Source of the DNA: an uncultured Chitinophagaceae bacterium | Lineage (GTDB): Bacteria > Bacteroidota > Ignavibacteria > UBA10030 > UBA8401 | Length of the DNA: 32,000 nucleotides | Direction of reading: 5' to 3' | Assembly (NCBI GenBank): GCA_964642725.1 | Contig: CAZXQG010000002.1 | Span: forward strand, 101,551-133,550 | Shown here: positions 1 through 32,000 of the stretch, one piece after another | How positions within the stretch are numbered: position 1 is the first letter of the stretch | How the letters are laid out: each line of letters starts with the position of its first letter | The notes under the pieces: model-generated | What the model saw: only the letters and a program-made list of their open reading frames with translations | Databases searched by the model: none | Told to the model about the DNA's origin: nothing | Position numbers and translations under genes: made by a program

Positions 1-2
1 GG

Positions 3-140
3 AAGGCCAACTTATTTTTACCGTTGTTTTTGTTATTGATTCGACCGAAATATTATAAGGACCCTGAAGATACTGTGTTGGATAAGATCCGTCATCAACT
101 GGATACTGCTGGCAGCTCGAAAAGAACAATGAAAGTATAA
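3..140 (+). CDS. possible C-terminal fragment of a gene that starts left of the window (hypothetical)
   Basis: Frame 3 is open from the window edge to TAA at 138-140 (..LFLPLFLLLIRPKYYKDPEDTVLDKIRHQLDTAGSSKRTMKV*). It is too short for the ORF track and I recognise no family. Confidence 0.2.
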   Translation, partial: KANLFLPLFLLLIRPKYYKDPEDTVLDKIRHQLDTAGSSKRTMKV

Positions 141-230
141 AAAACAATAATATCGTCGACCAATTCATAATTAAAGAAATATCTTTATGTGTCGTTTGCG
201 ATTATTACCATCTTAACTCGAGCAGAAGCG

Positions 231-314
231 AGCTAACTCCGTCCGCCAGATCTGCCGATGTGCAGTATTGAATTCACTATCACGCGCCGCGCGGCTTGAC
301 CGACTGGGTTAGGC
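231..314 (-). repeat. 84-nt imperfect palindrome with integron attC-like termini (AGCTAAC ... GTTAGGC)
   Basis: A gap-free fold about a centre at 272/273 pairs position i with 545-i. I count 23 Watson-Crick and 6 G-U pairs out of 42. The outer boxes are 231-237 AGCTAAC and 308-314 GTTAGGC (GCCTAAC on the gene strand, which equals the RYYYAAC consensus). Box 308-314 lies 25 nt beyond the stop codon (340-342) of the 340-903 gene. Confidence 0.35.
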
Positions 315-339
315 GCGCCAAGCTTCTTACGCAATATTC

Positions 340-903
340 TCACTTTCGTTCATAGTTGAGTAATACTATTCCGCAGTCAAATGCAGTCGATTTGACTAAG
401 GTTAAGTGTTGTTTCTGAGCCAGTTCTTTGAAGATCGTCATACCCTTGCCGATGGCAACAGGATTTATGAACAAATGAAATTGGTCGATAAGTCCAGCGC
501 TAATCAAATCCGATACGAAGGTAGCGCCACCGTATACGATAATGTCTCCGCCGTTCTTATTCTTTAGGTTTTTAACCTCTTCAATCAAGTCGCCTTTCAC
601 AATGTCCGTGTATTGCCAGTCAGATCTCGCAAGCGTTTTTGTGAAAACTAACTTATGTGTTTCTACCATTTTTTTAGCAAAAACATCAGCAGTTTTCGGA
701 TCAGCCAATTGTGAAGCCCAAGTTGGAATGAATCCCTGAGCAAGTTTTCGCCCAAGCAAAATACAATCAACTGGCTCCGTGATTTCGATTATATACTCTT
801 TTAGCTTGTCATCCCAATTCCATTCCAACCAATCCATTTCGCTGTTCGGCCCTGCAACGAAACCGTCAACACTCATTTGCATTTGTAATTTTAGAATCCT
901 CAT
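340..903 (-). CDS. dihydrofolate reductase family protein (RibD C-terminal domain type)
   Basis: 187-aa ORF. The N-terminus MRILKLQMQMSVDGFVAGPNSEMDWL and the blocks ILLGRK and VYGGATF are typical of the RibD_C/YwjB-like reductase family. AAGGAG lies 8 nt upstream of ATG 903. Confidence 0.85.
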   Translation of the reverse strand: MRILKLQMQMSVDGFVAGPNSEMDWLEWNWDDKLKEYIIEITEPVDCILLGRKLAQGFIPTWASQLADPKTADVFAKKMVETHKLVFTKTLARSDWQYTDIVKGDLIEEVKNLKNKNGGDIIVYGGATFVSDLISAGLIDQFHLFINPVAIGKGMTIFKELAQKQHLTLVKSTAFDCGIVLLNYERK

Positions 904-944
904 GATGGGTACTCCTTTTTTGGATTGTTAACGTAATACTTTTT

Positions 945-1008
945 GGCGCCGCGTAACGAACGAGCTACAGGGACGAAGCCATGGCTCCGTGAGTTACCGC
1001 TTATCGCC
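945..1008. repeat. 64-nt imperfect hairpin with a GCGTAAC ... GTTACCGC core
   Basis: Stem segments seen by eye: 945-948/1005-1008, 951-952/999-1000, 953-957/993-997, 960-962/988-990 and 963-967/982-986, about 19 bp with bulges. The element lies 42 nt upstream of the 340-903 gene start and 208 nt downstream of the 1217-1618 gene stop. Confidence 0.3.
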
Positions 1009-1216
1009 ATAGTGCTCCGTGTGACTTGAACAACTGGTAAGGTTCGCGTGGAGATTTATCAATTCTCTGGCATGTTGTATGCGCCCATTTCAGAACTTAT
1101 CATTTTCAATTCTTCGTTGTATAGTTTTGATTGTCATACATGTTTGTCTGTTCTCTAAGAGATCTTTCAATTGTTTCATAACACGATACGCGATTATTAC
1201 AGTATCGAATGAGCAA

Positions 1217-1618
1217 TTAATTTCTTTGTAGTAGAATTGCCGGGACATGTAAAGAATCTATTGATCGGAGGGTGTCAATCGCAGAATGCCAATCCGGAAT
1301 TCCGATATTGTGTAGTGATCCATCCGGCGATTGTAAAGTCTGCAAAGCTTGTTTTAGATATCTGCGAGCCGGTTCTGGGATTGTCTCAGATACGGAGGAA
1401 GGACTTGGATACATTTCCGTAACTGCAGTATCCCAATTTGCTGTTGATGCAGCTGTGGTGATGCCGCCACATCTCGCACATTTATAGAACCGCCAAAATC
1501 GATGATTCTGGCCAGTGTAATCGATACTCTCAATTTGAGTTTGGTTAATTAGACTAGGAGTTTCAACACTGCAATATGGACAACGGTCAAGATCGAGCTG
1601 ATTTTTTAGCAATGGCAT
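1217..1618 (-). CDS. hypothetical zinc-ribbon protein
   Basis: 133-aa ORF with two CxxC pairs (CPYC ... CARC) in the first 50 residues. AAAGGA lies 6 nt upstream of the ATG. The segment IPEPARRYLKQALQTL loosely recalls the start of DUF4145-type domains; this is from memory and unverified. Confidence 0.55.
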   Translation of the reverse strand: MPLLKNQLDLDRCPYCSVETPSLINQTQIESIDYTGQNHRFWRFYKCARCGGITTAASTANWDTAVTEMYPSPSSVSETIPEPARRYLKQALQTLQSPDGSLHNIGIPDWHSAIDTLRSIDSLHVPAILLQRN

Positions 1619-1642
1619 ATTTGATCCTTTTCATGAATTGGG

Positions 1643-1668
1643 TTAACGGACCGTAGCCGGTCTGTTAA
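1643..1668. repeat. 11-bp hairpin carrying GTTAAC / GTTAAT
   Basis: TTAACGGACCG / CGGTCTGTTAA (1643-1653 / 1658-1668) forms 11 bp including one G-U, with a 4-nt loop. It sits 25 nt upstream of the 1217-1618 gene start. No T-tract follows on either strand. Confidence 0.3.
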
Positions 1669-1805
1669 TGATCATCCCCATAAAAAACAAAAACCTCCAT
1701 CCTTCAACATCGAATCCAGAGGCTTCATATTTGAACCGTCTCGCTCGAATCGGTCGTCTATTCGCAGAAATGTAACAGAAATCGAAAGGAGAATCAAGTT
1801 ATAGA

Positions 1806-1899
1806 GGGCGACGGTAGTGGGCTAATTTGCACAATCGACCCTTTGGGAGAAGGACAGTGAAGCGGTTTCTAGACCAAACTAGCCCACTACCTGGGCGAC
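1806..1899. mobile_element. MITE-like miniature element with 17-nt terminal inverted repeats, a 45-nt core and a flanking 7-nt direct repeat GGGCGAC
   Basis: 1813-1829 GGTAGTGGGCTAATTTG matches the reverse complement of 1875-1891 at 16 of 17 positions. GGGCGAC occurs at 1806-1812 (abutting the left repeat) and at 1893-1899 (1 nt from the right repeat). Confidence 0.35.
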
Positions 1900-2366
1900 A
1901 TGACATTTCTATTAAGTAATAACATAACTTCAAACAACTGTACGATCTCGGCGTAGAGGTCGGATATCTTGTTTCGCATCAAGTCGATCAACCGGGAACA
2001 AAAGGTCGACTCATTGATATTTTGAAGCTAAAAAATCTAGTACCCGTTGGAGCAATGTCTGGTGCCAATTAGAGTAAGCATGTCAAAAAGTGTCAATGTT
2101 TACGGAACGATCCGATTAGTTTGGACATTAATGATACTATAATTCGCTTAAATCCCGCCCTCCGCTCAGGCGGCGAGCGGGGGGAGAAGAGGAAAAATGC
2201 ATAAGCAGTCGATTCGAGTGGAATTGCGGTTGTGGACTTATTTGGAATTTGTATACTAATAATACAGATTTTCAAAGACATATGGCAGTCAGGTCACACA
2301 AGACTGCACAGAAGCGGCAAATCAAATCGAATTCGCCGAGTTTAAGGGAGTCTTGATCAGTGGGTT

Positions 2367-2394
2367 CGAGGTTCGAGGCCTGGTGGGTGCACGA
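2367..2394 (+). other. tRNA 3'-end-like remnant (T-arm, acceptor 3' strand and discriminator); not a complete tRNA
   Basis: The sequence reads CGAGG TTCGAGG CCTGG TGGGTGC A CGA. The T-stem pairs at 4 of 5 positions, the T-loop fits TTCGAnn and the G53/C61 pair is present. No matching 5' acceptor strand (GCACCCA) occurs in the 80 nt upstream. A 7-nt tandem GTTCGAG GTTCGAG sits at 2364-2377. Confidence 0.25.
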
Positions 2395-2398
2395 AACA

Positions 2399-2440
2399 GT
2401 CCAGAATTCTATGAGAGTTCTGGGCTTTGTGTTTTGTGTG
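2399..2440 (+). terminator. Rho-independent terminator with no intact plus-strand gene upstream
   Basis: GTCCAGAATTCT atg AGAGTTCTGGGC forms a 12-bp stem (2 G-U pairs) with a 3-nt loop, followed by TTTGTGTTTTGTGTGG. Confidence 0.6.
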
Positions 2441-2486
2441 GTGGATGGTAAGACAGGACTTTTTTTATTTCCAAAGCTCGGTCAGA

Positions 2487-4427
2487 TCAATTCCATATCC
2501 GGACAGGTAAAACGACCATCGCAAGTCCATCAAGTTCCAACCGATTTTGGATAGCGTACGCCGTTTCGCTGTGAAGAATCCGCTGATACCATTTTGGCTT
2601 CTGAAAGACAAGTTTCCCGGCAAAAAAGACCGACTGCTTGAACTCGCCAGAGAGCTCTTTGCAAATCCTTTCCGCTGCCTCTACCGCTTCTGTCCCAATA
2701 GACATTCGCGATCCCGATAAAAGGCCGAGGTTGGTCGCCAACTGCACGTACCGCTGCAATTCTTTTTTGGTATTCTCTTCAAGCCGCTCGACCTCGTCTG
2801 CCCCTTTGAAATTTCCCGAATCTACGACTGCTACCGACACAAATATCATTTGATGGAAATAGCCAGGAAACTGTTTTATAATATTCAACACAGAATGAAT
2901 ACCCAGACCATTGTAACTTTCGACGAGCAGAATAGCCGTCGGTTTATTTCCGACAAGTTCTTTCTCGGGACGGATCGGAATATTTTCCGTAGGGAGGCCT
3001 TCGAGGATGTCCGACAACGAACGAAGTTTCTTATTTACAAGACGGTAGTGCCTTCGAATAATAAAACAGAGAAGTATCAATCCTGATGTGACGACAACGG
3101 TCATCCATGCGCCCTGTTGGAATTTTTCTATCACAACGATCGTTAGAATCGAAAGACAAAGCACAAGGCCCGTCATGTGGACCGGCAAAGATTTTTTCCA
3201 TTCCGGATATTTCTTGCGCTCTGTAATCCAGAATTTAACCATGCCTATTTCCGTCAACGAAAAAGTAATAAATACGTTAATGGAGTACATTGTCACCAGA
3301 GCGTCAATGTTTCCGCCGGTGTAAAAGAGCGTAGCAATGGATGCGGCACCGATAAGCATGATGCCATAATGCATGGTCAACCGGTCGGAGAGCGAGGCAA
3401 ACCGATGCGGCAGCCAACGGTCGTTTGCCATATTTGCCATCACGCGCGGACCGTCGATGAACCCCGTCTGTGCAGCGACAAACAAGAGCGCAGCTTCCGA
3501 CGCTAGAACAAGCACGACAAACCATGGTCCGAAATTGACTTTTTCAACCATGACCGCATTAAGGGTTTTTCCCGGCTGCTCGCTCACACCGAGCAATAGA
3601 TAGATGAGCAGAATTGAACCCGCTGTTATCGCGAGGGAGGTTGCCATGTACACCATCGTTCGTTTAGCGGTCGGAACCCGCGGCTCGCGCATGATTTGAA
3701 TGCCATTCGACACCGCTTCAATTCCAGTATACGTTCCGGCTCCCCGCGAATATGCACGCGCTAAGATCACGAACATTCCCCAGAAACCAAGAGTGCTGTA
3801 AGTGATATGCAGATTTTGTCCAACATGTGAGGCAATAGCCGGAGCTTCATGAAAATGCTGAATGATTGCACCGCCAAAGAGAACCAGATGGGCAATGACA
3901 AACGTAATAAAGATCGGAACCATAACGGCAATGGACTCTTTAATGCCGCGGAGGTTTAGAATAACGAGAACCACGATGGCAACGGCTTCTACCGGCACCA
4001 TCCACGTTTGCCAGGCATACGGCAGGAAACTGAAGATTTGTGCGGCACCGGATGCAATCGAGACGGTAATCGTGAGAATATAATCAACAAGCAATGCGCT
4101 TCCAGATACCACACCGAATGGTGCACCAAGAAGTTTAGTCGCAACAACATACCCGCCGCCGCCGCTTGGAAAATGCTCAATAATCCGGCTGTATGCGTAT
4201 GAAATGATAAAAACCGTTAATGCCGTTGCAAAGGCGAGGACAATAGCGAGTTCTGTATGTCCGGATAATGCCCGAAATGCTTCATCGGGGCCGTATGCTG
4301 AGGAGCTAAGTCCATCGGCTCCGAGTCCTACCCAGGCAAGGAATGCAATAAGCGAAATCTTGTGGAAGAGTTTTGGGTCGTGAATATCGCGTGGTGTTCC
4401 GATGATTACTTCTTTGATACTTTTCAA
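2487..4427 (-). CDS. APC-superfamily permease, KimA-like (possible K+/H+ symporter), with a soluble C-terminal domain
   Basis: 646-aa ORF with many hydrophobic helices. The blocks GADGLSSSAYGPDEAF and FPSGGGGYVVATKLLG resemble B. subtilis KimA (SSDALSSVAYGTE, YPQGGGAYIVSKENLG; recalled from memory). A cytoplasmic tail of roughly 180 aa follows. The start is TTG at 4427 with GAAGGA upstream and an in-frame TAA immediately before it. Confidence 0.85.
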   Translation of the reverse strand: MKSIKEVIIGTPRDIHDPKLFHKISLIAFLAWVGLGADGLSSSAYGPDEAFRALSGHTELAIVLAFATALTVFIISYAYSRIIEHFPSGGGGYVVATKLLGAPFGVVSGSALLVDYILTITVSIASGAAQIFSFLPYAWQTWMVPVEAVAIVVLVILNLRGIKESIAVMVPIFITFVIAHLVLFGGAIIQHFHEAPAIASHVGQNLHITYSTLGFWGMFVILARAYSRGAGTYTGIEAVSNGIQIMREPRVPTAKRTMVYMATSLAITAGSILLIYLLLGVSEQPGKTLNAVMVEKVNFGPWFVVLVLASEAALLFVAAQTGFIDGPRVMANMANDRWLPHRFASLSDRLTMHYGIMLIGAASIATLFYTGGNIDALVTMYSINVFITFSLTEIGMVKFWITERKKYPEWKKSLPVHMTGLVLCLSILTIVVIEKFQQGAWMTVVVTSGLILLCFIIRRHYRLVNKKLRSLSDILEGLPTENIPIRPEKELVGNKPTAILLVESYNGLGIHSVLNIIKQFPGYFHQMIFVSVAVVDSGNFKGADEVERLEENTKKELQRYVQLATNLGLLSGSRMSIGTEAVEAAERICKELSGEFKQSVFFAGKLVFQKPKWYQRILHSETAYAIQNRLELDGLAMVVLPVRIWN

Positions 4428-4942
4428 TTACGATCCTTCGCGTTGTTAAACTAACTTGTCCCATCTGTTGCAAAATGTTGACCTACTTTCTGATTACTAA
4501 CTCGTCTGCTGCATTTCGATCCCTGCATTTTCTTGCACCAATTGCTACGCAAAAGGCCCTGTTATTCCACTCATTGGAAATTCAGTGGCTTCTCATAACC
4601 CGGTCATCCCCGGTTTCCGTCAAAATGTACGTTAAAAAATATCCAAAAAAAAGCTCAATGTTGGGAGGTGTGAACATCGTTGAAAGGCAGGGAAGCGTGA
4701 GGGATCAAAAAATTGAATATTTGTGTCTAAAAATCGAACTGCTCATTTGTAAGCCAGAGACTTTTCGCTAAACGAATACTCCAGACTAACTGAAAATAAG
4801 GGTTTGCGGCAGCAATGAACGACTTGGTCCACCGAAAAGGAATCATGAGCGGGGGAAAATGCCTTTCGGACGCTTTCTTCTTCTTTGTAGGAGTTTGCGC
4901 TTGAATCTGAGAGCATAATTGCCTGAAATACCTACTTTCTTC

Positions 4943-4970
4943 TTGACAAATCTAAAAAATATACTATATT
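4943..4970 (+). promoter_or_regulatory. sigma70-like promoter candidate for the 5112-10345 operon
   Basis: TTGACA (4943-4948), a 16-nt spacer, then TATATT (4965-4970). This is the only good -35/-10 pair I see in the 684-nt gap on this strand. Confidence 0.35.
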
Positions 4971-5111
4971 TACAAGCAATTAGGCGAGAATTTGCAAGAA
5001 GTATTTAAATTGATTGCGTTAATTACCTCTAAATTGCAACACTGGTTGTTGGGATAATACTGGCGGCTGTATTCGAATTTCCTTTTCAATCACAATGCGC
5101 AGACAAACATT

Positions 5112-6242
5112 ATGCAATCTCGGTACAATTATCTTTTTGCAATTAGTTTCACCGCTATCTTAAGTATTTTACTCTCCTTCACAGCCGAAGCCCAACAACA
5201 AACCCAAAGCCAAGAGTCTCCAGCCGCTGAAGCGAAGTTTCCTTCCACGGAGAATTCTAAGCTCATTTCGATTTTTCCAAAATTCGACATTGCGCTGGAC
5301 ACCGCGTTGGCCGGAATGGCGCCGATATTGAAGGAAGTTAGTCCAAGCATCAGGACGTTGTTGTTGTATAAAACGAAAATCCGTTGGCCGTTCAAAGAAG
5401 AGTTAACATATTCCGAATTTCAATTTCTTTCGAGCTATTTCGAGGGGAAATTAAAAAATGCGTTGATTCGTGACGGGAGATTTGCCGCGGTAGCGGCGCA
5501 AGATTTGAAGACGCTGTCTTTTAAAGCGACGGACAGCACACTTCAAGTGAAGAATACGTATTCTGAGGATGAAATCCATGCCTATGCGAAAGCCCATAAT
5601 GTCGACGGCATTGTGTCCACAGACGTACTGGTTTCTGCGAATCAAATCATAATGTTTGTGAATATTAACGACCTTCATGGTGTTACCGTATGGAGCAAAG
5701 AGCTTAAGGCGGATTATCGGGTAATTCCGACAGATCCCGGTTCCGAACTTGCCGCACAGTATGCTTTGAAAAGAAAAACAGGTTTAATTGAGAACTATTT
5801 GACGGTCGGATTTAACCTTGGAACGCCGTACATTCTCGGAGTCAAGGATACTGCGGGCTCGGTCGGCTTTTATTCGATCGGCTACCGCCTGAACGAGATG
5901 GCGACAATTATGAATTTTCTAAAGTTTTACATAGATTCACGGCTTATAGGAACTTCAAAATTTGGATTGATGGGCGCCATTGTGATGCCCGGCCTTTCGT
6001 TTGAAATTATTGGCAATGACCAGATCGGCCCGGGAATTCTCATGCTCGATGTCGCCGGAGGGTTTGACATCTCATTCAAGAACAACGGCATTGCAGAATC
6101 GTATTACGGCGGACTTTCACTCCGGCTTAGCAGGAATATCGGAGTGACAGGATTTTACAATATCATTTCCATCAATAAAAGTTTCAGCAGCTTTGATATT
6201 GGCGGGCCGCTCTACGGGCTCCAAGTGAATTTTGTTCTTTAA
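5112..6242 (+). CDS. secreted protein with a probable outer-membrane beta-barrel C-terminal half (hypothetical)
   Basis: 376-aa ORF with signal peptide MQSRYNYLFAISFTAILSILLSFTAEA/QQQ. The central domain ends in DGIVSTDVLVSANQIIMFVNINDLHGVTVWSKEL, a pattern I associate with LpoB/CsgG/FlgO-type lipoprotein folds. The C-terminal half has alternating hydrophobic residues and Gly/aromatic-rich strands (GGLSLRLSRNIGVTGFYNII ... LYGLQVNFVL). Confidence 0.7.
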   Translation: MQSRYNYLFAISFTAILSILLSFTAEAQQQTQSQESPAAEAKFPSTENSKLISIFPKFDIALDTALAGMAPILKEVSPSIRTLLLYKTKIRWPFKEELTYSEFQFLSSYFEGKLKNALIRDGRFAAVAAQDLKTLSFKATDSTLQVKNTYSEDEIHAYAKAHNVDGIVSTDVLVSANQIIMFVNINDLHGVTVWSKELKADYRVIPTDPGSELAAQYALKRKTGLIENYLTVGFNLGTPYILGVKDTAGSVGFYSIGYRLNEMATIMNFLKFYIDSRLIGTSKFGLMGAIVMPGLSFEIIGNDQIGPGILMLDVAGGFDISFKNNGIAESYYGGLSLRLSRNIGVTGFYNIISINKSFSSFDIGGPLYGLQVNFVL

Positions 6243-6267
6243 CGAATACGAAGATGAGGGATTGTAT

Positions 6268-6948
6268 ATGAAAAGAGTGTTAGGTCTGGCGCTGTTTTTT
6301 TATGCATTTTGTTCCTGCATCATGGCCCAGGAGAGTTCGACGACGCGCGCTGATTCGACAGCCAAAAGCCAGATGAAATCACAAACGACATCCGCGAAGG
6401 AGAGCGCGACTCCGTCCGCTCCAGCCGCAGTGAAGCTAAACACTCCAACCCTCAATATGGATGTTTTGCTTGACCTGTACAACAAAGATATTGACTTCAC
6501 TATAGATTATTCCGGCAAAGCAGTCAAGCGAAATGAAGAGGAGCAACAACCGAATCGAAGAAAACGCGCCGGCGATGCAACGAACGATTTGCTGAAGCCC
6601 CAAGATGAAGACCTTGCATCGGATATTCAGGACATTGTCGACACATCAAAAGTAAAAAAGAAACAGCCGCGGCAAGGGACGTATACAAAGGATGATGCCG
6701 ATTATAACAAAGCGTTGTACAGCCTTCAAGAAGCGCAGACTCTTTTTTCTGAACGCCGGTACGCGCAGGCGCTTGGCGAGATTAATAAATCAGTAGATGC
6801 CGCACCGAATATGGCGCTCGCATACGCCGTCCGCGGTTCAATTTATTATATGTTGAGGCAGTTTCCCGAAGCAAAACTTAGCTGGGAAAAAGCGCTCGAA
6901 CTTGACCCGTCGATGGACAATGTGCGGGCGATACTCTATCGAATGTAA
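6268..6948 (+). CDS. secreted TPR-repeat protein
   Basis: I prefer ATG 6268 (MKRVLGLALFFYAFCSCIMAQ signal peptide, GAGGGA upstream) over the track start at 6232. A Ser/Thr/Lys-rich low-complexity linker is followed by C-terminal TPR units (YAQALGEINKSVDAAPNMALAYAVRGSIYYMLRQFPEAKLSWEKALELDP). Confidence 0.75.
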   Translation: MKRVLGLALFFYAFCSCIMAQESSTTRADSTAKSQMKSQTTSAKESATPSAPAAVKLNTPTLNMDVLLDLYNKDIDFTIDYSGKAVKRNEEEQQPNRRKRAGDATNDLLKPQDEDLASDIQDIVDTSKVKKKQPRQGTYTKDDADYNKALYSLQEAQTLFSERRYAQALGEINKSVDAAPNMALAYAVRGSIYYMLRQFPEAKLSWEKALELDPSMDNVRAILYRM

Positions 6949-6966
6949 TTAACTGAAAGGTCCAGT

Positions 6967-7815
6967 ATGAATTCGACTTTCATCGGATATGTTCTTTTTG
7001 GAATTGCCGCCTACGTTCTTCTGATTGTCGGTGCGCAATCGGAGACAGTCGATGCGCTGCAAAAAGGATATATTCCGGACTCGCTGATTCACTACGTGCA
7101 TATTCCGGGTATTATTTTTGTTTTTTTTGGCGTGAGTTCTTCCATGCTCATTAGCTATAACTTCCGGGAATTGTTCGGGGCCGCCCGTTCATTGTATTTC
7201 GTGTACATAAAGAACAAGTTGAATTTTTCAACGTACCTGGAAACAATAAAAGATATTGCTCAATATTCCAATACGCATGACATTGAGTCGCTCGAAGATT
7301 ATGCAAATCAAATACGGTACCCGTTCCTGCGCGACGGGGTATTGATGCTCGTCAATGGATATAAGAAGGAAGAAATTAAAGAAATTCTTGATGCCCGGAT
7401 AGATAATGAATCGCAGCGCGAGTTTTCTGACGTCAACGTTTTTAGAGCCGCTGCACGCTACTCACCCGGGTACGGCATGCTTGGAACCACGGTCGGATTG
7501 ATTCAAATGTTTTCGACGAAGATCGACGCCGCCGCGGGCTTCGGGCCGATTCTGCAGGCGCTGGCAGTGGCGTTTACGACGACATTATACGGCCTGTTCC
7601 TTTCCAATTTTATTTTTGCCCCGTTTGCAGACAAGATCGAGAAACGGACAGATGAAGAAGCCCTTCTCAAGAGCATGATTGTTGAAGGCTTATGTCTTAT
7701 CAAAGACAAGAGACATCCCGTTTTCATTCAAGACAAGCTTTCGTCCTATATTCCGCAGAGTCGTGCGCTCTCGGTTCCGGCGGTCTCGCAACTCTCCCCT
7801 GAAAGCGGAGGATGA
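6967..7815 (+). CDS. motA: flagellar-type stator protein MotA/PomA family
   Basis: 282 aa with a 4-TM MotA layout: two N-terminal TMs, a cytoplasmic loop of roughly 100 aa containing PFLRDGVLMLVNGYKKEEIKEILD, then SPGYGMLGTTVGLIQMF and ALAVAFTTTLYGLFLSNFIFAPFADKI (both conserved Pro positions are present). GAAAGG lies upstream of the ATG. Confidence 0.9.
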   Translation: MNSTFIGYVLFGIAAYVLLIVGAQSETVDALQKGYIPDSLIHYVHIPGIIFVFFGVSSSMLISYNFRELFGAARSLYFVYIKNKLNFSTYLETIKDIAQYSNTHDIESLEDYANQIRYPFLRDGVLMLVNGYKKEEIKEILDARIDNESQREFSDVNVFRAAARYSPGYGMLGTTVGLIQMFSTKIDAAAGFGPILQALAVAFTTTLYGLFLSNFIFAPFADKIEKRTDEEALLKSMIVEGLCLIKDKRHPVFIQDKLSSYIPQSRALSVPAVSQLSPESGG

Positions 7816-8489
7816 TGATGGTAAGAAGACGGATTAGGCGAAGAGCAGATGAGCAGCATTGGCAGGTCAGTTATATTGACTTGCTGACTGCTATGCTCGC
7901 TTCTTTTACACTGTTGCTATCGCTTTCGATTCCCGATCAGTCCAAACTCGATAGTCTTGCATCTTCAGTGACCGAAGCTGCAAAGCAGCAGGCAAACTTG
8001 GGCACCCTCTCAAAAGAACTGTTGTCAACTATTGAAAAAAATTCTTCCCTGAAAGGACAAGTTAATGTCGTCATGACGGACGCGGGCATCGAGTTGCGTT
8101 TCGGCAGCAATTTGCTCTTCCCCCCGGGGAAAGCCGCGTTGCGGCCGGAAGGTTATGACGCAATTTTCAGCATCGGCAAAATACTCGGGTATTTCGTCAA
8201 GGCGCGGAACGCGTTCATTTCCGTGGAAGGGCATACGGACGATACACCTCTTCGGAGCACCGTTGAATTTCGATCGAACTGGGAATTGTCTTCAGCGAGA
8301 GCGACAGAAGTTGTTCACTATTTGCAGGATACCGTATCGATTGAAGGTAAACGCCTCTCAAGCACGGGGTTTGCCGACGCCCGTCCGCAGAACAAAGACA
8401 AAGACCCTGTAACCGGCCAATTCACCGAAAAAGCACGCAACGACAATCGGCGTGTCGTCATCCGGATCTACTACCACAGCGACGTGTAG
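7812..8489 (+). CDS. motB: flagellar-type stator protein MotB (OmpA-like peptidoglycan-binding C-terminus)
   Basis: 225 aa. An ATGA overlap joins it to motA. The TM segment WQVSYIDLLTAMLASFTLLL carries the conserved channel Asp (codon 7878-7880). The OmpA-like block is NWELSSARATEVVHYL ... GFADARP ... NRRVVI. Confidence 0.9.
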   Translation: MMMVRRRIRRRADEQHWQVSYIDLLTAMLASFTLLLSLSIPDQSKLDSLASSVTEAAKQQANLGTLSKELLSTIEKNSSLKGQVNVVMTDAGIELRFGSNLLFPPGKAALRPEGYDAIFSIGKILGYFVKARNAFISVEGHTDDTPLRSTVEFRSNWELSSARATEVVHYLQDTVSIEGKRLSSTGFADARPQNKDKDPVTGQFTEKARNDNRRVVIRIYYHSDV

Positions 8490-8527
8490 CGCTCGAATTT
8501 GTTATCTCAAACATTCTCGGAACAAAT

Positions 8528-10345
8528 ATGAAAACCCGATTGACAAGGATTATTCTTCTGCTTGTTGTATTTTTGCAGGCGAGGCTTTTTGCCGTCGATC
8601 TCGAGCTTGAAAAAAAGAAAATGGAACGAGACTTGGAGGATCGGATTTCGATGGAAATCCGCCGCTATTTTTCAGACCTCAACTTTCTCGTTACCGCGGA
8701 AGTAACGCTTGTGGATTTGTCAGCACCGGCAAAGAAAGATAAGGGCGAAAATAGGGATTTTCTTCTTCCGGGAGTATCCGGCTTTCAGTCGCAATCTCAG
8801 AATGGAGATGAATCCGAGAGGCCGCAAATTGGCGTCGAGTCTGTCATCATTAAGATGCTCATCGATAAAAATAGAACGCCTGAAGAAAGAGACTTGCTGA
8901 CGAACATCGCTTTTTATACGGGCAAATTGAACAAGGTGCGGGGAGACAGGGTCGATTTGCAGGAGATGTCATTTCCCGCCAGCACTCTTCAGATACAGCG
9001 GGAACAACAAAAGGCCGAACAAGAAAAACAGATCCAGGAGCTTGAAAAGGAAAGGCAAGATGCTGAGTTGAGGGCTGCACAGAAATCCGGCAACGATTCG
9101 ACATCGGCAAGGCAGCAGGAATCATTTCTCAATACGACCTCATTGCTGCTGATCGCGCTTGGTCTCTTAATTGTGGTTCTCATCGTCGTACTTCTTATGA
9201 GAGGGAAGAAGCAAGAGGCTGCTGAAGGTCAGATGCCGGTGCAGCAGATGATGCAGGGAGAAGAGAATCAGATTTCTACTGGACGACAAGCGGTTGTCGA
9301 CTCGAATGCCGATTATCAAGAGGCAATCGAAGTCGATAAAGTACGGTCAAATCTTATCGTAACGTGTGCCGGCGAATCGGACCTGACATCGCACGTCATC
9401 CGGGATATGATCGCCGACGCAAATCAAAAAGACAGGCTGACCGTCATCATAGGTCAACTTGGCAAGAATGTATTGCAAGTCATGCGCGACCATTTCTCGA
9501 TCGAAGAAATGAAAGCTCTTCAGACACTTACGCTGGATAGACAAGAACGGACTCTCGCAGAAACCCGGGAAGCTTTGACTTTTTTCCAAAATCAACTTGC
9601 AGTAAAAAGGTTTTCAGAGGCCGGAAATGCAAAACAAAGTCCGTTTGCCTTTCTTGAAAAATTGTCCGAGCCCCAGCTGTATTTACTGATGAAAGACGAA
9701 CCGCCGGGAATTATCGCAATTATCCTATCCCAGCTTGCGACTCCGATTGCAAGCTCCATGCTGAAAAACCTCCCGTCAATGCAGCAGGGGGAAGTGGCGT
9801 TGGAGTTGGGAAAATTACGGCGGCTCACCTCGGATACCTACGTTTCGGTTGCAAAACAGTTGGCTGCAAAAGCTGCTACGATTCCGGTAATTAATAATGT
9901 TCAGGTTCAGGGGACCGACTTATTGTTGGATATCTTCGACAACATAGATGAAACGTCGGAATCTTCGATTATTGAATTCATCAAAGTAGTCAATCTTGAT
10001 TTGTATAGGGAAATCACGAGCCAACGGGTTTCGTTCAACGCAATCAATCACTTGGACGAAAGAGTGCTTCGTCAGATTGTCAAGGATATTTCTGGAGACG
10101 AGATTGCGATCGCTTTGAAGAATGCCCCGCCTGAAATATCCGAGCGATTCCTCTCGGTGCTTCCTTCGAAATCCCGCATCATTCTCGAAGACAGGCTCAC
10201 TTCAATGAAGGCAGTATCTCCCGATGACGAGTTGAAGGCGCGGAGAAGAATTACAAGAATGGTGAGGCAATATATCAAGGCGGGCGGCGTGCAAGCTTCA
10301 GCATTAGAAACGGGAGAAGAGACTGAAGAAGCTCAGATTCAATAA
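8528..10345 (+). CDS. membrane-anchored FliG-like protein: FliF-like (RBM + TM) N-terminal module fused to FliG N/M/C domains
   Basis: 605 aa. Residues 1-23 form a signal peptide or TM. Residues 33-148 are RBM-like (ERDLEDRISMEIRRYF..VTAEVTL; IGVESVIIKMLID..RGDRVDLQEM). Residues 155-185 form a Glu/Gln/Lys coiled coil. A TM spans residues 204-224 and is followed by RGKK. Residues 300-590 align by eye with FliG: EPPGIIAIILSQL..LKNLPSMQQGEV against the EHPQTIALILS..LP..Q.EV block, and LDERVLRQIVKDISGDEIAIALKNAPPEISERFLSVLPSKSRIILEDRL against the FliG_C torque-helix region. Confidence 0.8.
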   Translation: MKTRLTRIILLLVVFLQARLFAVDLELEKKKMERDLEDRISMEIRRYFSDLNFLVTAEVTLVDLSAPAKKDKGENRDFLLPGVSGFQSQSQNGDESERPQIGVESVIIKMLIDKNRTPEERDLLTNIAFYTGKLNKVRGDRVDLQEMSFPASTLQIQREQQKAEQEKQIQELEKERQDAELRAAQKSGNDSTSARQQESFLNTTSLLLIALGLLIVVLIVVLLMRGKKQEAAEGQMPVQQMMQGEENQISTGRQAVVDSNADYQEAIEVDKVRSNLIVTCAGESDLTSHVIRDMIADANQKDRLTVIIGQLGKNVLQVMRDHFSIEEMKALQTLTLDRQERTLAETREALTFFQNQLAVKRFSEAGNAKQSPFAFLEKLSEPQLYLLMKDEPPGIIAIILSQLATPIASSMLKNLPSMQQGEVALELGKLRRLTSDTYVSVAKQLAAKAATIPVINNVQVQGTDLLLDIFDNIDETSESSIIEFIKVVNLDLYREITSQRVSFNAINHLDERVLRQIVKDISGDEIAIALKNAPPEISERFLSVLPSKSRIILEDRLTSMKAVSPDDELKARRRITRMVRQYIKAGGVQASALETGEETEEAQIQ

Positions 10346-10367
10346 GTGCAAGACCAATCACATGTGA

Positions 10368-10402
10368 GAGGAGCGCTTTAAAGAAAGTGCTCCTCTTTTT
10401 TT
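10368..10402 (+). terminator. Rho-independent terminator of the motor operon
   Basis: GAGGAGCGC (10368-10376) pairs with GTGCTCCTC (10387-10395) as a 9-bp stem with one G-U and a 10-nt loop, followed by T7 (10396-10402). It begins 23 nt after the stop codon. Confidence 0.7.
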
Positions 10403-10443
10403 GGGAAATTATTTCACGCTCTTCGCTGTTAAGACTATAACAA

Positions 10444-11511
10444 ATGAATACCGTAGGCACACAGTTGCCGGATACACTGTTCCGGCTCCCATTGCATGAT
10501 TATTACGAGCGCTCCCATGTTCCATTGGTTGAGCGGGATGGGTGGTTATTGCCTGGCCATTTTCGCGCGATGGAAGAGGAAATGACCTTGCTTGAGCGCA
10601 ACGATGCTCTTGTTGATTTTTCCGACCACGGGCTTCTCCGTTTAGAAGGAAAAGATTCGGTCGATTTTCTCAATCGAATTTCCACTAATGATTTTAGGAA
10701 TTTTCACGCCGGAGATTCTGGTCAAACGATACTGACGACCGAAAAGGGGAGAGTCATTGATTCGATTGTGGTCGTACACCGGCAAGATCATTTATTGTTG
10801 ATCGCGAGCCGCAGAGCACAGGATAGCGTCAGACAATGGATCGAGAAATTTATTATAGCGGAGGATGTGAGAGTAATTGATCAAACGGGAAACCATATTC
10901 TTTTTGCCGATTTCCTTCCGCAGCGTATTTTGGCACCCTCCGGCGAAGAGAGCGCATGCACCGCCTTTCGGGTGAAATATTTTGATGTTGACATTGCAAT
11001 GTACTATTGTGAGTCAGGGACTGAAGTTCCGGAGATAATTCGGCCGTTGATGGTCAATCAGGTCGGAAATGATGCGTTCGAGCTTTTCTGCGTGCAGCGG
11101 GGTATTCCGCAATTCTGGAATGAAATTATGCGAGAGTTCAATCCTCTTGAATTAAACCTCTGGAATCAGATCAGTTTTAATAAAGGCTGCTATATTGGCC
11201 AAGAAGTTATAGCAAGGCTTGATACGTACAAAAGAATTCAACGAACGCTGTGCAGAATTCGCGCCGAAGGCCGCCTTCTTCCCGATAAGGAATACCGCTT
11301 ACAGGTCGAGACTAAAGAGATTGGCATGATAGTGCGCTTGGCCCGTGATAGTAAGGGCACCAATAGTTTTCTCGGGCTTGCAGTGATTAGAAAAGAATTC
11401 GCCAAACTTGGGGCAAAAATTTCCGTTGCCGATAATCCGATATCGATCGTCGTTGAGCATATCTTTGAACCGAATGGAATTCTGAATGGAAACAATAACC
11501 ACACTCGCTGA
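10444..11511 (+). CDS. ygfZ: folate-binding YgfZ/GcvT-like protein (Fe-S cluster repair / tRNA-modification associated)
   Basis: 355 aa with LLRLEGKDSVDFLNRISTNDF and the YgfZ signature NKGCYIGQEVIARL. Confidence 0.85.
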   Translation: MNTVGTQLPDTLFRLPLHDYYERSHVPLVERDGWLLPGHFRAMEEEMTLLERNDALVDFSDHGLLRLEGKDSVDFLNRISTNDFRNFHAGDSGQTILTTEKGRVIDSIVVVHRQDHLLLIASRRAQDSVRQWIEKFIIAEDVRVIDQTGNHILFADFLPQRILAPSGEESACTAFRVKYFDVDIAMYYCESGTEVPEIIRPLMVNQVGNDAFELFCVQRGIPQFWNEIMREFNPLELNLWNQISFNKGCYIGQEVIARLDTYKRIQRTLCRIRAEGRLLPDKEYRLQVETKEIGMIVRLARDSKGTNSFLGLAVIRKEFAKLGAKISVADNPISIVVEHIFEPNGILNGNNNHTR

Positions 11512-11980
11512 AGGAAAACGGAAAAAATACGAAGAATTGCTGCCTCAGCTTGCAGCGCTCGTCAGCGATGAATCCGACCTCGTGGCGAACCTGGCAAATG
11601 TCAGCGCTGCTCTGAAAGCGACGTTTCCGCTCTATTCATGGGTCGGTTTCTATCGAATGGAAAAGGGCGAATTGGTGCTTGGTCCTTTTCAAGGAAAGGT
11701 CGCCTGTGTCCGAATTAAAATAGGGAGCGGTGTGTGCGGAACCGCAGCGAAGGAAAGAAAAACGATCATCGTTCCCGATGTGAGCGGCTTTTCGGGGCAC
11801 ATTGCGTGCGACCCTGAGTCAAAATCGGAGATTGTAGTTCCGGTGATGCTTGATGGACGGTTTTTTGGCGTCATCGATGTCGATAGCAACAGGATAAATA
11901 CATTTGACAGGATAGATAAGGTCAATCTGGAGAAGGTAGCAAAGATCATCGCTCAAAAGTTCATCCAATCATTGTCATAG
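11486..11980 (+). CDS. msrC: GAF-domain free methionine-(R)-sulfoxide reductase (YebR/MsrC family)
   Basis: 164 aa. WVGFYRMEKGELVLGPFQGKVACVRIKIGSGVCGTAA ... GHIACDPESKSEIVVPV is nearly collinear with E. coli YebR. The start overlaps the end of ygfZ by 26 nt. Confidence 0.85.
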   Translation: METITTLAEGKRKKYEELLPQLAALVSDESDLVANLANVSAALKATFPLYSWVGFYRMEKGELVLGPFQGKVACVRIKIGSGVCGTAAKERKTIIVPDVSGFSGHIACDPESKSEIVVPVMLDGRFFGVIDVDSNRINTFDRIDKVNLEKVAKIIAQKFIQSLS

Positions 11981-11988
11981 AACAAATC

Positions 11989-12840
11989 GTGGCGAAAAAA
12001 CAAAAAAAGCTCCTTCATCCTTTACGAGCATACAAGAATCCTCAGTTTTTGAACAGTAAGGATGCGCGCCCGATCCGAATACTCTCAGAATTTCTGGAAC
12101 CATTGAGCAGATTCAATTACTATCGCATTAAAGACATCATTGTATTTTTTGGATCAGCGCGGATACAATCGCCGTCCTCAGCTCGAAAAAGACTTGCAGC
12201 AGTAAAGGTGAAACTAAAAGGAAGGAAGAAGATAAATCCTAACCTTACTGAAGAATACAGAAAGGCGACAATTGCTGTAGAGATGTCGGCTTACTATAAA
12301 GATGCCGAGACTCTTGCATACCTTTTAACTAAATGGTCGCAGTCGTTAAAGGAAAGGAATCGCTTTGTTGTCTGCACGGGGGGAGGGCCAGGGATCATGG
12401 AAGGGGCAAATAAAGGCGCCTTGATGGCAAAAGGAAGGTCTATAGGACTAAACATTGGTTTGCCCCTTGAACAGTATCCTAATAAGTACATTTCACCTGA
12501 GTTAAATTTTGAATTCCACTATTTCTTCATGCGTAAATACTGGTTCATGTATCTCGGAAAAGCATTGGTTGCATTCCCCGGAGGCTTCGGAACCTTGGAC
12601 GAGTTAATGGAACTGCTCACATTGCTTCAGACAAGAAAAATCAAAAAGAAAATGACGGTCATCCTCTATGGTAAAAAATTCTGGGAGCATGTCGTGAATT
12701 TTTCGCTTCTTGAAGATTATGGAATGATTAGTGGTGGTGATTTTGAATTATTTAAGTTTGCGGATACGCCACAAGAGGCATTCGAAATCCTCAGGAACGG
12801 ATTAACGAAGAACTATCTTCAACATCATGTTTGGAAATAA
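11989..12840 (+). CDS. LOG / TIGR00730-family Rossmann-fold nucleotide-binding protein
   Basis: 283 aa with a GTG start. Motifs are GGGPGIMEGANKGA and PGGFGTLDELMELLTLLQ. Confidence 0.85.
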   Translation: MAKKQKKLLHPLRAYKNPQFLNSKDARPIRILSEFLEPLSRFNYYRIKDIIVFFGSARIQSPSSARKRLAAVKVKLKGRKKINPNLTEEYRKATIAVEMSAYYKDAETLAYLLTKWSQSLKERNRFVVCTGGGPGIMEGANKGALMAKGRSIGLNIGLPLEQYPNKYISPELNFEFHYFFMRKYWFMYLGKALVAFPGGFGTLDELMELLTLLQTRKIKKKMTVILYGKKFWEHVVNFSLLEDYGMISGGDFELFKFADTPQEAFEILRNGLTKNYLQHHVWK

Positions 12841-12846
12841 GAGACT

Positions 12847-13707
12847 ATGAAACAACTTGATGAGGATTCTATAAACAGGTTAAAATCATTGATTTATCTT
12901 CTTGATGATGAAGATGATTCTATTTATTCTATTGCGAAACATCATTTGTTGCAGACTGGTGAAGAAGCCTTACCAGTACTCGAAGGATATTTTCAAACTG
13001 ACGACTCCCTTATGCAGCATCGGATAAGAGAGGTTTATGAAGCCATCTCTCAGACTACCTTCAAGGATCAATTCCGGTTATTTTGTGAAAAATACAGAGG
13101 AGATCTTGATTTGGAAGAAGGGGTTTTCCTGATCGCGAAACATGGTTTCCCGAGCGTCGAAATGCATATGTATTCGGACTTATTAAATTTCTTTGCTTCG
13201 GAATTCCAGTCCAGACTTGATCCATCAGATGCTCCCGAGGAAATTGCCGGAAAGATAGGGAATTACTTTTCAGTTGAAAAAAGGTTTTCCGGAAAAGAAG
13301 CAGATTATTACAATACGGACAACCATTATATCCATAAAGTCATCGAGACAAAAAGGGGAGTTCCGATTGCCCTCTCGGTAATTTATATGTTTGTGCTGCG
13401 TAGACTAAATTTTCCTGTTCAAGGAATCGGAATGCCTGGACATTTTATTGTTAAGTATGAGTTTGGATCGAAGCCGCTATTTGCGGATCCGTTTAACGCT
13501 GGAAGTATTCTCTCAATTGATGATTGCAGAAGATCTTTGCTTAAATTAGGATATGCCTTTAAAGATGAATATCTTGAGCCGGTCACCAATCGGCAAATTC
13601 TAGAACGAATGCTGCGTAACTTGGTGTTAGTTTTTGAAAAGCAAAACCAATCGATGAAAATGCAATCATTATTGCAGTGTATTGATATATTGAACAGAAA
13701 TGTCTAA
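12847..13707 (+). CDS. transglutaminase-like / SirB1 (YchA)-like protein
   Basis: 286 aa. RGVPIALSVIYMFVLRRLNFPVQGIGMPGHFIVKYE matches the SirB1/YchA core (recalled from memory). Confidence 0.7.
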   Translation: MKQLDEDSINRLKSLIYLLDDEDDSIYSIAKHHLLQTGEEALPVLEGYFQTDDSLMQHRIREVYEAISQTTFKDQFRLFCEKYRGDLDLEEGVFLIAKHGFPSVEMHMYSDLLNFFASEFQSRLDPSDAPEEIAGKIGNYFSVEKRFSGKEADYYNTDNHYIHKVIETKRGVPIALSVIYMFVLRRLNFPVQGIGMPGHFIVKYEFGSKPLFADPFNAGSILSIDDCRRSLLKLGYAFKDEYLEPVTNRQILERMLRNLVLVFEKQNQSMKMQSLLQCIDILNRNV

Positions 13708-13710
13708 ATT
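13682..13710 (+). promoter_or_regulatory. promoter candidate for ssrA
   Basis: TTGATA (13682-13687), a 17-nt spacer, then TAAATT (13705-13710). The predicted tmRNA 5' end at 13718 lies 8 nt downstream. Confidence 0.4.
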
Positions 13711-13717
13711 GGGAGAA

Positions 13718-14085
13718 GGGGGTGAATGGTCTCGACGGGGTTGAAGATGGTTAGACAGAAGCATACCGTGCTCTCCGAGTCGCACGTTAATAAAGCGGAA
13801 CCAACTTAAGTGCAGACTACAACTACGCACTCGCTGCTTAACTAAACATTAACAGCGCATCTTCATGAAGCTCTACCTGACTAGTTTCATGCAAGGTGTC
13901 GACTTCAGTCGGGCGTGCTAATATCAACGCTGGAGCGATATTAGTGAAGATCGATGCCAGATAGCTTCGGGATTGGTGAGTTCATCCAACCGGCTCGAGG
14001 CGAATGTTCACGAGATGGACTGAGTATGGAGAAGGTCTAATGGTCATCACTCCGGACCGGGGTTCGAATCCCCGCACCTCCACTA
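13718..14085 (+). ncRNA. ssrA: tmRNA (SsrA)
   Basis: The 5' end is GGGGGTGAATGGTCTCGACGGGG. The 3' end is GGGGTTCGAATCCCCG CACCTCC A CTA. The acceptor stem GGGGGTG/CACCTCC has the G3-U pair. The internal tag reading frame at 13797-13841 encodes GTNLSADYNYALAA followed by a stop codon; the resume codon is uncertain. Confidence 0.9.
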
Positions 14086-14118
14086 TGACTGATTTCTGCA
14101 AAATGCTTTGTGAGTTTC

Positions 14119-15000
14119 ATGACTCAGGAAGACGTCCGCTGTATTGACTTTACGAAAATGTCTGGAGCAGGCAACGACTTTGTTGTCATGGACAACCGCA
14201 GACGCATCGTTTCTGACCCGAGTACATTTGCACGGGTCGTTTGTGACCGGCGGAAGGGGATTGGTGCCGATGGTTTGTTGCTCATTGAAGAGAGCAGTAA
14301 AGCTGATTTCCTGATGAAATACTTCAATTCGGACGGCAGCTATGGAGGAATGTGCGGCAACGGCGGAAGGTGCATCAGCAGGTTTGCGTACCTCAAGCAA
14401 ATTGTTCCTAGTCCAGAGATCAGTTTTGAAGCACTGGAGCATATTTACACTGCTTCTGTGTCGGAAAAAATGGTCACATTAAAAATGAAGGAGCCTGCCG
14501 ATTTTCGGATAAACCAGGAACTCCGTATTTCTGATTTGAGTATACATTTCCATTTTGTGAATTCTGGATCTCCTCACTGTGTCATTTTTCTCGAGGAGAA
14601 CAAGGACTTACCAAAGCGCCTCGAAGAAGTTGACGTGGACGGGCTCGGAAGAAAAATCCGGAATCATGATTTCTTTTTCCCTGAAGGAGCAAATATAAAT
14701 TTTGTTGACGACAACTCCTCAAGTATTTTTTTTACAAGGACATATGAGCGAGGAGTTGAAGCAGAAACTCTGGCTTGTGGGACAGGATCGGTGGCTGTTG
14801 CGTTGATTGCTAATCGGGTCAAGAATTCACCGTCGCCGATAACACTTGGTGTTCGAAGCGGCGAGTTCTTGAGTGTGAAATTCAAGAAAACAGGAATCGG
14901 GCTTTATCAGGAAGTCTGCTTAACCGGAAGTGCGCATATGATTTTTAGCGGTGTAATTAAATACGAATATTCTACTCAGTCCATCGTCGATATCCTTTAG
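14119..15000 (+). CDS. dapF: diaminopimelate epimerase
   Basis: Motifs are KMSGAGNDFVVMDN, FNSDGSYGGMCGNGGRC, NSGSPHCVIF and ACGTGSVA (both catalytic Cys blocks). I prefer ATG 14119 over the track GTG at 14110. Confidence 0.9.
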   Translation: MTQEDVRCIDFTKMSGAGNDFVVMDNRRRIVSDPSTFARVVCDRRKGIGADGLLLIEESSKADFLMKYFNSDGSYGGMCGNGGRCISRFAYLKQIVPSPEISFEALEHIYTASVSEKMVTLKMKEPADFRINQELRISDLSIHFHFVNSGSPHCVIFLEENKDLPKRLEEVDVDGLGRKIRNHDFFFPEGANINFVDDNSSSIFFTRTYERGVEAETLACGTGSVAVALIANRVKNSPSPITLGVRSGEFLSVKFKKTGIGLYQEVCLTGSAHMIFSGVIKYEYSTQSIVDIL

Positions 15001-15905
15001 TGCTCCCAACCTTACTCATTCTTAACCCACGTTCAGGCCGCGGAAACAACGAGAAACATATTCCCGTAATTAGAGAATTTTTCAAGGCAAAGGGAATTGT
15101 CTTCGATGTTCAGGTCACTACATGTCCTGGCGATGCCGTGAGGATCGCCAGCGAGGCGAAAAAGAACTACGCCATTATTGTCGCCGGTGGCGGAGACGGG
15201 ACGGTCAATGAGGTTGTTAATGGGATAGCAGGATCGAACAACGTTCTTGGAATTCTGCCGCTTGGATCCGGCAACGATTTTGCAAATGTTTTGTCCTATC
15301 CTAAAAAATTACATGACAGCTTGCAAATTCTGACGCGTCAACATATTAAATCAATTGACTTAGGGTTAATTGAAGTAATAAATAGCAAACTGGAAAAGAC
15401 GGCAAAGTACTTCATTAATGCGGTAGGCATTGGTCTCGATGCACAAGTGGCCTATGAAGCTAAGAAGATATACTGGGCTCGCGGACTAACTAAATACGCA
15501 TTAGCAGCAGTGAAGGTTATAGCTCAGTATCGCGCTGAGTCATCGTTCGTAACGAGCTCGGAATTTGAGAGTGCAGGAAAACACTTATTGATCTCGATTG
15601 GAAACGGGAAAAGTTCCGGGGGTGGCTTCTATCTGACGCCTGACGCAGCGCTTGATGACGGACATCTCGACGTGTGTTTGGCAAAGGATCTTTCAATACT
15701 CAACATCCTTAAAATATTCCCGTTCGTTTTTGTGGGCAAGCATGGTCGGTTTGCGCAAATTGCGATAAAACGAACGAAGGATTTGGTCGTAAAAACACAT
15801 GGAGACGTTCCGGTGCACGTTGATGGAGAGATGATGGGATTAGATAACCGGGAGATACACGTTTCAGTGATTCCCAATGGTATGTCTGTTCTGATGCCTC
15901 TTTAA
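15000..15905 (+). CDS. diacylglycerol kinase-family lipid kinase (YegS/BmrU-like)
   Basis: 301 aa. The GTG start overlaps the dapF stop by 1 nt. Motifs are LLILNPRSGRG and the GGGDGTVNEVVNG nucleotide-binding block. Confidence 0.85.
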   Translation: MLPTLLILNPRSGRGNNEKHIPVIREFFKAKGIVFDVQVTTCPGDAVRIASEAKKNYAIIVAGGGDGTVNEVVNGIAGSNNVLGILPLGSGNDFANVLSYPKKLHDSLQILTRQHIKSIDLGLIEVINSKLEKTAKYFINAVGIGLDAQVAYEAKKIYWARGLTKYALAAVKVIAQYRAESSFVTSSEFESAGKHLLISIGNGKSSGGGFYLTPDAALDDGHLDVCLAKDLSILNILKIFPFVFVGKHGRFAQIAIKRTKDLVVKTHGDVPVHVDGEMMGLDNREIHVSVIPNGMSVLMPL

Positions 15906-15997
15906 TTTCTTGGACAAGTGATTTTTGGCGCTGGTATGTTTTGATATAATATGTGTTATGTAAAGTTAGTCATTTGCTCAGTGAACAACACTTTCTT

Positions 15998-18250
15998 CTA
16001 TCCTTTACCGTCCATAATTTTACTGATTGAATTGTAATAGGCACCTTCTGCAGCTTTCCTATCCAAGTTGAGAACCTCTCCTACAATAATCTTGGGTAAT
16101 TCGGTCACTTTACCAAGTTGAGCAAATTCTATCTTGTGGTGTTGGCATATACTTTCGATCGCCGCGCGGTTTTTGGGATTGGCTGATATGACAATTCTGC
16201 TCTGCTCTTCGCCAAACAGGAGAAAATCTTGTCGCTTATCCTTGCGTTCGGAGAGGTTCACATTACATCCAATTTCCGGATTCTCTGCAGTAATAACGCT
16301 TTCAACGAGCGAAATCGCGAAGCCTCCTTCGGAAACATCGTGAGCTGAGCTCAAGAAGCCTTTTTGGATTAACTCAAGGCAGCACTCATGCAATCGTTTT
16401 TCCTCGTCGATATCGAAAAATGGAGCATTGTTTCCAGTCATGCCGAAGACTTCCTTTAAATACTCGCTTCCGTTCACGTCACCTCGAAGCGTGCCAAGCA
16501 GAATAATATCATCTCCGGCTTTGTTAAACGCACTAGTCGTAACGTGAGATTCGTTCTCGATAAGTCCTACCATCCCGATCACCGGGGTCGGATAGATTGC
16601 TCCCAGCGGATTTTCATTGTAGAAGCTAACATTTCCGCCGGTCACGGGAGTTTCAAAAACACGACAAGCGTGTGCGATGCCGCCGACTGCCTCCTTGAAC
16701 TGCCAATATGATTCCGGTTTATATGGATTGCCAAAGTTTAAGCAATTTGTAATTCCAATAGGCCTAGCTCCTGAACAAATAACATTCCTAGCTGATTCAG
16801 CTACAGCTATTTCTGCTCCAATTTTAGGGTTCAAATAAACATACCTGGAATTACAATCCGTTTTCATAGCAAGAAATTTTCCGGTTCCGTCTATTCGAAC
16901 AACCGCTGCATCTGAGTTTGGGCCAACTCTCGTGCCGGTCCTGACCATTGAATCGTATTGTTCGAAAACCCATCGTTTGCTCGCGATGTTTGGAATTGCC
17001 AGGAGCTTCAAAGTTATCTCCTGAAGGTTTCCCGGTTCTTTCAACGCTTCAAGCTTTAACTCTGTGCGAACGCTTAGATATCCGGGCTCTCTTGATTCGC
17101 GGTGATATACCGGAGCACCTCCGCCCAGAACTAACGATTCAGCAGGAACATCCGCTTTTAACTCTCCATTTTTGAATATCTTGACTCGCCCGTCATCCGT
17201 TACTTCACCGATCACCACAGAGTGAAGATCCCATTTGTCGAAAATTTCGGTTACCGTTTTTTCGGAACCTTTTTTAACGACGAGCAGCATTCTCTCCTGG
17301 GATTCGGAAAGCATTATTTGATATGCGGACATGTTAGACTCGCGCACCGGCACTTTGTCAAGGTCAATGCGCATCCCGGAATTTCCCTTGGCACTCATTT
17401 CAGTTGTTGAACAAGTGATTCCGGCGGCGCCCATATCTTGTATACCCACAATCAATCCAGCCTTAATAACTTCAAGTGTTGCTTCGAGCAGTAATTTTTC
17501 TGTAAATGGATCCCCCACCTGGACGGACGGCCGTTTGCTTTCAGATTTTTCCGAAATCTCTTCGGACGCGAATGTCGCCCCATGAATTCCATCTTTGCCG
17601 GTGGATGAACCAACGATCATCACTGGATTTCCGGTTCCTTTTGAAGTTGCGGAGGCAATTTCCGAGTGTTTTACTATGCCGACGGCCATGGCGTTGACAA
17701 GAGGGTTTCCTTGATAACTATTGTCAAAGTAGACTTCACCGGCCACGGTGGGAACGCCAAAACTATTGCCATAATCCCCCACTCCTTTTACTACGCCGCG
17801 GAACAGCTGCCTCGCTTGCTCATCAGTAAGTTCACCGAATCTTAATGAGTTGAGTGATGCGATCGGTCGTGCTCCCATCGTGAATATATCGCGCATAATT
17901 CCGCCTACACCGGTAGCAGCTCCCTGATATGGCTCTACGGCTGAGGGATGATTGTGACTCTCAATTTTAAAAGCCACGGCCAATCCATCGCCGATATCGA
18001 CAAGACCCGCGTTCTCTTCCCCCGCACTGACGAGAAGCCGTCCCCCTGAACGCGGAAGTGTTTTCAACAAAGCAATAGAATTCTTGTAACTGCAGTGTTC
18101 GCTCCACATGACGCTGTAGATTCCCAGCTCCGTGTAGGAAGGAGTTCTGCCCAACAGCTTCAGTATTCTCTGGTATTCTTCATCCGTTAGCCCGTGCTGA
18201 AGGGCCAAGTCTTTTGTTACTTTAGGTTCTTGTTCTAAATCATGTGCCAT
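15998..18250 (-). CDS. purL: phosphoribosylformylglycinamidine synthase subunit PurL
   Basis: 750 aa. The blocks [36 protein letters not shown] and VSDGGLA-like [10 protein letters not shown] match throughout. Confidence 0.95.
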
Positions 18251-18264
18251 AGAGTTATAGTATC

Positions 18265-18762
18265 CTATTCTATAAGAAAAAGCAATTCACCTTTATTAAC
18301 GACCTGCCTGTCAACGACATGCACTTTTTTTATGATCCCTTCCTTTGTCGCGCGTATTTCATTTTCCATTTTCATCGCTTCTAATACGAGCAGCCCATCC
18401 CCCGCCTCAACTCGTTCTCCCTCCTTGACTTCACAACGAACAACCATTCCCGGCATGGGAGAACGCACTTCTGTGGCCGAGTGTTTTTTCGGTAATGCAG
18501 CGGACCGAAGAACAGCCAATTGCGTCCCAGAGGTCTCGACCCCTACCCTATAGATATTTCCATGGATTATGATCCCATATATGAGATCATTTCTAGTGAT
18601 TGTACCATGAAATGACCTGCCGTTTAAGATCAGGGAAAAACGTCCCGAAGATATTTTTTGTATATCAGCCTGAATAATTTTTCCATCCAATAATATCGAG
18701 CCGTCCCCCTCAAATGACCATTTATACTGTTTATCGTTGATGCTGGCAATGAGTGTTGGCAT
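18265..18762 (-). CDS. biotin carboxyl carrier (biotin/lipoyl attachment domain) protein
   Basis: About 165 aa with the biotinylation motif [10 protein letters not shown] in a C-terminal hybrid-barrel domain. ATG 18762 lies just after the accC stop; the track uses GTG 18765. Confidence 0.85.
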
Positions 18763-18765
18763 CAC

Positions 18766-20265
18766 TTATTCTTCGATTCGATTATATTTCCAGCGACCTT
18801 GATTTGCGGCTTGCTCTTTTCGATCGTTCGAAGACTCTGAAGTGGAACGATGCACAGCAGCAGCAATTAGTGAAGCGGCTAATTCCGTATTGGAATTGGG
18901 AGTTACTTCGTTTGGATGATAATATTTCTCGACAAACTGGTTATCGTACTTGCCGCCGACAAAACTCGGATGCGAAACAACGAATCGGCAGAAAGGGATT
19001 GTAGTTGCTACTCCGGAGAGTACATATTCTGAGAGGGCTCGGTCCATCCTTTTGATTGCTTCGTTACGGTCCGCACCCCACGCTATCAATTTGGCCAGCA
19101 AGGGATCATAGAAATGAGCAACAGTTGTTCCCGTCATAACTCCGGAATCATGCCTGATTCCGTATCCTTCGCTTGGAGCATACTCTTCAATAGTTCCCGT
19201 GGAAGGAAAGAAATTATCATCTGGATCTTCCGCGCATATCCTGCATTCGATCGCATGACCTCGTGGAGAAACAGTCTCTTGCAAGTAAGGCAATGGTTCA
19301 CCCTGTGCGATTTTGATCTGCGCTTTCACCAAATCAATGCCGTAGACCAACTCTGTAACCGGATGCTCAACCTGAAGACGTGTGTTCATTTCGAGGAAAT
19401 AGAAAGCACTCTTCGAGTCCACTAAAAATTCAACCGTTCCTGCACTAACGTACCCGGACTCTCGGGCCGCATTGACAGCGGCTTTCCCCATCGCTTGTCT
19501 CAAAGGCTCTGACAAATCAGAACTAGGACATTCCTCGACAAGTTTTTGATGTCTTCGTTGAATCGAACACTCTCTTTCCCCCAAAAAGATTACGTTCCCA
19601 TGCATGTCTGCGAGGATCTGAATTTCAATGTGCCGCGGACTCAACAGATACTTTTCAATAAACACATCAGCGCTCCCGAACGCCTTAAGCGACTCTGATT
19701 GCGCTTGCCGCAACGATTGTTCAAGTTCATCCTCCCGCTCGACCTTTCTCATCCCCTTTCCCCCGCCGCCATGAACAGCCTTAATTAATACCGGATATTC
19801 AATCTGTTGAGCTACATTAATTGCTTGACTATAATCCTTTACTGGAGCGATGGTTCCGGGTAATATCGGAACCTTTGCTTTCTGCATCAATTCGCGGGCT
19901 GCAGTCTTACTTCCCAGTTTTTTCATCGCAGAAGAAGGCGGTCCGATGAAAGTCAATCCTTCTGAAATTACTGCGTCAACGAAATCAGGGTTTTCGGAAA
20001 GGAACCCGTATCCGGGGTGGATCGCATCGCAATGTGATTTTTTTGCGACGGCAATTATCTTTTGTATGTCGAGATACGTGTCTCTTGAAAGGTTGCCATG
20101 AAGGGGGTAAGCTTCGTTTGAATTAAAGACATAGGGAGCACAACGGTCTATATCCGAAAAAACCGCCACCGTTTCAATACCCATTTCCGATGCAGAGCGG
20201 TGAATGCGCAAGGCGATTTCCCCGCGATTGGCAATGAGCAATTTTTTAATCCGTTTTGGCCTCAT
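18766..20265 (-). CDS. accC: biotin carboxylase (acetyl/acyl-CoA carboxylase alpha component)
   Basis: 499 aa with KLLIANRGEIALRI, the ATP-grasp block GGGGKGMR and EMNTRLQVEHPVTE. Confidence 0.93.
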   Translation of the reverse strand: MRPKRIKKLLIANRGEIALRIHRSASEMGIETVAVFSDIDRCAPYVFNSNEAYPLHGNLSRDTYLDIQKIIAVAKKSHCDAIHPGYGFLSENPDFVDAVISEGLTFIGPPSSAMKKLGSKTAARELMQKAKVPILPGTIAPVKDYSQAINVAQQIEYPVLIKAVHGGGGKGMRKVEREDELEQSLRQAQSESLKAFGSADVFIEKYLLSPRHIEIQILADMHGNVIFLGERECSIQRRHQKLVEECPSSDLSEPLRQAMGKAAVNAARESGYVSAGTVEFLVDSKSAFYFLEMNTRLQVEHPVTELVYGIDLVKAQIKIAQGEPLPYLQETVSPRGHAIECRICAEDPDDNFFPSTGTIEEYAPSEGYGIRHDSGVMTGTTVAHFYDPLLAKLIAWGADRNEAIKRMDRALSEYVLSGVATTIPFCRFVVSHPSFVGGKYDNQFVEKYYHPNEVTPNSNTELAASLIAAAVHRSTSESSNDRKEQAANQGRWKYNRIEE

Positions 20266-22637
20266 TCGTTTCTAAGGTCGACAATAGTTACTCCCATCCC
20301 TCCCTCATTCCACTCGCCAAAATGGTGCGACTTGATTCTTGAGTCAGACTCTAGAAACGAAGTGATTTTTTTTCTGAGCGCACCCGAACCTTTTCCATGT
20401 ATAATATCTACACGATGTAATCCTGTGTAAATGGCACTATCAATGAACTTATCGACTGCTTGTAATGCTTCATCGCCATATAATCCCCTGACATCGATTT
20501 CGCGCTGTGGAACTGCCTCCAAAAGAACTGGCGCAAAAGACTGACCCCTTTTCTCCGTTCTTGAAATCGGAACAACATCGTTGGCGTGTATTTTTATTTT
20601 TAGATTGTCGAAAGCAACTTGAAGGATTCCATTGGCGTCCGGCGGCTGTAAGACTTCGCCTATCTGAGAATTTGATCTCAACCTAACCGTTGTTCCCTTT
20701 GTTATTTTACTGTATTCCGTAAAACCGGGAGCACCGGATTCTATTTCGTCTAGAGCTTTTTCCATGACAAGAATTTCATTCTCCAGCATTTTGATGTCTT
20801 GCTTGCTTTCAACAATCGAATGTTTATCGGCCTGGTGCTGCCGAATTTCCCTGATGGACTTTTCAATGATAGAGTTTGCCTTGTTCACGATCTCTTTTGC
20901 TTCTTCGACAGCTTTTGACTTTAGCGACTTAATTTCCTCTCGCGATCCTTTTAATTTTATTTCATAATTACTAATTAACTCTTTAAATTTGAGTTTTTCA
21001 GCATCAATGATCGCAAGTTGCTTTGCGATAAATTGTGAACGACTTTCAAGGTCGACGATTAATTTTTCAAGCCGCGACTTTTGCTCTCCTGCCATTTTTT
21101 CAGCATCGGAAATTATCGCCGGCGGAACTCCGAGCCGCCGTGCGATTTCCAATGCGTAGCTGCTTCCTGGAACGCCAAATCTAAAATTAAAGGTCGGTGT
21201 CAGCGTTGTCTGATCAAACTCCATGGCACCATTCTCCATGCCCTCGGTCTCGTGTACAAATGCCTTCAGTGTTACCTGGTGTGTTGTCGCAATTGTCAGT
21301 GCCCCCGCTTTGGTCAATTGAGCTAAAATGACGGCTGCGAGCGCGCCCCCTTCGGCCGGGTCGGTGCCGGCACCTATTTCGTCGATGAGGATTAAGCTGT
21401 GTTCATCTGCCGAACTAAGAATGCCCTTGAGCATCGTAATGTGCGAACTAAATGTGCTAAGGTCGTTTTCGATGGATTGGTCATCGCCGATATCAACAAA
21501 TATTTTCTTAAACAGTGGAAATTCTGAATCTGCGGATGCCGGCAGATGGAGTCCGCATTGCAGCATTAACACCAAAACACCGATAGTCTTCATCGCAACG
21601 CTTTTACCCCCAGCATTGGGGCCCGTGATAAGTAAGGTATTGTAGCCATTTCCCAGTTCTATGGACAATGGAATTATCTTTTCCCGTGAATGACGGAGGA
21701 GGAGAATAGGGTGTCGTGCTTCAACAATTTTCAGAGAACCAAATTCTTTTAGAAACGGCTTATTGCCTTTAATTTCAATCGAATATCTAGCCTTAGCATA
21801 AATTAAATCTAGGTGTTGAAGCTCATCAAGGCTTTTCAGCAAATCCGGAAAAACCTCTCGGACTTGCAGCGTCAGCAGCCGAAGGATCTTTTCAATCTCA
21901 CGCTGCTCTTTGAAATGTAGTTCTCGAATTTCATTGTTAAGTGACAGTGTTTCTGCAGGCTCGATGAAAACAGTTGAACCGCTTGCCGAGGAACTGTGAA
22001 TGAAGCCGGGGACGCTGCGTTTTTGTTCCACTTTAACGGGGATCACCATCCTGCCGTCCCGCGTCGTGATAATATCATCTTGTGTAAGCCCCTGTTCAGA
22101 AACGCTTTTCAGAATGCGTTCCAGTTGTTTACGCAGCAATTCGTACATTGAAACTAATTCGATCCTAATTGTCCGCAATTCTTTACTTGCGGTATCTTTT
22201 ATATTTCCATTCTCATCAATAGCTTGGAGGATATTATACTCAAGTATCTTATTGATGCTTATATGTTCACAAAAAGCGTGTAACTCGAGATACGCTTCTT
22301 TTCTCTTCTGAATGAACGTCTTAATATTTTTTGCGGCTTGGAGGGTTTGGGCGATTGAAAAAAGTTCGGATGTCCCAAGAATGCTGTTTTCTATGCCGGC
22401 TCTCTGGAGGGGCTCTCGGACATCCTTCAACCCATCAATTGGAAATGGATCATCGCTCTCCAGGAGTTTCTTCATCTCGTCCACTCGATTAAGCTCTAGT
22501 GTCAGGACGTTCAAATCCTCGGTCGGGGTGACATGCTCCGCAGCGATCCTGCCTAATTCAGACGATGCATAGCCTTGCAAACGACCGAGTATCTTTTTGA
22601 ATTCAAGCTTTTCGGCTGCAGATTGGAATTCGGTCAT
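20262..22637 (-). CDS. mutS2: endonuclease MutS2 (MutS domain V ATPase + C-terminal Smr)
   Basis: 791 aa with the Walker A motif TGPNAGGKS, LIDEIGAGTDPAEG and a C-terminal Smr domain (IDVRGLYGDEA ... IIHGKGSGALR). Confidence 0.93.
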   Translation of the reverse strand: MTEFQSAAEKLEFKKILGRLQGYASSELGRIAAEHVTPTEDLNVLTLELNRVDEMKKLLESDDPFPIDGLKDVREPLQRAGIENSILGTSELFSIAQTLQAAKNIKTFIQKRKEAYLELHAFCEHISINKILEYNILQAIDENGNIKDTASKELRTIRIELVSMYELLRKQLERILKSVSEQGLTQDDIITTRDGRMVIPVKVEQKRSVPGFIHSSSASGSTVFIEPAETLSLNNEIRELHFKEQREIEKILRLLTLQVREVFPDLLKSLDELQHLDLIYAKARYSIEIKGNKPFLKEFGSLKIVEARHPILLLRHSREKIIPLSIELGNGYNTLLITGPNAGGKSVAMKTIGVLVLMLQCGLHLPASADSEFPLFKKIFVDIGDDQSIENDLSTFSSHITMLKGILSSADEHSLILIDEIGAGTDPAEGGALAAVILAQLTKAGALTIATTHQVTLKAFVHETEGMENGAMEFDQTTLTPTFNFRFGVPGSSYALEIARRLGVPPAIISDAEKMAGEQKSRLEKLIVDLESRSQFIAKQLAIIDAEKLKFKELISNYEIKLKGSREEIKSLKSKAVEEAKEIVNKANSIIEKSIREIRQHQADKHSIVESKQDIKMLENEILVMEKALDEIESGAPGFTEYSKITKGTTVRLRSNSQIGEVLQPPDANGILQVAFDNLKIKIHANDVVPISRTEKRGQSFAPVLLEAVPQREIDVRGLYGDEALQAVDKFIDSAIYTGLHRVDIIHGKGSGALRKKITSFLESDSRIKSHHFGEWNEGGMGVTIVDLRNE

Positions 22638-23182
22638 CGGTGCAGGGGCGCTTCTTTATGGTTGGACGCTTTCTTTACCGAACCAATGATCTCTTGGTAG
22701 AAATCCTCAGATTCAGGGAGAAGAGTGTTAACGCTGTCGAAGATGCGGGGGGCAAAATTCTTGACCGGCTTGTAAAGGAGGGAATCCGAGCGAGTCTCTC
22801 CGGATGGAAAATGAAAGTAGATGCTAAGAAAAATGACCATCAAGCTTAACAAAATTCCCCCTTCCACCAACCCCACGATAAGGCCCCCTACTCTGTTCCA
22901 CGTTCCGTCAGCGAGCTTCTTGATAGCAATCTTGTAGATAATGGCCTGAGCAATCATGATTCCGCCAACAATCAGTATATATGAAAGTGTTGTGCTTGCG
23001 CCCGCGGAAATCCCCATGGGCACGAGAACCATGTCCCCAAACGAAGAAGCATATTTTGTCGCGAGGATAAGAGATAAGGCTAAACACGCTAACGCGATCG
23101 ATTTTTTCAGAAAACCGCTTCGCCATCCGGCAAACATAAATACTCCAAGAACAACGACGAGAATTGTATCGAAGGTGTTCAT
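22634..23182 (-). CDS. cvpA: CvpA-family membrane protein
   Basis: 182 aa with 4 hydrophobic helices. The N-terminus FDTILVVVLGVFMFAGWRSGFLKK is typical of CvpA. It overlaps both neighbours by 4 nt. Confidence 0.8.
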   Translation of the reverse strand: MNTFDTILVVVLGVFMFAGWRSGFLKKSIALACLALSLILATKYASSFGDMVLVPMGISAGASTTLSYILIVGGIMIAQAIIYKIAIKKLADGTWNRVGGLIVGLVEGGILLSLMVIFLSIYFHFPSGETRSDSLLYKPVKNFAPRIFDSVNTLLPESEDFYQEIIGSVKKASNHKEAPLHR

Positions 23183-23634
23183 GAACGTCCCTCAAGCTTT
23201 TGTTTGACAATTTCCGAGATTACTTTCGAATCTATTCTTCCTTTCAATTCTCTCATTGCCACCGGCATGACTTTCCCCATCTCTTTCATAGACACGGCGC
23301 CCGATTGTTGAATAATGGTAGAAACAATGTTTTCAGCTTCTTCGCGCGATAATTGTTTTGGCATATACTCGGAGATGATCTCAAGTTCTTTTGTTTCTTG
23401 CTCGACCAATTCCATTCTTCCCGCATTTTGAAAATGTTCGATAGCCTCTTTTCTCTTTTTTGCGGCAGATATGAGAATTGACATTTCATCGTCCTCATTC
23501 ATCGCGCGGTCAAGGCCCTTTTTTTCAAACTCTATGATTTGTGCGCGAAGCATCCGAAGGGTTTCAAGCCGCAGCTTGTTTCCCGATTTCATCGCAGTTT
23601 TTAAATCTTCATTGATCCGTTGTGTCAGTCCCAT
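23179..23634 (-). CDS. GatB/YqeY domain protein
   Basis: 151 aa. INEDLKTAMKSGNKLRLETLRMLRAQI ... EIISEYMPKQLS is characteristic of the YqeY family. Confidence 0.88.
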   Translation of the reverse strand: MGLTQRINEDLKTAMKSGNKLRLETLRMLRAQIIEFEKKGLDRAMNEDDEMSILISAAKKRKEAIEHFQNAGRMELVEQETKELEIISEYMPKQLSREEAENIVSTIIQQSGAVSMKEMGKVMPVAMRELKGRIDSKVISEIVKQKLEGRS

Positions 23635-23660
23635 ACAATGCTTTTTGTAATGAAGAGATG

Positions 23661-24371
23661 TTAGATGCCGCCATAAATTTTAATTGTTTCTCCGTTGATT
23701 GCCGAAGCTTCATCCGATGCAAGAAATGCGATGAGATCTGCCGCCTGGTCCAATGTAACCCAGCCGGATGTCTCCTCTTTTGAGGCGGAGCGTTTATTGG
23801 GCTCTGTCAGCAGAATGCTTGGGGCAATCGCATTCACCGTTATACTTGAATCGGGAAAATTTTTAGCCTCATCGCCTGCTATACGTGTGAATGTCGCGAT
23901 TGCGGCTTTCGATATTCCATATGCGCCGCGTCCTGCAGACGGAGCGAGCCCGGCCATCGCTGAAACATTAACGATTCTTCCGTACTTCTTTTTTTGCATA
24001 ATTCGGAGCGCGCTCTGCGAGCACAAAAAGCATGTTTTTAAGTTCAACGCAAACATGAAATCCCATTCTTTTTCTGTCAGGTCGGCGATATTCTTCTTGG
24101 GCATATACCCCCCGACGAGATTGCAAAGGATGTCGATGCGTCCTTTTTGTTCAAGCAGCGCTGCAAAGATTTGATGGACTTCGCCTTCATTCGACAAGTC
24201 GCCCCTGAGGGTCAAGATGTCAGGGAACAGTTTTGAGAATTCTGCAGCCTCCACATCGGAACGGTACGTGACGGCGACGTACGCTCCTTCGTTCTGGAAG
24301 TGTTTTGCTACCGACTTGCCCAGTTCACCGGTTCCGCCGGTAATTAATGCTATCCTACTCTTCAATTTCAT
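23661..24371 (-). CDS. SDR-family oxidoreductase (FabG-like)
   Basis: 236 aa with the TGGTGELG cofactor motif, the YGISKAA catalytic YxxxK motif and NVSAMAG. Confidence 0.85.
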   Translation of the reverse strand: MKLKSRIALITGGTGELGKSVAKHFQNEGAYVAVTYRSDVEAAEFSKLFPDILTLRGDLSNEGEVHQIFAALLEQKGRIDILCNLVGGYMPKKNIADLTEKEWDFMFALNLKTCFLCSQSALRIMQKKKYGRIVNVSAMAGLAPSAGRGAYGISKAAIATFTRIAGDEAKNFPDSSITVNAIAPSILLTEPNKRSASKEETSGWVTLDQAADLIAFLASDEASAINGETIKIYGGI

Positions 24372-24627
24372 AACCTAATATATCGTACAACGAGACGAAA
24401 ATCAATCCGCCTCACTTTTGCATAGTAGATTGCGGGATTCCTTAACGAGAAGATCGCATATGACGAAATTATTTATATGGTAAATTAACAAAGTCGTCGA
24501 CATCTGCCCAATCAACGGACATCAGGTCATGACATTGAAGTATGCCTTAACTGTTAATAAGCAAATTGATTCTTACGACATTAGCGTGTATATTATACAT
24601 ATTTTCATTCACTATCTGAGAGATCCG

Positions 24628-26268
24628 ATGGATTGGATTGATTACAAACAGATCCAAAATTTTGAAGTTGGCATCACACCGTTGTTCGTAGATTATCTCA
24701 ATGATTTTGAAAAGCTGAAAGACTATTACTCTGGCGATTTTCGAGACCGTAAGAGCTGGAAGAAGCTCATAGAAAATGTAGTCGCTAAACAAAAAGACCG
24801 TTCAACGCTCGTTCGCGTTCTTACGGAACAGAACAAACAATACCACTGCGGTATACGAACCTTAGCCAATATTGATCTGCTCGGGAACGAAAATACCGTT
24901 GCTGTTGTCACCGGCCAGCAAGTGGGAATGTGTACAGGTCCGCTCTACACGATTTACAAAACAATTACCGCTATTAAACTCGCCGAACAGTTATCCGCTC
25001 AATTTCCCGAATATAACTTTGTCCCTGTCTTTTGGGTTGAAAATGAAGACCATGATTTTGATGAAATCAATAAGGTTAATGTCATCAATCCAAACGGAGA
25101 CATTACGACAATAGAATATTTAATCGGAGGGAAGCCGTTTGAAAAAAATCCCGGTCCTGTTGGCAATATTGTGATTGACAGCTTTGTCGAAAAGTTCCTT
25201 GAAGATATCCGGGCACAGCTTCAGGAAACGGAATTCAAAGGGCAATTGTTTGATTCGCTGCACGGATATTATCGGCCGGGTTCAACCTTGGGAACGGCTT
25301 TTGTCGGTTTATTGAGCGGTCTGTTCGAAGATTCGGGCCTGGTTTTCCTGGACCCCGGGAATGCGGAACTGAAACGAATTCTGAAGCCGGTTTTCCAAAA
25401 AGAAATTGCCGCAATGTCCAAGACTTCTCAAATAGTCATTGATACGAGTGCCGGGCTTGAGGAGCACTATCATGCGCAGATCAAGGCAAAGTCGATAAAC
25501 CTTTTTATGTTCCATAAAGGCGGCCGGTATCTTATTGAGCCGAGGGAAAATGATTTCAGCCTCAAGGGGACGAGGCAGTTTTTTTCAAAGGAAGAATTGA
25601 ACGCCATTATTGAACATTCTCCCGAACTGATATCTCCAAACGTTGTTTTGAGGCCGATTTGTCAAGACACTATCTTACCGACGCTTGCCTATGTTGGAGG
25701 TCCGTCGGAGATTGCCTATTTTGGACAGTTAAAATCAGTCTATGAATTCTTTGAAGTTGATATGCCTGTTGTGTATCCTCGCGCAAGCATTACGATTATG
25801 GAAGAAAAAGTAAAAAATATCCTCGAAAAATTTCAGATAGATTTTACAGAAATTTGGTCGGACATCGACCCCCTTCTGGCACGGATTGCAGAACAAGTGT
25901 CGGAAGTCAAGGTCGATGCGTTGTTTGAGCAACTCCATTGCCGTCTTCGCGAAGCTGTTGCGGAGTCGCGTTTTGGCATTCAACAAATCGACCCGACTCT
26001 TTCGGGTGCAATAGATTCAACTTTGTCGCGGATTGAGTCGCAACTGAATGTTCTAAAGGAAAAGACTCAGGCGGCTCAGCAGCGTAGGCAAGAAGTAACG
26101 ATAAAGCAGATTCAGAAGGTTGCTGCAAACATCTTCCCTAAATCGAATTTTCAGGAAAGAGAATTCAACGTAGTGTATTACATGAATAAGTATGGGCCGG
26201 ATTTCGTAAAGTGGCTGAGCGGAGAAGTTATCATCGACCGGTTCCAGCATCAACTCATCGAATTATGA
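24628..26268 (+). CDS. bshC: bacillithiol biosynthesis cysteine-adding enzyme BshC
   Basis: VVTGQQVGMCTGPLYTIYKTITAIKLA ... FWVENEDHDFDEIN matches the B. subtilis BshC (YllA) core. I prefer ATG 24628 (MDWIDYKQI, 546 aa). The 33-codon track extension is AT-rich and looks like promoter sequence. Confidence 0.85.
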   Translation: MDWIDYKQIQNFEVGITPLFVDYLNDFEKLKDYYSGDFRDRKSWKKLIENVVAKQKDRSTLVRVLTEQNKQYHCGIRTLANIDLLGNENTVAVVTGQQVGMCTGPLYTIYKTITAIKLAEQLSAQFPEYNFVPVFWVENEDHDFDEINKVNVINPNGDITTIEYLIGGKPFEKNPGPVGNIVIDSFVEKFLEDIRAQLQETEFKGQLFDSLHGYYRPGSTLGTAFVGLLSGLFEDSGLVFLDPGNAELKRILKPVFQKEIAAMSKTSQIVIDTSAGLEEHYHAQIKAKSINLFMFHKGGRYLIEPRENDFSLKGTRQFFSKEELNAIIEHSPELISPNVVLRPICQDTILPTLAYVGGPSEIAYFGQLKSVYEFFEVDMPVVYPRASITIMEEKVKNILEKFQIDFTEIWSDIDPLLARIAEQVSEVKVDALFEQLHCRLREAVAESRFGIQQIDPTLSGAIDSTLSRIESQLNVLKEKTQAAQQRRQEVTIKQIQKVAANIFPKSNFQEREFNVVYYMNKYGPDFVKWLSGEVIIDRFQHQLIEL

Positions 26269-26288
26269 CCGCGTAAAAGAAACTAATG

Positions 26289-26318
26289 CCGTTTCTCAAG
26301 AAACGGTCTTATATTTTT
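26289..26318. terminator. intrinsic terminator between convergent bshC and the ABC ATPase (possibly bidirectional)
   Basis: CCGTTTC tcaa GAAACGG is a perfect 7-bp stem, followed by TCTTATATTTTT on the plus strand. The minus-strand flank CATTAGTTTCTTTT is moderately T-rich. Confidence 0.6.
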
Positions 26319-26338
26319 GACCACTACGATAAATAACG

Positions 26339-27442
26339 CTAGATTACTTTTTCCGTTTCCTTATTGAAGAAATGAGCCTTGGCCATATTGAGCGCGAGGT
26401 CCATATCCTTCCCTGCCTTTGGTTCTTCCGTCGCTATGATCCGTGAAACGTACTGTTTTCCGCTCCCGGTGTTGAAATAGATGAAGATTTCATTTCCCAT
26501 CGGTTCAACAACCTCGATCTTCGCTTTGCAGCGCGAATAGTTGATGCCGCGTATTTGTTTTGCGTCAAATATATGCTCAGGCCTGATACCCAGCCAGACT
26601 TCTTTTCCGAGATACGGTTTCAACTTTGTTTGATGCTCTTTAAGAAGTTTGAGCATCACACCGGTTGAATTCTCGGTAAAAATGAGCTCCTTGTTTTTCG
26701 AAATTGTCCCTTCCATAAAATTCATGGCGGGGCTTCCGATGAAGCCGGCGACAAATTTATTCACCGGGTGGTGGTAAAGATTCAACGGAGTGTTTATCTG
26801 CTGGACAACACCGTCCTTCATGACAACAATTTTGTCTCCCATCGTCATAGCCTCCGTCTGATCGTGTGTAACGTAGACCATGGTCGCCTGCAAACTGTTG
26901 TGTAATTTTGAAATCTCGGTTCGCATCTGGACGCGCAGCTTTGCGTCGAGATTGCTGAGGGGCTCATCAAAAAGAAAAACTTTTGGCTTGCGGACGATCG
27001 CCCTACCGACCGCAACACGCTGGCGTTGTCCTCCCGATAATGCTTTTGGTTTGCGGTCAAGGTATTCTTCGATACCGAGAATTTGAGCTGCTTCCCGCAC
27101 ACGGCTGTCTATTTCCGCCTTCGGATATTTTCTGAGTTTTAAACCGAACGCCATATTCTCATACACCGTCATGTGAGGATACAGAGCATAATTCTGAAAC
27201 ACCATCGCAATGTCGCGGTCTTTTGGGGGAACATCGTTGACAATTTTCCCGTCAATGGAGATTGTCCCGCTGCTGATATCTTCTAGCCCTGCGATCATTC
27301 GAAGGGTTGTCGATTTTCCGCAGCCGGAAGGGCCGACGAGCACGACGAACTCTTTATCTGCAATTTCGATGTTCACGTCGCGTACAGCCACGACCCCGCC
27401 CTCATATTCTTTCCGGATATTTTCCAGTTTAACACTTGCCAC
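26339..27442 (-). CDS. ABC transporter ATP-binding protein, MalK/UgpC/MsmX type
   Basis: Walker A GPSGCGKST, signature LSGGQRQR, Walker B VFLFDEPLS and a C-terminal TOBE-like regulatory domain. I place the start at GTG 27442 (MASVKLENIRKEY, GAGG 7 nt upstream). The track start at 27511 would overlap aroA by 58 nt. Confidence 0.9.
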   Translation of the reverse strand: MASVKLENIRKEYEGGVVAVRDVNIEIADKEFVVLVGPSGCGKSTTLRMIAGLEDISSGTISIDGKIVNDVPPKDRDIAMVFQNYALYPHMTVYENMAFGLKLRKYPKAEIDSRVREAAQILGIEEYLDRKPKALSGGQRQRVAVGRAIVRKPKVFLFDEPLSNLDAKLRVQMRTEISKLHNSLQATMVYVTHDQTEAMTMGDKIVVMKDGVVQQINTPLNLYHHPVNKFVAGFIGSPAMNFMEGTISKNKELIFTENSTGVMLKLLKEHQTKLKPYLGKEVWLGIRPEHIFDAKQIRGINYSRCKAKIEVVEPMGNEIFIYFNTGSGKQYVSRIIATEEPKAGKDMDLALNMAKAHFFNKETEKVI

Positions 27443-27453
27443 AGCGACCTCGT

Positions 27454-28737
27454 CTAATTTGCCAACGTGTGAAGCGTGTCCCAGAATGCCGGGAATGAAA
27501 TATCTACGCAAGCCGAGTCTTTTACGGTCGACTCACCCTGCAGGTTTGATGCGGCAACGCCGAACGCCATCGCGATGCGATGGTCTCCAAAGCTGTCAAA
27601 AGTTGCCGGAATTAGTGTGTTGTTCGAGCTAAATGCAAATCCGTCTTCGAGTTCTTCAACCTCAAGTCCCATCAGAGCAAGGTTTTCGCACACTGCACCG
27701 ATGCGGTCGCTTTCTTTGTTGCGCAGTTCAAAAGCTCCGCGAACTTCAAACGTTCCGACTGCAAACGCAGCCGCTACGGCAAGGATCGGAATTTCATCGA
27801 TGACGTTTGGAATGATTGAGCCTTCGAGGATAAGGTTTGACCGAAGGTTCGAACTTTTTACCATAATATCGCCGATCGGTTCACCGCCGATGATCCGTTG
27901 GTTTTCAACGGTGATGTTCCCTCCCATCGAGCGAAGCACGTCGAGAAATCCTGTCCGTGTAGGATTGATGCCGACGTTTTTGATCAGGATTTCGGAATCT
28001 TCCCCGATGAGTCCTGCAACGATAAAAAATGCGGCCGATGACGGATCGCCGGGAATAAAGAACTGTTTGGCCGGAATTTGATTTCCGCCGACTATTGATA
28101 CGCTGATTTTGTTTTCCGTTTTGCTGGAACCTAAGCCCAGCATCCGCTCGGTGTGGTCACGGGATCCCTGCGACTCTTCAACCGTTGTTTTCCCTTCTGC
28201 GAAGAGCCCGGCAAAAAGAACAGCGGATTTGACCTGGGCGCTCGGGATGGGAAGTTCATATGTGATTCCGTGAAGTTTTTCGGCAGGAAAGATTCTTAAT
28301 GGGGCGGTCAGTTTATCCGTTCCGACAATGTGAGCACCCATTTCAGTCAACGGGTCAATGATGCGTTTCATCGGCCTCCGGACGAGATATTGATCGCCTG
28401 AAATCTGAGTAGGAAATTTTTGGCCCGACAATATCCCGGATAATAGACGGATGGTCGTGCCTGAATTTCCAGCATCCAACACGGCATCGGGTTGCCGATA
28501 GCCGTGCAACCCTTTGCCAACAATGTACAGCTTTTCCTGAGTCAATGCGGTTTCAACGCCCAGCGCTTGAACGCAGTCAAGAGTGCTTCGCGGGTCTGCC
28601 GCGTTCAGAAAGCCCGTAATTTCCGTCGTTCCTTCCGAAAGCGATCCAATCAAGACGGCACGGTGCGAGATTGACTTATCTCCCGGGACTGTGAGTTCGC
28701 CGCGAAGATGTCGGGCCGGATAGACCGTTTTATCCAT
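27454..28737 (-). CDS. aroA: 3-phosphoshikimate 1-carboxyvinyltransferase (EPSP synthase)
   Basis: 427 aa with LRGELTVPGDKSISHRAVLIGSL, NSGTTIRLLSG and DHRIAMAF. Confidence 0.95.
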   Translation of the reverse strand: MDKTVYPARHLRGELTVPGDKSISHRAVLIGSLSEGTTEITGFLNAADPRSTLDCVQALGVETALTQEKLYIVGKGLHGYRQPDAVLDAGNSGTTIRLLSGILSGQKFPTQISGDQYLVRRPMKRIIDPLTEMGAHIVGTDKLTAPLRIFPAEKLHGITYELPIPSAQVKSAVLFAGLFAEGKTTVEESQGSRDHTERMLGLGSSKTENKISVSIVGGNQIPAKQFFIPGDPSSAAFFIVAGLIGEDSEILIKNVGINPTRTGFLDVLRSMGGNITVENQRIIGGEPIGDIMVKSSNLRSNLILEGSIIPNVIDEIPILAVAAAFAVGTFEVRGAFELRNKESDRIGAVCENLALMGLEVEELEDGFAFSSNNTLIPATFDSFGDHRIAMAFGVAASNLQGESTVKDSACVDISFPAFWDTLHTLAN

Positions 28738-28790
28738 ACAGAATATCCGATCCGTCGTTCACCATGGAAGAAGATGTCGAGCCGTCCGCG

Positions 28791-30902
28791 TTAATTGTTT
28801 TGTGGAACTTCTTCTTTTTTCTTGTCCGCAAGTAAAACCGCCTTTCGGCTGAGGTTGAGGCGTCCTTTGTCGTCAATTTCAAGGAGCTTTACATCGAAGA
28901 CGTCGCCCACTTTAACAAAGTCGGCAACTTTTTCGATTCGTTTCAAATCGAGTTGCGAGACATGGACTAAACCCTCCTTGCCCGGAAGGATTTCGACAAA
29001 GGCACCGAAGTCCATAATCTTCTTTACCGTTGCTTTATACGTTTTTCCTACTTCCGGTACTTCCGTGATCCGGCCGATCATCGCACGTGCGCGGTCGCTG
29101 GCTTCTTTTGTTGTTGCGGCGATAATAATCGTTCCGTCATCTTCAATATTGACTTCAGCGCCCGACTCCGAGACGATGTTTCGAATATTTTTTCCACCCG
29201 GTCCAATAACGGCTCCGATCATATCGACAGGAATTTTGATCGTCGTCAGTCGCGGGGCGTATTGGCTCAAATCAGCGCTCGGCGTGGAAATAGCAGCATC
29301 CATGATGGCAAGTTTATGGATTCTTCCTTCCTTCGCCTGCTGCACGGCGCGTTGTATGATCTCAAATGAAATTCCTTTGATTTTGATGTCCATTTGAAAC
29401 GCTGTGATGCCGTCCTTTGTGCCTGCGACCTTGAAATCCATATCCCCGAGGTGGTCTTCGTTCCCGAGAATATCGCTGAGGATCGCAACGCGCTCCCCTT
29501 CTTTGACCAAACCCATCGCAATTCCTGCGACTGATTTCTTTAATGGAACGCCTCCGTCGAACAATGCGAGCGAGCCGGCACACACAGTCGCCATCGATGA
29601 GGATCCGTTCGACTCAAGAATATCGGAAACGACGCGGATTGTATACGGAAATTCTTTCCCGTCGGGCAATAGGTTTTTCAATGCTCGCTCGGCAAGATTG
29701 CCGTGTCCTACTTCACGCCGGCCCGTTGCCAGCCTTCCCGTTTCGCCAACGCTGAAAGGTGGAAAATTGTAATGCAGCATGAATTGCCGTGTCGACTTGG
29801 GGCGCAATCCATCGACCATTTGTTCGTCGAGCTTCGTGCCGAGCGTCATGGTTGTTAACGATTGCGTTTCTCCCCGTGTAAAGAGAGCGGAGCCGTGCGC
29901 GCGCGGTAAGAGGCCAAGCTCGATTGATATCGGTCGAATATCCGTTAAACCTCGTCCGTCCAACCGCTTCTTCTTCGAGAGGATCATTTCACGCATTTCA
30001 AACTTTTCAATGTCGTGCAGAATTTGCTTGATCGCGCCTTCTTGATCGAGGAATTGTTCGGCAAGTGCGGCATTGACTTCGGCCTCAATTGCGGAGTTCG
30101 CCTTTGAACGGTCGTCTTTCGATAACACTGTATTTACGGTCGTTCGTATTTTTTCTGTCGCAAGTTCCTTTACCGCTGTAAGCAGTTCTGGAATGATTTC
30201 AGTAATGACGACAGGGCGTTTTTGCATTTTCACTTCTGCCGCGAGCTCTTTTTGCAGCGCGCAAATTTTCTTGATAGCGTCATGGGCAAATGTGAGCGCA
30301 GAAAGGATGTCTGTCTCGGATATCTCCCGGGAATCGCCCTCTACCATCACGATCGAATCGTCGGTACCTGCAACGGTAACGTCCATGTCGCTTGTTTCCA
30401 GTTCGTCGAAGGTCGGATTAATGAGCAGTTCTCCGTTGACGCGGCCGATGCGCACTTCCGCGATAGGTCCGTCAAACGGCGAATCCGAAACCATCAGCGC
30501 AGCAGATGCGGCACAGGCACCGAGCACGTCGGCGTCATTTTGCTGATCCGACGAAAAGACGTTGACAATAATCTGCGTTTCGTTATGATAACCCTCAGGA
30601 AACATCGGACGAATCGGCCGGTCGATAAGACGGGCAGAGAGAATTTCCTTATCTGAAGGCCTCCCTTCCCGCTTCAAAAATCCTCCTGGAATTTTCCCCG
30701 CCGACGACATCTTTTCGCGGTATTCGACTTGAAGTGGAAAATAATCCAGATCATCGTTTGATTCCTTCGGCGCGACGACAGTCGCGAGCACCATGGTGTC
30801 GGCGTACCGAGCCATGACGGCGCCGTCCGCCTGCCTGGCAAATCTGCCAGTTTCAAGCGAAAGCGTTTTGTTCCCGATTTGAATTTCTTTTTTAACGACC
30901 AT
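28791..30902 (-). CDS. pnp: polyribonucleotide nucleotidyltransferase (PNPase)
   Basis: 703 aa with two RNase PH domains, a KH domain (GAVIGPGGKNIRNI) and an S1 domain (GKTYKATVKKIMDFGAFVEILPGKEGLVHVSQL). Confidence 0.97.
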   Translation of the reverse strand: MVVKKEIQIGNKTLSLETGRFARQADGAVMARYADTMVLATVVAPKESNDDLDYFPLQVEYREKMSSAGKIPGGFLKREGRPSDKEILSARLIDRPIRPMFPEGYHNETQIIVNVFSSDQQNDADVLGACAASAALMVSDSPFDGPIAEVRIGRVNGELLINPTFDELETSDMDVTVAGTDDSIVMVEGDSREISETDILSALTFAHDAIKKICALQKELAAEVKMQKRPVVITEIIPELLTAVKELATEKIRTTVNTVLSKDDRSKANSAIEAEVNAALAEQFLDQEGAIKQILHDIEKFEMREMILSKKKRLDGRGLTDIRPISIELGLLPRAHGSALFTRGETQSLTTMTLGTKLDEQMVDGLRPKSTRQFMLHYNFPPFSVGETGRLATGRREVGHGNLAERALKNLLPDGKEFPYTIRVVSDILESNGSSSMATVCAGSLALFDGGVPLKKSVAGIAMGLVKEGERVAILSDILGNEDHLGDMDFKVAGTKDGITAFQMDIKIKGISFEIIQRAVQQAKEGRIHKLAIMDAAISTPSADLSQYAPRLTTIKIPVDMIGAVIGPGGKNIRNIVSESGAEVNIEDDGTIIIAATTKEASDRARAMIGRITEVPEVGKTYKATVKKIMDFGAFVEILPGKEGLVHVSQLDLKRIEKVADFVKVGDVFDVKLLEIDDKGRLNLSRKAVLLADKKKEEVPQNN

Positions 30903-30935
30903 AATTATACTTTGCTCTAGTTGATTCGTATGACT

Positions 30936-30951
30936 GCTGAATTAGTTCAGC
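30936..30951 (-). promoter_or_regulatory. small stem-loop in the rpsO-pnp intergenic region (possible attenuator or processing site)
   Basis: GCTGAA ttag TTCAGC is a perfect 6-bp stem located 21-36 nt after the rpsO stop and 34 nt before the pnp start. No U-tract follows. Confidence 0.3.
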
Positions 30952-30971
30952 GCGTTTCCTGTGCCTGCCTG

Positions 30972-31241
30972 CTACTTGCGGATCTCGAGTTCTTGAATGA
31001 TCTTCCGGTAGCGTTCAATGTTCTTCTCCATGAGATAGTCGAGCAAACGGCGGCGTTTTCCCACCATTCGCAGCAAACCAACCCGTGAATGATTATCTTT
31101 TTTGTGCGTGTCGAAATGCGACGAGAGCGCATTGATGTTCGCCGTAAGAATAGCGATCTGGACTTCGGGAGTCCCGGAATCATTCGGCGATTTACCATAC
31201 TTGGTGATGTATTCCGCTTTTTGACCTTTTGAAATTGCCAT
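30972..31241 (-). CDS. rpsO: 30S ribosomal protein S15
   Basis: 89 aa from ATG 31241, with AAGGAG 5 nt upstream. [46 protein letters not shown] is diagnostic of S15. Confidence 0.95.
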
Positions 31242-31272
31242 GAACACTCCTTAAAAATAATTGTACATTGTA

Positions 31273-32000
31273 TTATTGAACATTCTCAAAAATATTCTTT
31301 CCGATACGTTTATCACTGTTCATTTCTTTCACTAATTCATCCGATGAAACGAACTTCTTCTCGCCCCGAATCCATTGAACACATTCCACGCTGACTGCTT
31401 TCCCGTAGATATCCCGGTCAAAATCGTAAATGAAGATTTCGCAGACCCGTTCATGATGCTCGTGGAATGTCGGCAGAACGCCGATACTCATCAGGCCGGC
31501 ATGCGATGAACCATCGACAACAATCTTTACAGCATAGACGCCGTTTCCCGGAAGAATTTTTCGCGGGTCGCTCAGAGCAATGTTGGCTGTCGGAAACCCC
31601 AGCGTCTTTCCGCGTCGTTCCCCGGCGACCACCGTTCCGGAAAAACTATACCGCCTTCCGAGCAATTCGTTCGCCTTGACGATCTCCCCCTCTCGAAGAA
31701 ACGAACGAATTCGTGAACTGCTCACAGGCTCTCCATTTACGACGAACTGCTTCTCTGCCACGACGGAAAAGCCGAATTCTCGTCCGAGGGCGAGCAGCTG
31801 TGCTAGGCCGGCTTCGCGGTCCCGCCCAAATCCATGATCGTATCCTTCAATAACCTCGCTGATGCCGATGCCGTTAATGAGATACTCAACATAAAAATCC
31901 CGGAACGGCTTTCGCGAAAACTCATAGGTAAATGGGACCACAAATGTCATGTCAACGCCGAGACTGGAAAGCAACTCTAGCTTTTCGTCGTGGGTTGTCA
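31273..32000 (-). CDS. ribF: bifunctional riboflavin kinase / FAD synthetase, C-terminal part (N-terminus lies outside the window)
   Basis: The frame stays open upstream of the track TTG to the window edge (..TTHDEKLELLSSLGVD..). Motifs are GYDHGFGRDREAG and GTVVAGERRGKTLGFPTANI (riboflavin kinase domain). Confidence 0.9.
   Translation of the reverse strand, partial: TTHDEKLELLSSLGVDMTFVVPFTYEFSRKPFRDFYVEYLINGIGISEVIEGYDHGFGRDREAGLAQLLALGREFGFSVVAEKQFVVNGEPVSSSRIRSFLREGEIVKANELLGRRYSFSGTVVAGERRGKTLGFPTANIALSDPRKILPGNGVYAVKIVVDGSSHAGLMSIGVLPTFHEHHERVCEIFIYDFDRDIYGKAVSVECVQWIRGEKKFVSSDELVKEMNSDKRIGKNIFENVQ

Follow-up and report, generated by a model that had tools for sequence, protein, structure and literature searches.

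The five genes at positions 5112-10345 on the forward strand of the window, by which we mean the whole 32,000-nt stretch analysed here, form one conserved module, and on balance we favour reading this module as a free-standing, ion-driven rotor-stator machine that is descended from the flagellar motor's core and is not a flagellum. It combines a MotA/MotB stator, a protein in which FliF-like and FliG-like parts are fused and two envelope proteins, with no other flagellar part, and it therefore looks like an undescribed minimal motor. The features of the block and its borders are:

4943..4970, +, promoter-like site, TTGACA-16 nt-TATATT (11 of 12 matches)
4971..5111, +, untranslated leader, about 140 nt, conserved (alignment of five lineages)
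5112..6242, +, outer-membrane protein, 376 aa (AlphaFold model and Foldseek)
6268..6948, +, exported TPR protein, 226 aa (TPR_2 6e-9, TPR_1 9e-8)
6967..7815, +, flagellar-type stator A subunit, MotA/PomA-like, 282 aa (MotA_ExbB 7.5e-21)
7812..8489, +, stator B subunit, MotB-like, 225 aa (MotB_plug 1.4e-8, OmpA 2.2e-15)
8528..10345, +, FliF(RBM3-like)-TM-FliG fusion, 605 aa, putative rotor subunit (HMM, PDB search, Foldseek)
8597..9142, +, periplasmic part of the fusion, aa 24-205 (model, Foldseek, superfamily alignment)
9143..9199, +, single transmembrane helix, aa 206-224, then a basic RGKK cytoplasmic stretch (hydropathy scan)
9281..10306, +, FliG-like cytoplasmic part, aa 252-593, with N-, M- and C-domain equivalents (HMM, PDB, Foldseek)
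10366..10397, +, intrinsic-terminator-like hairpin and T run (14-bp stem with 6 G-C pairs, 4-nt loop, TTTTT)

Layout of the block

The arrangement is compact and operon-like: the intergenic gaps are 25, 18, -4 and 38 nt, the start codon of motB overlaps the stop codon of motA by 4 nt, and the genes lie between a promoter-like site at one end and a strong terminator at the other. All this is as the initial annotation had it, including the positions of the five reading frames. Promoter-like sites are not enriched in the window (9 found, 7.8 expected in shuffles). When five lineages are aligned, whose block proteins are as little as about 63% identical, TTGACAAA.CTAAA and TATA.TTA at the site are unchanged, and the sequence immediately 5' of it is neither alignable nor conserved. 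Downstream, the leader contains the invariant blocks CAATTA, CAAG, TAA.TTG.TTGCG.TAATT and GCAGACAAAC ahead of the ATG. It has no Rfam match, and a search for covariation in its candidate base pairing found none.

The stator

As had been proposed, the stator is of the flagellar PomA/MotA-MotB type; it is not of the TolQ/ExbB type. Its A subunit aligns nearly end to end with its top PDB matches, MotA (9lu9, 1.5e-28) and PomA (8bri, 1.9e-27), while TolQ reaches just E=0.06. In NCBIfam it scores 149 bits with MotP and 132 bits with PomA, both under the equivalog cut-offs. Residues D105, E107 and E110 are invariant, the last being equivalent to E96 of PomA and E98 of E. coli MotA, and the channel prolines are conserved; the equivalent of R90 in MotA and R88 in PomA is N102, which is not conserved. 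The B subunit, for which public gene calls start at 7818 and give 223 aa, consists of a transmembrane helix with the essential aspartate D23, a plug and an OmpA-type peptidoglycan-binding domain. NCBIfam places it as MotD/MotS-like, under the cut-offs, and its channel aspartate is kept in relatives, distant loci included.

The FliF-FliG fusion

The 605-aa protein begins with a signal peptide and was earlier described as carrying every FliG domain on a membrane tether. The tether is there: the model shows a helix (aa 203-232) over the transmembrane segment, and a transmembrane helix is found in 25/25 aligned superfamily members. FliG_M (3e-13) and FliG_C (1.6e-19) both match above the Pfam gathering scores, but FliG_N has no HMM match in this protein, although it does match in relatives. 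It is those matches in relatives, together with a structural match over 315 columns to full-length FliG (3hjl, Foldseek 3.4e-10), that support a complete FliG. The AlphaFold model on which the latter is based is of moderate confidence (pLDDT 67.6). At the sequence level the PDB matches include FliG of T. maritima (1lkv, 5.8e-22) and the Vibrio FliFG fusion 8z4d.

The periplasmic part consists of a helix, a split alpha-beta-beta-alpha-beta ring-building fold, an invariant RGD and a coiled-coil stalk (aa 153-186). An insertion (aa 65-98, with an invariant LPG) sits between strands 1 and 2 of the fold; such an insertion makes a 'split RBM', typical of FliF RBM3 and SpoIIIAG (PMC4768692). Foldseek matches it to entries of FliF RBM3/S-ring, with probability 1.0 and E-values of 5e-3 to 2e-2. 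The window's own protein has no FliF match in the HMM search, while 13 of 20 superfamily members have a YscJ_FliF_C (PF08345) match over the periplasmic region, 9.6e-6 at best, whose 17.8-23.7 bits lie slightly under the gathering score of 23.8. The FliF-like character proposed earlier for this part thus agrees with the data, and a FliF ancestry is supported by the structural match and by the sub-gathering sequence matches in relatives.

Of the residues that would face the stator, K548, equivalent to R281 in E. coli, is invariant in the close family and K or R across the superfamily, and K531 (K264 equivalent) and D/E556 (D288 equivalent) are kept in the close family. The D289 equivalent is R, H or K and the R297 equivalent is S. 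With these positions and N102 of MotA, the charge pairing between FliG and MotA is retained in part only, a point against the rotor-stator reading.

The envelope proteins and a possible force transducer

Two secreted envelope proteins were predicted for the module, and signal peptides on both bear this out. In the 376-aa protein the signal is followed by an alpha/beta domain in the periplasm (about aa 50-200) and, at the C-terminus, by an eight-stranded beta-barrel (aa 229-375); no Pfam or NCBIfam family was found for it by HMM search. Its AlphaFold model, of moderate confidence (pLDDT 69.5), matches the C-domain of LpoB (4q6l, 7e-6), the N-terminal region of TolB and the barrel of OmpA (1bxw, 2.8e-5) in Foldseek. 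Homologues are present at two distant loci (L028 and L030), and this protein accompanies the fusion in all loci of sufficient length. The TPR protein, counted from the ATG (its longest reading frame begins at TTG 6232), has a low-complexity region, a conserved segment at about aa 50-82 and C-terminal TPRs at aa 140-222. Its PDB matches are generic TPR only, and an HMM of the family recovers the TPR genes at distant loci with E-values of 1e-20 to 5e-27. It is from co-occurrence alone that we infer a function for both proteins in the module.

These partners bring the module close to Tol-Pal (TolQ-TolR-TolA-TolB-Pal-CpoB), which likewise encodes in one envelope-spanning operon an ion-driven stator, an inner-membrane-anchored periplasmic transducer, an outer-membrane-associated partner of TolB-N/LpoB type and a secreted TPR protein. 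It could be that the fusion is not a rotor but a force transducer, present in single copies or small oligomers without a closed rotating ring, which MotAB pushes or pulls via the FliG domain, as other stators do with TolA/TonB or GltG/J. Force would in this way reach the outer-membrane protein on the far side of the periplasm. The outcome would be Tol-Pal-like outer-membrane tethering, constriction or transport of a surface adhesin. The two stator subunits and the anchored protein reaching into the periplasm parallel Tol-Pal, as do the LpoB/TolB-N fold and the CpoB-like position of the TPRs at the C-terminus of a secreted protein; the length of the periplasmic stalk differs by 50-70 residues among lineages, one lineage has the operon immediately downstream of murC-ftsQ-ftsA-ftsZ, and a Sel1/SPOR-domain gene lies 5' of motA in a Gammaproteobacteria MAG. 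However, both fold and conserved motifs of the periplasmic domain are those of FliF RBM3, a domain known for building rings, the cytoplasmic part corresponds to a complete FliG, a ring in all known cases, and the division-gene neighbourhood is limited to that one lineage. The stator with its large cytoplasmic domain is also not the one that Tol-Pal uses, the transducer would be derived from FliF/FliG and not from TolA, and a TolB beta-propeller and a Pal lipoprotein are both missing, with MotB as the subunit that binds peptidoglycan. We therefore give the transducer an appreciable but clearly minor chance of being correct.

Genomic surroundings and the flagellum

As the initial annotation stated, there are no other flagellar genes in the 32-kb window outside the block, which is flanked by an amino-acid permease and a GCV_T/YgfZ-type protein, the remainder being housekeeping. 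The flanks vary by lineage (the permease, ftsQ-ftsA-ftsZ or cox/secG). In nine other genomic contexts examined there are no flagellar genes within about 10 kb, with the exception of one distant relative (L032) in which the fusion gene lies 8 kb from fliO-fliP-fliQ, so flagellar or type III export genes can occur alongside the family. The source genome may also be flagellated.

Some cultured Ignavibacteria are flagellated. Together with the relative near fliO-fliP-fliQ, this is what speaks for the genes being the displaced rotor and stator of an ordinary flagellum encoded elsewhere in the genome, which we nevertheless consider improbable. The fusion lacks RBM1 and RBM2 of FliF, which hold the export gate in flagella (PMC11481574), and scores 89.8 bits against a cut-off of 226.7 for the NCBIfam fliG equivalog. 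The FliM-binding EHPQR motif is lost and reads DEPPG...E, which suggests independence from the FliM/FliN switch. The constant partners are the outer-membrane barrel and TPR proteins, not fliE/F/H/I/M/N, and the 185,579 species genomes covered by a pattern scan yielded only 20 uncultured MAGs, none of them a cultured flagellate.

The module shares with the flagellar motor core a nearly full-length stator A alignment, the plug, channel aspartate and OmpA domain of MotB, the N-, M- and C-type domains of FliG with the R281-equivalent basic residue, and the RBM3-like split domain. It differs in that FliF and FliG are one polypeptide, which has a signal peptide in place of TM1 of FliF, in the lack of export gate, rod, hook, filament, FliM/N and che genes, and in the constant link to two unrelated envelope proteins.

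Conservation and distribution

The 20 genomes from the pattern scan, all species representatives labelled Bacteroidota/Ignavibacteria, have the five genes in identical order, with fusion identity down to 41%. A profile search with the fusion gives 119 proteins at E<=1e-30, each representing a 50%-identity cluster; over the entire profile, periplasmic part included, there are matches to more than 100 proteins of 560-780 aa. Across the superfamily alignment LPG and RGD do not vary. The fusion architecture is shared by more than 100 of these more distant clusters, two of which have MAG names of Gammaproteobacteria or Pseudomonadota. In three distant loci that were sampled, all five parts are present in permuted order, FliGx-OMP-TPR-MotA-MotB in L028 and L030 and MotA-MotB-OMP-TPR-FliGx in L029, the Gammaproteobacteria MAG, so the gene-neighbourhood check suggested earlier is strongly positive. 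Three others (L031, L032 and L033) have no adjacent motAB, hence the link to the stator is not universal.

The block is under strong purifying selection. Compared with one related locus (L005), its proteins are 78-96% identical and the adjacent GCV_T gene 54%; dN/dS is 0.01-0.05 wherever dS could be estimated, and MotA and MotB are 93-96% identical while synonymous divergence is saturated. A functionless, decaying relic of a lost flagellum is thereby already strongly disfavoured and very improbable: a survey puts the share of non-motile species that have rotor proteins but no filament genes at 11% (PMC12199754), but here the five reading frames are intact in 20 species-level genomes, promoter and leader are conserved, and the module is maintained across phyla with gene order shuffled. 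Hardly credible, too, is a Zorya-like anti-phage defence on a MotAB-type stator, since the MotB match to PADLOC ZorB models (2.4e-23) is to models that amount to generic MotB, PADLOC finds no ZorA, ZorC or ZorD, there is no nuclease or helicase gene, MotA is of normal length without a long cytoplasmic tail, and the flanks are housekeeping, not a defence island.

Relation to known systems

The claim that the combination is undescribed holds in so far as no description of such a five-gene system was found in the searchable literature, and a survey of MotAB stators (PMC12505986) lists no FliG-linked non-flagellar system; a natural FliF-FliG fusion as such has a precedent. The nearest is that of Chlamydiaceae (Bergeron 2016, PMC4768692), shorter at about 330 aa, in which a single polypeptide likewise combines a signal sequence and a membrane anchor with a short periplasmic region of RBM type and a cytoplasmic part homologous to FliG, in hosts not considered flagellated. 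However, it has two transmembrane helices, an RBM2-like and no RBM3/SpoIIIAG-like domain, and the M-like region of FliG without the torque-generating C domain; no MotAB is reported alongside, and it is discussed in the context of the injectisome (PMC4768692). Engineered fusions in Salmonella still gave assembled, rotating flagella, according to work cited in PMC4768692, and those of Vibrio form 34/35-mer rings (PMC11481574; PDB 8z4d/8z4g). These show that covalently joined FliF and FliG can work, although they are artificial, with full-length FliF and its three RBMs inside a complete flagellum.

Other systems share single aspects. GldLM/T9SS, AglRQS-Glt, ExbBD-TonB and ZorAB also join a small ion-driven stator to a dedicated output protein acting on the envelope, but none has a FliG-type partner. 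Periplasmic repeat proteins (TPR/Sel1) are encoded with or act on MotAB-type stators in the MotX/MotY T-ring of Vibrio and as PflA/PflB in Campylobacter, where they decorate a complete flagellar basal body; no sequence relationship to them was detected, the TPR protein here giving generic matches only.

In the rotor-stator machine that we favour, the fusion would assemble into a ring in the membrane that has a FliG ring on its cytoplasmic side and a small S-ring-like ring on the periplasmic side. MotA5B2 units, anchored to peptidoglycan via MotB, would use the ion gradient to push the FliG C-domain, the invariant acidic patch of MotA (D105, E107, E110) lying opposite invariant K548/K531. The transmembrane helix and the coiled-coil stalk would carry the motion of the ring to the RBM ring, which would engage both the TPR protein and, on the barrel protein, the LpoB/TolB-N-like domain. 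Both rotation and output are inferred from these parts. As the module has no export gate, rod, hook, filament or FliM/FliN, it would do mechanical work at the envelope or surface and not serve swimming or type III secretion; candidate outputs are maintenance of the outer membrane or peptidoglycan, surface movement and export of a surface polymer.

Organization of the operon

Five co-directional open reading frames, separated by gaps of 25, 18, -4 and 38 nt, lie within 4943-10402 of the window. Their positions agree with the initial annotation, which had described a self-contained motor operon between a promoter candidate and a strong terminator.

Features of the operon (window positions)
4943-4970, + strand, sigma-70-like promoter site, 11/12 matches
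5112-6242, + strand, open reading frame, outer-membrane protein (OMP), 376 aa
6268-6948, + strand, open reading frame, TPR protein, 226 aa
6967-7815, + strand, open reading frame, MotA-type protein, 282 aa
7812-8489, + strand, open reading frame, MotB-type protein, 225 aa
8528-10345, + strand, open reading frame, fusion protein (FliGx), 605 aa
10366-10397, + strand, predicted hairpin terminator, 14-bp stem

Promoter-like sites are no more frequent in this region than in shuffled sequence. The site at 4943-4970 is invariant across five lineages, in which the proteins of the block are down to ~63% identical, and the DNA immediately upstream of it is unalignable among them. In the same lineages the ~140-nt leader that follows (4971-5111, +) has several invariant blocks, including GCAGACAAAC directly before the first ATG, with matching stretches in the related loci L005, L007, L009 and L012. 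No Shine-Dalgarno sequence is evident in the leader, and an Rfam scan of it gives no family match. It may serve as an operator or in the control of translation. A riboswitch or known RNA was sought in the 684-nt gap upstream of the operon and none was found, and a long-range pairing proposed for the conserved leader was rejected, being without covariation.

A 98-aa open reading frame (4475-4771, +), annotated as a gene in public assemblies, also lies in this gap, between the operon and the permease gene. It matches no family and is located upstream of the conserved promoter, in a stretch that is unalignable in related loci; it is probably not a real gene.

No flagellar genes are found elsewhere in the 32-kb window, and the operon is flanked by housekeeping genes (the permease and a GCV_T/YgfZ-like gene), which was also the first impression. 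The genes outside the operon include RibD_C, amino-acid permease, GCV_T/YgfZ-like, GAF, LOG, DAP epimerase, PurL, AccB/AccC, MutS2, CvpA, YqeY, SDR, BshC, ABC ATPase, AroA, PNPase, RibF and tmRNA. The tmRNA gene is complete (13718-14085, +; Rfam RF00023, 153 bits, E=1.2e-60) and accounts for the ~400-nt gap without open reading frames between a Transglut_core2 gene and dapF. With a BshC homologue (24529-26268, +; Rossmann-like_BshC, 3e-116), the source organism probably makes bacillithiol.

A divergent flagellar-type stator

The 282-aa protein matches MotA_ExbB (7.5e-21) and aligns over nearly its whole length with the solved flagellar MotA (1.5e-28) and PomA (1.9e-27), while the TolQ model reaches only E=0.06. 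Between TM2 and TM3 it has a large cytoplasmic domain, a hallmark of flagellar stators in a recent survey (PMC12505986). Since it scores below every NCBIfam flagellar equivalog cut-off (149 bits vs 394 for MotP), it is a divergent member of the stator family. The 225-aa protein contains MotB_plug and peptidoglycan-binding OmpA domains and the essential transmembrane Asp, which is retained in distant relatives too. With channel Asp, plug and peptidoglycan-binding domain, the pair is a stator of the flagellar MotA/MotB type, as it had been taken to be.

The channel prolines of MotA are conserved, and D105, E107 and E110 show no variation among 16 family members. E110 is the equivalent of PomA E96 and E. 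coli MotA E98, and the position of PomA R88 is N102 in the window and variable in the family. The MotA of the window is about as similar to Vibrio PomA (31% identity) as to the MotAs of distant modules (23-29%), and the comparison does not single out the module MotAs as a monophyletic group. In the close family (20 species-level genomes) the TM1-TM2 periplasmic loop of MotA, at residues ~24-45, has an extra ~15-25 residues relative to PomA and to the distant module MotAs.

A natural fusion of FliF-like and FliG domains

The 605-aa protein exceeds the Pfam thresholds of both FliG_M and FliG_C, and its match to T. maritima FliG reaches 5.8e-22. In its AlphaFold model (pLDDT 67.6) an N-terminal hydrophobic segment is followed by a split alpha-beta-beta-alpha-beta domain, a stalk, a transmembrane helix and an all-helical cytoplasmic part. 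The hydrophobic segment, which in relatives ends in ...A-Q, looks like a cleavable signal peptide. A predicted disordered insertion (aa 65-98) splits the alpha-beta-beta-alpha-beta domain between strands 1 and 2, and the model places the helical stalk at aa 153-186 and a single transmembrane helix at aa 206-224. For the cytoplasmic part, Foldseek gives an alignment to full-length FliG (3hjl, 3.4e-10, 315 columns). This part thus comprises the N, M and C domains, and the protein is the complete, membrane-anchored FliG that the initial annotation proposed.

That annotation had also thought of a FliF/FliG-like rotor, and the periplasmic part fits this. Foldseek matches it to many FliF RBM3/S-ring structures (5e-3 to 2e-2, probability 1.0). 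At the sequence level there is no FliF match in the 605-aa protein of the window, and a PDB profile search for a link of the periplasmic domain to solved FliF, SctJ or SpoIIIAG chains was empty at E<=10. Among more distant relatives, the N-terminal domains of 13 of 20 match Pfam YscJ_FliF_C (PF08345; best 9.6e-6). In full-length scans of relatives PF08345 scores 17.8-23.7 bits, just under the gathering score of 23.8, and FliG_N is found at its proper position in two of them. The link to FliF is thus carried by Foldseek and by PF08345 in relatives. A split RBM has been described for FliF RBM3 and SpoIIIAG (PMC4768692), and here too the split fold with its RBM3 insertion is followed by a transmembrane helix. 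From the model, Foldseek, the Pfam matches of relatives and the split RBM, we therefore conclude that the protein is a natural fusion of an RBM3-like domain of FliF, a transmembrane helix and FliG. Model and Foldseek reveal a single RBM3-like domain only.

The residues that face the stator in FliG are partly kept. K548, at the position of R281 in E. coli FliG, does not vary within the close family and is K or R across the superfamily, which includes distant 50%-identity clusters; K531 (equivalent to K264) and D/E556 (D288) are conserved in the close family. MotA E110, the partner of R281, is invariant, and the other charge pair, MotA R90 with FliG D289, is lost. The FliM-binding EHPQR motif is not conserved and reads DEPPG...E, which fits a rotor without a switch complex. 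The stalk differs in length by 50-70 residues among lineages.

TIGR00207 fliG scores 89.8 bits on the 605-aa protein at a cut-off of 226.7, NCBI labels the fusion proteins only as "FliG C-terminal domain-containing protein" or "hypothetical", and no model specific to them exists in NCBIfam release 20.0.

Two envelope proteins

The two remaining proteins had been described as secreted envelope proteins, and this is what we find. The 376-aa OMP has no Pfam or NCBIfam family. Foldseek on its AlphaFold model (pLDDT 69.5) detects a periplasmic alpha/beta domain of the LpoB-C/TolB-N fold (4q6l, 7e-6) and a C-terminal 8-stranded barrel of the OmpA/OmpX type (1bxw, 2.8e-5). The 226-aa protein is secreted, with a low-complexity region and C-terminal TPRs. 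A MotX-, PflA/B- or CpoB-like identity was considered for it and rejected, the matches being to generic TPRs only.

Conservation and genomic context

In a scan of one genome per species, covering 185,579 species, the close-family fusion protein is present in 20 species representatives, each of them an uncultured MAG with the label Bacteroidota, Bacteroidetes, Ignavibacteriae or, by bin default, Chitinophagaceae. On every contig that extends far enough, the five genes are complete and in the same order, with fusion identities down to 41%. Between the window and L005 the five module proteins are 78-96% identical, and the adjacent GCV_T protein 54%. Where dS is unsaturated, dN/dS is 0.01-0.05. 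The flanks vary by lineage: the window has the amino-acid permease, L025 has murC-ftsQ-ftsA-ftsZ, and L026 and L027 have cox genes together with secG.

A profile search of 1.84 billion cluster representatives gives 3,248 matches at E<=1e-3, of which 119 reach E<=1e-30. The full length of the profile, with its periplasmic part, is matched by more than 100 proteins of 560-780 aa, each standing for one 50%-identity cluster. In an alignment at ~20% identity the architecture is retained, and two motifs are invariant: LPG within the insertion and RGD where the RBM ends. Cluster look-ups give NCBI organism names for two distant members, a Gammaproteobacteria MAG and a Pseudomonadota MAG; the named carriers are uncultured bacteria with MAG labels of Bacteroidota/Ignavibacteria and Gammaproteobacteria/Pseudomonadota. 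A homology search with the distant-family alignment returned the close family only.

Six loci of distant relatives (L028-L033) were sampled, and here the gene order is shuffled. L028 and L030 have FliGx-OMP-TPR-MotA-MotB, and L029, from the Gammaproteobacteria MAG, has a Sel1/SPOR gene, MotA-MotB-372 aa-TPR-FliGx and then Wza/Wzc/Wzy-type genes. Window-family HMMs recover the TPR, MotA, MotB and fusion proteins of distant loci; recovery of the OMP is weaker, in two of three. L031 and L033 contain TPR-FliGx and a barrel-like protein of ~210 aa, without adjacent motAB. Overall, the TPR gene adjoins the fusion gene in all six loci. Three of them have motAB and five a candidate OMP, the exception being L032, where none is evident. 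That the same parts stay together despite the shuffling is strong evidence that the module is a functional unit.

In L032 (1-1497 and 6403-11917 of the locus), two unknown genes accompany the TPR gene and FliGx, and fliO-fliP-fliQ are located 8 kb upstream. Its fusion subfamily is a 90%-identity cluster of 131 member sequences, and motAB is not adjacent. This host has flagellar or type III export genes in addition to the fusion, and likely a flagellum; the fusion might borrow stators encoded elsewhere. With the exception of this distant relative, export-gate genes are absent from the window and from within 10 kb in nine other contexts.

Some neighbours are related to the envelope or to division. 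The module comes directly after murC-ftsQ-ftsA-ftsZ in L025 (1480-6223), beside a Sel1/SPOR-domain gene and a Wza/Wzc/Wzy polysaccharide-export cluster in L029 (5191-6663, 12614-18819), and after TamB/Omp85 in L030 (1592-7338). These neighbours may hint at its role or be a coincidence. Also near the module in L025 (18591-21806) is a protein of >1,885 aa with beta-helix repeats, FlgD_ig and a weak match to Por_Secre_tail, a T9SS sorting signal, which suggests a type IX secretion system in that host.

Comparison with known systems

The working parts of the module are closest to the rotor-stator core of the flagellum, but the module does not qualify as a flagellum. Flagellar FliG is soluble, has ~330 aa and binds the C-terminus of FliF via FliG_N, while the module protein has 605 aa, is anchored in the membrane and is fused to a FliF-like domain. 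Further, flagellar FliF has RBM1, RBM2 and RBM3 around the FliPQR/FlhAB export gate, while the module has one RBM3-like domain.

The nearest described protein is the FliF-FliG fusion of Chlamydiaceae, here compared by its description: it has ~330 aa, two transmembrane helices, an RBM2-like periplasmic domain and FliG_M only, and is not linked to MotAB (PMC4768692). In contrast, the module fusion has 605 aa, one transmembrane helix after the signal peptide, an RBM3-like domain and FliG N, M and C. A 2025 survey of MotAB does not mention such a system (PMC12505986). A full-text search, with most subscription journals outside its coverage, found no description of the module, in line with the initial annotation, which did not recognise the combination.

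We describe the module as flagellar rotor-stator components in a new, self-contained and non-flagellar arrangement. It has a fair chance of being a distinct kind of rotary machine, although we hold this view tentatively: a self-sufficient, envelope-spanning motor with some five proteins, whose minimal FliF-FliG ring would be driven by MotAB to do non-flagellar work. Such a motor could be a streamlined derivative of the flagellar motor, or a surviving relative of the rotor-stator unit that predated the export and axial parts.

The main alternative, a force transducer like Tol/Ton that uses the same parts without rotation, appears rather doubtful. The parts list is strikingly parallel to Tol/Ton, but a ring is favoured by three features, namely the RBM3 fold, the completeness of FliG and the flagellar type of the stator. 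Tol-Pal itself consists of TolQ/TolR, TolA, a TolB beta-propeller and the Pal lipoprotein; no TolA, TolB-propeller or Pal family match is found in the module proteins (Pfam, NCBIfam), TolQ remains at E=0.06, and the likeness is limited to the fold of the OMP N-domain, which resembles TolB-N/LpoB.

That these are displaced genes of an ordinary flagellum is unlikely. The fusion has neither RBM1 and RBM2 nor a FliM site, in every case its linked genes encode envelope proteins that are not flagellar, and its close family occurs in no cultured flagellate. We reject a functionless flagellar relic on the basis of dN/dS, and Zorya-like or other anti-phage defence (long-tailed ZorA, ZorB, and ZorC/ZorD or ZorE/F/G) because PADLOC matches only generic ZorB/MotB models, with no ZorA/C/D.

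Proposed mechanism and significance

Engineered FliF-FliG fusions form 34/35-mer rings in Vibrio (PMC11481574), and flagella of Salmonella assemble and rotate even with such a fusion (PMC4768692). As RBM3 builds the S-ring of FliF and such engineered fusions form rings, the module protein is expected to form a membrane ring, which would have FliG on its cytoplasmic face. MotB would anchor MotA5B2 units to peptidoglycan, and ion flow would drive MotA against the C-domain of FliG. The transmembrane helix and stalk could then carry the movement into the periplasmic ring, beyond which would be the TPR protein and, in the OMP, the LpoB/TolB-N-like domain.

Without export gate, rod or filament, the output of a rotary machine of this kind should be work on the envelope or the surface. 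The domain content, conservation and linkage of the module are firm; for division or envelope functions the gene neighbours offer weak hints, with ftsQAZ in one lineage and a SPOR gene and polysaccharide export in another.

FliG is treated as a rotor protein specific to the flagellum, and to our knowledge every non-flagellar 5:2 motor uses a partner other than FliG. If the module is a distinct rotary machine, the torque-generating core of the flagellum can exist and be selected on its own, and about five proteins would make up a minimal system for rotor-stator coupling and ring assembly. It would also bear on flagellar evolution, namely on which of the two modules, motor or secretion, came first. 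Rotor components without a filament have been noted as unexplained in non-motile genomes, and another function has been suggested for them (PMC12199754). The module is a concrete candidate for such a function outside the flagellum and would account for some of these proteins. It would then point to a new envelope function in abundant uncultured bacteria of groundwater, freshwater and soil.

Follow-up and report, generated by a model that had tools for sequence, protein, structure and literature searches.

Does the open reading frame at 8528..10345 (+ strand) of this 32,000-nucleotide stretch of DNA, which we refer to as the window, encode a rotor protein, and if so, for which machine? The first-pass annotation had read the frame as a natural fusion of FliF and FliG with a single, reduced ring-building module (RBM), and three findings were named that would speak against this reading: an artefactual join of two genes by assembly or frameshift, a C-terminal region composed of MgtE_N-type or other ARM repeats, and an N-terminal region lacking an RBM fold. 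The fusion with its single, reduced module withstood each of these tests. The frame itself was confirmed as a gene of 605 aa with an ATG start, and every sequence string quoted in the annotation lies inside it at consistent positions (RBM, residues 33-147; TM2, residues 206-224; the N, M, and C domains of FliG, residues 304-331, 391-430, and 501-586, respectively). Our data support the view that its product is one membrane protein in which a cut-down FliF is joined to a torque-receiving FliG. All features described below are on the same strand.

Fusion architecture and junction

A search for orthologues with the same fusion, as proposed in the annotation, retrieved full-length homologues in 57 protein clusters, down to 41% identity, and in 20 MAG loci. 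The fused architecture was found in approximately 98 of the 150 top clusters (50% identity). Since full-length homologues exist in these clusters and loci, the fusion frame is not an artefact. In other lineages, a fliF-like gene and fliG do lie unfused side by side, which is what an accidental join would need, but the fusion recurs in 20 independent assemblies and 57 clusters with a conserved junction, and an artefact joining two genes was thereby refuted. Across relatives with 41-88% identity to the window protein, the alignment of the fusion protein contains many invariant columns.

The unfused relatives placed the fusion point at approximately residues 299-302. On the family HMM, unfused FliF-like proteins cover positions 5-308 and free FliG proteins cover positions 311-575; in the window protein, positions 308 and 311 correspond to residues of about 299 and 302, respectively. 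AlphaFold2 (AF2) models of the fusion protein were of moderate confidence (mean pLDDT, 67-68; pTM, 0.33-0.49).

Domains of the fusion protein

The N-terminal segment, residues 1-23 (8528..8596; MKTRLTRIILLLVVFLQARLFA followed by VD), has a short hydrophobic core and had been annotated as either a signal peptide or a first TM helix (TM1). In the family alignment, an N-terminal hydrophobic stretch of about 9-12 residues is followed by A/S/G-type cleavage sites family-wide. Because the core is short and small residues occupy position -1 across the family, a cleaved signal peptide appears more likely than a retained TM1, whereas canonical FliF has TM helices on both sides of its periplasmic region.

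Next comes an RBM3-like ring-building domain at residues 24-150 (8597..8977), delineated with AF2 models, Foldseek, and hhalign. Two AF2 models show an alpha-beta-beta-alpha-beta order (H24-47, E54-63, E101-112, H118-131, and E141-146), with a core pLDDT of 71-87. All of the 17 top Foldseek PDB matches of the periplasmic domain were FliF RBM3/S-ring structures, at E values of 1.5e-4 to 2.9e-3, TM scores of 0.41-0.59, and large rmsd values. The family profile was linked to P0087, a protein that bears PF08345 (34.6 bits), with an hhalign probability of 97.5% (E 7e-12), and reached the canonical FliF P0184 (E 3.8e-5) in a search against 1.84 billion proteins. The periplasmic part of the window protein itself had no Pfam match, PF08345 included, and the matches of relatives to PF08345 were weak, below the cut-off, and confined to profile positions of about 86-147 (P0053, E 3.3e-3; P0077, 1.7e-4). 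The models, the 17 FliF matches, and the profile links nevertheless agree with the RBM fold that had been proposed for the N-terminal region. R138-G139-D140 and P150 of this domain are invariant, and F149 is nearly so. PF01514 (YscJ_FliF, comprising RBM1 and RBM2) was absent from the periplasmic part at E values up to 10 and from all 46 of the 46 family members; the signal peptide and the stalk are approximately 125 residues apart, which leaves no room for it.

Between strands beta1 and beta2 lies a reduced, collar-like insertion of 37 residues (64-100; 8717..8827; pLDDT below 50), which is found at the position of the FliF beta-collar and has about one third of its length. D77 and L80-P81-G82 of the insertion are invariant, V83 and G85-F86 are nearly so, and the LPG motif is also present in the distant clade. 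In FliF, the collar sits between RBM3a (alpha1 and beta1) and RBM3b (PMC11739650). The coiled coil reported in the annotation was located at residues 159-185, inside a long, coiled-coil-like periplasmic helix that the AF2 models place at residues 152-185 (8981..9082). As judged from the alignment, the length of this stalk ranges from almost none to about 100 residues across the family. TM2 at residues 204-224 (9137..9199; AF2 helix, 203-230), followed by RGKK at residues 225-228, was found as annotated, and a strong hydrophobic segment is present at this place in 98 distant homologues. The cytoplasmic tail at residues 225-300 (9200..9427) is equivalent to the C-terminal cytoplasmic part of unfused FliF-like proteins.

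The rest of the protein aligns with FliG. Pfam FliG_M (PF14841; E 3e-13, 50.2 bits against a cut-off of 25) covers the middle domain at residues 383-452 (9674..9883) and was detected in 46/46 family members scanned, and FliG_C (PF01706; E 1.6e-19, 70.6 bits against a cut-off of 23.3) covers the C-terminal torque domain at residues 489-588 (9992..10291). With both above their cut-offs and MgtE_N at 17.1 bits, under its cut-off of 25.9, the C-terminal match is specific for FliG and does not reflect MgtE_N or ARM repeats. The best PDB sequence matches of the fusion protein were all FliG. Foldseek superimposed 1qc7 on the C domain with an rmsd of 1.3-1.6 over 86-88 columns, and full-length FliG structures aligned over 305-331 columns. 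Thus, two of the three FliG domains that had been recognized by eye, M and C, are established by Pfam. The third was not detected by Pfam in the window protein, since FliG_N (PF14842) was not significant at the N position and a weak match overlapped the M domain. Its presence is backed by relatives in which FliG_N exceeds the cut-off at the equivalent position (P0053, residues 296-362, 31.2 bits; P0054, 32.5 bits; P0077, residues 304-390, 37.6 bits) and by the free FliG proteins of unfused loci, which align from the start of the N-domain equivalent (residues about 302-370; 9431..9637). The FliG_N domain is the one that binds the C terminus of FliF. The cytoplasmic part appears to comprise a FliF-like tail and a complete FliG, with an N-equivalent, M, and C domain. 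The score for the NCBIfam equivalog TIGR00207 (FliG) was 89.8 bits, short of the cut-off of 226.7.

When aligned with FliG of T. maritima, the EHPQR motif (E125-H126-P127-Q128...R160) corresponds to E391-P392-P393-G394...E426 of the window protein. H, Q, and R are all replaced, while E391, G394, and E426 are invariant in the family and P392 is nearly so. According to this alignment, the FliM-binding EHPQR motif is lost from the fusion protein.

Operon, partner genes, and distribution

The operon context, which extends beyond the segment covered by the first-pass annotation, provided the most informative evidence, together with the unfused versions of the FliF-FliG pair. The fusion gene is the last in a conserved five-gene operon that encodes, in this order, a predicted outer-membrane protein, a TPR protein, MotA, MotB, and FliF-FliG. 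Gene 1 (5112..6242) encodes a 376-aa secreted protein, the translation of which begins with a signal-peptide-like N-terminus. It belongs to no Pfam family, with weak hints of OMP_b-brl (E 0.031) and FlgT_M (E 0.036), and retrieved nothing from the PDB. Distant orthologues end in ...VFRF or ...NYSF, a typical OMP C-terminal signature, and the product probably consists of an N-terminal periplasmic domain and a small, outer-membrane beta-barrel-like C-terminal region. Gene 1 is found beside the module in 14 close-family loci and in the distant loci L021, L024, L025, L026, and L027. Gene 2 (6268..6948) encodes a secreted TPR protein. The mechanical start of its frame is a TTG at 6232, and TPR_2 and TPR_1 match residues 195-227 as counted from there; the likely true start is the ATG at 6268 (MKRVLGLALFF...). 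Its family HMM identified a TPR protein beside the module in L021, L024, L025, L026, L027, and L029 and in the unfused locus L030.

Genes 3 and 4 encode the stator. The product of gene 3 (6967..7815) is a MotA-type A subunit of 282 aa (MotA_ExbB, 74.6 bits), the best PDB sequence matches of which were flagellar MotA/PomA (9lu9, E 1.5e-28; 8bri, 1.9e-27), with no ExbB or TolQ among the matches listed. It has the large cytoplasmic domain of flagellar stators, and the TM3/TM4 prolines are conserved in the alignment. Its best NCBIfam matches, MotP, PomA, and MotA, were all under their equivalog cut-offs (top score, 149 versus 394 for MotP). Gene 4 (7812..8489), the start of which overlaps the motA stop by 4 nt, encodes a MotB-type B subunit of 225 aa with MotB_plug (34.7 bits) and OmpA (57.2 bits) domains; here, too, NCBIfam matches (MotB, MotS, and MotD) were below the cut-offs, the best being 125.9 versus 283 for MotD. 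The TM aspartate in its SYIDLLTAM segment, which we take to be the equivalent of E. coli MotB D32, is kept in 90% or more of 19 aligned sequences.

A promoter-like site is located 5' of gene 1 (4943..4970); it is the best sigma-70-type match in 4400-10700 (11/12), a consensus match of a kind not above shuffled expectation, from a scan for sigma-70-type rather than Bacteroidota-type promoters. An intrinsic-terminator-like hairpin at 10366..10407 (14-bp stem with 6 GC pairs, 4-nt loop, and TTTTTT) lies 21 nt past the fusion stop codon. No other site of this kind in the region is as strong, and the hairpin appears to mark the end of the transcription unit. The neighbors of the module in the window are housekeeping genes.

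As the MotB protein matches PADLOC ZorB models, the genes might belong to an anti-phage Zorya-type MotAB system, which would consist of ZorA with a long cytoplasmic tail, ZorB, and either ZorC/D or ZorE. These matches represent generic MotB similarity, however, and the MotA protein matched no ZorA model, the other three proteins had no PADLOC match, ZorC/D-like genes were absent, and the surroundings are of the housekeeping type. The Zorya candidate was rejected, and we regard an explanation by either such a system or an artefactual join as extremely improbable.

Among the 20 close loci, the five genes are colinear in all those with enough flank, and the same set is present in Bacteroidota/Ignavibacteria-like MAGs. 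In distant relatives (about 30% identity), which include Fibrobacterota MAGs, the set is reordered (L021, L025, L026, and L027), and the distant locus L024 has no adjacent MotAB. Some lineages carry the FliF-like and FliG genes adjacent yet separate within the same unit; the order in the unfused locus L030 is TPR-MotA-MotB-FliF-like-FliG. In P0170, PF08345 and TPR are combined in one protein. These data bear on the idea of a decaying relic of a lost flagellum that is functionless at present, for which there are parallels in the flagellar remnants described for non-flagellated Chlamydiaceae (PMC4768692) and Lysobacter (PMC9927559). A relic is difficult to reconcile with intact reading frames in all loci, the many invariant columns noted above, the co-conservation of four partner genes across deep divergence, and an architecture common to about 100 clusters (50% identity), and we consider it very improbable.

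Other than the module, no flagellar gene was found in the 32-kb window or in 11 annotated distant loci. This includes the surroundings of the unfused fliF-like/fliG pairs, although fliH and fliI normally come next after such a pair. Some Ignavibacteria and some Fibrobacterota are flagellated. The module could be a divergent or accessory part of a genuine flagellum, namely, a second, lineage-specific FliF/FliG-MotAB set within or replacing part of the basal body, in which the TPR and outer-membrane proteins would scaffold the stators, as PflA/PflB or MotX/MotY do. In favor of this, both stator subunits are of flagellar type, stators of Campylobacterota and Vibrio are known to be scaffolded by TPR proteins and by discs linked to the outer membrane, and FliG paralogues exist in spirochaetes. 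However, a ring missing PF01514 is unable to hold the export gate, the motif for FliM binding is gone, these loci lack adjacent flagellar genes even where the pair is unfused, and the module is accompanied by a constant set of partners of its own. On balance, this reading is rather unlikely, and the fusion protein is unlikely to be part of an ordinary flagellar motor.

Stator contact, known machines, and the proposed motor

Alignment via T. maritima FliG assigned K531, K548, and D555 to E. coli K264, R281, and D288, respectively, the change from R281 to K548 being conservative; the equivalents of D289 and R297 are R556 and S564. The first-pass annotation had mapped an arginine and an acidic pair to the torque helix. 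Its assignment of D555 to D288 was correct, whereas R550 is not R281, for which K548 (the K of SKSR, two residues off) is the equivalent, and D289 falls on R556, with E554 one residue off register. At the R281 position, all 19 fused proteins compared, from both clades, have K or R. On the stator side, the window clade has an invariant E at the position of MotA E98; N, Q, or S occupies that of R90. Hence, the charge pair formed by the equivalents of MotA E98 and FliG R281 is retained, and that of MotA R90 and FliG D289 is absent from both sides. Beyond the window's clade, three of the five classical FliG charges are missing, and in the wider superfamily the R281 position is the only one conserved. 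Because these FliG charges are unconserved there and the MotA proteins of the distant clade could be aligned only with uncertainty, the contact may be made in a different way.

The scarcity of classical torque-helix charges across the superfamily is also consistent with a non-rotating, ion-driven transducer, in which MotAB drives a conformational change or limited movement of a monomeric or small oligomeric protein that is passed to the TPR and outer-membrane partners, like ExbBD-TonB or TolQR-TolA. The outline of the protein, with one TM helix, a variable long periplasmic helix, a distal globular domain, and outer-membrane partners, is TonB/TolA-like. Yet the globular domain at the distal end belongs to the ring-building type, with ring-forming FliF RBM3 as its closest structural matches, the FliG domains appear to be kept in full, and MotA possesses the large flagellar torque-generating cytoplasmic domain and is not of the compact ExbB/TolQ type (see PMC12505986 for this classification). 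A transducer of this kind appears fairly improbable.

With GldLM (type IX secretion and gliding), ExbBD-TonB, TolQR-TolA, and AglRQS, the module shares the principle of MotAB-superfamily, ion-driven inner-membrane motors, whose work reaches outer-membrane partners through the periplasm. One of these systems, GldLM, is found in Bacteroidota, the same phylum-level group. To our knowledge, their output comes from the B-type subunit or from a partner of the TonB/TolA type, a FliG/FliF-type rotor is not employed by any of them, and the flagellar torque-generating domain is missing from their A subunits. The likeness to flagellar FliF/FliG/MotAB includes a homologous RBM3-type domain, TM helix, FliF-like tail, and FliG M and C domains with a probable N equivalent, the flagellar-type MotA, the plug, aspartate, and OmpA-like domain of MotB, the topology of FliF followed by FliG, and the R281/E98 pair. 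The module differs from the flagellum in that (i) FliF and FliG are one polypeptide, (ii) there is no RBM1/RBM2 export-gate housing, (iii) the collar has about 37 residues, compared with about 110 in FliF, where it houses the proximal rod, (iv) a long helical stalk separates the RBM from the TM helix, (v) EHPQR and the D289/R90 pair are lost, and (vi) flagellar genes are absent nearby, in favor of constant TPR and predicted outer-membrane partners. PflA/PflB (TPR), FlgP discs, and MotX/MotY are likewise TPR or outer-membrane-associated proteins encoded or assembled with stators, but they decorate complete flagella, and the likeness is drawn here from this association rather than from sequence.

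The only natural precedent that we found in the literature is the FliF-FliG fusion of Chlamydiaceae (Bergeron 2016, PeerJ, PMC4768692), and since that fusion has been described, a fusion as such is not unprecedented. Both combine a shortened FliF having fewer RBMs with FliG-like sequence, and the chlamydial fusion comes from a lineage with no normal flagellar gene set. The chlamydial protein has about 330 aa, with an RBM2-like segment, one unassigned RBM, no SpoIIIAG-like (RBM3) domain, and only an M-like region of FliG, and was proposed to work with the injectisome (SctQ), with no MotAB partnership described (PMC4768692). Compared by description, the window protein differs in having 605 aa, an RBM3-like domain instead of RBM2, FliG M and C plus an N equivalent, and MotAB encoded with it. 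Engineered FliF-FliG fusions of Salmonella and Vibrio (PDB 8z4d/8z4g) have the same covalent order, and 8z4d_1 matched the window protein in sequence as well as in fold. The Vibrio fusion is reported to form MS-rings (PMC11481574). Unlike the window protein, these fusions contain full-length FliF, with three RBMs and the full collar, in a complete flagellum. SctJ/PrgK of the injectisome and SpoIIIAG of the sporulation channel share the alpha-beta-beta-alpha-beta ring-building fold; PrgK was a weak fold match (2y9j_Y, E 1.7e-2), and the SpoIIIAG RBM likewise carries an insertion (PMC4768692). Those proteins are static scaffolds without FliG or MotAB, and the best matches here were consistently FliF RBM3 and not SctJ.

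The reading that we favor, with moderate confidence, is that a small MotAB-driven machine, made from flagellar motor parts but without a type III export apparatus, uses the fusion protein as its rotor subunit. FliF self-assembles into a ring of about 33-34 subunits. Copies of the fusion protein would likewise form a ring by way of the RBM3-like domain, much as Salmonella RBM3 by itself builds the S-ring and collar (PMC11739650). The C-domains of FliG would thereby come to lie in a ring beneath the membrane. Stators of the MotA5B2 type would be anchored to peptidoglycan by the OmpA-like domain of MotB and gated by the MotB plug. They would conduct ions through the conserved MotB aspartate and push the FliG torque helix, using at least the pair formed by the MotA E98 equivalent and the FliG R281 equivalent (K548), and the ring would therefore turn in the inner membrane. 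The motion might be transmitted through the TM helix and the stalk of variable length to the periplasmic ring, where, more speculatively, the LPGxxGF loop could touch the TPR protein, the outer-membrane protein, or both. Both ring formation and rotation are inferred.

In flagella, RBM1 and RBM2 house the export gate; in their absence, the ring could not export rod, hook, or filament. As the FliM-binding EHPQR motif is not kept, there is probably no CheY/FliM switching. The module has the look of a motor outside the flagellum, because MotA, MotB, and two envelope proteins are encoded in the operon and other flagellar genes are absent nearby. It may thus be a small rotary motor that works outside the flagellum, and candidate outputs would be surface movement, envelope or outer-membrane work, and secretion.

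Fusion ORF and its family

The fusion is encoded by a 605-codon ORF with an ATG start (8528-10345, + strand). The sequence strings quoted in the first-pass annotation all lie within this ORF at mutually consistent positions, and the RGKK described there directly follows the hydrophobic helix 206-224. A search of 5.8 billion proteins retrieved 57 homologous clusters, most of them full length and with identities down to 41%, of which the named ones are from "Bacteroidota," "Ignavibacteria," or "Bacteroidetes" MAGs. When one genome per GTDB species was scanned, 20 homologous loci were found, all of them in MAGs. In the family alignments, invariant columns are numerous on both sides of the membrane helix. 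These clusters, loci, and invariant columns exclude the assembly or frameshift artifact considered in the first-pass annotation, and they supply the orthologs with the same fusion for which it had suggested a search.

A profile of residues 1-368 was compared with 1.84 billion representatives and gave 156 matches at E values up to 1e-3. Among the top 150 representatives, 98 have a length of 560-780 aa; 60 of these were inspected, and all 60 have a transmembrane (TM) helix, located at about 170-360 and in most at 200-260, while RGD and LPG motifs are present in nearly all. The databases name the fusion protein "FliG C-terminal domain-containing protein," "FliG-like protein," or hypothetical. The curated libraries hold no family for it: NCBIfam returned only a subthreshold fliG match, and Pfam has no family for the N-terminal half.

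Domain architecture

The first-pass annotation had assigned the C-terminal region to FliG rather than to MgtE_N-type repeats, and the profile searches agree. In Pfam, residues 383-452 matched FliG_M (50.2 bits versus a cutoff of 25) and residues 489-588 matched FliG_C (70.6 bits versus 23.3), whereas MgtE_N reached only 17.1 bits. All 13 PDB sequence matches were FliG or an engineered Vibrio FliF-FliG fusion, the top one being T. maritima FliG-MC (E 5.8e-22, residues 371-589). A Foldseek search with the whole-protein AlphaFold2 model (mean pLDDT 66.8) likewise had FliG structures as its best matches; full-length FliG structures aligned over 305-331 columns and the isolated C-domain 1qc7 fitted with an rmsd of 1.3-1.6; FliF ranked after FliG in this search. 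The NCBIfam model TIGR00207 scored 89.8 versus a cutoff of 226.7, and by this measure the FliG part is not an orthodox FliG. Its counterpart of the FliM-binding EHPQR motif is E391-P392-P393-G394...E426, and the replacement residues are conserved in the family; since the motif is lost, the protein is unlikely to bind FliM. Three of the five torque-helix charges (E. coli FliG numbering) are kept, namely, K264, R281 (as K548), and D288 (as D555), and two are changed (D289 to R556 and R297 to S564). The first-pass annotation had placed R281 on the wrong residue. Its reading of E554-D555 as the D288/D289 pair has to be abandoned, since D555 occupies the D288 position and the D289 position is R556.

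The junction between the two parts can be located with unfused relatives. Four loci (L023, L028, L030, and L031) carry separate, adjacent genes for a FliF-like protein of 480-516 aa with PF08345 only and, directly after it, a FliG of 310-312 aa with N, M, and C domains. Against the HMM of the window protein's family, the FliF-like proteins cover positions 5-308, and the free FliGs cover 311-575; positions 308/311 correspond to window residues about 299/302. Because the unfused relatives split at this point, the window protein can be read as a signal peptide or TM1, an RBM3-like domain, a stalk, a TM helix, a FliF-like cytoplasmic tail of 75 residues, and then FliG from its N-domain on. FliG_N exceeds the Pfam cutoff at the equivalent place in three homologous proteins (P0053, P0054, and P0077), in agreement with the HMM-derived junction, but not in the window protein itself.

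The periplasmic half is modeled as a FliF RBM3 domain whose collar is shortened. In two independent runs, AlphaFold2 reproduced the alpha-beta-beta-alpha-beta pattern that the first-pass annotation had read by eye (alpha 24-47, beta 54-63, beta 101-112, alpha 118-131, and beta 141-146), with a 37-residue low-confidence loop between the first two strands and a long helix (152-185) after the domain. The best 17 PDB fold matches of the domain model were all FliF RBM3/S-ring structures of Salmonella and Vibrio (E 1.5e-4 to 2.9e-3, TM 0.41-0.59); OsmC-like folds and PrgK ranked after FliF with weaker scores. The models are of moderate confidence, and these matches, with E values around 1e-4, have a large rmsd because the collar differs. 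In FliF, a beta-collar of 110 residues separates RBM3a (alpha1, beta1) from RBM3b (beta, alpha, beta) (PMC11739650), and the 37-residue loop occupies exactly this position.

Sequence support for the RBM3 identity is indirect but coherent. Pfam returned nothing meaningful for isolated residues 22-203 or the cytoplasmic linker, and the profile of the periplasmic domain gave only chance matches to PDB sequences, which is why the link to FliF required fold searches, hhalign, and the large representative library. Matches of the residue 1-368 profile include proteins with PF08345 above the cutoff as their sole Pfam domain (P0087, P0122, P0161, and others) and a canonical FliF, P0184 (PF01514 at 217.9 bits and PF08345 at 109.8 bits), matched with an E value of 3.8e-5 between profile positions 98-172 and FliF residues 354-427. 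The hhalign comparison of the family profile with P0087 gave a probability of 97.5% and located a longer insertion in P0087 at the site of the collar-position loop. Several family members have subthreshold PF08345 matches over the RBM3b part, and PF01514 (RBM1-RBM2) was absent throughout the family scanned with Pfam. The single ring-building module described in the first-pass annotation is of the FliF RBM3 type by fold match.

The helix between the RBM domain and the TM helix (columns 170-290 of the family alignment, window residues about 150-200) varies in length. Almost nothing of it is present in P0053-P0055, while P0034, P0036, and P0039 have about 100 heptad-like residues; P0035 also belongs to the set showing this variation. 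How high the periplasmic domain stands above the membrane appears to be tuned by lineage.

Operon and genomic context

The first-pass annotation left the genomic context unused. The fusion gene closes a series of five tightly spaced + strand genes, which encode (i) a 376-aa secreted protein without Pfam assignment (5112-6242), (ii) a TPR protein with a predicted signal peptide (6268-6948), (iii) MotA (6967-7815), (iv) MotB (7812-8489), and (v) the fusion (8528-10345). The best promoter-like site of the region, by consensus match, is at 4943-4970, and a 14-bp hairpin with a T-run is found at 10366-10407. The mechanical start of the TPR ORF is a TTG at 6232 (to 6948, +), overlapping the previous gene; the ATG at 6268, where the signal-peptide-like MKRVLGLALFF... 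begins, is the more likely start. For the 376-aa protein, a profile search found nothing in the PDB and Pfam gave only weak OMP_b-brl and FlgT_M hints; it is predicted to be an outer-membrane protein of the beta-barrel type because of its signal peptide and C-terminal signature. MotA matched the PDB sequences of Aquifex MotA and PomA at about 1e-28 and is, by these matches, of the flagellar type. In MotB, the plug, the OmpA-like domain, and the conserved TM aspartate are all present.

Among the 20 close loci, all those with enough flank carry the five genes in colinear order. Distant relatives (about 30% identity) show the order fusion, about 360-aa protein, TPR, MotA, MotB, and the unfused locus L030 has the window's order (TPR-MotA-MotB-FliF-like-FliG). 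Homolog searches seeded with distant-member alignments both gave the same 22 proteins, and the named proteins related to the distant gene set are from Fibrobacteria or Fibrobacterota MAGs, a taxonomy that is based on few names. The module appears to be widespread, fused and unfused, in Bacteroidota/Ignavibacteria-like and Fibrobacterota lineages. Two variants hint at periplasmic partners of the proposed ring: P0110 (L022, 6666-8891), in which a LysM peptidoglycan-binding domain precedes RBM3-like/FliG and which is followed by MotA and MotB genes, and P0170 (532 aa), a single protein with both PF08345 (RBM3b part) and a TPR repeat. No flagellar gene was found in the 32-kb window or in the 11 distant loci with Pfam annotation; a role of the module within a true flagellum, for which the flagellar-type MotA might speak, is unlikely in our judgment.

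Other features of the region were recorded as well. The 684-nt intergenic stretch (4428-5111) that separates the start of the operon from a divergent amino-acid permease gene (2487-4427, minus strand) has no Rfam match at gathering thresholds. Downstream, genes for GCV_T/YgfZ-like, GAF, LOG/lysine-decarboxylase-like, and transglutaminase-like proteins (10444-13707) keep their order in closer relatives (L001-L009, L018) but not in distant ones, and are probably neighbors by descent rather than parts of the system. In L025 and L026 (1-9800), the module lies directly downstream of rplA-rplJ-rplL-rpoB-rpoC on the same strand, an unusual site for a motility-type operon. The window also contains a tmRNA gene between the transglutaminase-like gene and dapF (13718-14085, +; Rfam RF00023, 153 bits; ARAGORN tag peptide ADYNYALAA) and a BshC gene for bacillithiol biosynthesis (24529-26268, +; Pfam E 3.4e-116). 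Like the names given to the homologous MAGs, the BshC gene is consistent with a host of the Bacteroidota/Chlorobi/Ignavibacteria type. At 27210-30656, the most GC-rich part (about 50%), several long + strand ORFs (122-201 aa) lie opposite MalK-like ABC ATPase, EPSP-synthase-family, and PNPase genes and are most likely noncoding shadows.

A putative rotor-stator unit

The homology of the parts and their conserved co-occurrence lead us to favor, with some reserve, a rotor-stator unit in which MotAB drives a FliF(RBM3)-FliG ring. The RBM3-like domain would build the membrane ring, the FliG C-domains would form a cytoplasmic ring, and peptidoglycan-fixed MotAB units would turn the latter. The equivalent of MotA E98 (E. 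coli MotA numbering) is invariant within the window's clade, and the FliG R281 position is K or R in 19 of 19 fused proteins compared; neither side retains the second classical pair (MotA R90 is N/Q/S, FliG D289 is R/K/H/Y/G). This pattern suggests a coordinated simplification of the stator-rotor interface. We regard a nonrotary transducer of the Ton/Tol type as improbable. PADLOC found no ZorA and only generic MotB/ZorB similarity, so that a Zorya-type defense system was rejected; together with a decaying relic or an assembly artifact, it is very improbable.

With neither RBM1 nor RBM2, the ring could therefore not hold a type III export gate. Judging from its variable-length stalk and the invariant LPGxxGF loop in the collar's place, the periplasmic ring may engage a partner, for which the TPR protein and the predicted outer-membrane protein would be speculative candidates. 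Tentatively, as a possibility somewhat short of even, the module may be a free-standing nonflagellar rotary machine, lacking export gate, rod, hook, filament, and FliM/FliN switch, in which the MotAB-spun inner-membrane ring acts on a partner in the periplasm or outer membrane, the TPR protein and the beta-barrel-type protein.

The module is undescribed in the full-text literature searched, the coverage of which is incomplete. The nearest and only natural precedent found is a Chlamydiaceae FliF-FliG fusion, which keeps a different part of FliF and only an M-like region of FliG and was discussed with the injectisome, not MotAB (PMC4768692). A MotAB phylogeny makes no mention of FliF-FliG-type partners (PMC12505986). 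The FliF-FliG fusion as an idea is thus not unprecedented, but the architecture, operon, and distribution of the module appear to be undescribed within this literature.

In Fibrobacter succinogenes, an OmpA/TPR/MotA cluster has reportedly been tied to cellulose adhesion. FSU_2400-2403 were rejected as a counterpart of the module, being an ExbB/ExbD/TonB cluster (PMC6851124). The supplement of that study lists FSU_0283-FSU_0286 of strain S85 as detected in the cell-envelope proteome (PMC6851124). The products are an outer-membrane "conserved domain protein," an uncharacterized protein, a "putative chemotaxis MotB protein," and a "fimbriae-associated domain protein" of the inner membrane, which is abundant and was classed by the authors with ExbB/MotA. 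FSU_0283-FSU_0286 of this cultured, nonflagellated bacterium may be a counterpart of the module.

The flagellar motor is usually viewed as inseparable from the type III secretion core; FliF is seen as housing the export gate, and FliG as belonging to the FliM/FliN switch complex. The module keeps only the torque receiver (FliG), the membrane-ring former (RBM3 plus TM helix), and the torque generator (MotAB), together with envelope proteins that have no relation to flagella. It may have descended, by streamlining, from the flagellar motor and taken on a new use, or it may be a surviving relative of a rotor-stator unit that predates the link to secretion. Given the small gene set and the natural controls that its fused and unfused forms provide, the rotor idea can be tested by heterologous expression and electron microscopy. 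If the module works as a motor, a rotor-stator unit does not need secretion, a rod, or a filament to persist and be of use, a point of direct relevance to the long-standing question of the evolution of flagellar rotation. Structural and synthetic work would also gain a minimal rotor, possibly made of a single polypeptide, and the module would point to an ion-driven envelope function in environmental bacteria that are abundant and mostly uncultured.
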